Positions 1-64,000 of a stretch of 64,000 bases of DNA are shown here, piece by piece (the first letter of the stretch is position 1; each line of letters begins with the position of its first letter). Below the pieces are notes generated by a model. That model did not search any database, was not told the origin of the DNA, and saw nothing but the letters and a program-made list of their open reading frames with translations. The stretch is from a virus: the IMG/VR virus record IMGVR_UViG_3300035670_000106, positions 1-64,000 of that record; one strand, 5' to 3'. A program made the position numbers and the translations under genes.

Positions 1-145
1 TAAAGGCTTTTTTCTGCAGCTAAGTCCTTGATTTTAAAGGCTTTAGCCTGGCTGAATGATAACGATTCTCATTCTAGCGTTAAACGATTTTGAGAATCAT
101 TCTCATCTGAATAGAAATAAAAAGGCCGGCTATTCGCCGGCCTTT
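1..145. repeat. Pre-early intergenic repeat block A (partial): IHF-like site, two Fur-like boxes, terminator
   Basis: 1-127 is identical to 1371-1497 and nearly identical to 3100-3226. Confidence 0.95.
119..145 (-). terminator. Intrinsic terminator
   Basis: Hairpin AAAGGCCGGC-TATTC-GCCGGCCTTT with T-tract on the minus strand, just after the stop at 152. Confidence 0.85.
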
Positions 146-151
146 ACGGTA

Positions 152-319
152 TTAATAAGCATCCTTCGCGTATTCAATTGCCTCTTTGGCAGTTTCAAAA
201 GGTGAAGCTCCTGATTTCCAGTAATCATAATACGCAAAATCAGGCAAATCCTCAGAGAAAAGCCCTATTTCATTAATCAATGCCGTATCAATAAAGCGCA
301 TGAATTCTTCAAAGCTCAT
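152..319 (-). CDS. Small acidic pre-early protein (55 aa)
   Basis: Start moved from 370 to ATG 319, which has a GAGG RBS and lies 2 nt after the stop of the 321-467 ORF. Confidence 0.75.
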   Translation of the reverse strand: MSFEEFMRFIDTALINEIGLFSEDLPDFAYYDYWKSGASPFETAKEAIEYAKDAY

Positions 320-320
320 T

Positions 321-467
321 TTAGAATTCCTCAGTATAATATTGCAATTGGATTCCCGGAATAGTGTCATTCTCTTTTCCGTTTTCTAATCCTGCGGATT
401 CGAGAGTTTCAAATTCTGTGAAGTCCTCCCAAGCCATTTCAAAGACTAAGTCATATTCAACAGTCAT
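321..467 (-). CDS. Very acidic small protein (48 aa, not in ORF track)
   Basis: Manual translation MTVEYDLVFEMAWEDFTEFETLESAGLENGKENDTIPGIQLQYYTEEF; GGAG RBS; fills the operon gap. Confidence 0.7.
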   Translation of the reverse strand: MTVEYDLVFEMAWEDFTEFETLESAGLENGKENDTIPGIQLQYYTEEF

Positions 468-481
468 TTTCTATTCTCCAA

Positions 482-682
482 TTAGGCATCTCGTAATTCA
501 ATAGTAACTTGAAGCCTGCAAAATACAGATTCTTTCATTTTCCAGTCGGTAATCTGTATTACTTCATTAGGTTCAAATAATCCAGTATTTGCCTTTATCC
601 ATTGCTTTGCTTCATAAATAGATTTGAAATCTATTTCTGCTTTATAAATTACGCCAATTTCTCTATAAATACGAGTCGTCAT
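482..682 (-). CDS. Hypothetical pre-early protein
   Basis: ORF with AGGA RBS inside the minus-strand operon. Confidence 0.7.
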   Translation of the reverse strand: MTTRIYREIGVIYKAEIDFKSIYEAKQWIKANTGLFEPNEVIQITDWKMKESVFCRLQVTIELRDA

Positions 683-729
683 TTTCTATTATCCTATGTG
701 CCGGGCAATTGCCCGGCGGTATTAGTTAA

Positions 730-1074
730 TCAAAGAGGCTTTGAATTGGCCAATGCCGTAAAGATTTTGGCCAATGCCGTTTTATTGGCTTTTGCAAGAG
801 ACTCGCATTCGGCCTCGGTAAAGCCGAGAATTGCACCAATTGCATCGGCAACAGCGTCCTTCTTTTGCGGCTTTTCGCCAGTTTTGCTAATATATTCCTT
901 TTTCTGGTAAATGCCCATCCGAGAGAGTTTAGCAACAATAGAGCGAGTAGTTTTTCCGAATTGAACCGCAAACGCTTCAACCGTTTCAGAAGTAGGATTT
1001 GCCAAATAGGCCTTCTCCAATTGGGTAGTCATTTCGTCGGAATAGTTGACGGTTTTAGCAGTAGTGGCAGCCAT
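730..1074 (-). CDS. T5 A2-like DNA-binding pre-early protein (copy 1)
   Basis: HTH-like segment 'KTTRSIVAKLSRMGIYQKKEY' and C-terminal 'ESLAKANKTAL' resemble T5 A2; pre-early context; GGAG RBS. Confidence 0.7.
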   Translation of the reverse strand: MAATTAKTVNYSDEMTTQLEKAYLANPTSETVEAFAVQFGKTTRSIVAKLSRMGIYQKKEYISKTGEKPQKKDAVADAIGAILGFTEAECESLAKANKTALAKIFTALANSKPL

Positions 1075-1145
1075 AATAAATTCTCCAATGAGGCGGGTTG
1101 GGTAGTAGGGGTTTCGTTGCCTCAGTTCGTCACCCCATGAAAAGA

Positions 1146-1174
1146 ATTATACGCGCCCAGGGTACGAAAGGCAA
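1146..1174 (-). promoter_or_regulatory. sigma70 promoter of the A2-like operon
   Basis: TTGCCT-N17-TATAAT on the minus strand. Confidence 0.8.
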
Positions 1175-1510
1175 GAACAATTTTTCAAAATCTTCAATAT
1201 ATATTTCTATCGTTCCCCAGGTCCTGATAGTTTCAGCCTATCGTCGAATCACATCGGCCAGGTTTTGTCAATTAATTTTAACTATCGCAAGCCAGGACAT
1301 GATAGAAAAATTTTTCTATTTACTTTTCGGCAGCAGCCGGGTACGCTAGCGGCGCCTAAGTCCTTGATTTTAAAGGCTTTTTTCTGCAGCTAAGTCCTTG
1401 ATTTTAAAGGCTTTAGCCTGGCTGAATGATAACGATTCTCATTCTAGCGTTAAACGATTTTGAGAATCATTCTCATCTGAATAGAAATAAAAAGGCCTAT
1501 TCGGCCTTTT
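1175..1510. repeat. Intergenic repeat block B: OxyR-like sites, TACGCT promoter, 2 IHF, 2 Fur, terminator
   Basis: IHF-like 1357-1369 and 1391-1403; Fur-like 1425-1443 and 1461-1475; hairpin 1490-1510. Confidence 0.9.
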
Positions 1511-1524
1511 AATTTTGCTTTTAA

Positions 1525-2220
1525 TTAAGCGGGTTTATACAAATCACGCATTACCCATTCTTTCCAATTAAACGCTTTATTAGTCTTTTCTTTCCAATTA
1601 CGTTTATTGACAATTGCAATAAGAATTGGCAATTCAAAATAAATAGCATCTTCTAATGCGGTATGGGGTTCCAATTCATTATTGCCAGTTACAAAGTGGG
1701 CCATTACTTCAGCTTTCGTCTGCATTACAATGTTTCCTGATTCGGTTTTATTGCCAAAATAATGGTTTTGCATTGCAAAAGCCAAATAACTTTTAGTATT
1801 GCAAAACGTATTAACTGCGGTATGCCAGAGGCAAAACTTTTCAGAAAAGATAGTCAAATCAATACCGCTATTTTGACATTTTCCAAAATCAAACGCCAAA
1901 TTATACGCAGTCAAAACCGGATTAAACTTCGCATTAGCTTTTTCAAGCCAGCGATTAATTGCATTAGCAGAAGCAATCATTCGCTGACCGCTTATAATCA
2001 TTTCATTATATTTAGCTTTCTTTTCAATTGCAGCATCTTTTGACCAGTATTCATTCCGAGAATCCCAAAACAATTCGTCATTCATAAAGTCTTTTACAAT
2101 AATAGCGCATTGCGAATGAATAACGCCTTTCTTATCTACAACAATTGCAGCAAAGTCAAAAACTTTATTGCTTTTCGTAGTTTCAGTGTCAATAATAAGG
2201 AAGAATTGTTTTTTAGCCAT
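1525..2220 (-). CDS. DEDDh 3'-5' exonuclease family protein
   Basis: ExoI 'IIDTETT', ExoII 'AYNLAFD', ExoIII 'HTALEDA'. Confidence 0.85.
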   Translation of the reverse strand: MAKKQFFLIIDTETTKSNKVFDFAAIVVDKKGVIHSQCAIIVKDFMNDELFWDSRNEYWSKDAAIEKKAKYNEMIISGQRMIASANAINRWLEKANAKFNPVLTAYNLAFDFGKCQNSGIDLTIFSEKFCLWHTAVNTFCNTKSYLAFAMQNHYFGNKTESGNIVMQTKAEVMAHFVTGNNELEPHTALEDAIYFELPILIAIVNKRNWKEKTNKAFNWKEWVMRDLYKPA

Positions 2221-2280
2221 TTTGTATTGCCTTTCGATTAAAAGTTTATTACCGGAATAAAGGCCCGGAATATCGGCCTA

Positions 2281-2754
2281 TCAATGCCCTTGTTTAGAAG
2301 GAACGTATACACCGCGAATATTAAAATAATCGCAAACCGCTTTTAAATAACTTGTATTATCCTCATAGAATACCGCGTTATTCCAAGCATTACGAAAGTT
2401 CTTAAGATTAAAAAACTTTTTCAATCCGTTAATCTTCAGAATACCGCCAGAAATAGAAGAACCCTCTTTTCTGCTGATGATATGATTGGGCATTCCTAGT
2501 TTGTCAATAATGAATCGCAAATCTTCTTCTCGAATAATTCTAGCAGTTGCAATAATAACATAACATTCAGGATCATTCAAATCAGCCTTATATTGCTCTG
2601 CCATTGGCAAAAGCGAATCAGAATATGCTTTATGCTCATTAGCACGCCAATAATCCAGATCAATTTTAGTACCGCATTCCAGAGTACGATAGCGGTGAAG
2701 GCTATCAACAATAGTACCATCCATATCATAAATTGCAATTCGTTTAATAGCCAT
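2281..2754 (-). CDS. dmp: Deoxynucleoside-5'-monophosphatase (T5 Dmp-like HAD phosphatase)
   Basis: HAD motif I 'YDMDGTIVDSLHR', 'IIATAR', 'FYEDN'; start at ATG 2754 after the repeated GGAG leader. Confidence 0.75.
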   Translation of the reverse strand: MAIKRIAIYDMDGTIVDSLHRYRTLECGTKIDLDYWRANEHKAYSDSLLPMAEQYKADLNDPECYVIIATARIIREEDLRFIIDKLGMPNHIISRKEGSSISGGILKINGLKKFFNLKNFRNAWNNAVFYEDNTSYLKAVCDYFNIRGVYVPSKQGH

Positions 2755-3240
2755 TTCATTTACTCCATAACGTGTTTCAGTGAGAGTCATTATACAGCAT
2801 GGCAGCCAGGATGCAAGAAAAATTTACATCTTTTTTCATTGTATGTTTCTATCGTTCTTCCAGGTCCTGATAGTTTCAGCCTATGAGCTGGCCCATAAAA
2901 AACGCTAGCCATCAATAGTACAAAATAACTATTGACAAGTAATGGATTGGAGAGTATAATTTTGGCGCCTCCAATTGATAACCGTTCTCATTTTGCCCCT
3001 ACCACACCAGCCAGGTTTTGTCAACAGAATAAAAATAAAAATATTTGTTGCATATTACCCGCTACGCGGGTACGCTTTGCGGCGCTAAGTCCTTGATTTT
3101 AAAGGCTTTTTTCCGCAGCTAAGTCCTTGATTCTAAAGGCTTTAGCCTGGCTGAATGATAACGATTCTCATTCTAGCGTTAAACGATTTTGAGAATCATT
3201 CTCATCTGAATAGAAATAAAAAGGCCTATTCGGCCTTTTT
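2755..3240. repeat. Intergenic repeat block C
   Basis: Shared leader and minus-strand promoter; OxyR-like motif; consensus plus-strand promoter 2932-2960; Fur-like 2974, 3154, 3190; IHF-like 3086, 3120; terminator 3219-3240. Confidence 0.9.
2932..2960 (+). promoter_or_regulatory. Perfect-consensus sigma70 promoter facing non-coding DNA
   Basis: TTGACA-N17-TATAAT; identical copy at 4377-4405. Confidence 0.85.
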
Positions 3241-3572
3241 TAATAAACCTGAGCATTAAAATCGTATTTTGTAATTGCTAAGTATTTTTCTCTATAATAT
3301 TGAAAAAACCTTGTATTATGATTGAATGGCAAATCAAGAGTGTCCTGATAGTAGTGTACCAATTCATGCGCTAATGTATGTTTTATATCTTCCAGGGAAT
3401 CAAACCAATTCAAATAGATTGTAATTTCATTATCAAAGTAATCTGCCATGTGCAAAGTGTGCAGTCTTTTTTGTCTAATAGTAATATCGGACAAATCTAG
3501 TTTATTATCAAATAGCTCATAATTAATGTATTCGAGCATACTATACAGAAAAGAATCAGCTACTTTTTTCAT
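3240..3572 (-). CDS. SprT-like zinc metalloprotease
   Basis: HExxH 'LAHELVHY' plus downstream His 'HNTRF'; ATG 3572 overlaps the upstream micro-ORF stop (ATGA). Confidence 0.8.
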   Translation of the reverse strand: MKKVADSFLYSMLEYINYELFDNKLDLSDITIRQKRLHTLHMADYFDNEITIYLNWFDSLEDIKHTLAHELVHYYQDTLDLPFNHNTRFFQYYREKYLAITKYDFNAQVY

Positions 3573-3649
3573 CTCGTCCACCAGTCAATTAATACAAGTG
3601 TAATAATTACAATACCGCAAATAATACCGAGTTCATGTGCGTATAACAT
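3569..3649 (-). CDS. 26-aa single-TM micro-peptide (not in ORF track)
   Basis: MLYAHELGIICGIVIITLVLIDWWTR; overlaps both neighbours; ATGA coupling to the SprT-like gene. Confidence 0.5.
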   Translation of the reverse strand: MLYAHELGIICGIVIITLVLIDWWTR

Positions 3650-3845
3650 AATTCCAAATTCCAATAATGTTAGCAACAAAAAATGTAAGATTCAAAAGTA
3701 AAAGAGGATTATCTTTTACTTTAATTGCAACGTAAAGCCAAGCACCAGAACCAATTAAAAAGAATATATAACCAATTCCAGCAAAAGTCATTGCAACAAG
3801 AAAAGAGCCTATAATGCTTGCAATTGTCCCAATCCACTTCATCAT
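3633..3845 (-). CDS. Small 3-TM membrane protein (PnuC/SemiSWEET-like appearance)
   Basis: Three hydrophobic segments in 70 aa. Confidence 0.7.
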   Translation of the reverse strand: MMKWIGTIASIIGSFLVAMTFAGIGYIFFLIGSGAWLYVAIKVKDNPLLLLNLTFFVANIIGIWNYVIRT

Positions 3846-3973
3846 TTTTTAATCCAATTCAAAAAAGCCGTTACAATAACTTCTAAAGTTGATATTTTAC
3901 GCCTTTTTTCAAAGGTTTGCAAGTACATTTTATAATTATCTAACGCTTTAATCTGTTTCACAGTGTAACTCAT
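3842..3973 (-). CDS. 43-aa basic peptide (not in ORF track)
   Basis: MSYTVKQIKALDNYKMYLQTFEKRRKISTLEVIVTAFLNWIKK; preceded by a fourth, partial copy of the shared leader; ATGA overlap with the next gene. Confidence 0.6.
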   Translation of the reverse strand: MSYTVKQIKALDNYKMYLQTFEKRRKISTLEVIVTAFLNWIKK

Positions 3974-4017
3974 TTCATTTACTTCATAACGTGTTAAAAT
4001 AATTATATGTTTTATAA

Positions 4018-4200
4018 TTATTTTTTAGATACCTGTTCAATAATTACATTAAGATCAGCATATCCTTCAGAAACTTTATTATATGCTTCTTCCGTATTAG
4101 AGGCCTCTACACGAATATTATAATATTCGTATTTGCTGAAACCATTACAGGAGAAGTCGGAAGGAACCGGAAAACCTACACGAGCCACAAATTCAAACAT
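4018..4200 (-). CDS. Hypothetical pre-early protein
   Basis: ATG 4200 follows the shared GGAG leader. Confidence 0.7.
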   Translation of the reverse strand: MFEFVARVGFPVPSDFSCNGFSKYEYYNIRVEASNTEEAYNKVSEGYADLNVIIEQVSKK

Positions 4201-4605
4201 TTCATTTACTCCATAACGTGTTTCCATGTAAGTCATTATATAGCATGGCAGCCAGGATGCAAGAAAAATTTACATCTTTTTTCATTGTATGTTTCTATCG
4301 TTCTCCAGGCCCTGATAGTTTCAGCCTATGAGCTGACCTATAAAAAACGCTCGCCGTCAATAGTACAAAATAACTATTGACAAGTAATGGATTGGAGAGT
4401 ATAATTTTGGCGCCTCCAATAGGGACAGACTATCGCCCCCCTAATCAGACGATAGAAAAATTTATAATTGACGGGTAAATCAAAGGCAGGTACGCTACGC
4501 GGCGCTAAGTGTTTGATTCTAAAGGCTTTTTTCTAAGCCTAAGTCCTTGATTCTAAAGGCAAAAAGCCTGGCACGGTTCCTGCTTTCACAAGAACCATGC
4601 CATTC
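4201..4605. repeat. Intergenic repeat block D
   Basis: 4201-4420 closely repeats 2755-2975; OxyR-like 4419-4466; IHF-like 4506 and 4540; sigma54-like site within hairpin 4569-4602. Confidence 0.9.
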
Positions 4606-4607
4606 AA

Positions 4608-4952
4608 TTACAGAACCAAATTATCCGAATTCAATTTAGATTCTTTTACACAATCAAGAATCTTATTCAATGCCGTTTTATTGGCTTTGCTAATACTCTC
4701 AATTTCAGCTTCCGTAAATCCCAAAAGCATTCCGATTTGATCCGCAATTGCATCCTTTTTAATAGGGGCATTCCCAGTTTTACTAATGTATTCCTTCTTC
4801 TTATATACACCGCTTCTACTCAATTTTGCAACAATAGAGCGAGTAGTTTTAGAAAAGATATTAGCCAAATCTTCTACGCTAGTTCCATTCTGATATTGTT
4901 CGATCAGAGAAGCAGTCATTTCTTCAGTGTAGTTTACAGTTTTTTCAGCCAT
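4608..4952 (-). CDS. T5 A2-like DNA-binding protein (copy 2)
   Basis: Paralog of 730-1074 (KTVNY.EEMT, KTTRSIVAKLSR, KKEYISKTG, LGFTEAE.ES..KANKTAL); likely start MAEKT. Confidence 0.7.
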   Translation of the reverse strand: MAEKTVNYTEEMTASLIEQYQNGTSVEDLANIFSKTTRSIVAKLSRSGVYKKKEYISKTGNAPIKKDAIADQIGMLLGFTEAEIESISKANKTALNKILDCVKESKLNSDNLVL

Positions 4953-4967
4953 TTTAATTCCTTTCAA

Positions 4968-5135
4968 TTACAGAACAAAAGAGATAACAACTTTAATGAA
5001 GTAGGTAAACCGATTGCTATTATCCTTGAAGTATTCTGATTCTTTTGCATTCAGTGCTTCTTCAAAAGAATCATAATCCTGAATAACGGATTCAGTATAC
5101 CCGTCAAATTTAATTACTTCAAAGCGTTTTTCCAT
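4968..5135 (-). CDS. Hypothetical pre-early protein
   Basis: ORF with AAGGA RBS; likely start MEKRF. Confidence 0.6.
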   Translation of the reverse strand: MEKRFEVIKFDGYTESVIQDYDSFEEALNAKESEYFKDNSNRFTYFIKVVISFVL

Positions 5136-5146
5136 TTCATTTCCTT

Positions 5147-5293
5147 TCAATCATATTGAATATCAATAATCGTATTGTTTCGCGTAATTACATAACAACA
5201 AACGCGACCAAAAGTAACCATATACACACCATTACCACGAAATGAAATGTTAATCATTTCATTCGGAAATTTAGCTTTAATCAACTCAGTCAT
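5147..5293 (-). CDS. Hypothetical pre-early protein
   Basis: ATG 5293 follows the shared leader. Confidence 0.65.
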   Translation of the reverse strand: MTELIKAKFPNEMINISFRGNGVYMVTFGRVCCYVITRNNTIIDIQYD

Positions 5294-5490
5294 TTCATTT
5301 ACTCCATAACGTGTTTCCATGTAAGTCATTATACAGCATGGCAGCCAGGATGCAAGAACAATTTACATATTTTTTCATTGTATGTTTCTATCGTTCTCCA
5401 GGTCCTGATAGTTAAAAACTAAACTTGCACACAAGCAAGAACTATGCCAACTGGGGCGGTTATCAGACTGAGAATCATTCGCATTACCAG
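5294..5490. repeat. Intergenic repeat block E
   Basis: Shared leader and promoter (5328-5355), OxyR-like 5377-5422, sigma54-like 5434-5450, Fur-like 5469-5483. Confidence 0.85.
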
Positions 5491-5510
5491 TGGCCCCACC
5501 GCGCGCGATA

Positions 5511-5580
5511 AATTAGAAATTCTATGGAAGCCAGATAGGTGTATAATTAGAAATTCTATGGTAGGTGTATTCTATGGAAG
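5511..5580. repeat. Short direct repeats at the pre-early/late junction
   Basis: AATTAGAAATTCTATGG x2, TAGGTGTAT x2, TTCTATGG x3. Confidence 0.85.
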
Positions 5581-5602
5581 ATTAGCATCAAAATTTTTAA
5601 AC

Positions 5603-5631
5603 TTGACTTAAGCTACCCATCATGTTATAAT
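5603..5631 (+). promoter_or_regulatory. Late sigma70 promoter (terminase operon)
   Basis: TTGACT-N17-TATAAT with extended TG and an A/T-rich UP element. Confidence 0.85.
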
Positions 5632-5662
5632 AGATACATCCTAACAAAATTGTATTTATATT

Positions 5663-6145
5663 ATGTTACCAACACAACCGCCCGTATATTCACCAGCGCA
5701 GTCAGTAGTTATATCTCCAGAAGCGCTGGAAATAGCCAATATGTACCTTACTACTCAAAATGTCCAAAAAACGGCCCAAGAGCTCGGAGTAGCACCTGAG
5801 TTAGTGTCCGAAACTTTAGATAGACGAGAAGTACGAGCATATATTGATAATCTCTTTCTAGACGCAGGATTCAATAATCGGTTCAGGATGAGAGAAGTAA
5901 TGGATGCCATTATTAGCAAAAAGTTGCAGGAACTCGACGAGGCAGAGGTCGGAAGCAGCAAGGATATTGCAGATCTTCTAGCACTGTCACATAAAATGAC
6001 AATGGATATTCTCGACCGTCAGATCAAATTAGAGACACTTAAAGCAAGTAATGGAGTTAAAACACAAGTTAATATGCAAGTGAACGAATTTGGAGGAGAT
6101 ACCAAATACGCAGCACTCATATCAAAGTTACTCGGAGCTAAGTAA
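5663..6145 (+). CDS. terS: Terminase small subunit
   Basis: T5-like TerS: 160 aa, 'ISPEALEIANMYL', 'SSKDIADLL'; upstream of TerL. Confidence 0.85.
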   Translation: MLPTQPPVYSPAQSVVISPEALEIANMYLTTQNVQKTAQELGVAPELVSETLDRREVRAYIDNLFLDAGFNNRFRMREVMDAIISKKLQELDEAEVGSSKDIADLLALSHKMTMDILDRQIKLETLKASNGVKTQVNMQVNEFGGDTKYAALISKLLGAK

Positions 6146-7375
6146 TTGTTTACAAATGCAAGAGATGAAGCAGTATTATTATACAATAAAGGCACAAAGT
6201 TATTAGAGCAGAAGAAACCAGAAAAAGCTTTAAGCTACTTTAAAAAAGTATTAAAAATATACAAGTGTAAAGAAGCTTACACAAATGGTGGAAACTGCTT
6301 AAGAATGCTCGACCGTGATACCGAGATGTTTAAATGGTACGAACTTGCACTAGATCCTAAAACCCCTTTTTTAGAGCCTACAAGTCAGACAGATTTACAT
6401 GCTCGCAATAATTTAGGGTTGGCGTATTTCACTTATGGTAATGACAATAAAGCTATAGAGCTTTATACTCAGTGTATAAAAGAAAAAGAAGATTTTTGGG
6501 AAGCATGGTGGAACTGTTCCACCGCCACCCTTAGAAAAGCTTCCGCAGGAGAAGTAAGTCTATTTCCTAAAGGGTGGGAGATGTATGAAGCTAGGTTCCT
6601 GAAAGGGGAGTCTATAAAGTTAAAAAATAGAAGAGAAAACTTACCCTATTGGGATGGTACAAGTAGCGGAGAAGACATTGTAATCTTAGTAGAGCAAGGC
6701 ATTGGTGATAGTATAATGTTTGGAAGGTATATCACTAAGCTACAAGAAAAGTTCTCTAGAGTATTTGTACAATGCGATGCTCAGTTAGATAATTTGTTCA
6801 AGCATATAGGAGCTATACCTATAAGAGACCCTATTGAAATTTCTTCTGATTCTTTAGTGGCAGTACCTATGTGTAGCTTAGGAAAGTTTTTTGATTTAGT
6901 AGAAGCAGAATGGTTAAAAAGTTATGGAACGGCTCATGAATTTCCTAAAGATAGTTATAACATTGGTGTTGTATGGTCTGGTAGCCCTTCCCATGCTAAC
7001 GATAGGCATAGGAGCATTTATCACGGTAAGCTTAGGGGGCTTAGTCGCTTCGGTAGGCTTTACAATCTCAATCCTTCTGTTGATACTCCTTCGTGGATTA
7101 ATAAACTTCCTATATCGACATGGGATGATACCGTCCGGTACGTTAGGGGATTGGATCTTGTTATCTCTGTGGATACGTCGATAGTACACCTATGCGGAAC
7201 TTTAGGTGTAGAGTGCTGGATGATGCAGCCCTATAAAGAAACAGATTTTAGATGGGGGCATGGAGAATCAGTTTGGTATGACAGCGTAAAAATTTATAAT
7301 AATCCGCAGTCGTGGGAAACTGTAATTTCTAGGGTAAGTAGAGACTTGGAGGCTCGCGTTGCTAACAATAAGTAA
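6146..7375 (+). CDS. TPR-containing glycosyltransferase (GT9/GT-B-like)
   Basis: N-terminal TPRs; 'EQGIGDSIMFGRY', 'GVVWSGSPSH', 'LDLVISVDTSIVHLCGTLG'; TTG start with GGAG RBS. Confidence 0.85.
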   Translation: MFTNARDEAVLLYNKGTKLLEQKKPEKALSYFKKVLKIYKCKEAYTNGGNCLRMLDRDTEMFKWYELALDPKTPFLEPTSQTDLHARNNLGLAYFTYGNDNKAIELYTQCIKEKEDFWEAWWNCSTATLRKASAGEVSLFPKGWEMYEARFLKGESIKLKNRRENLPYWDGTSSGEDIVILVEQGIGDSIMFGRYITKLQEKFSRVFVQCDAQLDNLFKHIGAIPIRDPIEISSDSLVAVPMCSLGKFFDLVEAEWLKSYGTAHEFPKDSYNIGVVWSGSPSHANDRHRSIYHGKLRGLSRFGRLYNLNPSVDTPSWINKLPISTWDDTVRYVRGLDLVISVDTSIVHLCGTLGVECWMMQPYKETDFRWGHGESVWYDSVKIYNNPQSWETVISRVSRDLEARVANNK

Positions 7376-8666
7376 ACCAGGAATAAATGCTGATTTTATT
7401 GAAGAGCTAGATGTTGCCGATAGGTTTATAAAACTACCTATTGATAAGTACTTGCAACTTCTGCCTTCGCCAGACAGAAATGGGTCCGTATTTGATAACT
7501 TAAATAGACCCCAAATTGCACTAATCAACGCAATTAACTCGCCATCATACAGATTTGTATGTGCTGCGTTAAGTCGACGCTTAGGAAAAACTTATATAGC
7601 AAATGTTATAGCACAGCTAGTTCTGCTAATACCTGATGTAGAAGTACTAATTATGTCGCCTAACTACTCTTTATCAAATATTAGTTTCGAGTTACAGCGT
7701 AAGCTAGTGTCAACTTTTGATTTAGAAGTAACTAGAGATAACGTTAAAGATCGCGTTATAGAGCTATCAAACGGATCAGTAATTCGTGCAGGCTCCGTCA
7801 ATCAAGTAGATAGTTGCGTTGGACGTTCCTATCAGCTAATCTTGTTTGATGAGGCGGCTCTATCCGCTGATGGGGAGGCAGCATTTAATGTATCGTTACG
7901 ACCAACACTAGATAAACCAAATAGTAAAGCTATATTTATCTCGACACCTCGTGGAAAGAAGAACTGGTTCTCTAGGTTTCATGCTCGTGGATTTAGCAAA
8001 GAGTACCCTGAATGGATCTCCCTAACTGCTGACTGGACAGAGAATACCAGAATGTCTGCAAAAGACGTTGAAGAAGCTCGTAGAATTATGTCAGCTGCGG
8101 AATTCGAACAGGAATATATGGCCTCCTTCAATTCTTACCAAGGGCAGATTTACGCACTATCGAATGAAAACATTATTGAAGAACTACCTCCCGGCAAATA
8201 CGAATTCTTTGGCGGATTAGACCCTGGATATAAGGATCCAACTGCTTTCGTAGTTATAGCATACAATTTAGAAGAAGACTTCTATGTTGTAGTTGATGAC
8301 TATAAAGAAGCTGAAAAGAATACTAGAGAGCACGCCTTTGAGATAAAGAACTTAATTAATAAATGGAATGTTGATGCTATCTTTATTGATAGCGCTGCTC
8401 CGCAGTTCTCGGCTGACTTAGCATATCTATATGATATAGCTACGCTAAAAGCTAAGAAGCAAGTGCTAGAAGGTATTGCCTTCTGCCAAACTATAGTTCA
8501 GCAGGATAAGTTAAAAGTAATGGCCCACTGTCACTGGACTATTGATGCACTCGATCAATACCAATGGGACCCAAATGAAGCATTGGTAAAAGAAAAGCCT
8601 CTACATAATGAAGCTTCGCATATTGCAGATGCTCTTAGATACGCTTTATACACCTTTACTATCTAA
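7359..8666 (+). CDS. terL: Terminase large subunit
   Basis: Walker A 'SRRLGKT', Walker B 'ILFDEAA', 'ISTPRG', RNase H-like 'GLDPG' and 'HIADALRY'. Confidence 0.95.
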   Translation: MLTISKPGINADFIEELDVADRFIKLPIDKYLQLLPSPDRNGSVFDNLNRPQIALINAINSPSYRFVCAALSRRLGKTYIANVIAQLVLLIPDVEVLIMSPNYSLSNISFELQRKLVSTFDLEVTRDNVKDRVIELSNGSVIRAGSVNQVDSCVGRSYQLILFDEAALSADGEAAFNVSLRPTLDKPNSKAIFISTPRGKKNWFSRFHARGFSKEYPEWISLTADWTENTRMSAKDVEEARRIMSAAEFEQEYMASFNSYQGQIYALSNENIIEELPPGKYEFFGGLDPGYKDPTAFVVIAYNLEEDFYVVVDDYKEAEKNTREHAFEIKNLINKWNVDAIFIDSAAPQFSADLAYLYDIATLKAKKQVLEGIAFCQTIVQQDKLKVMAHCHWTIDALDQYQWDPNEALVKEKPLHNEASHIADALRYALYTFTI

Positions 8667-10082
8667 GACCCATACATCATTACCAGAATCATATACAGGG
8701 TAGAAACCTTCTTTAGCCATAATTTCTTTTTCAGTTAGCTCTTCAGAGTAGCTATCAGGAAACATATCTTTTAGTAAGTATTTTTGGCACTGGTACCTAC
8801 TAAGACGCTTACTGTATCCCCTATAATAAGCGTAATTAGGTCTGCTAGTATGAGATAGAAAAAACCCAAGAGATTTATAAAGATCACCATTAGACCATCT
8901 TCTATCTGAATAAGATATAATACTTCCCTTATGCTCCTTTCTGAAACTATTGAGTAATTTCGAAGCTCCTCCAACTACATTTATTCCAATTTTGGAACAA
9001 TAGCGAACTAGTTCATAATTATAAGAATTATTAAATCTAGGAGTATTAAAAGTCATTACCGCTATTAACTCTCCGTCTAATACTAATCCATAGTTATACT
9101 TAGTTGGAGATCCTGCCCCTTGTAAGTGATTGTTTACCAAGAAATCCCTAGGAAAGCCTATCTTAACTATAGAGCATTTTCTAGCATACACTTTATCATT
9201 TAAATTCAGCAAGCTACTTATTTTAGATCTAACTATACTTTGTTTTAGTCTCCATTCGTCTTCATTAATATGTACTAGTCTATACCCTACTTCTTTTATT
9301 TTTTCAGTTTTAAAATTAAAAGAATACTCATCTTCTTTATGCCAGTATATACCATTATACTCAAAAGCAATCCCTAAGTCTGGTAATACTATATCTAATT
9401 CCTTACCTCCTAATATACTTCTATCATTACGTTCAATCCATCCAGGGTATACAGAAAAAATAAATTTATATAATTCTTCCTCACCCTTTGATACATTAGG
9501 AAAACAAGTACGACAAGTACTGCCAGAATTATCTGTTAGTAGAGCATTTGGAATAATATCCCACTCATGCCCACAGCTACCTCTTACAGTAACCCTACTT
9601 TTAGCACTTATATATTTACCTACTACTTTAAGATTAAATTTATCAAAAACTTCCTTTTCAAAAAACTCCTGAGGCTTAGTACCAGTAGTCACAGGTATTC
9701 CAGCACATATTCTACAAATACTATTAACACCTTTTTCTAGAATTTTTGTTGGAATAATATCCCACTCATGCCCACAGTCGCCACGTACCTTAATACTAGT
9801 TTTAGCAGTTTTATATTCTTCTAACAAAGTTAGTTTAGGGTACTTAGAAAGTAATTCACTCTTAAATGTTTCATTAGTTTTTCTATTATGTGCTACTCTA
9901 GGACTACATTTAGGACATCTTGACTTATCTCCTCGATTAACTAAATTACCATAAATAGCATTCCAAGAAGTATCACAAGTATTACACTTTAAAAGTATCT
10001 TATTTTTAGAACCTAAGTACTCGCTAATTACACTAATATTAGGATATAAGCTATGTACTTTATCAATATACTTATTTGACAT
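8646..10082 (-). CDS. Hef-like endonuclease: Zn-ribbon repeats + PD-(D/E)xK domain + GNAT/Mom-like domain
   Basis: CxxC/CGHEW repeats; 'ELDIVLPDLGIAFEYNGIYWH'; 'NHLQG', 'ELVRYCS', 'GGASKLL', 'SYSDRRWSNGDLY'. Confidence 0.75.
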   Translation of the reverse strand: MSNKYIDKVHSLYPNISVISEYLGSKNKILLKCNTCDTSWNAIYGNLVNRGDKSRCPKCSPRVAHNRKTNETFKSELLSKYPKLTLLEEYKTAKTSIKVRGDCGHEWDIIPTKILEKGVNSICRICAGIPVTTGTKPQEFFEKEVFDKFNLKVVGKYISAKSRVTVRGSCGHEWDIIPNALLTDNSGSTCRTCFPNVSKGEEELYKFIFSVYPGWIERNDRSILGGKELDIVLPDLGIAFEYNGIYWHKEDEYSFNFKTEKIKEVGYRLVHINEDEWRLKQSIVRSKISSLLNLNDKVYARKCSIVKIGFPRDFLVNNHLQGAGSPTKYNYGLVLDGELIAVMTFNTPRFNNSYNYELVRYCSKIGINVVGGASKLLNSFRKEHKGSIISYSDRRWSNGDLYKSLGFFLSHTSRPNYAYYRGYSKRLSRYQCQKYLLKDMFPDSYSEELTEKEIMAKEGFYPVYDSGNDVWVLDSKGV

Positions 10083-10112
10083 TTGTAAAATTTCCTCATT
10101 TGTAGAAATTTT

Positions 10113-10141
10113 ATTATAGCATATAAGTATAATAATTTCAA
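10113..10141 (-). promoter_or_regulatory. sigma70 promoter of the hef-like gene
   Basis: TTGAAA-N17-TATAAT with extended TG on the minus strand. Confidence 0.7.
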
Positions 10142-10162
10142 TACTAAAATTTTATAGGTTAT

Positions 10163-10678
10163 ATGACAGCAGGAATTTATAAACTAACCTTTTCAGATGG
10201 TTCTATTTACGTAGGTAAAAGCGTAAACATTGATAAACGATGGAAACAGCACGCTAAAGCCTTTGTAGCAGGTACTCATACTAAAAGTATGCAGCAAGCA
10301 TATAATAAATATGGAGAACCTGTTTATACCATAATTATTTATTGCCATCCAGACCATATAGATATTCTAGAAAACTACTATATAGGATGTTACTGGGGCA
10401 ATGAGAAAATACTTAATTCAACCGCCCCGATTTGGTACAATGATGCAGACTTAGAGGTAATAGAAGAATACCCTATGGAATACTGGAAGATTAGTACTTT
10501 TGATCATCTGCGTAGCTTGGCCTCGCTAGAAGCCCGGAATGGGCTTTTAGAAAGTAAACTGCAGCGATCTAAGAAAGCTCAAACTATTTCTGAGCTGGAA
10601 GCAAAGATCACAGAGTTAAAACGAGATAACGCCGCCTTACGAAATAGAAGTTTTTTAGAACGACTTTTCAACCTTTAG
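10163..10678 (+). CDS. GIY-YIG endonuclease with C-terminal coiled coil
   Basis: 'GIYKL...IYVGKS..IDKRWKQH' and conserved E and N. Confidence 0.85.
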   Translation: MTAGIYKLTFSDGSIYVGKSVNIDKRWKQHAKAFVAGTHTKSMQQAYNKYGEPVYTIIIYCHPDHIDILENYYIGCYWGNEKILNSTAPIWYNDADLEVIEEYPMEYWKISTFDHLRSLASLEARNGLLESKLQRSKKAQTISELEAKITELKRDNAALRNRSFLERLFNL

Positions 10679-10723
10679 GGGTCAAGGAGGGGCTATAAAA
10701 AGAAACCAAAGCCACCTAAAAGT

Positions 10724-10756
10724 AATAAAGCCCGCCTTAGTGCGGGCTTTATTTTT
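10724..10756 (+). terminator. Intrinsic terminator
   Basis: AATAAAGCCCGC-loop-GCGGGCTTTATT followed by T-tract. Confidence 0.85.
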
Positions 10757-10780
10757 ACCTTAGCTTAAAAAATTTTATCA

Positions 10781-10809
10781 TTGACTTTAGCTTCCTCAAG
10801 TGTTATAAT
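10781..10809 (+). promoter_or_regulatory. Late sigma70 promoter (head operon)
   Basis: TTGACT-N17-TATAAT, extended -10. Confidence 0.85.
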
Positions 10810-10858
10810 ACCCCTATAATACTAAATTGTGTAAACTTTTTTAAACTCGGAAATAAGA

Positions 10859-11296
10859 ATGGCGGTAAATACTAATAAGAGAGTAGCAGTTAAGCATGTG
10901 CGGGACAAAGCTAAGTCAGCTTACGAAAAGAAGTCACAATGCCATATTTGTGAGTCTACTGAGGAGCTGGAGCTCCACCATACTAACTCAATTTCTTTGC
11001 TACTAGAAAAGTGGGCGAAGAAAAAAGGCTATGATATTAGTACAGACGAAGGAATTCTTAGAGTTCGGGACGAGTTTATTGAGGAGCATCACTCTGAGAT
11101 ATACGATGAGGTTTTTACCTTATGTAATAAGCATCATGTTAATTTACATAAGGTATTCGGCAAAGCCCCTGAATTACATACAGCATTAAAGCAGAGTAGA
11201 TGGATTGAAAAACAACGAGCTAAGTTCCTTGGCCTAGAGTTAGAGGAAACTCCTCAAGGCGATAAACCTAAAGGACTATTTAGTAAGTTTTATTAA
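10859..11296 (+). CDS. T5-like HNH nicking endonuclease
   Basis: 'CHIC...ELHH...TLCNKHHVNLH'; syntenic with the T5 gene between TerL and portal. Confidence 0.8.
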   Translation: MAVNTNKRVAVKHVRDKAKSAYEKKSQCHICESTEELELHHTNSISLLLEKWAKKKGYDISTDEGILRVRDEFIEEHHSEIYDEVFTLCNKHHVNLHKVFGKAPELHTALKQSRWIEKQRAKFLGLELEETPQGDKPKGLFSKFY

Positions 11297-11305
11297 AGGA
11301 TTCCT

Positions 11306-12490
11306 ATGGACTGGAGTATTAAAAACTGGTTCAAGACAAAAGAGAATAGAGCGCAAGAAGATATAGCTATATCAGAAGGGTACGCAGTTTATAGTGATGC
11401 TCCAGTATCTTACGCACAAGCATATGAAGCTTTAGAGTCAGTATCTCGTGGAACTAATATGATTGTTAGTGCTGCAGCAGGCCTTGACTTTGATGTAAAA
11501 GATAAGACTGTTGAAGGTGTGGTAGCAGGCGTTAGACAGAAAACACTATACAATTTATTGAACTTTAAACCTAACCCGTACCAATCTATTCAAGATTTCA
11601 GAACTCAAATATTCACTGACTTTATATTAGAAGGCAATGCTTTCATTTATTATGACGGAGCTTACTTATACCATCTCCCAGCGAGTAAAGTATCGGTGCT
11701 ACCAGACCCTAAAACTTTCGTAGCCGGATATGAATACAATGGTAACACGAAGTTTAAAGCAGATGAAATAATTCATATAAAAGATCTAAGCAGTAGTTCA
11801 GTGTACAGGGGATCGAGTCGTCTTTCAGCTGCTGCAAGAACTATTAGTTTATTATACAAGATGCACGAGTTTCAAGAAAAGTTCTTCGATAACGGAGCTG
11901 TTCTAGGTTTAGTATTTGAAACAGAAAATACACTTAGTCAATTAGCCAAAGATCGTACTATACTTACTTGGAAACAAAAATACAACGTTAAGAATGGGGC
12001 AAAAAGTCCACTAATTCTTGACAGCGGTCTCAAATTAAAGCATGTTGGAGACTCTAGTTTTAAAGACATGGATTTTGACACGTCTATTAAGACTCATAAT
12101 TTAAAAATTTTAATGGCGTTAGGGGTTCCTCAAGTTCTAATAGATGGAGGGAACAACGCCAATATTTCGCCTAATCTAAGATTGTTCTACCTAGAGACAG
12201 TACTTCCAATAGTTAGAAGATTAACTTCCGCAGTAGAACTTTATTTTGGATACGATGTAGATATAGTAACTTCTAATGTATCCGCCCTTCAGCCAGAGAT
12301 AAAGGAAATCGCCTCTTATCATGCAACTCTAGTTAATGGTGGTATCATTACACCTAACGAGGCGCGTATAGAGCTGCGTTATCCTATTAAACCTGGTCAA
12401 GATGACATTAGAGTGCCAGCAAATATAGCAGGATCAGCTGCTAATCCAAATGAAGGTGGTGCTCCCAAAAAGGATAGCAATGCACCGTAA
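11306..12490 (+). CDS. Portal protein (HK97 type)
   Basis: 'LLNFKPNPYQS', 'GNAFIY', 'FFDNGA', 'GIITPNEAR'. Confidence 0.95.
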   Translation: MDWSIKNWFKTKENRAQEDIAISEGYAVYSDAPVSYAQAYEALESVSRGTNMIVSAAAGLDFDVKDKTVEGVVAGVRQKTLYNLLNFKPNPYQSIQDFRTQIFTDFILEGNAFIYYDGAYLYHLPASKVSVLPDPKTFVAGYEYNGNTKFKADEIIHIKDLSSSSVYRGSSRLSAAARTISLLYKMHEFQEKFFDNGAVLGLVFETENTLSQLAKDRTILTWKQKYNVKNGAKSPLILDSGLKLKHVGDSSFKDMDFDTSIKTHNLKILMALGVPQVLIDGGNNANISPNLRLFYLETVLPIVRRLTSAVELYFGYDVDIVTSNVSALQPEIKEIASYHATLVNGGIITPNEARIELRYPIKPGQDDIRVPANIAGSAANPNEGGAPKKDSNAP

Positions 12491-12498
12491 GGAGATTT

Positions 12499-14415
12499 AT
12501 GAATAGTAAGATTTTATATCTTAATCACGTCTTTGAGAAGAGTGCCTCGGGAGAAGATAGCCTAAGTATCGAAGGATACGCTAACTGCACCACTGTTGAT
12601 CGCAGCGGTGATATTATCCCAATGACCGCATGGTCAAAGGCTTTGGATAACTATTTAAAGAACCCAATTATTTTAGCCTACCACAAACATTCTCAGCCAA
12701 TAGGAAAGATGGTTGAGCATAGGGTAGACGACAAAGGATTGTGGATAAAAGCCAAAATCTCTGCAGCCGCAGGAGATGTTTATAATTTGATTAAGGATGG
12801 TGTACTTACAGCATTTAGTGTTGGTTTTATAGTTAAAGATGCCACCTATGATGCAGTAACAGATCTTTTTGTAATTAAAGATCTAGAGCTACTAGAAGTT
12901 TCTGTAGTTTCTGTACCAGCTAATCAAGATAGTACATTTAGTCTTTCTAAATCATTTGAAAATACAGAAGACTATAATAATTTTAAGAATCAATTTGCTA
13001 AGACGATCGAAACAGCTAAAGGGCTAGATTCATCTGATGAGCAGAAATCTGATCAATCAAAAAAGGAATGGAATATGGATCCTAAAGAATTAGAACAATT
13101 ACTTGCTAACGCTGCTGAGAAGGCTGCTGCTGCTGTTTATGAGAAGCAAGCTGCTGAGAAGGCTGCTGCTGAGAAGGCTGCTAAGGAAGCAATCGAATTA
13201 GAAGCAAAAATCAAATCTGTAGTTTCTACAGTTGATACAGGCGCTGAGCGTCTAATGGCTGATATTGAGAAGCGTTTCGCTGAACAGGCCGACACACAGA
13301 AATCAGCTCTAGCTGGTCTAGAAGCTGCTATTAAAGAGAAAGCTGCCGAACTTGAGGCCATTCAAAAGTCTAAGATGCAGTTCTCTGACAAACAAGGTTC
13401 AGATACTATTGAGTATGCTGACAAAGAGAAGGCTGTTCTTCTTTCAAAAATTACTCGTAAAGCTGTGGATGAGACCAAATTTGGTCGTACATTGGTTGAA
13501 AAAGCCAGTCTATCTCCTCACCAGCCTACTAATGGTTCAGATCGTTGGGAAACAGAAGTTTCCAACAACATGGAAAATGAGATCCGTAGAAAGCTAGTTA
13601 TGGCTCCTCTATTCCGTAATCTAAACATGCAAACCAATGTTATGAAGATTCCTGTCAATCCTGAAGCAGGTTTCGCAACATGGATGGCTAACTCAGCTTT
13701 CGGTACTACAGCTTCTCCTGGAGCTACCCAGTTACATACCTTCAACGAGATTACTCTAAGTGCATATAAAGTTGCTACTAACGAGTATCTAAACTACGAA
13801 GAAGAAGAAGATTCACTGATCGTTCTTCTGCCTATCATCCGTGATGCTATGATTCGTAGAGTTGCTAAGGCTGTTGATAAGGCATTCCTATTGGGTGCTG
13901 GTGCAGGCTCTGATCCTGTCAAGGGTAGCGCACTTTATGATGCTACCTCAGCTGTTACAGCTTCAGTTACAGCTTCTGCCTCTATCTCTAACCTACGTGC
14001 TCTACGTAAAGATCTAGGTGCATGGGGTCTTGACCCTTCTGAACTAGTTTATGTCGTTTCTACCGAAGTTTATTACGATCTTCTAGATGACACACTGTTC
14101 CAGACCATGGACAAAGTAGGTTCAGTTGCTACTCTATTAACTGGTCAAGTAGGCTCAGTTGGTAACACCCCAGTTATCGTTTCTGATGCTTTCCCAACAA
14201 AGGCTTCTGGTACAACTTCTGCAGCTACCAATATCGGTGCAATCTGTATTGCTCCTGGTAACTTCATCGTTGGTAACCAGCGTGGTCTACGTCTAGATAC
14301 TCAGGATCTAGTTGAGACACAGCGTAAAGTTATGGTCGCTTCTCTACGTACCGGTATGACACAAATCTCTACCGCTAACGGTATGGGCGTTTCAACTTTC
14401 CGTTGGACAGTCTAA
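12499..14415 (+). CDS. Prohead protease fused in frame to major capsid protein
   Basis: N-terminal HK97 protease motifs ('AYH', 'FSVGF', 'EVSVVSVPANQ'); coiled-coil delta domain; HK97 capsid fold; internal AAGGA RBS and ATG at 13075. Confidence 0.9.
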   Translation: MNSKILYLNHVFEKSASGEDSLSIEGYANCTTVDRSGDIIPMTAWSKALDNYLKNPIILAYHKHSQPIGKMVEHRVDDKGLWIKAKISAAAGDVYNLIKDGVLTAFSVGFIVKDATYDAVTDLFVIKDLELLEVSVVSVPANQDSTFSLSKSFENTEDYNNFKNQFAKTIETAKGLDSSDEQKSDQSKKEWNMDPKELEQLLANAAEKAAAAVYEKQAAEKAAAEKAAKEAIELEAKIKSVVSTVDTGAERLMADIEKRFAEQADTQKSALAGLEAAIKEKAAELEAIQKSKMQFSDKQGSDTIEYADKEKAVLLSKITRKAVDETKFGRTLVEKASLSPHQPTNGSDRWETEVSNNMENEIRRKLVMAPLFRNLNMQTNVMKIPVNPEAGFATWMANSAFGTTASPGATQLHTFNEITLSAYKVATNEYLNYEEEEDSLIVLLPIIRDAMIRRVAKAVDKAFLLGAGAGSDPVKGSALYDATSAVTASVTASASISNLRALRKDLGAWGLDPSELVYVVSTEVYYDLLDDTLFQTMDKVGSVATLLTGQVGSVGNTPVIVSDAFPTKASGTTSAATNIGAICIAPGNFIVGNQRGLRLDTQDLVETQRKVMVASLRTGMTQISTANGMGVSTFRWTV

Positions 14416-14417
14416 TT

Positions 14418-14487
14418 TAAGAAGGGGGAGTATACCTCCCCCTTCTTATACTTTAGTGTACCTTTTTGTACACTAAAGTATAAGAAG
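14418..14487 (+). terminator. Overlapping 13-bp and 20-bp hairpins after the capsid gene
   Basis: Perfect inverted repeats 14418-14448 and 14442-14487. Confidence 0.75.
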
Positions 14488-14501
14488 TATAGGAGAAAGT
14501 C

Positions 14502-15071
14502 GTGGCAAAGGATTTAATTACTGTAGCAGAATACAAAGCATATGCCGGTATCTCTAGTACTCAGAAGGACGCCTCGATAGCTCTTTTGATACCTAAGATT
14601 AGCGCATTCTGTAAATCATACTGCAAAAGAACTTTTGTAGATTATGTAGAAGATGCAAAAGTAGAAATGTACAATGGCGGAGAATATTTTGTACTAGGTG
14701 AGACCCCAGTTTTAAGTGTATCAAGTGTAGAAGTATCTGAAGACTATGGTAAATCATATTCAGCTCTTACAGAGTATACAGATTACGTCTTAGATATATC
14801 AGAGGCTACTATAAAACCACTATCTTCAACCGCGAAGTTCGTACCATTGTTAAATGGGTACAGAGTAACGTATAATGCTGGATTTGAAGTAGTTCCGGAA
14901 GATTTAAAGATTGCTGTAATGGATTTATTAACATACTATCTAAAAGGTGATATGGCAGTCAAGTCTCAGAGAGACGCAGGGTCCAATACAGTTCAGATTG
15001 AGTATATAACTAAGAATACTTTGCCGGCACATATTGCCAGAGTATTTGATTTATATATTGCAAGTATGTAA
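14502..15071 (+). CDS. Head completion / head-tail adaptor (T5 p144-like)
   Basis: Position after MCP; 'YNAGFEVVPEDLKIA', 'LPAHIARVFDLY'. Confidence 0.85.
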   Translation: MAKDLITVAEYKAYAGISSTQKDASIALLIPKISAFCKSYCKRTFVDYVEDAKVEMYNGGEYFVLGETPVLSVSSVEVSEDYGKSYSALTEYTDYVLDISEATIKPLSSTAKFVPLLNGYRVTYNAGFEVVPEDLKIAVMDLLTYYLKGDMAVKSQRDAGSNTVQIEYITKNTLPAHIARVFDLYIASM

Positions 15072-15079
15072 GGAACCGT

Positions 15080-15523
15080 ATGTCTGTAAGAACAAGTATA
15101 GCTAAAGCTCTAGCTGAAAAACTAAAAAGTATAGACGGTTCTACTGGGTATAAAACCAATATTTTTAATAACGCTTATCCTTATTTAAAATTCTGGGATG
15201 AGGTAGCAGATTTCCCTTCTATCTATATGACTGTAGGTATGGAAACTCGTGAATACCATCCGGGAGGCTTTAAGTGGGGATACTTAAATATAACTCTTAA
15301 ATTATATGTGCAGGGGGAAGAACCTGCGCAGACACTAGAATTACTTCTCGAAGATGTTGAGAAAGTAATTGACACAAACAGAACCTTAGTATACGACGAA
15401 ACTACACCAGGGGCTCAAACTGTAGAGATACTGATCACATCTATAGTTACTGACGAAGGGCTACTAGAACCTTATGGAGTAGGGGAAGTTAATATTACCG
15501 TTCAATATCAGGTACTCAGTTAA
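15080..15523 (+). CDS. Tail terminator protein (T5 p142-like)
   Basis: 'RTSIAKAL', 'FWDEVADFP', 'TDEGLLEPYGVGE'. Confidence 0.85.
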   Translation: MSVRTSIAKALAEKLKSIDGSTGYKTNIFNNAYPYLKFWDEVADFPSIYMTVGMETREYHPGGFKWGYLNITLKLYVQGEEPAQTLELLLEDVEKVIDTNRTLVYDETTPGAQTVEILITSIVTDEGLLEPYGVGEVNITVQYQVLS

Positions 15524-15589
15524 TTATGCACAGATAAATATCTAGTCTACATTACTGAGAACTTAATACCATATTTAAAGGAATAAGAT

Positions 15590-17041
15590 ATGGCTTATAA
15601 TTTAGCTCGAAATTCTCGTGTTTTCGTCACTACTAACCTAGACTCTTATGGAGCAGTTGCAGCTAGCGGGTTTACTACTGCAAATACCTTCGAGGTACAA
15701 GTATTAGACGGATTCTCTTTTTCTCAGGGTACTAACCAAACAACTATTTCTATAAATGAAGCTGGCGAGACGCCTATTAGAGGTCAACGCGCTTTTAATA
15801 CCGCACTTAATCCGGTAGAAATTAGCTTCTCAACATATATTCGTCCTAGACTAAACGGATCTCAAGCTACTGCAGAAGAGCGAGTTCTTTGGAATGCTCT
15901 GATGGGTTCAGTACCTCTGGATTACACGGGTACTACAGCTCCTGCTATCGGTGGTACAGTAGCAGGTATTACAAGAGCTTCAACTCTTACAAATGTTGCC
16001 ACTATTACAGGTACCTCAATGACATACGCCGGTATTTCAGTAGGCGACATAGGTACATTAAAAGGTTTAGCAGGTACAGGCTCCGATTATTGGAACCAAC
16101 AAGTAAAAGTCACTGCCTTAAGTGGTACTTCTATTTTAGTAACCTATTTAAGCGCCCCTCCTACTGCAGCAGGGACATCTTTTTCAAATGCAGGATCTGT
16201 TAGATTTGATAAAGCAGCTTGGGTAGAAAAAGCTTCATTAGCTGGTAACGCTATTTCTTATGGCCAAGTAACCTCAGCAACCTCTAATAAAAACAAGCTA
16301 CAAAGTTTAGGCTTTATTTTTATTGTTGACGGTGCTACTTATACAATTGACAATTGTGCAATTGATGGAGCTTCTATAGACTTTGGTCTAGACGCTATTT
16401 CAATGGTTGCATGGACCGCAAAAGGTACTAAACTGAATCAGTTAGCTACTACTGTAAGTCTTAGTGCCGCTACCGATCCAGTTATGTCTGGTGGGTTGAC
16501 AGGTACAGCAACAGGCAAGGTTACTACTGCTAACTATATCACTAACAAACTATCAACAGTTAGTTTGAAGAGCGGTATCGGAGAAACAGCAGGTACTGAT
16601 TATACTATAGTACTTACTGGAGGTAACATCCAGATTGCTAATAACATCAACTACATTACTCCTAATAATATTGGTGTAGTTAATATTCCTATTGGATACT
16701 ACACTGGAGCAAGAGCAGTCAGTGGCACCCTAAACGCTTATCTACGTACTGGATCAGGCTTTGCAGCAGACTTGCTAACAAGCATGCTTTCAGATGTTGC
16801 TACAGCTTCTGAGACTAAGTTTAATTTAAGTGTGGATATTGGTGGATCCTCTAATACTACTAGAGTAGAGCTAAACATGCCTGGAGTATCTCTTGGTATT
16901 CCTAGTGTTGAAGTTGCGGATGTGGTATCTACAGCTATTACTTTTAACGCACAAAGTACTACCGGAGATAAGACCACTAGTGGTAATACATACGATATTG
17001 AAAATACTAACGATATTGAGATCCGTTACTATTCAGTTTAA
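15590..17041 (+). CDS. Major tail tube protein (T5 pb6-like)
   Basis: 'LARNSRVFV', 'VLDGFSFSQ', 'FNTALNPVEISFSTYIRP'. Confidence 0.9.
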   Translation: MAYNLARNSRVFVTTNLDSYGAVAASGFTTANTFEVQVLDGFSFSQGTNQTTISINEAGETPIRGQRAFNTALNPVEISFSTYIRPRLNGSQATAEERVLWNALMGSVPLDYTGTTAPAIGGTVAGITRASTLTNVATITGTSMTYAGISVGDIGTLKGLAGTGSDYWNQQVKVTALSGTSILVTYLSAPPTAAGTSFSNAGSVRFDKAAWVEKASLAGNAISYGQVTSATSNKNKLQSLGFIFIVDGATYTIDNCAIDGASIDFGLDAISMVAWTAKGTKLNQLATTVSLSAATDPVMSGGLTGTATGKVTTANYITNKLSTVSLKSGIGETAGTDYTIVLTGGNIQIANNINYITPNNIGVVNIPIGYYTGARAVSGTLNAYLRTGSGFAADLLTSMLSDVATASETKFNLSVDIGGSSNTTRVELNMPGVSLGIPSVEVADVVSTAITFNAQSTTGDKTTSGNTYDIENTNDIEIRYYSV

Positions 17042-17052
17042 TTAAGTTTTAA

Positions 17053-17085
17053 GAGGAGGGAGATAAGCTTACCCTCCTCCTTTTT
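17053..17085 (+). terminator. Intrinsic terminator
   Basis: GAGGAGGG/CCCTCCTC stem followed by T-tract. Confidence 0.75.
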
Positions 17086-17101
17086 ATAAAGGTATATAAT
17101 A

Positions 17102-17530
17102 ATGACAGAATCACAAGAAGTACTAAGTCTAAAAAGTCTACTGGTCCCTACTAAAACAGTTGAAGTAGAATACCCAGGCATGTCAGGCTTCGTATTAACA
17201 CTATCCTTCCTTTCTAGAGAACAACTAACAAATATTAGAAAGAAAGCAGTAAAGACTGAGTTTAAAAATAGACAGCCAGTAGAAACACTAAATGAAGAGC
17301 TATTTTTACAACTATACGTCGAAGCCTGTATAAAAGGATGGAAAGGCCTAAAGTTTTCTTATCTAGAGCAATTAGCTCCAGTAGATATTAGTGCTCAAAA
17401 GCCAGAAGATACTCTTGGTTTTTCAAAAGAAAATGCACTGTACTTAATGAAAGCAAGCGCCGACTTTGACTCATTTATTAGTGATACTGTATCTGACCTT
17501 GCAAATTTTCAGAAGAACAGTGGAGAGTAA
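17102..17530 (+). CDS. Tail assembly chaperone (gpG-like)
   Basis: Between tube and TMP genes; slippery heptamer A-AAT-TTT at 17503-17509. Confidence 0.85.
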   Translation: MTESQEVLSLKSLLVPTKTVEVEYPGMSGFVLTLSFLSREQLTNIRKKAVKTEFKNRQPVETLNEELFLQLYVEACIKGWKGLKFSYLEQLAPVDISAQKPEDTLGFSKENALYLMKASADFDSFISDTVSDLANFQKNSGE

Positions 17531-17880
17531 TAGCCTCACAAATTAAGTCATTTTTTCAAAATTCTGATGTAAAAATGACTAAGGAACAGTACTTTGAAAT
17601 GTGTGAAATGCTCGGTACTGAGCCAGTTGAATCAGAAATTCCAATAGAATTCGATGACTTATTCGATGAAGTACAAGAAGCTATCCAAGTGTATAATATG
17701 CTACAAGATAACTGGGATACTATGAATGGCAACTATATGGGCAAGCATTACGCTGGTATAGCTGATATTTTGAGTATAGCAGAAGTAGAAGATAGGCGTA
17801 CCTGTTTTAAGATTATACAGTTACTCGATAGTGAAAGAATTTCCATTGTTAATAACAAAAAACAAAAACCCGCTAAATGA
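17509..17880 (+). CDS. Tail assembly chaperone -1 frameshift extension (gpGT-like)
   Basis: The -1 frame is open from 17509 into ORF 17575-17880. Confidence 0.8.
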   Translation, partial: SEEQWRVIASQIKSFFQNSDVKMTKEQYFEMCEMLGTEPVESEIPIEFDDLFDEVQEAIQVYNMLQDNWDTMNGNYMGKHYAGIADILSIAEVEDRRTCFKIIQLLDSERISIVNNKKQKPAK

Positions 17881-17898
17881 AAATTTAGCGGGTTTTTT
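17864..17898 (+). terminator. Intrinsic terminator
   Basis: AAAAACCCGCTAAAT / ATTTAGCGGGTTTTT. Confidence 0.85.
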
Positions 17899-17922
17899 AT
17901 TATGCCTAGAATATTTTTATCC

Positions 17923-17951
17923 TTGACATTCCCTTGGTCTAATGATATAAT
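17923..17951 (+). promoter_or_regulatory. Late sigma70 promoter (tape measure/tip operon)
   Basis: TTGACA-N17-TATAAT, extended -10. Confidence 0.85.
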
Positions 17952-17999
17952 AGGGTATAAAATTGATGTATACCGATTTATTTTCATGAGGAAACTCCC

Positions 18000-20900
18000 A
18001 TGACAGACATTAGAATGAATCTGAATGTTACTAGTAATGGTACAACAGATAATGAAACTAAAAAAGCTAAAAAATTAAAAGACGAATTTAATGCTGCTGC
18101 CAATGCGGCAGAACGCATATCCTCAGGAACTAGAGCAGCAGCTCAAACGGCCGCTGTTAGATCTGCTGGTGTAGATGATAGGTTTGATTATAGGCAGGCA
18201 AGAGCAGGCCGCGGCACGGGCGCCGCAGGGAGAGATTTTGCACGCCAGGCACAAGGATTGGGCGGTATAGTACAGGTGTACGCCACCTTTGCCGCTAATC
18301 TATTCGCAGTTACTACAGCTTTCCAAGCGCTTTCAAAAGCCGCAGACTTTGAAAATATGGTTAAAGGTCTAGATCAACTAGGTGCTGCCAGCGGAAAAAA
18401 CCTAAGTTACATGGCTAGTAATCTTACTAAAGTTACAGATGGGGCCATTAGCTTAAAAGAAGCAATGACAACTGTAGCTCAAGCTAGTGCAGCAGGGTTA
18501 TCAACGGAGCAAATTGATAAATTAGCTATTGTAGCTAAAAAATCCTCGCAAGCTTTAGGCAGAGATATGACGGATTCTATAAATCGTCTATCTCGTGGTA
18601 TTACAAAGATGGAGCCAGAGTTATTAGACGAGGTAGGTATCTTTGTTAGGGTAGATAAAGCCGCTGCCGATTATGCACAGAGTATTGGTAAAACAGCAGC
18701 TAGTTTAACTGATTTTGAAAGACGCCAAGCATTCGCTAACGCAGCGCTCGACCAAGGCATGAAGAAGTTCGGAGAAATAGACTTAGCTTCCAACCCTTTT
18801 AGTAAGTTACAGGCTAGTTTTGTAGATATTATATATCAAGGAGGTATACTACTAAATACAGTACTAGGTCCTATAGCTAATCTACTAGCCAGCAGCCCGA
18901 TGGCCCTTGCAGGAGCAATAGGACTGATAGTAACAACTCTAGCCGGAAAAGCTTTACCAGCTTTAGGAGCTTGGAAAGAAGAACTACAAGATTCTGCTAA
19001 TGCCGCTGCAGAGTACTCCAAAAAACTTGCAAAGGATACTGAAGAGTACTCTGCAATGCAGAGTGCTAAGAAGTTTGGGGAAGATAAAAAAGCTGCTCAA
19101 GCATTAATTACTCAGAATAAACTTTTTGCAGAGGGTTCTAAGACCTTAGAAAGTATAACAGCAGCCACTCTGGAAAAAGAAAGTAACCTATCTAGGGTTT
19201 CCACAGAAATAAATAAAAAACTTAAAGATAGAATTCAAGCCTCCCTAGATTTAGGTAAACGTAATGATGAAGTATCCAGAAGAAATAAAGCCAATATTGA
19301 TGCAGAGATTGCGGCATATACGCAGCTACAGAGACGTATTGACTCAATGCAGCGAAATATTGCTAAAGATAACGAGCTTACAGCCAGAGAAGTAAGAAAT
19401 AACAAGGTAGCCCAGGAGGCTTCTAGTAAGGCAGCCAGATTAAACATAATGAGCGAAGTAAGTGATAAGCTGGCCGTAACGGGTATGTTAGGGGCAATGG
19501 CAGATATTACTGATAAAGTTAATGAGTATAATGCTGGGCTAAAAGAGGGGGAAAAGGGGATAACAAAGATGCAGACTGGTTGGATGAAAGCAACCATGGC
19601 AGCAGATGTAATGTTAGATACTCTTGGAACTTTTATTTCCAAAGTAGCCTTTGTAGGAGCTGCAGTAGGAGCTGTAGTTTCTATACTGGTAATGGTTGAC
19701 TCGTATTTCTCAAAAATAAATAAGGAAGCAGAAGGGTTAGCAAATGGTATCGATAGAGCAGAAGGAGCCATAAAAGTACTAGAAGATGGAGCAGAAAGGC
19801 TATCAAAGTTAGATCCGTTAGAGAGAATGTCTCTTGATAATATATCTGCCAAAAGTAGTGGCCTAAAAGAGCTCAGCGCCGCTATGGAAGACATATTAAC
19901 AAATGCAAGCTTAGCAGAGCAAAAAATGGGTACTTGGGATACTTTTGTAGATCGATTAGCCTCCATATTTGGTAATTCTCTAAGAGACAAAGTTGCCGAG
20001 ATCTCTTCAAAATCCATATTAGAAGGTATAAAAAATATAGATACTAGTACTAAGGCTGGAAAAGAATTAGAGAAAAAATTAAATACCCTATTTGGTGTTA
20101 AAGGTCTTAGTGTTCTTACCGAAGATAACTTACAAAAAAGATTATTCTTCTCCCCAGAGGATCTTGATAAAGCTAGAAAATATTTCAAAGAATATTCTGA
20201 AGATCAGGATAAAAGTATTAATAATATGAAATCTTCTATTGACAGCTTATCAGAAGCTTCAAAAGAGTATGATAATATTGTTAGATCTTATACAAGTACA
20301 AATCCCTTTACAAAAATGGCAATAACTAGCTTCAAAGCATTTTCAGAATTGAAAAAAGAAATTACTAGTGGGACAACTGCTTTAGCAGCTTTCAGGGAAC
20401 TCGTAACTTCTACTGACAAGTTAAAACTTTTACCTGAAGGTACTATTAATGACCTGATTGGTACTAACGCCGAACTAGAAAAGTTAAATAAAAAGATAAA
20501 AAGTCTCGAAGCAGCACGTAGTAAACCCGGTAGTAATAAATTAGTAATAACTAAGCAGATAGAAGAAGCACAAGTAGAAATGCAGAAACTAGCAACTAAC
20601 TCTATTACTAAAGCCATGCAGGCTTCAGCAAAAAAAGCAGGAGAAAATTTAGGCACTGAAGCTTCGAGAATTTTAAAACAGGCGGCCCTGAAAGCCACAG
20701 CCTCCTTAGCCTCAGCTATAGGGGGCCCAGATAGTGCAAGAATACAAGCAAGAATACAGATACAGCAAATAGAGTTAGATATAGATAAGTTAGAGTCTGA
20801 TAAGCAACTAATCCTAAGCCAGGAAAGATTAAGAATATCAAATGAAAGAATATCTTTAGAGAATAAAAAGAGGGAAACAGAAAATACTCTTCGTTCAAAA

Positions 20901-23708
20901 GATTATGCCAAACTTAGTGATCCTGAAAAACTTCAGGTACTTACAGATGATAAGAATGCTAGAAGAGGTCTAAAAGATTTAGAATTGCAAGAAAAAATAG
21001 TATCTGATATGTCAAAAGGCATTACAATAGCACCTGAAAGACTACAGGGAAATCTAGGTTTATTAGATGCCTCAGAAGCTGTACGTAATGTAAACGCCAG
21101 TATTAAGGGGTTTAGAACAGAGCAGAAAACTATTAGAAGTATAGGCGAGATAAATTGGTTAAGAGACGCTAATGAAGCTTCAAAAAGATCAGCGGAATTA
21201 GTTAATGCTAATATTACTGCTTATAGGGAGTTTAACACACTACTAAATCAGTATTTAGATAAATATGTGGAAGTTGAATCACTAAGTACTTCCATATACA
21301 ATAGAAACGAGGATATTCTAAGGTCTGCGGCAGACTTAACTAGCGAGATAGATAATAGAAGAGAACTGTATGAGGAAGAAACTAAGGCAGCATTAGCTAA
21401 TGCTGATATACAAGAGTCAGCAAGAAAAAAATACGAGGAAGATATACGTAAAATTAAGTCAGAGGGCCTAATAAAAATACTAACTCTAGAAAATGCACAG
21501 ATACTTGATAACTTAAAACTATACGACTTGCGAGCTAAAAAATTAAGCGAGATTTCGGAGTATACTTCCCAAGTACTTGGAGTTGAAAAAGAAATCACAG
21601 AAGTATTAAGAAGTGCAGGAGTTATAACAGAAGCACAAAGTAGGGATATTTTTAATAGAATAGACTCAGAAGAAATAATTTTAAAATACTACACAGAGAG
21701 AATCGCCGTATCAAAGAAACTAGAGGCTATCCAGGAACAAATTAATAAGGATACATTTTCTCAGTCAATCGCCTTCAGTAAAGAAGTAGCTGATAGACTA
21801 GCAAACCTGCAAGCATACAGTAAGATACTATCCGATGAAGAAAAAAGACTAGTAGCTAAACAGACTTTCGATCTTGAAATTTTAGAAGCTAAGCAAAAGT
21901 ATCAGAAGGACCTTGTAGCAACTGAAGAAAGACTTAAAGAAATAGAGACAGGTTTTCTAGGTACATATACTAACTTCATAGAGTACAGTAAGCTAGGTGC
22001 ACAGGATTTTATAAATAAGCTAGGTGAGCAAGCCGAGGCAATGGAATCTTCCATGTCAGTACTTAATAGAGGGGCAATAGATGCTATTGATTCTACTATT
22101 GATAAGTTCTATGAAATGACTATTAAAGGCGAGGCAACTCTTAAAGATGTTGCTCAGGTACTAAAAGACGGCTTCAAAAATGCTTTTGCAGAAGCTGCCG
22201 CAAATAATGTAAAAAAGCTATACAAAGAAGGTTTATCAAAAATCTTTGGTACTGACAAGAAAAAAGCTGGAGATGAACTACAGAAGAAGACTCAAGAGGC
22301 ACAGAATAGACTATCAGTTAGTATGGGAGAATTTGTAAGAACAGTACCTCAGCTAGTTAATGCTCTAAATAGATTTTCTGGAGGTACCACAACTGGAATT
22401 ACCACAGGAATGCGCCCTGACTTAGATATGTCTGGTAAGCATGTACAACTAGGGCCTATACCTTTTGAAGGAGATGGCATCCCCCTTAATAATCCCACAT
22501 ATACCCTAGAATCTTCAGAGTTCATAAAAGACCCAGGCCTATTAAATATAGGTAGTAAACTAGAAGGCTTATTTAGTTGGCTAGGAGATAGTGAAACTCC
22601 TCCTAGATATACTGTAGGCGCTACAGACATTATTCCTAATCCTGGTCTTTTTGATAAGGATAAGGGCATACCTTTTGTAACTTGGGGGCTCTCAGAGAAT
22701 CGTAATAAAATAGAGGAGGAGAGTCTTCCAGCACTTTCTAAATCCGCAGCACAAATAGCTGAAGAATTATTAGACAAACAAAGACAAACCGAAAGAAGTT
22801 TAGCTACTGAATTTAACCCCGATAGATTTCCAGGATTAGATTCTCCAGGTAAGTACGACCTAATTGACCCCAGTACTTTATCTAGTGTAGATAATAAGTT
22901 AAAAGATCTAATGAACTTCTTTATTGGACTTGACAATGCAAAAAATATGAAAGCTAGCGAGTTAGATGTAATTTATGAAACGGGCCGTGGTATAAGCGAA
23001 GAAGAACTACTGAGAGACAGTAAATACTGGCAGTCCTTAGAGCTAGAAACTAAAGCTATGGGTGAAGAGGCCAAGAAAGGTATACAAGGTCTGGGCAAAG
23101 GATTAACAGACTCCTTAAAAGAAGCAGAAGACTGGGGTAGCGGTAATATATTGAAAGATCTAATGAATGGGCTAGGAGGCCTAGGAAAAGGTCTCGATAG
23201 TATGTTAAACTCTGCTAAGGATTGGATAGCTAAGGCTGTAACTGGTGGAGGAATGAATACTGCTGGAGGAAGCTCTTTCTTATCAATATTAGGAAGCGCT
23301 ATACCTATGATGTTCGCAGCCAACGGAGGTATCTTTAATGGTTCCAGAGGCTTATCAGCTTATTCTAACTCTATAGTAAGCTCACCCACTATGTTCGCCT
23401 TCGCGAAAGGTGGGGTACCTAATATGGGTGTTATGGGTGAAGCAGGCCCAGAAGCTATTATACCATTAAAGCGCGACTCCTCAGGTAAGTTGGGGGTAGG
23501 AGGTTCTCAGTCCAATGTTAATGTAACAGTTCACAACTATGGAAAAGAGCAAGCAACTACCAGAGAGACAACAGACTCTAGAGGTAATAGAAGTATCGAA
23601 GTAATTATTGGAGATATGGTCTCAGCAGAGATTAATAGGCCCGGTAGTAACGTAAGTAATAGTATACAAAGTAATTTTGGTACTAGAAATCAATTAGTAA
23701 GGAGGTAA
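18000..23708 (+). CDS. Tape measure protein
   Basis: 1902 aa, helical, with TM segments; T5 pb2-like N-terminus; lambdoid C-terminus 'FAANGG...GVMGEAGPEAIIPLKR'. Confidence 0.95.
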   Translation: MTDIRMNLNVTSNGTTDNETKKAKKLKDEFNAAANAAERISSGTRAAAQTAAVRSAGVDDRFDYRQARAGRGTGAAGRDFARQAQGLGGIVQVYATFAANLFAVTTAFQALSKAADFENMVKGLDQLGAASGKNLSYMASNLTKVTDGAISLKEAMTTVAQASAAGLSTEQIDKLAIVAKKSSQALGRDMTDSINRLSRGITKMEPELLDEVGIFVRVDKAAADYAQSIGKTAASLTDFERRQAFANAALDQGMKKFGEIDLASNPFSKLQASFVDIIYQGGILLNTVLGPIANLLASSPMALAGAIGLIVTTLAGKALPALGAWKEELQDSANAAAEYSKKLAKDTEEYSAMQSAKKFGEDKKAAQALITQNKLFAEGSKTLESITAATLEKESNLSRVSTEINKKLKDRIQASLDLGKRNDEVSRRNKANIDAEIAAYTQLQRRIDSMQRNIAKDNELTAREVRNNKVAQEASSKAARLNIMSEVSDKLAVTGMLGAMADITDKVNEYNAGLKEGEKGITKMQTGWMKATMAADVMLDTLGTFISKVAFVGAAVGAVVSILVMVDSYFSKINKEAEGLANGIDRAEGAIKVLEDGAERLSKLDPLERMSLDNISAKSSGLKELSAAMEDILTNASLAEQKMGTWDTFVDRLASIFGNSLRDKVAEISSKSILEGIKNIDTSTKAGKELEKKLNTLFGVKGLSVLTEDNLQKRLFFSPEDLDKARKYFKEYSEDQDKSINNMKSSIDSLSEASKEYDNIVRSYTSTNPFTKMAITSFKAFSELKKEITSGTTALAAFRELVTSTDKLKLLPEGTINDLIGTNAELEKLNKKIKSLEAARSKPGSNKLVITKQIEEAQVEMQKLATNSITKAMQASAKKAGENLGTEASRILKQAALKATASLASAIGGPDSARIQARIQIQQIELDIDKLESDKQLILSQERLRISNERISLENKKRETENTLRSKDYAKLSDPEKLQVLTDDKNARRGLKDLELQEKIVSDMSKGITIAPERLQGNLGLLDASEAVRNVNASIKGFRTEQKTIRSIGEINWLRDANEASKRSAELVNANITAYREFNTLLNQYLDKYVEVESLSTSIYNRNEDILRSAADLTSEIDNRRELYEEETKAALANADIQESARKKYEEDIRKIKSEGLIKILTLENAQILDNLKLYDLRAKKLSEISEYTSQVLGVEKEITEVLRSAGVITEAQSRDIFNRIDSEEIILKYYTERIAVSKKLEAIQEQINKDTFSQSIAFSKEVADRLANLQAYSKILSDEEKRLVAKQTFDLEILEAKQKYQKDLVATEERLKEIETGFLGTYTNFIEYSKLGAQDFINKLGEQAEAMESSMSVLNRGAIDAIDSTIDKFYEMTIKGEATLKDVAQVLKDGFKNAFAEAAANNVKKLYKEGLSKIFGTDKKKAGDELQKKTQEAQNRLSVSMGEFVRTVPQLVNALNRFSGGTTTGITTGMRPDLDMSGKHVQLGPIPFEGDGIPLNNPTYTLESSEFIKDPGLLNIGSKLEGLFSWLGDSETPPRYTVGATDIIPNPGLFDKDKGIPFVTWGLSENRNKIEEESLPALSKSAAQIAEELLDKQRQTERSLATEFNPDRFPGLDSPGKYDLIDPSTLSSVDNKLKDLMNFFIGLDNAKNMKASELDVIYETGRGISEEELLRDSKYWQSLELETKAMGEEAKKGIQGLGKGLTDSLKEAEDWGSGNILKDLMNGLGGLGKGLDSMLNSAKDWIAKAVTGGGMNTAGGSSFLSILGSAIPMMFAANGGIFNGSRGLSAYSNSIVSSPTMFAFAKGGVPNMGVMGEAGPEAIIPLKRDSSGKLGVGGSQSNVNVTVHNYGKEQATTRETTDSRGNRSIEVIIGDMVSAEINRPGSNVSNSIQSNFGTRNQLVRR

Positions 23709-23709
23709 A

Positions 23710-24066
23710 ATGCTTTTTGTATGGCCGCCTAGTCTGCCTCAAACGGTTCAAAAAGGGTACACAGAGTCCATAGGGTTTAATATATTAAGAACTCCTATGG
23801 ACTCAGGTCCTGCAAAAATGCGTTTTAGAGGTAAAAAACCTGATACTTTGAAAGTATCCTTTATTATGACAGATGCTCAGGTATCTACATTGAATAGTTT
23901 TATAGAAGAAACCATACGTGGGGTATCTAGATTCGAATTTCCGCACCCTAGGCTAGGTACTAAAGAAGTACGCATGGTTCCCTCGCAGGAAGGAAATATG
24001 TATAGCTTAGAGTACTTAGAGCAAGGATTCTATAAAGTATCAATAGACTTAGAGATAGTACTATGA
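23710..24066 (+). CDS. Distal tail protein (lambda gpM-like)
   Basis: 'WPPSLPQ', 'LRTPMDSGPAKMR', 'RFEFPHP'; follows TMP. Confidence 0.8.
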   Translation: MLFVWPPSLPQTVQKGYTESIGFNILRTPMDSGPAKMRFRGKKPDTLKVSFIMTDAQVSTLNSFIEETIRGVSRFEFPHPRLGTKEVRMVPSQEGNMYSLEYLEQGFYKVSIDLEIVL

Positions 24067-24707
24067 GTAGGCTAGCTAACCTAAATCCAGCAGCTATTAG
24101 AGCTCTATTTGCTACAGAAGCACAGGACAGTATTGTATCCTTATTATCAGTAGCGTATAATACTTATTCCTCTTTATCTATAAATCCTGTGCAATCTTAT
24201 ATTTATATTAGTGATAATTTTACGCACAAATTTAAATATGTAGATGCTAATACTTATCTAGCCTATGATGTACGTACAGGATCGGCAGGAGTTAGTTATA
24301 CCCATACTTCTAGTACCACTTTTGCTAAAGAAATATTTGCGGAAATGCCTGACGAAGTATTTTATGGTACAATTAGTCAAGATAAAATATTTTTATTTAT
24401 ACCTTTTAATATAACTCTACCGGTAGACCAAGCAGGCACAGTACCTGTGTGTAAAATAACTTTTAATGATATTACACAGATACTATCCCCTATAATACGA
24501 GAGATAACGGATAATCCTTCAGTAAGTGTGCAGCTAGTATTGTATAGTGACACAAATAATATAATATCAGAATTGCCTAACTTCTTAATGTCCAATATAA
24601 CATATAACATGAATACAGTACAGGTAGATTTAACATTAGAATCTTTTGTAACTGAGCCTTTTCCAGCTCATACCTTTACTCCTTCAATTTTTCCAGGAAT
24701 ATTTTAA
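24063..24707 (+). CDS. Minor tail tip protein (gpL-position, DUF1833-like)
   Basis: 'PFNITLP', 'EPFPAHTFTPSIFPGIF'; between Dit and NlpC/P60. Confidence 0.75.
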   Translation: MSRLANLNPAAIRALFATEAQDSIVSLLSVAYNTYSSLSINPVQSYIYISDNFTHKFKYVDANTYLAYDVRTGSAGVSYTHTSSTTFAKEIFAEMPDEVFYGTISQDKIFLFIPFNITLPVDQAGTVPVCKITFNDITQILSPIIREITDNPSVSVQLVLYSDTNNIISELPNFLMSNITYNMNTVQVDLTLESFVTEPFPAHTFTPSIFPGIF

Positions 24708-24709
24708 CT

Positions 24710-27700
24710 ATGGAATGGCATAATAAATATATAGGTATCCCTTACCAGGAAAAGGGAAGAACTGCTGAGGAAGGATTAGACTGCTGGGGATTGGTACGTC
24801 TAGTGTACGATAAAGAGTTTGATATTACCTTACCTAGCTATGTAGAAGCATACGAAGCGGAAGATATTGAGAAAACAGCTGAGTTAATATCTATTCATAA
24901 AGAGGGTTGGGAGCCGGTAGAACTGCCTCAAGCCGGTGATGTAGTTCTATTCTCTATATGTGGACAAGAGGGTCATGTAGGTATAGTAGTTAGGCCCGGC
25001 TTATTTCTGCATGTTATAGAGGGGCAAGCTTCAGTAATAGAATCATATACCAGTGCTAAATGGAAAAAACGAGTAGTAGGTACTTTTAGGTATAATGAGT
25101 TAAGTAAAACAAGAATGTCCGTTGTACCTAGTCCTTTGTCTAATATAAGAATCAATCTTAATGTACCAGAGGGGTCAGACCTATACACAGCTATATCTCT
25201 TATTAAACTACAGTTCCCAGAGTACAGAGATATTATAGAAAAATCAGGTACAGTAATACTAGTTAATAGTGTTGTAGTACCGGAAGATAAGTGGAAAGAT
25301 ATAGTATTAAAGTCAACTGATGTTGTGGAGTATAGAGCAGTTGCTGGCAAAAGCGGTATACTAAGAATTTTTGCAGTAATACTAATAGCTGTAGTTGCGT
25401 GGTATGCGGCACCTTATTTAGCTGGTGCAGGATCCTTTGGCAGTGCTGGTTGGGGGGTGGCAGCTACTTCTACCTTAACAGGACTGTCTGTTACCGCAAC
25501 AGCCAATATAATAGCCGCCGGCATAAATATGGTAGGGGGACTACTATTAAACGCTCTATTCCCTATTAGACCGCCACCACCTCCATTAGATCCCGGAGAT
25601 GCTGAAGAATACAAGATGGTTACAGGCCAGTCAAATAATCCTCAGAAGTATGGTAGTATACCTTTAGTACTGGGAAAAGTTAAATTTTCTCCGCCAGCAG
25701 CAGCTATACCGTATTATGAAAACAAAACTAATTATAACTATTTACACCAACTACTTTGTTGGGGATATGGGCCCTTGGAGATAACAGACTTAAAACTTGA
25801 CGAGAAACCCCTAGGTAGTTGGGGAGAGCTTGAATATGTCACGTATGATGGGATTAATGGTAGTTATGAAGACGTAGAAAAGTTATACCCTAGGGAAGTT
25901 GTTCAAAAAGTAGTTAATCAGGAGCCCTACTATAAGGACTTAAGAATAGGTAAATTTAATACTGATATTAATTACGCTAATTTTGGAATTAGTTGGAGTG
26001 GTAGCAGTATTACTGTAACTACAGATAAAAACCACGGATTGTATGTTGGTGACTATGTTAGTTTAAATAAGGTATACCTACCAACAAAAACACATAGAAG
26101 TGCTAAGTTTTTATCTGTAGCTTTAACAGCCTCAGGCATATCGTCAAAGTTAGCAGCTGAGGAACAGCCTGTAGATGCAGTTGTAGCTCTTGGCATTATT
26201 TCTGCAGTAAATTCTGATACCTCTTTTATTTTAGATATATCAGAGGATCAAGCAAACTTTTTAGGTACTTATGGGGCTTCTGGGTCCAACTCTACTTTAA
26301 TAAATCAGATTGTATCAACTAATAAAATAGAAACAGTTATAGATGAGCCCGTAGATAGTATAGTAATAGATATTTTATTCCCTCAAGGGTGTAGAAAGAT
26401 TATAACAGAAGGCAAGGCCGCGGGGAGTATTCGTGAAGCTAATCCTAGTCATATGATTCTATTTAAGAAACTAGATAGGGAAACTGGAGAGGAAATAGAC
26501 GATGAATGGTTATCTTCCCCATCCTCAATTTTAAACTATATTAATCTATCCTCTAATTCTTTAACATTATCAACTCCTACTAGTATAGTGAGTAAGTTTT
26601 CCATTAATCAATATGACGGATATAGCCCATTTAGTCTTAATCCTTGGGGGAGCGTATATTTAAGACCTTGGTATTATGATACTAGTAATATATTTAATTA
26701 TGCTGTAGTGTACTTAGAAGAAAATAGTACTACGTATAATGTAGTGTATTCTAGTGTTACAACAGATCCTTTAGGAGAAACTAAACCATTACAGTCGGAT
26801 AATGTTTTAGGTGCTTGGTACTACATTACTGATACCAGGGGAGACTATACGTATGTTACATACTATGGTGATAATAATGATAATAATTATGCTTATTACT
26901 ATAACAGAGAGGAGGTAGGGTATGCTAGAAACTTTAAGTCTCTAACACTTGCTAAAGCAGAGGCAGAGAACTTAGGGAAAATTGTAGCTATATACAAACT
27001 ACAAGGTAATAGTGTAATATCGGAAGTATATGATAACTTGTCAGAAAATTATGAAAGTCTAACTTCTGCTACTTATGTACAAAGTAGTGGTATAGTAACT
27101 TTAACTGTAAGTACTAACAAGCCTGTGTTAGAAGGTAGTATATTATATCTAGAATTTAATACATCAGATGCTAATAGGCCTGCTAACGGATACTATAGAG
27201 TAGATGAGATAACCAGCTACAGTACCTCTGAAGTAGTATGCAAGTTAAAATCTACAAACAATAATACCTCTTCCGGCTCAGTAGATTTAATAAAAGCCTT
27301 AAAGTTATCGCAAAGTATACTTACTGTAGTTGACTCATCTTATTCTCCTCTTCTAACAAAAATATCTGGTACTACAGTTACTTTTGATAAGGGATACAAG
27401 GTATACGCACCAAGATTTAGTAGTGAAAAAATAGGGGGTAGTACTTCAGGTTTTTATAGGTATAAGGACGCTTTCAATGTAACATATACGAGAGTAACTA
27501 GCAGACTTTTTAAGTATAAAGTACTAATATTTAGAACTTCTGAACCTACTCATGATTATACATCAACCTATAAGTATCAAAACCTCTCTAAAAGTATTAT
27601 TCAAACTATTACTGGCATAAAAAGTAATGATGCTATTTCTTATGAAAATATAAGAAATAGAGATAATGAAAAAGTGCCGCTAGCATTAACAAGTGTTAAA

Positions 27701-30700
27701 GTCCGTGCGACCTCTCAAATTAGTGGCAGTACTGGAGCCCTGACAGGAGTAGCCCATTCTATAGTACCTGACTACGTAGGTATAAATAATATTACACTAA
27801 CCTCTAATGGTACGACTTTATCTATAAAGTTTACTAATCCTATAATGTTATCTCAAGCTTATAAGTATAAGTATAGTAAGGGCTTCCAGTACTTATTATT
27901 TAAGAATTTGAGTGCCTCTAGTGGGTATGCAGTACTTAATAATACTCTACTAAAAATAAACAGTTTTAACTATAGTACAAATAGTATTGAACTGTTAAGT
28001 ACAGTAAACGCCCCAGACCATGTACTTAGTCAGCCAGAAAGCAACTTAATATTTACCTCATCTACAGAGTACGGAGAGCTTGATGTACCTCAAGCTAGTT
28101 TTGAAGTACTCAGCGATAATGAGAAATATTTAATATTAAAGGCAACAAATAGACTACCCCTTACTTCAGGAGTAACGTATATACTACAAGGAGGTGGGCT
28201 AGTATTTAATGGAGTACCTGCTAGTAACTATAAGTTTATTTACAGATATTCAAGTTTAATACGTCCTTATGCTAAATATAGCGGTATTGACCCATCTTTA
28301 TACAACTATGGGGCGTACTACGCTCATATGTTGGAGCCATTTAATTATACTTTTTTCACAGGGCTGACTAATCCTATATACCATGCTAGTATAAATACTA
28401 CAAGTAACCCTGCTAGATTATTAGGATTACCAACTACAAATTATACAGATATACTAGATACAGGAGCATTATGGGTATATAATACTACAAGTAACCCAGC
28501 TAGCTTATTTAGAGCAGTATTGCAACATAATGGAAATGCTAAGAAAATACCTACAAGTAGTATTGATCTTGATAACTTAGCTTATTGGCACACTTTCTGT
28601 GAAAAGAACGGATATACATATAACGCGCTTCATGGTGGTAGTGCAAATTCTGTAGATAGCGTACTGAGAGATATAGCTGCAGCAGGTAGAGCAAGCCCCA
28701 CACTAGTAAACGGTAAGTGGGGCGTAGTTATTGATGAGCCAAGAGACATAGTTGTACAACATTTTACTCCTTATAACTCTTGGGGCTTTGAGGCTACAAA
28801 AAGTATATCGAAGATACCTAATGCCTTCAGAGTTCCTTTCTATAATGAAGCTAAAGATTGGGCAGAAGACGAAGTTCTAGTGTATAATACAGGATATACA
28901 GAGGGAAGATCAGTATATGAATCAAGTATAAGTGCTAGAGTAGTATCTACTAGTAGTATTGGTACATTATCTGGTCAAAAAACTATAGATGGAGTTACTG
29001 TTAATACAAATGATATAGTACTAGTAGCAGGGCAGTCTAATAGCTTATCAAAAGGGCATCCAGAGAATGGCCTATGGGTAGTTAATACCTCAGGAAGCTG
29101 GACCAGGCATACCAGCTTTAGTACTGCCTTTACTTTTACAGCAAATCTTGTTATAAAAGTATTAGAAGGTACTGAATATTCAAGTACCAAATGGTTATCT
29201 GAAAAAACTCCTATAGCTTTAGGATATGATAATATATCTTTTGTACCTTATATCGGCCCTGCTACCTTATACGAGACAATAAATCTACCTGGTGTTACTA
29301 ACTATGCCCAAGTAAAAAATCTTGCGAAGTTCCACTTAGCACAGCTAAGACTAAGACCAGAAATATACACATTAAACGTAGATATGGAACATATAGTTTG
29401 TACTAGGGGGGATTTAGTAAAGGTAACTCACGATGTACCTCTATGGGGTACAGGGTCAGGTAGAATAACTTCCGTTTCTTATGACGGTACTAGTCTAACT
29501 ACTATAAGTATTAGTGACTATATACCTTTAAAAGCTAACACTACTTACAGAATTATTGTACGTAGTAGTGATACCATACTTCAACCCTCGGTAAATGACA
29601 GTACACAAGTATACACCTGTATAAATAAAGTGTCAGACGGATTCTATAATACTTTAAGTATTGCAGGAGATAAGACGCTAGATACAGTAGTTGGAGATCC
29701 TTTAGCTTTAATACTAAAAGAGGATAATCTTTTTGTGTTAGGAGAAGTGGGGCAGGAATCCGCTGAGTGCCTGGTACAAAGTATAGAGCCTTTAGATAAT
29801 CTTTCAGCAAAAATAACTTTAGTTGACTATTCTCCAGAAATATATGATCTTATAAACTCAGATGAGCCAATATTAGACTATGTATCTAATATTAGTGATC
29901 CGGTAATACTAAAACCTGCCACTGTCAGATTTAAACCTAATGTAGTAAATGTATTTTCCGATGAATCGGTAATGTCAGTAGTTAGTAAAGGTAGGTATAA
30001 GTACGGTATAAAATTAACTTTTAAAAATATTAGTACTAAAGAAAATATGAAGGACCTTAAGTTTATAGAATGCTCACTAAGACCTTCTACAAGTAAGAAT
30101 TCAAGAAGCGATAAGTGGTTATATAATAAGATTATTAAAATAGAAGATGCTACAGTTTTATTTGATGAGGATATTGATGAAAATGCCTGGTACGACTTTA
30201 GAGCAAGGTACATATCTGCTCTTGGAGTAACTGGTGAATGGACAGACGCTAGAAATTATGTGGGCAAAGATAGATTTAACTACTATTACAGCACCTATAA
30301 TACTGCAGTAGTTACTGAGTACTCTAATTACATTGATACAGACATAGTTAAGCTATTAAAACCTATGAAATTTCAAATTCAAGGTAGGATTAATCCTCCA
30401 AAAAATATAAGTGGAGCTCAAGCTTCTTACATAGATAGTAGAGTTAATATAGATTGGGCGGATAATGAAGAACCAGACCTAGGCAGGTATGAGGTACGAT
30501 TGGCAGACTCAAATTGGGGTGTGCTAGTTGATCCTAATAACTTAACAAAACGTCACCCAGACCTTGTATACAAGGGGCCTAATAGCGAATGTTTCTATCC
30601 TCTACCAAAACTAGATGTCGGAGTACAGAGTACTACTAATAATTTCTACTTAAAAGCCGTAGATACTGCGGGGCATTTTTCTACGGATCCAATACTGCTG

Positions 30701-33073
30701 TCAGTACCTTACCAAAGGCCGCCAGCCGTAGCTGGAATTGTAACAGATGTTAAGTCTACTACAATTCCTTTAGATGAGGGGAGTACGGTAGAAGTAAATG
30801 CAACGGTATCCTGGAGCCCCGTAGCTCCAGTAAATGGGATGATAATAGCAGGGTATGAAATAAGGACTGCTGCTACAGTACCTACTGAACCTCCTCCTCT
30901 GAGTTCTTTTGGAAGTTCAAGTACTATAGATGGTAGTGCTTTAATCTACAGAGGTAGTGTAACTACTACTACTATTCCAATTGACCCATCCATAACTAAT
31001 ACATACTATATTAGAGCGTATGACCTAAAAGGCAACTACTCTTGGACTAACTCTACTATTACAATTGATGCTAGACCAGCTTTAGCTGCGCCTTCAAGTG
31101 TTGCCGGAAAATTAATATTGAGTGCAGGCCAACTAGAGATAGATTGGACTACTACAATGCCAAGAAGGACAAAAGAATTTGAGGTAAGAACTACTAATTC
31201 TAATTGGTGGACAAGTAATACTAATTTAGTGTACCGCGGATCTAATTCTATCTGTAAAACATCAGAGCTACTTAGCCTTACTAGTACTCCTAAGACCTAC
31301 TATCTAAGAGCTAGAGACTCCTTTGGTATAGAGTCTGCAGTAACAACTTATACCCATGCTATGACAGATTTAGTGGCACCATCAGGTGTAATAGGTACCC
31401 CCGATAGTACTACAGGAGAATTGATAATAGACTGGACTACCACAATGCCTGGAAGAACCATCAACTATGAGGTTAGAACGGATCAGAATTGGGGAGTACA
31501 AAGTACTCACTTAATATATAATGGTAGTGCCTCTATTTGCAGAACTTCTAGGCTACTAAAGAATGGTAATCCTACAAAAACCTACTATTTAAGAGCAACA
31601 GACGTTTTCGGGCAAATTTCTAGCGTAACTACATTTAATTACTCCTATGCGTATCCAAGCGTTTTAGATGACGTAGTACATCACTTTAACGATAAATCAG
31701 ACACTCAAGACTCTATTACTGTAGATTGGCCAGAATCAGATCCACCATTTGGACTAAAAGACTATAAGATTAGTTACCCAGCAGAAGTATTAACACTTAC
31801 TAGTATTTCTAGAGATGCTAGCGGTACAATCTATGGTACTTTTGCCTCTACACCCATGAATCTAATCAAAGGTAAAGTAGTAACTATCTCAGGAGCAGCT
31901 AATTCTGCACTTAATGGAGATGCTACAATTATTTCTAGAAATATGACTACTAATACTTTTACTGCATATCAAGGAGGTGGAACTATATCAGTTTTAACAG
32001 GTACTAATGTAGGGCAAGTAGTCTATACTATAACTAAATTTATAGCTACAAGTAGTCACGAATTCCCCTTTAACTGGACAGCTACCAAAACTATTAGTGT
32101 ACAAGTACGCGATAATAACAATGAATTATCTCCTGTGTACAACCATGATATTCCATATATTAAGGTAGGGCAAGTTCCTCAACCTACTCTAACTATATTA
32201 TCTACTACAGGTAGAATATTTGATGGTACTTATACACATGCTAACACTTCTAATCAGATAGTAATATCTACCACTTCTGGCGAAGAGCATAAATTTAATG
32301 TTGGCAATATAGCTATTATAGATTTTCTTACAGGAAATGTATCTACTAATTCGGCATATGATGATAAGTACACCGTAGTATCGAAAACCTCTAGTACTTT
32401 AACTATTGAGTCTAGTAGTTTTACTGCATTAGGAGCGTCATCCGGGTCTGTAAAAGTCACAGCAGCTAATGCAACTCAGAATCTTATATTAGATTGGAAG
32501 AAGCCTACTAAAGGTAGTCTGCCTATTGCGGGTTATGAGGTTCGTACAGTTAATGCCAATTGGGGCACCATGGATGATACTGTAGCTTGGTATGGAAGAA
32601 ATAGCCAAGTAACTCTATCAGACATAAGGGCCGGAACTCCTATGACCTGGTATATTAAAGCATTTGATACAGATTTTGTGTATAGTGATACTGCCCGAGT
32701 TGTAACTCATGATATTGTTAAACCCAATAATATCACTAGTGCTACTATGAAGCGGGTAGGTAATAATCTAGTTATTACTATAAATGCGAATCAGCCTCCT
32801 GATTTTTCTGTGTACAGACTTATTATTGGTAAAACTAATGATGGTGTACCTGTATCAGGAGATTTCTGGGATGACGATCTAGCCGTAGCACAGTGCCTAA
32901 GTCTTGACTCAAAAACAAACATAGTTACAATATCTCTAAATAGATTCAGTAAGCAAAATACAGGAACAAGAATATACTCCACGTATAGATGTGGTATAAA
33001 AATAGTAGATAAAGGAGGTAATGAATCTCCATTGGCTAAATATTGTAGTTATACCTATAATCAGCCTTCATAA
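24710..33073 (+). CDS. Fused tail tip protein: NlpC/P60 (gpK-like) + gpI-like + gpJ-like + FN3 repeats
   Basis: 'GLDCWGLV...HVG..FLH'; gpJ-like 'IPLVLG', 'LCWGYGP', 'NPASLFRAVL', 'RGDLVKVTHD'; repeated 'IDWTTTMP' domains. Confidence 0.85.
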   Translation: MEWHNKYIGIPYQEKGRTAEEGLDCWGLVRLVYDKEFDITLPSYVEAYEAEDIEKTAELISIHKEGWEPVELPQAGDVVLFSICGQEGHVGIVVRPGLFLHVIEGQASVIESYTSAKWKKRVVGTFRYNELSKTRMSVVPSPLSNIRINLNVPEGSDLYTAISLIKLQFPEYRDIIEKSGTVILVNSVVVPEDKWKDIVLKSTDVVEYRAVAGKSGILRIFAVILIAVVAWYAAPYLAGAGSFGSAGWGVAATSTLTGLSVTATANIIAAGINMVGGLLLNALFPIRPPPPPLDPGDAEEYKMVTGQSNNPQKYGSIPLVLGKVKFSPPAAAIPYYENKTNYNYLHQLLCWGYGPLEITDLKLDEKPLGSWGELEYVTYDGINGSYEDVEKLYPREVVQKVVNQEPYYKDLRIGKFNTDINYANFGISWSGSSITVTTDKNHGLYVGDYVSLNKVYLPTKTHRSAKFLSVALTASGISSKLAAEEQPVDAVVALGIISAVNSDTSFILDISEDQANFLGTYGASGSNSTLINQIVSTNKIETVIDEPVDSIVIDILFPQGCRKIITEGKAAGSIREANPSHMILFKKLDRETGEEIDDEWLSSPSSILNYINLSSNSLTLSTPTSIVSKFSINQYDGYSPFSLNPWGSVYLRPWYYDTSNIFNYAVVYLEENSTTYNVVYSSVTTDPLGETKPLQSDNVLGAWYYITDTRGDYTYVTYYGDNNDNNYAYYYNREEVGYARNFKSLTLAKAEAENLGKIVAIYKLQGNSVISEVYDNLSENYESLTSATYVQSSGIVTLTVSTNKPVLEGSILYLEFNTSDANRPANGYYRVDEITSYSTSEVVCKLKSTNNNTSSGSVDLIKALKLSQSILTVVDSSYSPLLTKISGTTVTFDKGYKVYAPRFSSEKIGGSTSGFYRYKDAFNVTYTRVTSRLFKYKVLIFRTSEPTHDYTSTYKYQNLSKSIIQTITGIKSNDAISYENIRNRDNEKVPLALTSVKVRATSQISGSTGALTGVAHSIVPDYVGINNITLTSNGTTLSIKFTNPIMLSQAYKYKYSKGFQYLLFKNLSASSGYAVLNNTLLKINSFNYSTNSIELLSTVNAPDHVLSQPESNLIFTSSTEYGELDVPQASFEVLSDNEKYLILKATNRLPLTSGVTYILQGGGLVFNGVPASNYKFIYRYSSLIRPYAKYSGIDPSLYNYGAYYAHMLEPFNYTFFTGLTNPIYHASINTTSNPARLLGLPTTNYTDILDTGALWVYNTTSNPASLFRAVLQHNGNAKKIPTSSIDLDNLAYWHTFCEKNGYTYNALHGGSANSVDSVLRDIAAAGRASPTLVNGKWGVVIDEPRDIVVQHFTPYNSWGFEATKSISKIPNAFRVPFYNEAKDWAEDEVLVYNTGYTEGRSVYESSISARVVSTSSIGTLSGQKTIDGVTVNTNDIVLVAGQSNSLSKGHPENGLWVVNTSGSWTRHTSFSTAFTFTANLVIKVLEGTEYSSTKWLSEKTPIALGYDNISFVPYIGPATLYETINLPGVTNYAQVKNLAKFHLAQLRLRPEIYTLNVDMEHIVCTRGDLVKVTHDVPLWGTGSGRITSVSYDGTSLTTISISDYIPLKANTTYRIIVRSSDTILQPSVNDSTQVYTCINKVSDGFYNTLSIAGDKTLDTVVGDPLALILKEDNLFVLGEVGQESAECLVQSIEPLDNLSAKITLVDYSPEIYDLINSDEPILDYVSNISDPVILKPATVRFKPNVVNVFSDESVMSVVSKGRYKYGIKLTFKNISTKENMKDLKFIECSLRPSTSKNSRSDKWLYNKIIKIEDATVLFDEDIDENAWYDFRARYISALGVTGEWTDARNYVGKDRFNYYYSTYNTAVVTEYSNYIDTDIVKLLKPMKFQIQGRINPPKNISGAQASYIDSRVNIDWADNEEPDLGRYEVRLADSNWGVLVDPNNLTKRHPDLVYKGPNSECFYPLPKLDVGVQSTTNNFYLKAVDTAGHFSTDPILLSVPYQRPPAVAGIVTDVKSTTIPLDEGSTVEVNATVSWSPVAPVNGMIIAGYEIRTAATVPTEPPPLSSFGSSSTIDGSALIYRGSVTTTTIPIDPSITNTYYIRAYDLKGNYSWTNSTITIDARPALAAPSSVAGKLILSAGQLEIDWTTTMPRRTKEFEVRTTNSNWWTSNTNLVYRGSNSICKTSELLSLTSTPKTYYLRARDSFGIESAVTTYTHAMTDLVAPSGVIGTPDSTTGELIIDWTTTMPGRTINYEVRTDQNWGVQSTHLIYNGSASICRTSRLLKNGNPTKTYYLRATDVFGQISSVTTFNYSYAYPSVLDDVVHHFNDKSDTQDSITVDWPESDPPFGLKDYKISYPAEVLTLTSISRDASGTIYGTFASTPMNLIKGKVVTISGAANSALNGDATIISRNMTTNTFTAYQGGGTISVLTGTNVGQVVYTITKFIATSSHEFPFNWTATKTISVQVRDNNNELSPVYNHDIPYIKVGQVPQPTLTILSTTGRIFDGTYTHANTSNQIVISTTSGEEHKFNVGNIAIIDFLTGNVSTNSAYDDKYTVVSKTSSTLTIESSSFTALGASSGSVKVTAANATQNLILDWKKPTKGSLPIAGYEVRTVNANWGTMDDTVAWYGRNSQVTLSDIRAGTPMTWYIKAFDTDFVYSDTARVVTHDIVKPNNITSATMKRVGNNLVITINANQPPDFSVYRLIIGKTNDGVPVSGDFWDDDLAVAQCLSLDSKTNIVTISLNRFSKQNTGTRIYSTYRCGIKIVDKGGNESPLAKYCSYTYNQPS

Positions 33074-33082
33074 TATTAACAC

Positions 33083-33111
33083 ACCAGGATGCCTTAGCAT
33101 CCTGGTATTTT
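33083..33111 (+). terminator. Intrinsic terminator
   Basis: ACCAGGATGC/GCATCCTGGT followed by T-tract. Confidence 0.75.
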
Positions 33112-33124
33112 ATAGAGAGAAAAT

Positions 33125-36100
33125 ATGGCAGCAACACTATCAACACTTCCAGGAGGTTTTAGAATTGTAGTAGCTATACCTCAAGAGTCTGGAGAAGCTC
33201 GTGATGATATTTATGGTATAAAGGTATGGTTTGGTACTAATAATACTTTTGATCCTCTTAGTACAGATACACCAGGTCCAACCACTACTGGTATTTTAGG
33301 ATATGACGGCACAGATTTTTATTCTGATATATATACTGGTAGCACATATATTGGTACCCCACTGTATGTAAAGTATGTCTTCATAAATAGAGCTGACTAT
33401 GCTTATGAGTCTTCAGATATAATTTTAGCAAGTGGAACAGTAACTCCAGAGCCTTCTAATTTAACAGGGTCCTTAACTACTCCAGCCAGTTTAGTACAAA
33501 CAGATTCTTCTGGTAATGGGGGTGTATATACTAATTCTGGCGGTATTTTCAAGGTGTTTGAAGGTACTGTAGACAAGACAGGAAACGGCCCAGTTTACAG
33601 CGTTCAAAGTACTAGTACTGGATTAACTGTAAGTATAGGTACGGTAACAGGTGCCTATACAATTACAGGTCTTAGTGTAGATAGTGGAGTAGCTACACTT
33701 CGAGCTGCCTATAGAGGTATTAATATAGATCTTAATTACTCTATAGCCAAAGCTAAAACTGGTATTCAGGGAGCTAGCGGGGCTGGTGGTATTACTGTAA
33801 TTCTAAGTAATGAAAGCCACTCCGTACCTTCTGCTAGTGATGGGAGTTCTCCTGTTTTAACAGGCTCTGGCACTACAGTTAAAGTATTTGAGGGAGGCAC
33901 AGAATTAACTTATGTTGGTACCGCCTTTGGTACAGCAAGTACTTCTGGTACCTGGAACTTCAATACAATCGTAGGTACTAATGTAACAGTAGGTTCTATA
34001 ACTGATAGTGGTACTCACTGTACTATAGGAGATATTACGGGCTTTACGCAGGATACAGGGTACATAACTTATACTATTAATGGTAAACTAGCAAATGGTG
34101 TAGCTTTCTCAAATGTGCAGAAAATACAGTCTTTTAGCAAGTCTAAGACCGGAAGCATAGGGCCTCAAGGGTCTTTAGGACCTACAGTTTCCCTATCTTA
34201 CAGTAGGGATCCAGTATTTGCATACACTGATAATACTGCTACAGGCGACACAAGTAATGTTATCTTAACTGCTACTTGTAATGCTATGTCCGGTCAGACT
34301 TACTTATGGTACAAAGATGGCGTTTCTACAGGTACAGCTACTTCAACCTACACTGTAACTTCAGCGGTTTTCTCTACAAGTGTACGTAGCGCTGTTTATA
34401 AATGTGTAGTCACTTATAATGCTCAAACATATACAGATAGTGTAACAGTTTTTAGGTCAGATAGGTCTACAGCTGAAGCTAATGCTACAGTAGGAGCTAC
34501 CTGGGGTACTAATATTACCAGCCAGCCAGCTAATAGTGAGTTATATAATAGTCAAATAAACGTAGATTCTGGAGTAATTACTTTCTACTATAATACTGCG
34601 CAAGGTTCAGCCCCTACTACACCAGTAATAGGTGCAGGAGCGTACAATTTTAGTACAAAAACTATTACAGCACCTGCTAGTTGGAGTATAACACCACCAA
34701 CAACTGGTACAGGAAAAGTATGGACTACTACTACTATTTTTAAAGGAACAGGACATACTGCTACTGCAGATGATGGTACTAACACATTTACAACTCCTTT
34801 ATCTGCTTATGATCTTAATGCTACCCTAGGTGCGCCAAGTGGAACCTACGTAGGTTCCACTTTGGCGCAAGATGTAGAAACTTACTCGTCTACAGCGTAT
34901 TCAGGAACTACTAATTATAGAACAACCGGATCTCCTACTAACTCAGTAACTTTATCTGGTAGTACTGCAATAACAGCTACTGCAGATGGTAATGCTCTAC
35001 TAAGTATTGATTATACGTATTCTCAAGGAGCTAAGACCGCTGATGGTTTATGGATTTATTATTCTTCAGATTCTTCAGTTACAGTAGCAGATCCAGTTTT
35101 AACAGTAAACCCTACTAGCGGCACAGTAAGAGTAGGAGTACTTCCGGGCCAAAGCTATTATGTAGGTGCTCAAGCATTTAGACGTACCGAAAATGGTAAT
35201 GAAGCTACTGCTATGGTTACTGCAGGCCCTATAGCCTCTGTATCTAGTAACTATACTGGCAGTTTAAATGGTACTGTAGCTAGTACTGTAGTTACTAATG
35301 CTTCTAATGGTGCTACAGCTTACTCAGGAACTACTAATTATAGAACTGCAGGTACAGCTACTAACCAGCCTGCTATAACAGGTGTTACCACAAATGCTAC
35401 AGCAGATGGTAATGTTATAGCTAATATTGCATATACATATACTCAAGGAACACTACCAGCAGACAGTATTGATATATACTGGGCAGAAGGAACTGCATCC
35501 CCTACTACTACTAGCCCTAGTATTAGTGTTTCTCCAGTATCTGGTAATCTATCTATACCAGTTAAGCCGTCTACTAATTATAGGTTTGGAGCTAGAACTA
35601 ATAGAGTACTAGATTCAGGTATTACTTCTAGCAGCATTACGGTATACACTACTACTGTAACAGCAGCTGCTAGTAACTATACTGGCAGTTTAAATGGTAA
35701 TTTAATTAGCGCACACTTAAACAGTAATATTACAGTTGATACTAACGGAATCCTACAAGGTATTGGAACACCTGGTATATCAGTTAATAACACAAAAGCT
35801 TGGTCTTCAATTGATACAGGTGTACTAACCAATGATAAATCTTTATATGTGGGAAGTACTACTACAGGTGTTTTAATTAGTTCTACTACTAATAAACCAC
35901 GAGTAACAGTCTTAGAAAGTAGTACAGTACGTGCTAATTACGGGCAGCTTGATGCAATAACAGTAGGTGGTGGTACAATACCTGCAGGTTATGGACTATC
36001 AGCATATGACCCTAGTGGTAATTTAGTATTCGATACCAGGCTAAGTGTAGGAATTAGGGGTAATATTAGCACTAATAATTTTGCTTTTGGTACTTCAGAT

Positions 36101-39100
36101 GTTCTTCCTAATTATAATACTACAGACTATGGGTCAAATAGTATTGGGCTTGGTACTAATGTTTTAACAGGAGGTAATGTTGCTCGCATAAATTGTGTAG
36201 GTATAGGTTCAACAGTTTTATCTAATTGGACTTCTCCATATTCAGTAGGTATAGGTACAAATGTACTTTCTGGAAATTTTACTGGAACCGGCAATGAGAA
36301 AAATGTAGCAATAGGTACTAATATACTATCACTTGCTGGAAATGCTTATAATCCACAAAGATCAGTTTTTATTGGCAATGATATATTGTCAGTAGAATCT
36401 GGAGGCTCCCAATATGATAGTATACTAATAGGTTCCAGCTTAGCTAATAGACTAAATACTATACAATCCTCTGTATTAATAGGTAACGATATAGCTTCCA
36501 GTAATTACTGGTTTGCACAAGGTATTAATGATAGCACTATAAACTCCGTAATACTAGGCAAAGGGGCCGCATATGCTATTAGTAACTATAAAAATGTCTA
36601 TAGTACCAAGGGTAACGTAGTAGTAGGAGATTCCGCAGGGTATAACCTATGCTCTACAGGCACTGGTGTATCTGCTACTTATACTAATTCCGCTGGCAGT
36701 ACATCGATAACTATAAACAGTACTGCACATGAGGTACCCTTAAGTGCTATAGTTTATATTGATTTCACTGGTACTAACCCCCCTACTAGTGGCTACTATA
36801 CTGTAAGCGCTGTATCCACAAATAGTTTTTCTGTTACTCATGGTTCATCCTTAGGAACAGCGCATACTACTATAGCATGTAACTACTCTAATGATAAAAT
36901 CATAGGAGGATTTAGTACAGGTAGTTATAATGTTTTATTAGGGTATGGGGCAGGGTCTTTTATTACTACTGGATATGGTAATATAGCTATAGGTGTAGGT
37001 ACTCTGGGATCTTATCAAACGCCAGATTCTGCTATAAATACACCAGCCTATAGAACTACAGGTAGGGACAATATTGTTATTGGTAATAATGCTGGTAGGA
37101 TAGGGGGCAATGGTGCAAGAAACATATTTATTGGGTATTTTGCAGGAAGTAGTTTTACTGGAACAAATTCAGATGTAGTAATAATAGGTGGACACACAGG
37201 AGCCAGTTTAGGTAGTAATGATATTGTTATTGCTGATGGGGCTGGTAATAGTAGACTATTTTGGGACCACTCAGCTTCTAAGTGGTTGACTAATAATTTA
37301 AGTCTTGATTTAGGTTCTGGGAACTTAATAACTTCAGGTACTGTAGATGGTGTAGATATATCTACATTGGAGTCTGCTGTAGCTAAGACTGCTGATAGTG
37401 AAACAATAACAAATAATTGGTCATTTACTGGTAGTGGCACAACTATAGGGGGTAGTAACTTCGACAATGGTTGGTTGAAAATAGGAAGTAGTACAACAGG
37501 ATGGGCTTTCGACGGTAATGAGTTTTATACAGCAGGAGATTGTATTATTGGCTCATTAGTTGGCAGTACAATGACTTTTAGTAATAGACCTGCTTTTAAT
37601 GGTGGAACAACTGGAACGGATTCGCCGTTTACTGTAGATAGTACTTATGTTGTTGCTAATCTAAATGCTGATTTACTAGACGGTAATGATAGTAGTTATT
37701 TTATTGACACATCTGCTACTTCACAGACTAAATCTGGTAATTTAACTGTAGCGGATTTAACTGTATCTGGTGGAAATGTTATATCCAATACTTCCTCTAG
37801 TAAAGTCAAATACTCCGTATATAGCGATGCTTCAACTTATGGAATGGGATTCCAATCAGCAGTAACTTATGGTGGGTTGAATGATTGGGCAGTTACTTTC
37901 TCAAATAGTAATATCAATGCTAGAGGATTTTGGTGGGGGGACACTACGCATACATTAGCTCAAGGAGCAATGGCCCTTACTACTAATGGATTGCTCACTG
38001 TAGCTGGTGGTATGAGATTAGGATTTGGGGAATCTGACGCAACAGACCCCACAACCGGAAAGTTAGAAGTTAATGGAGATATAACAACTTCTGGTAGTAT
38101 TAGTACTTCGGGGCAGTTTATTTCCTCAATATCTACCGGAACTGCTCCCTTATCAGTTGCTTCAACAACACTCGTATCTGATCTAAATGCCGATAAAGTA
38201 GATAATACTGACTTAATAGATTTTTGGACGTCTAGGGAGTATAACTTTGCTGAAGGTGCTTATGTTGGTTTAAATTCTTATTATAATTCGGGATGGTACA
38301 CTAGAACTGCACAAGATGGAGCATTTGCTTGGAGGAATGGAGGCGATGGTGTTGGTTTACAATTATTTGTAAATGATGGTCCTGTTTCAGCAAATACAAC
38401 ATTTACTTATAGCGCATATGCTTGGAGAGATGGGGACTTTTTCTCTAATTCCAATAAATTTTGGCACGCTGGTAATGATGGTTCTGGTTCAGGTTTAGAT
38501 GCAGACTTATTAGATGGGTATAATTCCTCGCAAGCAAATACTATAAATACAGTTGCAGTTAGAGATGGTTCTGGAGATATTAATTGTAGATTAATTCGTC
38601 AAGAATACACTGATCAAAGTACCATTTCAGGTGGAATGGTGTTTAGAGTTAATAATTCAACAGATAATTATTTAAGAGTTTGCAATAGCACTTCTGCAAT
38701 AAGAACGTACCTTGGGTTAGGATCTTCAGCAACTGTTAATACTGGAACTTCAGGTAATACCATCCCATTACTCGATGGTACCAATACTTGGTCTAATAAT
38801 CAGTCAATTTCAGTATCTTCAGCAGGGTCAGCATTAACTGTAACAAACTCAAATACAGCAGGAACCTCTTTAGTAACTTCAGGTATAACTTTAATAGATT
38901 CCACACAGTCTGTAGCTTATGCTAGTGATGTATATCCATCCTTACAGGTAAATGATATAAACCAAAGAGCTATAGGTTTAAGTACATGGTCAAATAGTGC
39001 TAATGGTCCTGTCATATACTTTGCAAAATCTCGTAGTACAACTATAGGAACATTTAACTCTACTACTAATACTATAGCAGCTGGAGATAACTTTGGCTCA

Positions 39101-40768
39101 CTACAGTTTTATGGAGATGATGGTATTAATGCTTCTGCGGGCGATTTTAACAGTAACGCAGGAACCTTTGTATGTGAAGCAGTTAGTCCCGTAACAGCTA
39201 GAGACAAATTAACCGCTAGATTTAAAATTAGAGTAGCTATGGGCTCTAATTTAACTTCTGATATTGCAACATTTAATGGACATGCTTCTGGACTAGGTTC
39301 TGCACATATTGCATTGTTACCAACTACAGCAAACACACTAGGAACAACCGCTTCAGGAGCATTACAAGTTTCTGGAGGGGCTGGTATTGCTGGAAACTTG
39401 ACTGTAGGCTCTTCGTTAAGAGTAGGAAGTGTTGCACAAATCCCAGCAGGTGCAGTTGGTACACCTTCATTAGCTTTTTCAGATGATACAGACACTGGTA
39501 TATATCGTTCTGGTACTAACACGCTGGCGATTACAACAGGTGGTACTCAAGCAGTCACCGTTAATGCTAATGGTGACATGGAAGTTATAGGGCGGTTAAG
39601 GTCTTCAGGAAATCAATCTGTAATCTCATGGACAACTACAGGAGTATCTTTTGATATTGCAGCAGCAACTTTTACAGATACGTCTAGTGCAGCAACAGCC
39701 ACGGTAGATAGTAGAGCATCTTCTTCAATTAATAGACCTACATTTGCATCCACTAATGCTATTACGGTAACGAATGCAGCAACACTTTATATAAATAACA
39801 GTCCTTTAGCTGGTAGTAATACTACAATATCTAATGCATACTCTTTATGGGTAGATAATGGTAATTGTTTATTTGATAATGATGTAACCATAAATGGAAC
39901 GCTTAATGTTAGAACAGCTATTGATCTCGCAGACAGTGATATTTTAAGATTTGGCTCTTCAGACGACTGGGAATTATTTCACGACGGTACAAATAACTAC
40001 ATGGATTTAAATGTAGGTAATCTCATAATTCGTGACAATACTACTACCAGAGCCACACTAGAAAGGACTACAGGGAATCTAACCTTAACTGGAGACATTG
40101 CAGTAAATGGTGGCGATTTAACTACTACAGCAGCTACTTTTAATTTAGTAAACACTACAGCAACTACTCTTAATGTTGGTGGAGCAGCATCTACTGTAAA
40201 TATTGGTAGTGATACTGAAGGTTCTACTTTAAATATAAATAATGGGTTTATTGTAAATAGATATACTACAGATAATACTTTTACAGCAGGCAAACAATCC
40301 AGATTACTATCTGCAACAAAAGCAACAGCTACTGCCAGTGATACAGTAACTTTACAAATTAAAAATCTAAAAAACAACGTAGTATTCTGTGCAGGTAAGA
40401 TAAAAATATCTTTTAGTAAGGGTACAAACCCACAATGGAGATTTGCATATAAAGAGTATGGTTTTATGTACTCTCACAATAATACCCCGAGTACTGTTAC
40501 CAATACAGAAGGTGCTTTAACTTCTGAGATTTTTAATCTTAATAATGGAACTGCTTACTTGACTGTTGGCACTCCTACTGTTACTTTGGATGGTAATGCA
40601 GGGGAAGTTTTATTTAATTGGCCTGTAACAGCAACTACCGTTTCCGATAGTCTAATTGTGGTAGTAGAAATAGAGTATATTACGCCTAATCCTGTTCATG
40701 GTTTAATGTCTAACGTTGCGTCACCTACTTCTGGTGATAATGGGACAATACATCTATATATTACTTAA
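33125..40768 (+). CDS. Long tail fibre / receptor-binding protein (2547 aa)
   Basis: S/T/G-rich; Ig/FN3-like duplications; VGIG beta-roll repeats; 'LNADLLDG' fibre motifs. Confidence 0.85.
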   Translation: MAATLSTLPGGFRIVVAIPQESGEARDDIYGIKVWFGTNNTFDPLSTDTPGPTTTGILGYDGTDFYSDIYTGSTYIGTPLYVKYVFINRADYAYESSDIILASGTVTPEPSNLTGSLTTPASLVQTDSSGNGGVYTNSGGIFKVFEGTVDKTGNGPVYSVQSTSTGLTVSIGTVTGAYTITGLSVDSGVATLRAAYRGINIDLNYSIAKAKTGIQGASGAGGITVILSNESHSVPSASDGSSPVLTGSGTTVKVFEGGTELTYVGTAFGTASTSGTWNFNTIVGTNVTVGSITDSGTHCTIGDITGFTQDTGYITYTINGKLANGVAFSNVQKIQSFSKSKTGSIGPQGSLGPTVSLSYSRDPVFAYTDNTATGDTSNVILTATCNAMSGQTYLWYKDGVSTGTATSTYTVTSAVFSTSVRSAVYKCVVTYNAQTYTDSVTVFRSDRSTAEANATVGATWGTNITSQPANSELYNSQINVDSGVITFYYNTAQGSAPTTPVIGAGAYNFSTKTITAPASWSITPPTTGTGKVWTTTTIFKGTGHTATADDGTNTFTTPLSAYDLNATLGAPSGTYVGSTLAQDVETYSSTAYSGTTNYRTTGSPTNSVTLSGSTAITATADGNALLSIDYTYSQGAKTADGLWIYYSSDSSVTVADPVLTVNPTSGTVRVGVLPGQSYYVGAQAFRRTENGNEATAMVTAGPIASVSSNYTGSLNGTVASTVVTNASNGATAYSGTTNYRTAGTATNQPAITGVTTNATADGNVIANIAYTYTQGTLPADSIDIYWAEGTASPTTTSPSISVSPVSGNLSIPVKPSTNYRFGARTNRVLDSGITSSSITVYTTTVTAAASNYTGSLNGNLISAHLNSNITVDTNGILQGIGTPGISVNNTKAWSSIDTGVLTNDKSLYVGSTTTGVLISSTTNKPRVTVLESSTVRANYGQLDAITVGGGTIPAGYGLSAYDPSGNLVFDTRLSVGIRGNISTNNFAFGTSDVLPNYNTTDYGSNSIGLGTNVLTGGNVARINCVGIGSTVLSNWTSPYSVGIGTNVLSGNFTGTGNEKNVAIGTNILSLAGNAYNPQRSVFIGNDILSVESGGSQYDSILIGSSLANRLNTIQSSVLIGNDIASSNYWFAQGINDSTINSVILGKGAAYAISNYKNVYSTKGNVVVGDSAGYNLCSTGTGVSATYTNSAGSTSITINSTAHEVPLSAIVYIDFTGTNPPTSGYYTVSAVSTNSFSVTHGSSLGTAHTTIACNYSNDKIIGGFSTGSYNVLLGYGAGSFITTGYGNIAIGVGTLGSYQTPDSAINTPAYRTTGRDNIVIGNNAGRIGGNGARNIFIGYFAGSSFTGTNSDVVIIGGHTGASLGSNDIVIADGAGNSRLFWDHSASKWLTNNLSLDLGSGNLITSGTVDGVDISTLESAVAKTADSETITNNWSFTGSGTTIGGSNFDNGWLKIGSSTTGWAFDGNEFYTAGDCIIGSLVGSTMTFSNRPAFNGGTTGTDSPFTVDSTYVVANLNADLLDGNDSSYFIDTSATSQTKSGNLTVADLTVSGGNVISNTSSSKVKYSVYSDASTYGMGFQSAVTYGGLNDWAVTFSNSNINARGFWWGDTTHTLAQGAMALTTNGLLTVAGGMRLGFGESDATDPTTGKLEVNGDITTSGSISTSGQFISSISTGTAPLSVASTTLVSDLNADKVDNTDLIDFWTSREYNFAEGAYVGLNSYYNSGWYTRTAQDGAFAWRNGGDGVGLQLFVNDGPVSANTTFTYSAYAWRDGDFFSNSNKFWHAGNDGSGSGLDADLLDGYNSSQANTINTVAVRDGSGDINCRLIRQEYTDQSTISGGMVFRVNNSTDNYLRVCNSTSAIRTYLGLGSSATVNTGTSGNTIPLLDGTNTWSNNQSISVSSAGSALTVTNSNTAGTSLVTSGITLIDSTQSVAYASDVYPSLQVNDINQRAIGLSTWSNSANGPVIYFAKSRSTTIGTFNSTTNTIAAGDNFGSLQFYGDDGINASAGDFNSNAGTFVCEAVSPVTARDKLTARFKIRVAMGSNLTSDIATFNGHASGLGSAHIALLPTTANTLGTTASGALQVSGGAGIAGNLTVGSSLRVGSVAQIPAGAVGTPSLAFSDDTDTGIYRSGTNTLAITTGGTQAVTVNANGDMEVIGRLRSSGNQSVISWTTTGVSFDIAAATFTDTSSAATATVDSRASSSINRPTFASTNAITVTNAATLYINNSPLAGSNTTISNAYSLWVDNGNCLFDNDVTINGTLNVRTAIDLADSDILRFGSSDDWELFHDGTNNYMDLNVGNLIIRDNTTTRATLERTTGNLTLTGDIAVNGGDLTTTAATFNLVNTTATTLNVGGAASTVNIGSDTEGSTLNINNGFIVNRYTTDNTFTAGKQSRLLSATKATATASDTVTLQIKNLKNNVVFCAGKIKISFSKGTNPQWRFAYKEYGFMYSHNNTPSTVTNTEGALTSEIFNLNNGTAYLTVGTPTVTLDGNAGEVLFNWPVTATTVSDSLIVVVEIEYITPNPVHGLMSNVASPTSGDNGTIHLYIT

Positions 40769-40774
40769 TAATCT

Positions 40775-40801
40775 AAATTGGCAGCCGTAGCTGCCAATTT
40801 T
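40775..40801 (+). terminator. Intrinsic terminator
   Basis: AAATTGGCAGC/GCTGCCAATTT followed by T. Confidence 0.75.
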
Positions 40802-40820
40802 AACAACATAAAGGAATTTT

Positions 40821-41144
40821 ATGAATTACCAACAATCAAATATAACTGGTGAATCTTGGAAAAGATCTTACAGAGTTATTATAAATAATGAGTATCAAAG
40901 TATTCCAAGAATCGAATTCTTTGAAGAAAAAGTAGTAAATATCGAGGGTAGTATTATCAAACAGAATGATGGTTCAGTAGCAGAACAGTTTACCGAAGCA
41001 AATGCTACTGAAACTTTTGATATTAAAGATGAAGAAGGTAATGTTATAGACACTAAAACATATTTAGAAGTATATTCTTTATTGCAGAGCTTGTATATGC
41101 ACATTGCGGAGAAAAGAGATGTATCAAATACTAATAGCAATTGA
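40821..41144 (+). CDS. Hypothetical protein (possible fibre chaperone)
   Basis: AAGGA RBS; directly after the fibre gene. Confidence 0.7.
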   Translation: MNYQQSNITGESWKRSYRVIINNEYQSIPRIEFFEEKVVNIEGSIIKQNDGSVAEQFTEANATETFDIKDEEGNVIDTKTYLEVYSLLQSLYMHIAEKRDVSNTNSN

Positions 41145-41352
41145 TCAATTATTTAATACTTTATGTTTTTGGATGCCGGGGGGAAGATGGGCAGATGAAA
41201 CCTTATCTTCTAGATCTTGGAGGATACGACATACACATCCCATTTATCATAAAGTTATTGATAAGATATTTTTCTTTGACAAGAACCACTGTGAATACTC
41301 TTATATTAGCGAACAGCTAAGACTACAAGCCCCTCCAGAAACCAGAGAATAA
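41119..41352 (+). CDS. Conserved small phage protein
   Basis: 'LIAIDQLFN...ADETLSSR...HC' motif common near tail genes; ATG 41119 with GGAG RBS. Confidence 0.75.
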   Translation: MYQILIAIDQLFNTLCFWMPGGRWADETLSSRSWRIRHTHPIYHKVIDKIFFFDKNHCEYSYISEQLRLQAPPETRE

Positions 41353-41375
41353 CAGTAGCTACAAAAATTTTATCA

Positions 41376-41404
41376 TTGACATAAGGTAGCTACAGTGGTA
41401 TAAT
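41376..41404 (+). promoter_or_regulatory. Late sigma70 promoter (accessory/lysis operon)
   Basis: TTGACA-N17-TATAAT, extended -10. Confidence 0.85.
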
Positions 41405-41510
41405 AGAGGGAAATAGAAATTGTACATGAAAAAGTAGGGGACATTAACAGGTTCCCTACTGCTTCTTTAAGAGTACTAAGAATGCAATGCTGTTCTGGAG
41501 ATAATATATA

Positions 41511-42098
41511 ATGACCCCAGTCAAATTAGGTTTTAAAGTGTATCAAGGTAGTACTTTTAGTGAAGTATTACGCTGGGAATCCAGCAAGAAAGTTTATAAG
41601 ACAATAACAGGAATTACCCAAAGTGCGCCAACTGTCGTAACTGCTGCAAGCCACTCCGTCCCTGACGGATGGAGAGTAAAAATTACGAATGTAGGCGGAA
41701 TGACTGAAATTAATTCTACAGAAAACTACCATATTGCTACATATATAGATAGTAGCAATATCGAAATAAACGCCCTCAATAGTTTAGGATTTAAGGCCTA
41801 CACTACTGGAGGAGTAATTGAGTACAATGAGCCCGTAGACTTGACAGGATATACGGCAAGAATGCAGATTAGAGAAAAGCTTGATTCTTCTACGGTCATC
41901 CATGAGTTAACAACCGAAAATGGTGGTATAGTAATAGATACAACAAACTATAAAGTTACAGTGGTTATTAGTGCAGCAGATACAGCTTTATTTACCTTCA
42001 ATACTGCAGTATATAGCTTAGAGTTAATCTCTCCTACAAATGAGGTATACCCGTTCGTAAATGGAGTACTAACTTTAGTTAAGGAAGTTACTAGATGA
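41511..42098 (+). CDS. Putative virion structural protein
   Basis: 'QGSTF', 'PVDLTGYTARMQIR' adaptor-like motifs with an inserted FCCH-like beta domain. Confidence 0.65.
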   Translation: MTPVKLGFKVYQGSTFSEVLRWESSKKVYKTITGITQSAPTVVTAASHSVPDGWRVKITNVGGMTEINSTENYHIATYIDSSNIEINALNSLGFKAYTTGGVIEYNEPVDLTGYTARMQIREKLDSSTVIHELTTENGGIVIDTTNYKVTVVISAADTALFTFNTAVYSLELISPTNEVYPFVNGVLTLVKEVTR

Positions 42099-42544
42099 TT
42101 ATACCTGAAAAAACTGAAACCGTATCTGTAGAACTAGAAAAGATACAAGCAGTAGTTTCAGGCAGTACTAATGATACGGTAACTATTGAAAGAGAGCAGT
42201 CTACCTTAGTACAGCAGACTAATGAAGTAGCTATTACTAATGAGCAAGTTTATAATGTGGTAGTAGAAGTAAATAATTCTTCTACTATAGTTGTTGGCCA
42301 ACCAGGACCCCAAGGACCTGTAGGTCTTAGTGAGGACTCTATGGCATATGCAAGACAAACAGATTTTGTAGGCGAAGATGTTATATATAAAGGTGAAGCA
42401 GAAGCAGGGTCCTTAACATCTTCACCTTTATGGAGAATAAGAAAGATTACTATAGTCAATGATGATATATCAGAAACTTGGGCTAATGGTAATACTGATT
42501 TTGATAAAGTGTGGGATGACAGATACACACTAAACTATATTTGA
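42095..42544 (+). CDS. Putative structural protein with short collagen-like motif
   Basis: 'GQPGPQGPVG'; 'WRIRKI...WANG..FDKVWDDR'. Confidence 0.6.
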   Translation: MIIPEKTETVSVELEKIQAVVSGSTNDTVTIEREQSTLVQQTNEVAITNEQVYNVVVEVNNSSTIVVGQPGPQGPVGLSEDSMAYARQTDFVGEDVIYKGEAEAGSLTSSPLWRIRKITIVNDDISETWANGNTDFDKVWDDRYTLNYI

Positions 42545-42554
42545 AAGGCATATA

Positions 42555-42893
42555 ATGGGAATCCAAGTAACACAAGCGGATAGTATGCCCGCAGTAACAT
42601 ACGATAAAATACATCTAACAAAATTAGAGATAATTCAGCCAATTTTTGAAGATGATACAAAAACTCCTCTGTATCAGGTAATTATTAGTTATAGGCATTA
42701 TGGTGTAGTTAATGGTGTAAGATACTATAAAAATGAAGAGTTACAAAGAGTATCTATTGATGACTTTATAACTCTAGCTGCTACAGATGCAGCGCAAGGT
42801 GATATGACACTAGTAAATGCTTTAGGGAGTATTGAAGTTGCCGTTGCCGGTATTATTTCCGATCAAACAGGTAATACGACTACGGTGGTATAA
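42555..42893 (+). CDS. Hypothetical protein
   Basis: ORF in a tightly packed operon. Confidence 0.7.
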   Translation: MGIQVTQADSMPAVTYDKIHLTKLEIIQPIFEDDTKTPLYQVIISYRHYGVVNGVRYYKNEELQRVSIDDFITLAATDAAQGDMTLVNALGSIEVAVAGIISDQTGNTTTVV

Positions 42894-42895
42894 TT

Positions 42896-44449
42896 ATGGC
42901 AACATATAGTACTGACCTTAATACTATTACTTTATGCGATTCTGGTTCATTCACAGAATTTACTGGATTCACTACAGGCGGTACACCAGCATTATCGACA
43001 GAAAACTACATCCACAATGGGTCATCTGTAGACCAAGCTACTGGTCAAGCTGTAGGTCAGCAAGCCTCTATAGCCTTTGATTTTGGTTCTAATATTTCTT
43101 GGACTACTGGTTGGGTAGTTATGGGTTGGCAGTACTTTGCTGCACCTACCAATATTGAGACTTGGGCTAGTGGTGGTATGCGTATAGGTATTGGCTCTGC
43201 ATTAGGTGCAGTTAGCTTCTATAACGCTGTAGGTAATAACTTTGGTACTTATCCGTATGGGGGATGGCAAAATACTGCCATTGATCCAACACTAACAGCA
43301 GATCAAACTACTGGCGGAGGTAATGGAGGAAGCTACCGTTACTTTGGTTCTATGTGCAATATGCTTGCCAAGATTACCAAAGGTTCTCCACATGCTATTG
43401 ATGCTTTTAGGTATGGTAGAGGTCAGATTAAAGCTATTGGTGCTGACTCTACCTTTACTGGATTAGCCTCTGCTAATGATGCTACTACTGCAAGATGGGG
43501 GTTATTCTCCAATGCTGGCGGTGTGTATAAGTGGAAAGGTTTAATGAGTTTAGGTGATGCTACTAATAGTGTTACCTTCTCTGATAGCAATAAAGCTATT
43601 CTAATTGAAGATACTCCTAGAGTTAGTGCGGGCTTTAATAAGATTGAGATTACTCATGCTTCCTCTTCTGTAACTTGGAACTCTATTTCTATTACTGGTG
43701 TACAGACTTCTATTACTGGTTCATCTCCTGTAAGTAGGGGTGACTTTGAGGTAGTTACATCGGGAGCTACAGTATCTCTAGCTGGTTGTACTTTTACAGA
43801 TATGGGTACTTTTATACTTAAGTCTAGTGCCTCTATTACAGGTAGTACTTTCCGTAGATGTGGTACAGTAACTCCTTCAGGAGCTACTATTAACTCTGGT
43901 ACTCTATTTACAAATAGTTTCAATACTTCTATTGGTGCTTTACTTGTTACATCTCCGACTGATATAGCCTCTATGAGTAATGGTTCTTTTACTAATAATG
44001 TAAAAGCTATAACTATAACTACTTCTGGTTCCTATAATTTTGTTGGTCATCAATTTTCTAGTAATACTACTGCTGTAGACTTTACAGGTACAGGTACGTG
44101 TAATATCTATCCTTCAGCAGGGTGTAATTTATCCCAATCTAATTGTACAGCCTCAGGGGGTGGTACAATTATAGTACATGCTGTTTCAACCAATTTAACA
44201 CTTACTGGAATAGTTCCAGGATCTGATATTGTTATACTTAACGCTGGTACTACTACTGAGCGTGTAAATATAGATTCCAACGCTACGTCAACTTATGTAT
44301 TCTCCTATACTACCTTAGGAGATGTAGATATATGTGTGTATAAACAAGGTTATAGGCCTTTCGCTTATCGAAATTACAGCCTACCTGCCTCAGACGGTTC
44401 CTTTCCTGTATCTCAGGTAGCGGACCTAAATTATTTTAATCCAGCCTAA
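42896..44449 (+). CDS. Putative structural beta-rich protein
   Basis: S/T/G-rich with beta-helix-like repeats; ends 'ADLNYFNPA'. Confidence 0.6.
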   Translation: MATYSTDLNTITLCDSGSFTEFTGFTTGGTPALSTENYIHNGSSVDQATGQAVGQQASIAFDFGSNISWTTGWVVMGWQYFAAPTNIETWASGGMRIGIGSALGAVSFYNAVGNNFGTYPYGGWQNTAIDPTLTADQTTGGGNGGSYRYFGSMCNMLAKITKGSPHAIDAFRYGRGQIKAIGADSTFTGLASANDATTARWGLFSNAGGVYKWKGLMSLGDATNSVTFSDSNKAILIEDTPRVSAGFNKIEITHASSSVTWNSISITGVQTSITGSSPVSRGDFEVVTSGATVSLAGCTFTDMGTFILKSSASITGSTFRRCGTVTPSGATINSGTLFTNSFNTSIGALLVTSPTDIASMSNGSFTNNVKAITITTSGSYNFVGHQFSSNTTAVDFTGTGTCNIYPSAGCNLSQSNCTASGGGTIIVHAVSTNLTLTGIVPGSDIVILNAGTTTERVNIDSNATSTYVFSYTTLGDVDICVYKQGYRPFAYRNYSLPASDGSFPVSQVADLNYFNPA

Positions 44450-44460
44450 GGAAATGAATT

Positions 44461-45876
44461 ATGGCAAAACTGATTGATCCGGATAGCTTAGTAGTAGGTA
44501 CTAATATTACCATTGATACTACTGCTAAAACTTTTACTTTACTAGCTTCTGCCGATGGTTCAACTACCAATGGTTTGATCGCTAAAGATGGTGTAACGCT
44601 ACAAGCAATTTATTCTAAGTTTATTTTACTATGGGAAACTTCCGCATATAATAAATATGCCTTCCCTATGTATGTAATTGACGCGAAATCGGGTCAATTT
44701 AACTTTGGTTTTGATGGTGGATCTTATAATGGATGGAAGCCAGCAGACGATACTACTCGTCAAATGTTGCGAGATGGTGGGTGGAATGAGTATTCTGCAG
44801 CCGGTGCACTGAATAGACAATATGTAGGTATCGTATCTCTGGGCGATGTAAATATAGGTGCTCAGCTTTACTACCAACGTGCTGCTATTGATGCTCCTAC
44901 AAACTTTACTTTCGATGATGAAGTTAACGAAGGTATTCAAGTTTATGGGGATGCTACAAACGGTAACTTTGATAAGCGTACATTCTTTAAAGCTTTTGTT
45001 CGAGAAGAGCAGAAAAAATACAAGACTTCCACACTAGCAGATACTGGTCAAAGTGCTACAGGTGCTTATACCGTTAATGTGCTACTATCTAATGAGACAG
45101 ATCTTGATGTTCTAGTTTCTGATGCGGTACTAGCCCCAGGTAGTACAGAAACCGGAGCAGCTACATACACCAATATTGATGTTAGCTACTATGCTACTGC
45201 CACCTCTCAGACTATTAATAGCACCTCCTATCCTTTCTCTATTGTTGTAGAAGGCGATAGTAAAAACCTTCAGCAAATTTATACTAAGGTCCAATACTTA
45301 CTACGTCAAAATAGCGACATTAATACCTCTGGAGATGCCGGTCCTGTTACTGGTAAGACTGCAGATGATTTAATGTACTTCGTAGGTCCTGACTTGTATT
45401 GTCGTCAGGGGGTATTTATTGCTAATATTGACTCTAATTTTATCAATAACGTATACTTTATTGATGATAATGGAGATCCTCGTGCCTACAACTACGCCTC
45501 GGCTGGTACCTTAAGTTTTAACTCTTATCTATCTCAAGGGGGTACTGGGTACTATCGTATGTATATTACTGATTCAGTAACAGGTACAGATGATTATGGT
45601 ACTGCTACTGCTATTACTCTGAATGATAAAGATGGAGCCGCTATTGCAGGAACTATTGCTTCTAGCAGTATTTCCTTTACTTTTGCATATGACACAAATA
45701 CCCAAGGTGGTAGATCAGTATTTACTTCCCCAGGTGGAGATGTCCCAGTAACTATTGTTGCAGGTAATAAAGGCATAGCTAAGCCAGTGGTTGCTACAGG
45801 CGTTATTACTAGATCAAAAGGTATCTCTATTTCTCTAGTTGCTGAGCAGGATCGTGCTTATAGTAATCCGGCGTAA
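44461..45876 (+). CDS. Putative structural protein
   Basis: Beta-rich; ends 'QDRAYSNPA'. Confidence 0.6.
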   Translation: MAKLIDPDSLVVGTNITIDTTAKTFTLLASADGSTTNGLIAKDGVTLQAIYSKFILLWETSAYNKYAFPMYVIDAKSGQFNFGFDGGSYNGWKPADDTTRQMLRDGGWNEYSAAGALNRQYVGIVSLGDVNIGAQLYYQRAAIDAPTNFTFDDEVNEGIQVYGDATNGNFDKRTFFKAFVREEQKKYKTSTLADTGQSATGAYTVNVLLSNETDLDVLVSDAVLAPGSTETGAATYTNIDVSYYATATSQTINSTSYPFSIVVEGDSKNLQQIYTKVQYLLRQNSDINTSGDAGPVTGKTADDLMYFVGPDLYCRQGVFIANIDSNFINNVYFIDDNGDPRAYNYASAGTLSFNSYLSQGGTGYYRMYITDSVTGTDDYGTATAITLNDKDGAAIAGTIASSSISFTFAYDTNTQGGRSVFTSPGGDVPVTIVAGNKGIAKPVVATGVITRSKGISISLVAEQDRAYSNPA

Positions 45877-45886
45877 GGAGTAGTTA

Positions 45887-55366: not shown

Positions 55367-57106
55367 TTAACTACCACACGCAATACATTCTTCGTCATCT
55401 AGTTTAACTCTTTCCACTTTCTGAGAGATCTTATCTCCCTTTCTGATTTTATCAGATCTGCAATAGTAAAGTGATTTAACTCCACCCTTCCACGCTTTCA
55501 TATGGCAGTCGTGAATATACTTAATTTCTTCAGTGGGCATAAAGAAAAGATTTACAGACTGACCTTGATCAATATACTTAGCGCGATCAGAAGCCATATG
55601 TACAATAACACGTTGGTCAATTTCCATAGCAGTTTTAAATACATCTTTCTCCCACTCAGTTAGGCAATCAATATTTTGTACTGAACCATTATCATTTATA
55701 ATAGTACTCCATGCCAGTAAGTATTCATCCTCATCTAGCCTTTCCTTCAGAATCTTATCTAGGTGTTTATTTTTATTAAGGTAAGACCCAGAAGCAGTAT
55801 CCTGTCGATACGCATTAGCTCTGTATGGTTCAATACTAGGAGATGTATTACCCATAATAATAGAACTACTAGCGGTAGGAGCTACAGCCATTAAATGACT
55901 AAATCTCTTACCGGTACCTACGCAATCTGGAGCCTCTCCACGTTCTGTAGCAAGGTAGTGACTAGCCATTTCCAAATACTGCTTCATTTTAGAGAATATC
56001 TGATTATTAATTCCGAAAGCCATAGGAGTATCAAAAGGAATATTTTTAGATTGCAGTAAGCTGTGAAATCCAAGAACTCCTACTCCAATACTTCTTTCTT
56101 TATATGCAGAGTTAGCTGATTTTTGCATGCTAGGTCCCGCATCTCTAATAAACGTATTAAGTACATTATCTAGCATTTCAGCTACGTCTCTATAGAATAG
56201 CTCGTCATCCTTCCATTGATCCCAGTAATCTAGGTTCAAAGAGCTAAGGCAACACACAGCTGTTCGGTCTTGGTTAGTAGGTAGTTCAATTTCTGCACAT
56301 AGATTACTAGTTTCGATTTTAAGGCCTAGAGCTTTTAAGTGTTCTGGAAGAGCCTTATTAGCGGTATCAATAAAGTGCAAATAAGGTTCGCCAGTTTGCA
56401 TTCTAGTTTCCATAAGTTTTTGCCATAGCTCTCTAGCACTAATTGTTTTCACTATTGTGCCGTCTGGGTCTTTTAGTTCCCAAGTATCATCAACATATGG
56501 ATCACCAGTACACTCTTCAATAAGTTCCATAAACTCATTAGAAATATTTATTCCATGGTGTAGATTTAAACATCTAATATTAGGATCTCCAGTAGGTTTA
56601 CGCATTTCAATAAACTGTACAATATCTGGATGATCAATATCTAAGTAAGCTGCATAAGACCCTCTACGAGTCGTACCTTGTTTATATGCTAGACAGTGAT
56701 AGTCATAAACTTTTAAGTGGGGCATAACTCCCACAGACTTATCATCTGCAGAGCGCATACCTGCTTTAAACCCTACACCTCCGCCGGACATGCTAAGCCA
56801 GGCAATTTCATCTAATGCACTGACCAATCCTTCCGCAGTATCCTCTATCTCAGTAAGAAAACAAGAGATAGGGAGTCCTTTTTTATTTCGACCATATGAG
56901 AGAATAGGAGTACTAGCGGATAGCCAATGATTACTTAAATAGTTGTATAGTCTTTGAGAATGTTCTTCATTAGACCCGAAAGCTTTAGCAATGTAAGCGT
57001 ATCTTTCTTGAGGGCTAGATTCATCCTTTCTCATGTAACTATCTTTTAATCTCTGCAAGCCATTCTTATCAAATAGCGCGTCCTTAGAATAATCTAACTT
57101 AATCAT
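55367..57106 (-). CDS. nrdA: Ribonucleotide reductase class Ia alpha subunit (no ATP cone)
   Basis: 'ISCFL', 'SNLCAE', 'APTASSS', 'SLYY', C-terminal CxxC. Confidence 0.95.
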   Translation of the reverse strand: MIKLDYSKDALFDKNGLQRLKDSYMRKDESSPQERYAYIAKAFGSNEEHSQRLYNYLSNHWLSASTPILSYGRNKKGLPISCFLTEIEDTAEGLVSALDEIAWLSMSGGGVGFKAGMRSADDKSVGVMPHLKVYDYHCLAYKQGTTRRGSYAAYLDIDHPDIVQFIEMRKPTGDPNIRCLNLHHGINISNEFMELIEECTGDPYVDDTWELKDPDGTIVKTISARELWQKLMETRMQTGEPYLHFIDTANKALPEHLKALGLKIETSNLCAEIELPTNQDRTAVCCLSSLNLDYWDQWKDDELFYRDVAEMLDNVLNTFIRDAGPSMQKSANSAYKERSIGVGVLGFHSLLQSKNIPFDTPMAFGINNQIFSKMKQYLEMASHYLATERGEAPDCVGTGKRFSHLMAVAPTASSSIIMGNTSPSIEPYRANAYRQDTASGSYLNKNKHLDKILKERLDEDEYLLAWSTIINDNGSVQNIDCLTEWEKDVFKTAMEIDQRVIVHMASDRAKYIDQGQSVNLFFMPTEEIKYIHDCHMKAWKGGVKSLYYCRSDKIRKGDKISQKVERVKLDDEECIACGS

Positions 57107-57504
57107 ACTTCTAGCCTCTCAACTCTTACTGAATTATTTTTTAGGTAGTTAATACCCTCAGAATGGTTATACTCATCAGAATAAAATACTTCTTTTATAT
57201 TATTCTTCACAATTTTTTCAGCACACTCTAAACAAGGAGCTGTGGTTACAAACAGAGATGATCCCTCTAGCGAATGCCAACACTTTCTAAGTGCATTATC
57301 TTCTGCGTGTATTACTTCTGGTTTTGTCTTAAAGTTCTCATCTTCGCAGCAGTTATCTGCCCCAGCTGGGGTACCGTTGTACCCGACCGAAATAACATTA
57401 TTATTCTTTATGATAACACAGCCGACTTTCCTTCTTTCACAGTAGCTTAGCCGGGATACTATGCCCGCTATTTTCATATAGGTATCTCTCTGTCTTGGAG
57501 TCAT
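57103..57504 (-). CDS. dCMP deaminase
   Basis: 'GYNG', 'HAEDNA', 'PCLEC'. Confidence 0.9.
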   Translation of the reverse strand: MTPRQRDTYMKIAGIVSRLSYCERRKVGCVIIKNNNVISVGYNGTPAGADNCCEDENFKTKPEVIHAEDNALRKCWHSLEGSSLFVTTAPCLECAEKIVKNNIKEVFYSDEYNHSEGINYLKNNSVRVERLEV

Positions 57505-58758
57505 TTAGCTTCCTGTGCTACCAAATCCGCCTTCTCCACGAGCTGTATCTTCTAGAGAATCTACTTCTACAGTGAATATCGGTTCGTATTTTCTTAGTAT
57601 TAACTGGAATCCTTTAAAAGGTAGTGGTAGCTCCTCTTCAGTGTGACTTCTAATAGCTACCATTATTTCTCCTACGTACTGTGAATCTATAATGCCCACA
57701 CTATTGGCCAGTGAATGTCCACTTTTAGAAAGACTACTTCTTGGTACAAGATCAAAGTAGTAACCCGCAGGAGGGGATACCTTAAGTCCTGTATGGTACA
57801 TATAAACATCTTTATAAAGTAGCTTACCTTTCCGTATAATAGTAAGATCTAGTCCAGCATCCCCTTCTAAAGCTACTTTAGGTATAACAGCATTTGGATC
57901 TACTTTATTAATCTTAACTTTAAATCCATCAAAACTGGTAAAGTTGTACGATAACGAAGGTACCCAGCCCTTTATATCTACGTAAGTATTGAACTTTCTA
58001 TGCAGAACATCTGCCCCATCTCCTGAGTAGATATACTCTAAAAATTTAATAGCGTCTAGCCCCTTATTTATCTCAAAGCTATTTGAGTATACATAGCCTA
58101 CATTAGTAATGTCTTTAATACTATGAAGCATAGAGGAAGAGTTAGAGTAAATACTTACTCTTGGTATCCCAGATTTTACACCAACATACCCGTCCCCTTC
58201 AAAGTACCCCCTAATAAAGTAAGGTTTCAAATCGTTAGAAATCTCGGGGAATTTTACAAGATCATGCTTCTTTCCAAAAGTATCTAACTGTAAATGTTTG
58301 AGACAATCTTGCGCAAATTTATGCGAATTAATAGTAATTCCCAATAAATTATTGTCTTTTTCACAAATAGGTAGATCTCTAGAGATTAAGGATTTTAGGT
58401 ATACTAAAGTGTCAACATCTATTTCTTTTATAAAGATAGATACTGAGTTTTGCCATATTGAGCCATCTGAAGCTATCCATCCCAACAAATACGCTTTTTC
58501 AGGGGTATCAATATTTTCCAAATAATTATCATTAAAATAATACCTAGTATTAGGGTTATTTCTACCACTAAATTCTTCTCTTTTTTGACAAAACTTACAA
58601 AAGTCTTTACCACCAGTACGTTGTCTTTGTTTATATATTATTCTATATTCTCTATCAATAATGCCTAAACACTTTGGGTGCTTACCGGAGTCACAGGATA
58701 CTCTAAATATCTTGTGACTGCCTTCTGCAATATCTTTAGGTAAATTATCTAATATCAT
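57505..58758 (-). CDS. dut: LAGLIDADG endonuclease fused to trimeric dUTPase
   Basis: 'AYLLGWIASDG' and 'FIRGYFEGDG'; C-terminal 'AGLDL', 'RSS', 'GIIDSQYVG', 'RGEGGFGSTG'. Confidence 0.9.
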   Translation of the reverse strand: MILDNLPKDIAEGSHKIFRVSCDSGKHPKCLGIIDREYRIIYKQRQRTGGKDFCKFCQKREEFSGRNNPNTRYYFNDNYLENIDTPEKAYLLGWIASDGSIWQNSVSIFIKEIDVDTLVYLKSLISRDLPICEKDNNLLGITINSHKFAQDCLKHLQLDTFGKKHDLVKFPEISNDLKPYFIRGYFEGDGYVGVKSGIPRVSIYSNSSSMLHSIKDITNVGYVYSNSFEINKGLDAIKFLEYIYSGDGADVLHRKFNTYVDIKGWVPSLSYNFTSFDGFKVKINKVDPNAVIPKVALEGDAGLDLTIIRKGKLLYKDVYMYHTGLKVSPPAGYYFDLVPRSSLSKSGHSLANSVGIIDSQYVGEIMVAIRSHTEEELPLPFKGFQLILRKYEPIFTVEVDSLEDTARGEGGFGSTGS

Positions 58759-58946
58759 TGCCCATTCCTCATTATTTCTTTAACTCTATAAGTAATCCAG
58801 TCAGCTGTTTTTCCATAGTTCTCGATACCGGACATACTAGCACTAACTTCCAAATTATAGATTTGTTTGAGAATGCCTCTAGCATCCTCAAAATTAGGAA
58901 GGTTATATTCATTTTTAACTAAGTCTAACGCTTCTAACGCTGTCAT
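58755..58946 (-). CDS. Hypothetical protein
   Basis: ATGA-coupled to both neighbours. Confidence 0.7.
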   Translation of the reverse strand: MTALEALDLVKNEYNLPNFEDARGILKQIYNLEVSASMSGIENYGKTADWITYRVKEIMRNGQ

Positions 58947-59770
58947 AAGTATTCCTCTAATAGGTTATCAATATCTTTAGTATGGAGTCCTATTGCGTCC
59001 TCACAGAAAGATAATAAGTCCATTAATTCATAATTTAACAAAATGGTATCCTTGTGCTTATTAAGACTTTGAATATACTTATACTTGCTATTAATAGGTA
59101 TAGCTGCTGCAATATCCAAGGCTGAACCATATTGTTTAACCAAATCGGAAGCCCTTTTAGGGCCTACGCCTTCTACTCCCTTTACATTATCTCCTGTATC
59201 GCCAGTTAGACACTTAATACTGATGTATTCCTCAATATCACAGTCATAATGTGTATTCCAGTTTTCAAAAGTAACTTCTTTTCTAGTTACATAAGAAAAT
59301 CTACTGGTATTCTCATTAACTAATAGATCCCAGTCCCTATCTGAAGAAATAAGCCATTTATTATAGTTTTTTATATTTTTAACAATGTAAGCTGCAATAT
59401 CATCAGCCTCTACACCATCAAACCTCAGTACAGGGTAGATTGTGCTAATTTGAAGCATAGTAGCTTCAAATTCTTTAAAAAATGCTTCAAACTGCTCTCG
59501 TTCCTCGTCAGTTTGATTCTCGAAACGTTCCTTACGGTTAGCCTTATATTCAGGGTAAATAGCTTTTCTGTAAGATGAAGAACCTTTATCACAAGCAATA
59601 ATAACTTTAGCCGCCTTATATGATTTTTTAAGACTATCTACTACTCTAATATAATCTTCAACGAAAGTAGAAGATTTAGCATGAAGATACCTAAAAGCTA
59701 AATTAAGTCCATCTACAATCATTAAAGTATTGTTATCAACTTCTTTAAGTACGCCAAAACTTTTACTCAT
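58943..59770 (-). CDS. Flap endonuclease / 5'-3' exonuclease (T5 D15-like)
   Basis: 'IVDGLNLAFR', 'YKANR', 'EADD', 'SSDRDW', 'GDTGDNVKGVEGVGPK'. Confidence 0.95.
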   Translation of the reverse strand: MSKSFGVLKEVDNNTLMIVDGLNLAFRYLHAKSSTFVEDYIRVVDSLKKSYKAAKVIIACDKGSSSYRKAIYPEYKANRKERFENQTDEEREQFEAFFKEFEATMLQISTIYPVLRFDGVEADDIAAYIVKNIKNYNKWLISSDRDWDLLVNENTSRFSYVTRKEVTFENWNTHYDCDIEEYISIKCLTGDTGDNVKGVEGVGPKRASDLVKQYGSALDIAAAIPINSKYKYIQSLNKHKDTILLNYELMDLLSFCEDAIGLHTKDIDNLLEEYL

Positions 59771-60005
59771 TTACTTGTTCCCAATATACTATTCCTTCAT
59801 CAATAATAGCTTTATATGTAGGCACAACACACCTGTCACTTATTTCATCGAACTGATCACTAATACCATAGTATTCAATACTATTACTCACATACATAAC
59901 CTCTGCCCTTACTATAATTACATCTTTTAGAATCTTTAATACAGTTCGCGGAGAAGTATTAATTAATTCTAGTGGCAGACTAAACTTTCCTTTTCGTTTT
60001 GTCAT
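59763..60005 (-). CDS. Hypothetical protein
   Basis: Coupled ORF between D14 and D15. Confidence 0.7.
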   Translation of the reverse strand: MTKRKGKFSLPLELINTSPRTVLKILKDVIIVRAEVMYVSNSIEYYGISDQFDEISDRCVVPTYKAIIDEGIVYWEQVNE

Positions 60006-60454
60006 ACAAACCTCGGGGCCTCATTAAGTATCCAGTCTTCCAATTTAGCAACATAAAATTCATGGCCATCTATATTTAGAAATGCCCATCTATAATTTGC
60101 ATTCTCTGGTAACTCCTTAAATGCAACAAATATTTTACTACGATCGAACTTAAAAATCAAGAGAGGTTTTCTACTTATCTGAGCTGACTCTCTAATTGTC
60201 TGTTCCCACCATTCAATTAATTGTGGCATTTTATCTGTAAAAATTTTAGAGGTAAAATGATCTGCTTTATAATGTTTAACTTCTATACAGAATATATTAA
60301 GAGAGTTAGCAATATACAGGTCCCCCTTTAACCCGTGACTTGCATGTAGTCCACCAGAAAGAGGTACCCTCTTAAAATCTATTCCAGTAAGTCTTTTAAG
60401 TTCTTTAGCTACAGCTGTTTCAGCTCTAGCCCCTTTTTCTCTGCTATCTACCAT
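60002..60454 (-). CDS. T5 D14-like PD-(D/E)xK nuclease (resolvase-like)
   Basis: 'DSREKGARAE', 'RVPLSG', 'KGD', 'EVKHY'. Confidence 0.9.
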   Translation of the reverse strand: MVDSREKGARAETAVAKELKRLTGIDFKRVPLSGGLHASHGLKGDLYIANSLNIFCIEVKHYKADHFTSKIFTDKMPQLIEWWEQTIRESAQISRKPLLIFKFDRSKIFVAFKELPENANYRWAFLNIDGHEFYVAKLEDWILNEAPRFV

Positions 60455-61014
60455 TATACTTTTCTTAATATTAGTTCAATGGCACATTCCGGGCCATCTT
60501 CTGGACCCGTCTGGTCTACTTGCTTGGAAGCAATCCAATCGAATCCGTCTTCAATACGTTTAATACTGATTATCTCAGTATCTTTCCATACTAGCTTAAG
60601 CAAGTCAGTAACATTTAAAGATTTTGGTAGTCTAGAGTTACCTTGGTATATTTTAAAAGACCATTTATGATCTGTATTAAACTTAGAAGGCCACATATTA
60701 TGCTCATAAAGTTCTTCATCTGGAATACTAATTACAATATAACCTCCAGGCTTACAAACTCTAACCCAGTTCTTAATTGCTACTCTAGGGTCCATCATAT
60801 GCTCTAAACAGTGGGAGCTATGGACAAAATCTTGTGAGTTATCAGAAAGAGTTTTCAAATATTGAGCATCGCCATCTTTTAGATCCCAGTCATATGCAGT
60901 ATACCCATGCTTAGATATACAATCCGGACCCGCTCCAATATCCAAGCCACTTCCCTTAAAGAGTACATTATTGTACTCTCCTCGTCTTTTTATTGCTTTA
61001 GTAGCCTCATACAT
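60454..61014 (-). CDS. Class I SAM-dependent methyltransferase
   Basis: 'GLDIGAG', 'DFVHSSHCLEH', 'RVCKPGG'. Confidence 0.9.
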   Translation of the reverse strand: MYEATKAIKRRGEYNNVLFKGSGLDIGAGPDCISKHGYTAYDWDLKDGDAQYLKTLSDNSQDFVHSSHCLEHMMDPRVAIKNWVRVCKPGGYIVISIPDEELYEHNMWPSKFNTDHKWSFKIYQGNSRLPKSLNVTDLLKLVWKDTEIISIKRIEDGFDWIASKQVDQTGPEDGPECAIELILRKV

Positions 61015-62810
61015 TATTCTAACCTCGATATGTTATTTTCCTTAATTACTGTAATTTTTTCCAGTAAGGGGTGTGTAAATCCATGGGAAATAAGAAAAGT
61101 ATTAAGATGCTCCTCTTTTAACAAAACCTCCACTAGCTTCTCCTTTCCGTCAGTATCTAGACTATCAATAGTTTCATCTAGTACGAGTAAATTTATACGT
61201 GCATTGGATAAAGATTGCATTAGTTTTCTAATAGCTAGTAGGGTAGCCGTATTAACTCTGGCCTTTTCTCCTCCTGATAGCGCAACAATATCAATATCTA
61301 CCCCATTATCAGTAATAATAATATTAAGTTTATCACTAGCAGTTACTTTAAAGGTTAACTGAAATCTGCCATCACTTAGTTCAGCTAGGTACTTATTAGC
61401 AAGATCCTCTAGATCCTTTACTAGACATTCGATTTTATAAGCAATTAAACCACTAGTACTAAAAGTTTTTTGAAGAATCTGTAGATAGCTTAATTTTTCT
61501 CCTACAATTGCAAGAGATTCATTATACTTTACTAAATCTTCTTCCATTGAAGCCATCTGTTCAGAGATAACAGAAATTTTAGAGTTATTAGCACTTGCGG
61601 TCTTATTAAAAGACTCTATCTCTTTAATTTCTTTATATAGAGTATCTAACTTACTCTCTAAATCTTTAATAGTACCAAGAAGATCCTCACTATCAATAAT
61701 CTTTTCAGGTAGGCTATCATCAATTAGACTATGATACTGCTCATATTCCGATTTTAGTCGCTGGGCCTCTTCATACCTAAGTTTTGTTTCTCGATGCTCT
61801 GCCAACTCCTTATTAATTTTATTAAGAGCTTCCTGAGCAGTAGCTTTAATAACTTCCTGGTCATTAATCAATTCTTCTAGTTTTTGTCTATTAATTAATT
61901 GTAGACAGGTTGGGCAAGTACCATCGAGATGTGCTATTTTACTAATAAAAGCCGTAGCATCTTTAATAGTTTTGGATAGCTCCCCACTATGTTTTACAAT
62001 ATGGGAATTATCGATTGGAGGTACTGCATCTTTTATAGAGCTAACATCGATACTCTTTAGATTGGCTTTATACTGGTTATTTTTTGTAATCTGTTTATTA
62101 GAGTATTCTACACCCTGCAATTGAGCTTTAGTATCTGTTAAATCCTGCTGCACTTTAGGGTCAATAGTAGGAAGCTCTTTTAGTTCTATGTAGCTAAGAG
62201 GTACTTTAGAATTTCTATCAATCCAACTTTGAGTAGTTTTTATAGAAGTTTCAATTGATGATACTTCCTCACTAACTTCCTTAACTGCGGCTTTAAATAC
62301 TTCAAATGCTTCAACGTACTTATCTAAGTTTAACAAATCAATAAGAAATTTTTTCCTATTAGAATCTGTTGCAGTAAGGAACTCCAAACTACTACTACTA
62401 GATTGGTAAATAAGTTGAGAGAAGGCTTTATTGTCTAGCCCAAAAATACTCTCTATCATTTTAAATGTAGCGGTAGCAGTATGAGCACTAATATCCACAC
62501 CATCTTTCAGTAGCTTTACTACTTGCGTGCTACCTCTAGTAGTACTAATTTCATACTCATTACCGTCTTTAGTAAAAGTAAGATTTATACTATAGCTTTT
62601 ATCTTTAATATACCTATTAAGAATATCGGCTTTTTTAATACCTTTGGAATTTTTATTATAAATAGCTTCTTCTAAAATTAGAGGAATGCTTGTTTTTCCG
62701 TGACCGTTCCTACCTACTAATTGGGTAATCGGGTCTTTATTGAAGCATATATAATTACCTCTTCCATAACTAAATAAATTATCAAAGCTTAATTTTTTGA
62801 GCGTAATCAT
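61014..62810 (-). CDS. SbcC/Rad50-like ATPase (T5 D13-like)
   Basis: Walker A 'GRNGHGKT', zinc hook CPTC, signature 'LSGGE', 'LDE'; likely start ATG 62810. Confidence 0.95.
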   Translation of the reverse strand: MITLKKLSFDNLFSYGRGNYICFNKDPITQLVGRNGHGKTSIPLILEEAIYNKNSKGIKKADILNRYIKDKSYSINLTFTKDGNEYEISTTRGSTQVVKLLKDGVDISAHTATATFKMIESIFGLDNKAFSQLIYQSSSSSLEFLTATDSNRKKFLIDLLNLDKYVEAFEVFKAAVKEVSEEVSSIETSIKTTQSWIDRNSKVPLSYIELKELPTIDPKVQQDLTDTKAQLQGVEYSNKQITKNNQYKANLKSIDVSSIKDAVPPIDNSHIVKHSGELSKTIKDATAFISKIAHLDGTCPTCLQLINRQKLEELINDQEVIKATAQEALNKINKELAEHRETKLRYEEAQRLKSEYEQYHSLIDDSLPEKIIDSEDLLGTIKDLESKLDTLYKEIKEIESFNKTASANNSKISVISEQMASMEEDLVKYNESLAIVGEKLSYLQILQKTFSTSGLIAYKIECLVKDLEDLANKYLAELSDGRFQLTFKVTASDKLNIIITDNGVDIDIVALSGGEKARVNTATLLAIRKLMQSLSNARINLLVLDETIDSLDTDGKEKLVEVLLKEEHLNTFLISHGFTHPLLEKITVIKENNISRLE

Positions 62811-63735
62811 GATAAACACCTAGAACTTTATCAATAGTATTAGGACTTACATTTAGAATGTAGGTCAAATAGTCGGTTATTTCTTCTTCAATAGACATTT
62901 CTGGAGATAGTATAAGTGTAGTATCTACATTACGTTTAGTTATCTTTTTGTCCATTAGAGCATTGTCAGTTACTGCAGAAAGTTCAGATATATCCCCTTC
63001 CACTTCATATATAGTATGATCGGGATAGGTCGCGAGCATCGGCTCGCCAGCCTGGATAGTTTTTCTTAGTAATTGAGGTAAATCTAAGGCAAAGAATTTA
63101 CTATCTAAGGTAACAGTATCCAACAGAATAACCCCTGTGTCTACCTTATTACGGTGAAATGAGGTAGTAATAGGAGAGCCAGGATACTTGATATTACGTT
63201 GACAGTTATCATACGAATGAAGATCCCCTGCTAAAACTACTTTCCATCTGTCAAATATTGATAGGTCGATTTCAGGTTTAACATGTGGAGGGATCTCTCC
63301 TCTAACATGAGTTACTAGAATATCGCTATGGAAATCAATATCTGCTGGAGTATACTGTTTTAACTTATTATAGGGTATAAAATCAATACCAAACTCAGTG
63401 TGAAAATCATCAATAATTTGTACTTTACTATTAAGCCTAGAAGTTAATTTTTTCAGATAAGAGAGAAATGTAGTATCTTTCTTTAGTGCCTCATGATTAC
63501 CAGAAATTATTCTAGTTTCACACTTGCACCCAGCTACAAACTCGTAGTACAGTTCAAGCTCCTCTAGCGAAGGGACTTTATCAAAGAAATCACCTCCTAA
63601 AATATGAACATCTACTTCGGCCTCTAGTTTATGTAACTCATTAAATAGCAAGTGAAACCTATTTCTAGCCCATTCTACAGGAATATTTTTAGTACCTAAC
63701 TTTATATGATGATCGGCGCTAAAAAGTATTTTCAT
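62782..63735 (-). CDS. SbcD/Mre11-like nuclease (T5 D12-like)
   Basis: 'ADHH', 'GGDFFD', 'GNHE', 'GDLH', 'YPGSP'. Confidence 0.95.
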   Translation of the reverse strand: MKILFSADHHIKLGTKNIPVEWARNRFHLLFNELHKLEAEVDVHILGGDFFDKVPSLEELELYYEFVAGCKCETRIISGNHEALKKDTTFLSYLKKLTSRLNSKVQIIDDFHTEFGIDFIPYNKLKQYTPADIDFHSDILVTHVRGEIPPHVKPEIDLSIFDRWKVVLAGDLHSYDNCQRNIKYPGSPITTSFHRNKVDTGVILLDTVTLDSKFFALDLPQLLRKTIQAGEPMLATYPDHTIYEVEGDISELSAVTDNALMDKKITKRNVDTTLILSPEMSIEEEITDYLTYILNVSPNTIDKVLGVYHDYAQKIKL

Positions 63736-63986
63736 CTATTAAAATAGCCTCTAATAAGATTAATAGGGAATAGGGGTAAAGGTAGCATAAAACTATATTT
63801 GTGCTTCGTTTCTTTGAAAAAATCTTCTTTAGAAAGGGCTTTTTTAGTCCAGTTATCAAACCATAGGTCACCCACTTGAGCTACAATATGATGGCCTCCG
63901 CTCTCGGTACGAACTTTGTGTAACCGATGTTTAAATACTATACAAGTATTCCAGAGGAACTTAAACAAACTTTCATCGTTAATCAA
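63732..63986 (-). CDS. Hypothetical protein (may begin outside the window)
   Basis: ORF coupled to the D12-like start. Confidence 0.55.
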   Translation of the reverse strand: MINDESLFKFLWNTCIVFKHRLHKVRTESGGHHIVAQVGDLWFDNWTKKALSKEDFFKETKHKYSFMLPLPLFPINLIRGYFNR

Positions 63987-64000
63987 CCAAATAGTAGTTA

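What the first reader, a model, noticed from the sequence alone, without database searches (positions are those of the whole stretch)
1..5490. Candidate host-regulator decoy/loading array in the pre-early (first-injected) DNA
Seen: five non-coding blocks (1-145, 1175-1510, 2755-3240, 4201-4605, 5294-5490) are assembled from reusable parts. Together they hold 7 IHF-consensus sites, 8 Fur-like boxes, about 6 OxyR/LysR-like motifs, 2 sigma54-type GG-N10-GC sites and at least 5 plus-strand sigma70 promoters pointing at no ORF. The IHF and Fur pairs lie just beyond the operon terminators, 200-300 bp from the next gene promoter, so they are poorly placed to act as operators. Established: A2- and Dmp-like genes mark the T5 first-step-transfer region. 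Inference: the array is built to bind abundant host proteins. It could titrate Fur/OxyR/sigma54/RNAP to rewire iron and oxidative-stress physiology, coat and protect incoming DNA, or help ratchet DNA entry. I know of no described system with this combination.
Basis: partly seen in the sequence, partly recalled or inferred. Interest (0 to 1): 0.92.

Follow-up and report, generated by a model that had tools for sequence, protein, structure and literature searches.

The report
Fur- and IHF-site cassettes, T5-like phage
The gene-free blocks are repeated control cassettes in the early-gene region of an uncultured T5-like phage, and they carry iron-regulator-type palindromes like those found where phage T5 pauses DNA injection, plus paired DNA-bending-protein sites.

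Summary
Five gene-free blocks between leftward small-gene operons are built from shared modules.

- **IHF:** 7 of the genome's 9 IHF-consensus matches lie here.
- **Fur:** 8 of 11 Fur-type 19-mers lie here.
- **Rightward promoters:** five have no ORF behind them.
- **Not supported:** the sigma54 and OxyR readings.

The region is probably T5-type early DNA, but this is not proven. It has a Dmp-like gene and only marginal A2-like genes. No A1 and no terminal repeat were found in an 86%-complete contig.

The Fur-type palindromes share their core with the repeat units of phage T5's annotated injection-stop signal. They also cluster in the terminal repeats of T5 and a Vibrio relative. They match published bacterial Fur-box consensuses. 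An unrelated coliphage with no A2 homologue carries the same array.

My reading is that the cassettes recruit host Fur, IHF and RNA polymerase in cis to control phage early DNA. I do not read them as a titration decoy. Binding is untested.

This scan made the T5 Fur-box link earlier on other genomes. I found no paper that makes it.

The parts
1..151 (.). Block A. A truncated cassette at the contig start, holding one IHF-type unit, two Fur-type boxes and a terminator.
   Evidence: D1 copy 1-127. The contig begins inside the module.
21..33 (-). IHF-consensus core AATCAAGGACTTA. On the same strand an A6 tract lies 9 nt upstream.
   Evidence: sequence
55..73 (.). Fur-type 19-bp palindrome, box 1 (1 mismatch to the 9-1-9 pattern). 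Other copies lie at 1425-1443 and 3154-3172.
56..83 (-). Leftward promoter-like site TTAACG-N16-TATCAT lying on box 1. Other copies lie at 1426-1453 and 3155-3182.
89..107 (.). Fur-type palindrome, box 2, with core TGAGAATCATTCTCA. Other copies lie at 1459-1477 and 3188-3206.
121..145 (.). Terminator hairpin that ends the leftward operon.
1146..1174 (-). Leftward operon promoter TTGCCT-N17-TATAAT, serving the A2-like gene at 730-1074.
1207..1241 (.). Inverted repeat CTATCG-N13-TGATAG-N7-CTAT upstream of the leftward promoter. Other copies lie at 2849-2884, 4295-4329 and 5388-5411.
1282..1305 (.). The same arms (CTATCG...GATAG) with a different spacer, directly upstream of the rightward promoter. 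A further copy lies at 4430-4455.
1319..1347 (+). Rightward promoter P(+)2: an A/T tract, a -35-like hexamer, 17 nt, then TACGCT, followed by GGCGC. Other copies lie at 3048-3076 and 4468-4496.
1357..1403 (-). Pair of IHF-type sites 34 bp apart (1357-1369 and 1391-1403). Other pairs lie at 3086-3132 and 4506-4552.
1490..1510 (.). Bidirectional terminator hairpin. Another copy lies at 3218-3240.
2752..2816 (-). Shared 5' leader (GGAG Shine-Dalgarno and ATG) plus leftward promoter TTGCAT-N16-TGTATAAT. Other copies lie at 4198-4262 and 5291-5355.
2932..2960 (+). Perfect rightward promoter TTGACA-N17-TATAAT with no ORF behind it. Another copy lies at 4377-4405.
2974..2992 (.). Variant Fur-type box (3 mismatches), 14 nt after the perfect promoter.
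4569..4602 (.). Long hairpin with TGGCAYG arms.
5467..5485 (.). Fur-type box (2 mismatches) in the gap between the last cassette and the terS promoter.
2281..2754 (-). Dmp-like gene. The start is probably the ATG at 2752-2754, behind the shared leader.
730..1074 (-). A2-like small DNA-binding protein. A paralogue lies at 4608-4967.

Best explanation
The five blocks are copies of one modular cis-acting cassette. The cassettes punctuate the leftward early operons of a distant, uncultured T5-like siphophage.

**Layout, read along the gene strand**
1. A terminator that closes the upstream operon.
2. Two Fur-type 19-bp palindromes, one lying on a weak leftward promoter. These are present in three of the five blocks.
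3. Two IHF sites 34 bp apart.
4. One or two rightward sigma70 promoters that fire back toward that terminator.
5. A conserved inverted repeat.
6. The strong leftward promoter and shared leader of the next operon.

**How I think it works**
The cassettes recruit host proteins onto the phage DNA itself. Iron-loaded Fur would sit on the palindromes and shut the weak promoter. IHF would bend the DNA. RNA polymerase would load at the facing promoters. Together these would set and insulate early transcription, and perhaps the handling of entering DNA. They would not drain these proteins from the host.

**Shown**
- The anatomy, the repeats and the local enrichment.
- Sharing of the palindrome core with the injection-stop repeats of T5.
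- The match to published Fur-box consensuses.

**Inferred**
- Actual binding by Fur and IHF.
- Promoter activity.
- That this DNA enters the cell first.
For: **Modules.** They are real and limited to this region.

**Fur type**
- 8 of 11 genome places lie in 1-5490. TGAGAATCATT with up to 1 mismatch gives 11 of 11 hits in 1-5700.
- Box 1 read on the minus strand and box 2 differ at 2 and 3 of 19 positions from the Xanthomonas Fur-box consensus printed in PMC1790865.
- A. baumannii Fur boxes share the core.
- The same core forms the repeat units inside T5's annotated injection stop signal.
- In T5, 34 of 34 strand-hits fall in the two terminal repeats, which make up 16.8% of the genome. In Vibrio phage Ceto, 8 of 10 forward hits fall in the two ~8.3-kb ends.
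- The Phapecoctavirus phage ukendt has 4 such palindromes at exact 29-bp steps in gene-free DNA, and tblastn finds no A2 homologue. This points to a host binder.
- In 303,707 bases of relatives' loci, 3 of 3 places scoring at least 15/19 against the classical consensus lie 71-189 bp from an IHF-type unit.
- Box 1 lies on a promoter-like site. Chen et al. report the same for 303 of 363 E. coli Fur clusters.

**IHF type**
- Among module copies in relatives, the TTR and TCAA parts and the A/T flank stay fixed, while the four N positions vary. The putative hairpin partners do not covary.
- The cassette segment is 85-92% identical to relatives, against 70-76% for the flanking genes.

**Rightward promoter.** In 14 module copies, only positions 2 (A) and 6 (T) of the -10-like hexamer are invariant. 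A TTGACA-like hexamer sits 17 nt upstream, behind an A/T tract.

**Strains in another study.** They keep D1 unchanged (0 differences in 155 nt), while nearby genes differ by 6-12%.
Against: - No binding, transcription or DNA-entry data exist. No RNA run holds this DNA.
- The IHF count rests on copies of one repeat unit, and the relatives were found through that very 20-mer. Its invariance in them is therefore partly by construction.
- The Fur-type boxes are not universal in the lineage. Two of 5 relatives' records show no convincing match, including the one rated 100% complete, which has 0 hits against 7 control hits. An essential role is therefore unlikely.
- Some conserved family palindromes have centres that fit Fur poorly. 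An example is the form shared by T5 6098 and Ceto 4196, which sits 30 nt before Ceto's A2 gene. A phage protein could bind these.
- Fur boxes resemble promoters by composition, so the overlap with a promoter-like site is weak evidence.
- Part of the strain-level conservation may reflect mosaic exchange. For example, 4569-5319, which is coding, is also nearly unchanged.
- The host is unknown, so I cannot check its Fur and IHF.
Confidence: 0.5

Rival explanations
1. The palindromes are operators for a phage protein, most likely the small A2-like DNA-binding protein, and the likeness to Fur boxes is coincidence or mimicry. The protein would auto-regulate early operons and act at the injection-stop DNA.
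For: - The window encodes two A2-like paralogues, colinear with T5 A2 and Ceto gp13. The best-kept stretch is a helix-like segment.
- Palindromes lie upstream of A2-type genes in the window's block B, in L008 and L078, and in Ceto 30 nt before gp13.
- In T5 they cluster where A1 and A2 are thought to act.
- The variant shared by T5 6098 and three Vibrio phages fits Fur poorly.
Against: - Phage ukendt has a 4-unit array and no A2 homologue by tblastn: 0 candidates, against E 3.5e-18 in Ceto.
- The A2-like proteins here are only 20% identical to T5 A2, yet the DNA core is the same.
- The boxes match independent bacterial Fur consensuses, flanks included.
Confidence: 0.2
2. The rightward promoter-to-terminator units are genes for small non-coding RNAs of about 110-280 nt, present in 3-5 copies. 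The 34-nt repeats and palindromes would then act as RNA.
For: - Conserved promoter features.
- Perfect consensus promoters with no ORF behind them.
- Terminators follow, at 3218-3240 and 4569-4602.
- In relatives the hairpin is followed by a T-rich run on this strand.
- Fold z-scores are -2.5 and -2.4.
Against: - No Rfam match reaches a family threshold. The best is 28 bits against a threshold of 47.
- The 22-mer hairpin partners do not covary.
- The z-scores are modest and come largely from the terminator and the palindromes.
- The 3' parts are not alignable between relatives.
Confidence: 0.12
3. The array is a decoy that titrates Fur, OxyR, sigma54 and RNAP to rewire host iron and stress physiology, or that coats or ratchets the incoming DNA.
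For: - Sites of the Fur and IHF types are dense, and several strong promoters drive no gene.
- Operator arrays on multicopy DNA can titrate Fur. This is the principle of the Fur titration assay, which I recall and did not read here.
- Late in infection, replicated genomes could offer thousands of sites.
Against: - At entry there is one genome with 7-8 sites of each kind.
- The OxyR and sigma54 motifs do not hold up.
- T5-type pre-early functions degrade host DNA and shut off host genes (annotation of A1). That would make rewiring of host regulons pointless, though no A1 was found here.
- Two of 5 relatives lack the Fur-type boxes.
- Non-specific binders would be enough for coating or ratcheting.
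Confidence: 0.07
4. The motifs are chance matches in AT-rich DNA, multiplied by duplication of promoter and terminator cassettes.
For: - The total count of promoter-like sites is not above shuffles: 24 against 21.3 +/- 5.7.
- Matches of at least 13/19 to the classical Fur consensus are common genome-wide, with 95 strand-hits.
- The IHF sites are copies of one unit.
Against: - With repeat copies collapsed, the Fur-type places remain enriched, p 4e-4.
- The same core recurs in non-homologous contexts in T5, Vibrio phages, ukendt and three uncultured relatives.
- The control pattern gives 3 hits against 22.
Confidence: 0.03

Closest known systems
Untranslated repeat regions of the phage T5 first-step-transfer DNA, including the injection stop signal (GenBank NC_005859 annotation; Davison, bioRxiv 10.1101/866236)
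   Same: - Gene-free repeat and palindrome blocks lie among leftward early genes that include dmp.
- The same palindrome core, AATGAGAATCATT, is present.
- The blocks lie just beyond terminators.
- A host-protein-binding model has been proposed for this DNA.
   Different: - There is no DnaA-box cluster here: 1 of the genome's 11 TTWTNCACA matches lies in the region, inside a gene.
- T5's first 11 kb has no IHF-consensus match, whereas this phage has paired ones.
- The cassette is repeated after each operon instead of forming one large block.
- Terminal-repeat status, A1 and two-step transfer are not shown.
Chromosomal Fur operator clusters (Chen et al. 2007, PMC2189734; Xanthomonas Fur box, PMC1790865; A. 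baumannii Fur boxes, PMC3055841)
   Same: - A 19-bp 9-1-9 palindrome of the same consensus.
- Boxes occur in pairs.
- They overlap a sigma70-like site.
   Different: - No iron gene lies downstream.
- The boxes sit after operon ends in a lytic phage.
- Box spacing is 34 bp, not the 3- or 6-base overlaps reported for E. coli clusters.
High-affinity IHF sites with an upstream A-tract, and IHF-site-bearing extragenic repeats found past the ends of E. coli operons (both recalled, not read here)
   Same: - The core WATCAANNNNTTR with an A6 tract 9 nt upstream.
- Placement just beyond operon ends.
- A reiterated element.
   Different: - The sites are in phage DNA, as tandem pairs at a 34-bp pitch.
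- They are fused to a rightward promoter.
- The likeness to the named E. coli and lambda sites rests on recall.
Gene-free Fur-type array of Escherichia phage ukendt (Phapecoctavirus, MN850565)
   Same: Four palindromes of the same type lie in a 1.26-kb untranslated stretch.
   Different: - It is an unrelated myophage with 29-bp spacing.
- It has no IHF-type units and no A2 homologue.

Membership tests
T5-type first-step-transfer / terminal-repeat control DNA | Lies in a long direct terminal repeat that enters the cell first | not testable with these tools
   The contig has no end repeat, is rated 86% complete and 'linear', and starts inside a module. Only assembled contigs are public.
T5-type first-step-transfer / terminal-repeat control DNA | Flanked by the pre-early genes dmp, A1 and A2 | tested here: inconclusive
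   The dmp-like match is clear (E 4e-11). The A2-like match is marginal. A1 was not found by tblastn in 90 kb.
T5-type first-step-transfer / terminal-repeat control DNA | Gene-free blocks of direct repeats, inverted repeats and palindromes | tested here: met
T5-type first-step-transfer / terminal-repeat control DNA | Shares sequence units with the T5 injection-stop repeats | tested here: met
   The core AATGAGAATCATT with up to 1 mismatch gives 4 of 4 genome hits in 1-5700. T5 has 8 of 9 hits in the two injection-stop copies.
T5-type first-step-transfer / terminal-repeat control DNA | Paired DnaA boxes (Davison) | tested here: not met
   One TTWTNCACA match in the region, inside a gene.
Fur operator | 19-bp palindrome matching a Fur-box consensus | tested here: met
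Fur operator | Overlaps the promoter it controls | tested here: inconclusive
   A promoter-like site (9/12) lies on box 1, but its activity is unknown.
Fur operator | Bound by host Fur in a metal-dependent way | not testable with these tools
   The host is unknown and there are no binding data.
IHF site | WATCAANNNNTTR with an A/T-rich flank | tested here: met
IHF site | Consensus positions conserved and N positions free among relatives | tested here: met
   Copies listed. Caveat: the relatives were found through the 20-mer itself.
Sigma54 promoter | TGGCAC-N5-TTGC at -24/-12 | tested here: not met
   0 strict matches in the genome. The looser hits overlap a sigma70 promoter or a hairpin arm.
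OxyR site | Four ATAG-type elements at 10-bp phasing | tested here: not met
   Only CTAT-N16-ATAG-N7-CTAT is present.
Small RNA gene | Promoter, terminator, and a conserved or covarying structure or known family | tested here: inconclusive
   Promoter and terminator are present. There is no Rfam family. Fold z is about -2.4.

The most novel reading that the evidence does not exclude
Host Fur, helped here by IHF, docks on conserved palindromes of the first-entering DNA. It would form the long-missing protein part of the T5-type injection pause, or an iron-status checkpoint on early infection. If so, this device is kept from coliphage T5 and Vibrio phages to an uncultured subsurface lineage, and it has been copied by unrelated large phages.
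Probability: 0.2. Interest if true: 0.85.

Novelty: new variant of a known kind. Interest (0 to 1): 0.6.

Why it matters
What stops T5 DNA transfer after the first ~8% of the genome has been open for decades. The stop region is known only as a tangle of repeats.

A phage that shares only about 41% capsid identity with T5-like phages keeps the same Fur-type palindrome core, here joined to paired IHF-type sites. This suggests the units are functional protein sites, and it names concrete host proteins to test in T5 itself.

It also raises the possibility that lytic phages read host iron status through Fur.

The cassettes show how early operons can be assembled from reusable promoter, terminator and operator parts.

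Tried and rejected
**Searches that found nothing useful**
- DNA searches of the phage collection found nothing, in near and distant modes.
- tblastn of the A2-like protein found nothing. The 231-aa protein matched only Enterococcus phages weakly.
- Rfam gave no match at a family threshold.
- No RNA holder is listed for this DNA. Only assembled contigs could be laid, so ends, nicks, depth steps and expression could not be read.

**Ideas considered and dropped**
- *Virion RNA polymerase with hairpin promoters (N4 or crAss type).* The three giant proteins are a tape measure, a tail-fibre J type and one with no family match. No polymerase was found.
- *T5-type nick sites.* RGCGCRGG (consensus taken from a passage in PMC3517423) occurs once in the genome and not in the region.
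- *Type III antitoxin-like repeat RNA.* There are only two 34-nt units, no toxin gene is adjacent, and the pattern of variation fits a DNA site better.
- *A tRNA fragment or a CsrA-type RNA site as the origin of the 22-mer.* I checked this by eye. Neither fits.
- *Sigma54 and OxyR*.

**Limits of other calls**
- The genome-collection scan for the 22-mer gave 83 stretches. With 18 specified bases I estimate about 17 or more by chance in that collection. My only conclusion is that a perfect-hairpin version with a T run occurs in several bacteria, twice right after tRNA genes.
- The BF23 paper (PMC10644984, passages only) gave no nick motif.
Davison's supplemental description of the repeats could name factors that I did not see.

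Full report
**What the DNA is**

The window is the first 64 kb of a single 90,095-bp contig with 37% G+C. It comes from a subsurface metagenome. CheckV rates it 86% complete, and it has no end repeats.

It encodes terS, terL, a portal, a fused protease-capsid protein, a major tail protein, a 1902-aa tape measure and two giant tail proteins. The capsid protein is about 41% identical to those of Vibrio T5-like phages, and it matches over a thousand Demerecviridae-type records. No phage record matches at the DNA level. It is therefore a distant, uncultured T5-like siphophage.

**The observation**

The blocks are built from shared modules:
- D1, 3 copies at 98-100% identity.
- D2, 3 copies.
- D4, 3 copies.
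- D5, 2 copies.

Along the gene strand a full cassette reads as follows:
1. A terminator.
2. Two 19-bp palindromes.
3. Two IHF-consensus cores 34 bp apart, each with an A6 tract 9 nt upstream.
4. A rightward promoter-like unit.
5. In blocks C and D, a perfect rightward TTGACA-N17-TATAAT.
6. An inverted repeat, CTATCG-N13-16-GATAG.
7. A leftward promoter with a shared leader, GGAG-N-ATG.

The contig begins inside a D1 copy, so the array may continue beyond the left end.

**Counts**

| Motif | In region / in genome | Control or caveat |
|---|---|---|
| IHF consensus | 7 of 9 | All seven are copies of one unit |
| Fur-type 9-1-9 pattern, up to 3 mismatches | 8 of 11 places | 22 strand-hits vs 3 for the reversed pattern; p 4e-4 with copies collapsed |
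| Perfect consensus promoters | 2 of 4 | None |
| Strict sigma54 pattern | 0 of 0 | Looser GG-N10-GC hits lie on the leftward sigma70 promoter or a terminator arm |
| OxyR four-element layout | absent | None |
| DnaA boxes | 1 of 11 | Not enriched |

**Is it T5-type early DNA?**

- The 169-aa protein matches T5 Dmp: 30% identity over 98 aa, pairwise E 4e-11. Genome tblastn gives 3e-8.
- The two 114-119-aa proteins are colinear with T5 A2 and Ceto gp13, but only 20% identical.
- No A1 homologue was found. About 14% of the genome may be missing.
- As in T5, the region adjoins the terminase genes.

So 'pre-early, first-injected' is a reasonable inference. It is not a result.

**The key link**

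I scanned T5's left repeat as a comparison. The window's Fur-like core turned out to be the core of the repeat units inside T5's annotated injection stop signal, next to its major nick.
- In T5, 34 of 34 strand-hits of the 19-mer pattern lie in the two terminal repeats, which make up 16.8% of the genome.
- In Vibrio phage Ceto, 8 of 10 forward hits lie in the two ~8.3-kb ends.
- pVp-1 and PVo5 show similar local clusters.
- One Ceto unit is nearly the same as the window's box 1.
- The T5 injection-stop segment is conserved in 559 phage records.

**Is it Fur?**

- The boxes differ at 2-3 of 19 positions from the Fur-box consensus derived for Xanthomonas. They share their core with listed A. baumannii Fur boxes.
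- Escherichia phage ukendt is an unrelated myophage. It has four such palindromes at exact 29-bp steps in a 1.26-kb gene-free stretch and three more elsewhere, and no A2 homologue. That argues for a host binder and against A2.
- Against this, some conserved family palindromes have centres that fit Fur poorly and sit just upstream of A2 genes.
- Two of 5 uncultured relatives, including a complete 112-kb genome, have no convincing box.

I therefore hold Fur binding as likely but unproven, and the role as non-essential.

**IHF units and relatives**

The 20-mer of the unit occurs in 33 IMG/VR stretches. Several are true relatives with homologous genes and multiple cassettes. In these the cassette segment is 85-92% identical, against 70-76% for the genes.

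Variation among copies falls on the four N positions of the IHF consensus. The would-be hairpin partners do not covary.

One caveat applies. These relatives were found through the 20-mer, so its constancy in them is partly built in.

**Rightward promoters**

In 14 module copies, only positions 2 and 6 of the -10-like hexamer are invariant. These are the two positions I recall as most critical for sigma70. A TTGACA-like hexamer lies 17 nt upstream, behind an A/T tract, and the spacer usually holds a GC hairpin whose arms change together.

The promoters face a terminator 110-280 nt away, with no ORF between. They may make small RNAs, or they may oppose read-through from the upstream operon. Fold z-scores are only about -2.4, and Rfam gives nothing.

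**Population data**

Contigs from a second study carry strains whose genes differ by 6-12% in places: 51 differences in 1483-1893, 42 in 3463-3805, and 39 in 2309-2655.
- D1 at 3085-3239 has 0 differences in 155 nt.
- 1275-1510 has 4 in 236 nt, none inside the boxes.
- Some coding stretches are also nearly unchanged. Mosaic exchange is therefore part of the picture.

**Mechanism and the decoy idea**

The cassettes look like operator, architectural and insulator units that work in cis. Box 1 lies on a leftward promoter-like site. This is the usual way Fur represses: Chen et al. report that 303 of 363 E. coli clusters overlap promoters.

Titration by one entering genome is implausible on recalled protein numbers, and nothing here supports it. 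Titration late in infection is not excluded.

**Literature and earlier notes**

- Davison's preprint describes T5's three untranslated repeat regions and proposes that host DnaA binds there. I read the abstract, section 3.3 and term passages. It never mentions Fur.
- No paper in the library holds both 'injection stop signal' and 'Fur'. A search for 'phage T5' together with 'Fur box' listed none with both.
- After my own T5 comparison I found that this scan had made the same T5 Fur-box link on other genomes several times. Those are unchecked AI notes. What I tested agrees with them.

Noticed in passing
window 1-127 and genome end 89,990-90,095: The contig starts inside a D1 module, and its last bases hold a GGCGC like the cassette start. 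The assembly probably broke at the repeat, so more cassettes or genes may lie beyond.
   Followed up: partly
L123 (Escherichia phage ukendt, MN850565) 27697-27802 and 38089-39042: An unrelated myophage carries four Fur-type palindromes at exact 29-bp spacing in a 1.26-kb gene-free stretch, and three more about 10 kb away. A relative of the window phage (the record of L001, places 19080 and 19109) has a pair at the same 29-bp step.
   Followed up: partly
L027, L024, L008 (uncultured relatives): In these relatives the slot after the IHF-type unit holds repeats of a different palindrome, with core CTTATATAAG, instead of Fur-type boxes. The slot seems to accept different operator arrays.
   Followed up: partly
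L035, L104 and other bacterial loci: A perfect-hairpin version of the 22-mer followed by a T run occurs in several bacteria, twice right after tRNA genes. It looks like a shared terminator or a part of a mobile element.
   Followed up: no
window 2932-2969 and 4377-4414: In the source sample, a contig of about 13-fold higher depth (267 against 20) carries the same 38-nt perfect-promoter segment in different flanks. Another abundant genome shares this part.
   Followed up: no
window 5511-5530 and 5545-5564: Two direct repeats (AATTAGAAATTCTATGG core) lie between the last cassette and the terS promoter at 5603-5631. This may be a packaging or repeat-border signal.
   Followed up: no
window 6146-7375 and 8646-10082: A 409-aa ORF with no PHROG match sits between terS and terL. 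A 478-aa HNH/homing endonuclease gene lies on the opposite strand just after terL.
   Followed up: no
window 12499-14415: The head protease and the major capsid protein appear fused in one 638-aa ORF. T5 and the Vibrio phages annotate two genes.
   Followed up: no
window 1207-1241, 1282-1305, 4430-4455; L013: The inverted repeat CTATCG...GATAG keeps its arms with three different spacers. It always sits just upstream of the A/T tract of a promoter on either strand. It is a candidate operator for an unknown regulator.
   Followed up: partly

Follow-up and report, generated by a model that had tools for sequence, protein, structure and literature searches.

The window, which is the whole stretch of 64,000 nucleotides that was analysed, belongs to a distant T5-like phage from a subsurface metagenome. 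The whole contig of this phage is 90,095 nt long, and its left end is cut inside the repeat region. The unitig depth (run X1) was 17–21 to the left of ~5320 and 11.9 to the right of 5373, which is a weak hint of a terminal repeat. A scan of bacterial genomes for the host with TerL returned MAG bins only. Bases 1 to ~5505 are the pre-early DNA of the phage because a dmp-like gene, two A2-like genes and a conserved genome-end element are located there (Table 1). The same DNA is probably terminal-repeat DNA. A2 of T5 falls in the phrog_1725 family too (E 4e-52). No match to PF01475 (Fur) was obtained in the phage, so a phage-encoded Fur was not found.

Table 1. Features of the pre-early region, in window coordinates.
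Feature	Position	Strand	Remark
Box 1, copy a, AATGATAACGATTCTCATT	55..73	.	Exact match; reverse complement 18/19 to T5 9656–9674
Box 2, copy a, perfect 7-1-7 palindrome TGAGAATCATTCTCA	91..105	.	Centre 34 bp from box 1
G+C-rich hairpin terminator of minus-strand operon	121..145	-	16 nt after box 2
A2-like DNA-binding protein, paralog 1	730..1074	-	phrog_1725, E 7e-06; candidate phage ligand (rival reading)
Outward promoter-like site TTTACT-17-TACGCT, then GGCGC	1319..1355	+	Read from sequence; homologous to modules of relatives
Box 1, copy b	1425..1443	.	Exact AATGATAACGATTCTCATT; within repeats D1/D3
Box 2, copy b	1461..1475	.	Exact TGAGAATCATTCTCA
Bidirectional hairpin terminator after pair b	1490..1510	.	
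dmp-like HAD phosphatase	2281..2757	-	phrog_415, E 1.9e-11; T5 dmp in same family; pre-early marker
Perfect sigma-70 consensus promoter (TTGACA-17-TATAAT) + GGCGC	2932..2968	+	Directed away from coding direction
Degenerate box TGATAACCGTTCTCA	2976..2990	.	7 nt after GGCGC
Outward promoter-like site TTGCAT-17-TACGCT, then GGCGC	3048..3085	+	Heads cassette c; read from sequence
Box 1, copy c	3154..3172	.	Exact AATGATAACGATTCTCATT
Box 2, copy c	3190..3204	.	Exact TGAGAATCATTCTCA
Hairpin terminator after pair c	3218..3240	-	
A2-like DNA-binding protein, paralog 2	4608..4952	-	65% identity to paralog 1
Conserved genome-end element GTCTGATAACCGCC	5455..5468	-	T5 counterpart GTCTGCTAACCGCC at nt 29–42 of left end
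Box TGAGAATCATTCGCA	5469..5483	.	One mismatch to TGAGAATCATTCTCA; spacer between conserved end blocks
Second conserved end block	5492..5507	-	Reverse complement CGCGCGCGGTGGGGCC; ACGTGtGGGTGGGCC in relatives

Eight Fur-like boxes had been described in the first-pass annotation, and all of them were found again where it had placed them, as three exact copies each of box 1 and box 2 and two single boxes at 2976 and 5469. The distance of 36 bp reported within the pairs was also reproduced from start to start, and it corresponds to 34 bp from centre to centre. Only 0.01 matches to the 19-mer of box 1 are expected by chance; besides its three exact copies, a relative with three mismatches is present at 2974. 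An extra reversed hexamer (ATTCTC ATTCTA) was seen in box 1 only. Across the whole contig, TGAGAATCATTCTCA with up to one mismatch occurs at only four sites, all below position 5,500. The pattern AATGANAATNATTNTCATT with up to three mismatches gave 12 sites, eight of them in the first 5.5 kb, and its reversed-pattern control gave six. The one other good Fur-like match, at 26869–26894, was taken as chance; it falls in a stretch of GAT/AAT codons within an open reading frame.

The three box pairs sit in direct repeats (D1, 127 nt, 100/100/98% identity; D3, 173 nt, 95%), and thus six of the eight boxes belong to three copies of one intergenic repeat of 127–173 nt. Therefore, the region contains four independent sequences (box 1, box 2, 2976, and 5469) and not eight. 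The boxes match the Fur box as a 19-bp inverted repeat or 7-1-7 consensus, with two mismatches in 14 positions for box 1 and box 2 and three in 14 for the boxes at 2976 and 5469. At the latter level, 10.7 matches per 64 kb are expected by chance and 17 were observed, a number reached in 5 of 100 shuffles. The two single boxes are thus at chance level by Fur score, and their reality depends on context and on the relatives. The existence of four different sequences had been regarded as a sign of selection. Their independence holds, but the argument is weak alone because two of the four are chance-level Fur matches, and it is the relatives that rescue it.

Seven of the eight window boxes overlap no promoter and sit at no pre-early gene promoter. 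They are positioned after outward-facing promoters, beside terminators, and near the genome end. The promoter-like site at 1319 heads a short non-coding unit composed of two hairpin repeats, the box pair and then the terminator, and the homologous modules in relatives read TTGACA-N17-TAtAAT-GGCGC. Seven of the 12 distinct boxes in relatives, together with the window box at 2976, begin ~7–10 nt beyond the GGCGC that belongs to a consensus promoter. Well-formed boxes occupy the slot of box 2976 in the related loci L013, L014, L046, L049, L069, and L088. Box 5469 is located ~25–35 nt from the predicted physical genome end (~5505), and a Fur-like box is found 17–48 nt from the annotated repeat start in My1 and phi3. 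The adjoining genome-end element has 34 matches in the loci compared and the window, which come from 28 related metagenomic loci, T5, phi3 (three copies), My1, and the window itself.

The motif AATGAnAATnATTnTCATT was present in 13 of the 41 related metagenomic loci with more than 3 kb upstream, always upstream of terS. When up to two mismatches were allowed in 80 related loci, 16 matches were located upstream of terS (298,882 nt) and none downstream (544,785 nt); the reversed-pattern controls gave none upstream and two downstream. Nearly all genome-wide matches in seven T5-like isolates including T5 fell in terminal-repeat or pre-early DNA. At the same threshold, all matches of T5, My1, and phi3 are in the terminal repeats (4, 9, and 2 per repeat copy, respectively), all seven of X1 and PG07 are within ~8 kb adjoining the terminase genes, and all four of Sugarland are inside the repeat, with 0–1 matches for the reversed-pattern controls. 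A box period of 35 bp was found in T5, My1, X1, PG07, and Sugarland. In T5-like phages, the motif is a cis-element that marks the DNA entering first (pre-early, terminal-repeat). The hosts of the motif-bearing phages are Escherichia, Klebsiella, Pectobacterium, Vibrio, and Obesumbacterium, and uncultured subsurface relatives bear it as well. Clusters of the same boxes were also found in non-coding DNA of the Stephanstirmvirinae coliphages alia and tuntematon, which are unrelated to the T5-like phages.

The window boxes resemble the injection-stop (iss) repeats of T5 (Repeat Region 3; the DRC copies of Davison, palE–palJ), where five units with the same core motif TAAATGAGAATCATT are located at 9552–9709 of NC_005859. 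The motif was equated with DRC from the order and coordinates given in the available part of Davison's text (10.1101/866236). The core motif is found in the window with 18/19 identity, and its units are separated by 34 bp, comparable to the ~35-bp period of the T5 array. Both the array and the boxes lie in first-step-transfer DNA, which in the window is recognised as pre-early or terminal-repeat DNA by the dmp-like and A2-like genes and the end element, and a G+C-rich hairpin comes after the repeats in both. However, the window units are split into pairs at three operon boundaries, and of the single boxes one follows a promoter and one lies at the genome end. The DnaA-box inverted repeats and the GTGCAAATCCGAC repeats of T5 were not found in the window; their absence is not proven because the contig ends inside the repeat region at the left. 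Repeats of the TTTTGCAC type adjoin a box in the relative L070. The DnaA boxes in the window are at chance level (21 found and 17.9 expected). In the available part of Davison's text (10.1101/866236), the calculated shear point of T5 first-step DNA is 9618, inside the array, and the function of the iss repeats is called "impossible to guess". The DnaA-box model in that part has the same idea, namely that an abundant DNA-binding protein of the host recognises conserved sites of the first-step DNA, but the protein and the sites are different from those of a Fur reading. The word "Fur" is absent from the same part of the text, and no publication that connects Fur with the first-step DNA of T5 was found.

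The best T5 box, AATGAGAATCATTATCATT, to which the reverse complement of box 1 is nearly identical (Table 1), shows 19/19 identity with the site upstream of gpmA in three E. coli genomes. All 18 specified positions of the E. coli K-12 gpmA Fur site match this T5 box, and only the unspecified centre base differs. As listed in Table 4 of PMC2189734, the gpmA site has 27.4 bits, is tied for the top of the E. coli genome and was confirmed by gel shift, and the mntH site has 19.9 bits at –56. The commonest (best) chromosomal match of the T5 array is 44–72 nt upstream of mntH. For the region of box 2 in the window, the sole E. coli match is likewise the Fur site of the mntH promoter, but with E = 2. 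The iucABCD Fur box of HinfI protection assays is GAGAATCATTAGCATTCGC, and its GAGAAT and GCGAAT hexamers are likewise found in the phage boxes (PMC10318462); the predicted Fur boxes of A. baumannii include TTAAATGAGAATCATTTTCATTTAT (PMC3055841). The hexamers GAGAAT, GCGAAT, and GATAAT are thus common to the phage boxes and the E. coli operators of gpmA, mntH, and iucABCD. Overlapping sites offset by 6 bp, as in Fur operators, also occur in T5 (9691, 9697), My1 (12315, 12321), L089 (754, 760), and L014 (near 6650). The likeness to Fur boxes proposed in the first-pass annotation is therefore far stronger than the window sequence alone could show, considering the near-identity of the T5 and gpmA sites and the restriction to pre-early DNA.

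There are also differences from known Fur boxes. In cells, Fur boxes overlap the promoters of genes related to iron, whereas the phage boxes, known from sequence, form phased arrays in non-coding first-entry DNA, mostly off gene promoters. Fur sites are found beside the prophage packaging genes nohB (25.3 bits) and nohA (22.3 bits), with gel-shift confirmation according to Table 4 of PMC2189734, and in infant gut samples, lambda phages carry a fur box ahead of the sitABCD cargo genes (PMC6969025). However, these are single sites by particular genes of temperate elements and not first-entry arrays of virulent phages.

The boxes read as a high-affinity Fur operator, and the metal-loaded Fur dimer of the host is therefore their most likely ligand. 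The best reading, to which we give a modest preference, is that the boxes are host Fur operators. Fur would bind at three kinds of place: as a pair at each of the three operon boundaries, between an outward-facing promoter and the bidirectional terminator; shortly past the start of the consensus outward promoter (2976); and ~30 nt from the genome end (5469). If the sites are occupied in vivo, as we infer, bound Fur would be an iron-dependent block on outward transcription, and it might block DNA transfer or end processing as well. The titration of Fur with multiplying genomes would be a secondary consequence. The first-pass annotation had put forward such a titration, a connection with NrdB and iron-responsive pre-early transcription, all of which are hypothetical. 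Several observations count against Fur. The motif is carried by only the 13 of 41 loci mentioned above. An inverted repeat follows 150 of 169 promoter modules within 15 nt in relatives, and many of these repeats are unrelated to one another; therefore, the Fur-like palindrome is one option among many in this slot, a pattern that also fits lineage-specific phage-encoded binders. The genome-end spacer of many relatives has the palindrome type of its own lineage and not a Fur-like box, Vibrio phage phi3 has a different four-fold repeat at the place of the T5 array, and some variants (TGCGAAT-N-ATTCGCA, and ACGCGAATCATTCGCGT in L069) are symmetric yet further from the Fur consensus. In addition, the lack of promoter overlap in seven of the eight boxes is unlike classical Fur operators.

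The boxes could instead be operators of a phage-encoded dimeric DNA-binding protein from the pre-early DNA, for which the two A2-like paralogs are the best candidates. The likeness to Fur would then be a convergence of A/T-rich palindromes, and the protein would bind to shut off pre-early transcription or to restart DNA transfer. The lineage-specific palindromes at the same slots would be expected of co-evolving operator/repressor pairs, and the replacement of the array in phi3 and the symmetric variants also fit this reading. Two A2-family genes are indeed located among the boxes, A2 of T5 is annotated as a DNA-binding protein and is needed with A1 for DNA transfer, and the motif occurs only in DNA present while only pre-early proteins exist. 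We nevertheless consider this explanation unlikely. The box clusters of alia and tuntematon occur without a phrog_1725 (A2) homolog. A2-like genes are present in 14 of 14 motif-bearing loci but also in 25 of 28 motif-free loci, so their presence does not follow that of the motif. The A2-like protein of the window is not detectably similar to T5 A2 (BLASTP E 0.08), yet the motif is unchanged, and it stays so from E. coli phages to the subsurface metagenome phage. Motif-bearing loci have no protein family to themselves, and the best association (12/14 against 8/28, uncorrected p = 8e-4) is confounded by relatedness. The coliphages, the A2 genes of motif-free loci, the divergence of A2 and the similarity of Fur models among distant bacteria (PMC2189734, as far as available) suggest that the factor comes from the host and not from the phage.

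The palindromes might also act as nucleic-acid hairpins, that is, 5' stem-loops or attenuators of short outward transcripts. They resemble the other inverted repeats trailing the promoter-GGCGC module, many of which have variable loops and some a T-run, and the L014 box with its flanks folds at –13.6 kcal/mol (z = –5.6). However, RNA structure is disfavoured by the weak folding of the window boxes (–6.6, –4.3, 0, and –0.5 kcal/mol). The half-site mismatches in L013, L046, L049, and L088 are uncompensated, the sequence itself is kept across families beyond pairing with a spacing of always 7-1-7, and the arrays of T5, My1, and Sugarland are not behind such promoters. A role as hairpins is thus very unlikely. 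The absence of any function can hardly be credited. In that case, a duplicated intergenic segment with A/T-rich palindromes would account for the six copies, and the single variants at 2976 and 5469, being at chance level as pure Fur matches, would be accidental. But diverged relatives have the motif again at both of these places, behind the outward promoter and within the genome-end spacer, and its restriction to pre-early DNA holds in the seven isolates and the 80 metagenomic loci against clean reversed-pattern controls.

A further step from the host Fur reading is that Fur itself reads the injection stop signal of T5-like phages, which is a tentative idea and rather unlikely. Fe-Fur would be loaded onto the incoming DNA by the box arrays of top strength, which are confined to first-step DNA and the genome end, and the iron status of the cell would then govern the transfer pause, the outward pre-early transcription or the protection of the DNA end. 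The entry receptor of T5, FhuA, is Fur-controlled. The arrest of T5 DNA after 8% entry and the role of the conserved repeats there have been a question for decades, and a recent proposal for the injection stop, in the available part of its text, names DnaA (Davison, 10.1101/866236). The window leads to a concrete and easily tested alternative, in which Fur-operator sequences make up these repeats and are limited to first-entry DNA. Should Fur fail to bind, a conserved early phage protein would be expected to have its site at the arrays. If Fur binds, the phages would read or disturb the iron state of the host from the first seconds of infection, with a bearing on receptor choice, iron-dependent nucleotide supply, and the recruitment of host factors to incoming DNA.

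All of the genes between 152 and 5329 are encoded on the minus strand. Among them are a HAD phosphatase that shares its PHROG family with T5 dmp and two paralogs with 65% identity to each other, which belong to the family of the T5 A2 DNA-binding protein. Because of these genes, the region is the counterpart of the pre-early, first-step-transfer DNA of T5. TerL is 46–49% identical to the TerL of T5-like Vibrio and Pectobacterium phages. No near-identical DNA was matched in the phage collection, and neither a tRNA nor a phage-encoded Fur was found. The Rfam search of bases 1–6000 gave only a sub-threshold rimP-leader match (28.3 bits; gathering score, 47). Regarding the host, a scan of bacterial genomes with TerL returned only three MAG contigs, whose bins were Saccharibacteria, 'bacterium' and Methylococcaceae. 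Proteins in Atlas that resemble the porin-like protein gave no indication of a host, and the run labels were subsurface or soil metagenome.

The first-pass annotation had claimed eight Fur-like boxes in this DNA, and all of them are present. Exact copies of the box 1 19-mer lie at 55, 1425 and 3154 and exact copies of box 2, the perfect 7-1-7 palindrome, at 91, 1461 and 3190, and the variant boxes are found at 2976 and 5469. Each of the three pairs is part of direct repeats (127–173 nt, 95–100% identity). They are therefore copies, and the independent sequences number four. Mismatches to the textbook Fur 7-1-7 consensus number 2 of 14 in the paired boxes and 3 of 14 in the single boxes; at the latter level, 10.7 matches per window are expected by chance. 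The single boxes are evidently real members of the motif, since Fur-like boxes of relatives occupy the same places, namely the promoter-proximal slot of 2976 and the genome-end spacer of 5469. Over the full 90,095-nt contig, the local palindrome is confined to positions below 5,500, and eight of 12 matches to a degenerate 19-nt form (≤3 mismatches) fall within the first 5.5 kb. The sole other good Fur-like match, at 26869, falls in a stretch of GAT/AAT codons inside an open reading frame and was attributed to chance.

The intergenic cassettes were read on the plus strand, that is, against the coding direction. Their order is promoter, GGCGC, two copies of a short hairpin with a T-run, and a G+C-rich bidirectional terminator that belongs to the neighbouring minus-strand operon. 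Three cassettes carry the box pair between the T-run hairpins and the terminator, and box 2976 starts 7 nt past the GGCGC that follows a perfect promoter. The promoter-GGCGC module (TTGACA-N17-TAtAAT, then GGCGC) has 148 strict and 169 looser instances in the relatives and the window together. All lie on the terS strand, with 0 on the other, and the genes of these regions face the opposite way. Because an inverted repeat follows within 15 nt after 150 of the 169 modules, and often a terminator as well, the modules would make only very short non-coding transcripts. In sequence, the inverted repeats form many unrelated classes, among them a Fur-like palindrome whose arms are extended, cccAAATGAnAATnATTnTCATTTggg. 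It is found in loci L013 (two copies), L014 (two copies, of which one is a perfect TGATAATCATTATCA), L046, L049, L069 and L088.

The hairpin/T-run repeats ctaagtccttgattttaaaggc (minus strand, 21–33, 1357–1369 and 1391–1403) each contain the IHF core consensus AATCAAGGACTTA, which has three matches in 2,975 nt against 0.43 expected, two of them 34 bp apart. A promoter-leader-RBS cassette (TTGCAT-17-TATAAT, minus strand) is located at 2744–2874, 4190–4320 and 5283–5413. Its conserved leader ends in GGAGTAAATGAAATG, and its fusion to three unrelated minus-strand genes produces false shared N-termini, M T x x E T R Y G V N E M. The 80 related loci contain 54 exact copies of the sigma-54-type –24/–12 consensus TGGCAC-N5-TTGC, nearly all of them upstream of terS (loci including L068, L070, L073, L077, L078, L081 and L046), and the reversed pattern has 0 matches. 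The window has such sites at 4569–4583 (+) and 5435–5449 (–), with one mismatch each. In the L070 group a Fur-like box is flanked by three direct copies, and some copies are arms of long hairpins.

The 5469 box fills the spacer between two conserved genome-end blocks. A single copy of the genome-end element lies upstream of terS in each of 28 related metagenomic loci, and phi3 and My1 have the element where their annotated repeats start. T5 has the counterpart GTCTGCTAACCGCC 29 nt from its left end, whereas the window has GTCTGATAACCGCC. From the alignment of this element, the physical genome end is predicted near 5505. Direct repeats TAGAAATTCTATGG (5514, 5548) and TTCTATGGAAG lie just outside the predicted end and are followed by a terS promoter, TTGACT-17-TATAAT, at 5603–5631. 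Three tandem genome-end elements are present in Vibrio phage phi3 (2783, 2996 and 3111), two of them outside the annotated right terminal repeat. In the likely source, sequencing run X1, the unitig depth is 17–21 left of ~5320 and 11.9 from 5373 onward, the contig depths being coarse. This step is a weak hint of a terminal repeat at two copies per genome. Loose ends at 1382–1384 in the same run reflect other cassette variants in the same samples. The contig begins inside the repeat, and the inner part of the terminal repeat is absent from it. The first 5.7 kb showed no similarity to the rest of the contig; therefore, the second repeat copy was not assembled.

Features of the window and Fur-like matches (≤2 mismatches) in whole-genome scans of phage isolates
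Genome	Feature	Position	Strand	Remark
Window	Perfect sigma-70-type promoter	2932, 4377	+	TTGACA-17-TATAAT
Window	Weaker sigma-70-type promoter	1319, 3048, 4468	+	-TACGCT form
Window	Promoter-GGCGC modules	2932-2968, 4377-4413, 4468-4505		
Window	Genome-end element	5455-5468		reverse complement reads GTCTGATAACCGCC
Window	Second conserved end block	5455-5580 region		reverse complement CGCGCGCGGTGGGGCC; with GTCTGATAACCGCC predicts end near 5505
Window	terS	5663 (start)		
T5	Fur-like matches	terminal repeats only		4 per repeat
My1	Fur-like matches	terminal repeats only		9 per repeat
phi3	Fur-like matches	terminal repeats only		2 per repeat
Vibrio X1	Fur-like matches	~8 kb adjoining terminase genes		7
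Vibrio PG07	Fur-like matches	~8 kb adjoining terminase genes		7
Klebsiella Sugarland	Fur-like matches	terminal repeat		4
Obesumbacterium Ob_P	Fur-like matches	four near 0.8-3.1 kb, one at 96.6 kb		5; circular record

Control scans of the isolates gave 0–1 matches. A 35 bp spacing recurs in T5, My1, Vibrio phage X1, PG07 and Sugarland, and the spacing of the window pair is 34 bp. In My1 and phi3 a box stands 17–48 nt from the repeat start, and the window box at 5469 does likewise by homology. The related metagenomic loci were 80 IMG/VR loci retrieved by terS. In these, the 19-nt pattern (≤2 mismatches) had 16 matches upstream of terS (298,882 nt) and 0 downstream (544,785 nt), and the reversed-pattern control had 0 upstream and 2 downstream. 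The upstream matches represent 12 distinct instances, with at least one in 13 of the 41 loci having >3 kb upstream.

In T5, five TAAATGAGAATCATT-type units lie at 9552–9709, within the annotated injection stop signal (9140–10149). The annotated major single-strand interruption (9748/9749; region 9729–9749) is found immediately past the G+C-rich hairpin closing this Fur-like array. The T5 nick sequence, which would begin with pGCGC, was sought in PMC10644984 but not found there, and nothing is concluded from it here. T5 also has a perfect TGATAATCATTATCA at 233–247, inside the dmp coding sequence and 233 nt from the left end, and a near-identical site is present at the same distance in the Sugarland record (204–222). 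DnaA boxes in the window are at chance level. In the Davison preprint on T5 (10.1101/866236), direct repeat C copies and palE to palJ are placed between DnaA-box inverted repeats and DRD repeats, the calculated shear point is 9618, and the function of the repeats is declared unguessable. The word "Fur" is absent from the preprint text (10.1101/866236).

When a 37-nt segment of the T5 array was compared with 5,426 complete E. coli genomes, it most often matched the mntH-nupC intergenic region, 44–72 nt upstream of mntH, and a 19/19 match was obtained upstream of gpmA in three genomes. The sole difference between the K-12 gpmA site and the T5 box is the unspecified centre base, and window box 1, in reverse complement, is identical to the T5 box but for one base. 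With the window box-2 region, only the mntH promoter was found in E. coli (E = 2, 5 genomes). According to the text of Chen et al. 2007 (PMC2189734), the gpmA Fur site has 27.4 bits, is tied first in the genome and was confirmed by gel shift, and the mntH Fur site has 19.9 bits at –56. The same source describes clusters of Fur sites offset by 3 or 6 bp, and a resemblance of the E. coli Fur model to those of P. aeruginosa and B. subtilis. The iucABCD Fur box from protection assays is GAGAATCATTAGCATTCGC (PMC10318462), and predicted Fur boxes of A. baumannii include TTAAATGAGAATCATTTTCATTTAT (PMC3055841).

The Fur reading is well supported by sequence and distribution, and we lean towards Fur as the putative ligand of the boxes. 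The same boxes are clustered in large non-coding regions of alia and tuntematon, Stephanstirmvirinae coliphages unrelated to T5, which argues for a host factor. So does the lack of an A2-family gene in these two phages, whereas T5, My1 and phi3 each have at least three matches to the A2 family. The clusters hold 3–5 strong Fur-like boxes in long non-coding repeat regions (L091, 1500–1640; L109; L092, 1440–1560). Each of the two coliphages has a second cluster 11–13 kb away, that of alia in a 1.8-kb non-coding stretch.

A phage protein as the ligand is unlikely. It would agree with the lineage-specific palindromes that occupy the promoter-proximal slot and the genome-end spacer, with the Fur-like type being found in only a third of relatives, and with symmetric departures from the Fur consensus. 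The array is also replaced in phi3, whose iss-like region is the exception in carrying a different four-fold repeat. However, of 28 related loci without the motif, 25 have A2-like genes. The window A2-like protein has no BLASTP similarity detectable to T5 A2, yet the DNA motif is unchanged. No protein family was exclusive to the motif-bearing loci among 42 loci, and the best protein-motif association was 12/14 versus 8/28 (uncorrected p = 8e-4, near-identical loci counted separately). The window boxes are weak or unstructured as RNA; therefore, a pure hairpin role is very unlikely here. Absence of any function is hardly credible, and a different host factor, or something not considered, has a small chance.

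By comparison across the isolates and metagenomic loci, the boxes are a family-wide cis-element of T5-like first-entry DNA. In T5 it was known only as unexplained repeats, and no paper linking Fur with T5 first-step DNA was found in the literature covered. The first-pass annotation had further proposed Fur titration, a link to NrdB and iron-responsive pre-early genes, all of which are conjecture. Judging by their placement, the boxes would instead control outward transcription, DNA transfer or the genome end.
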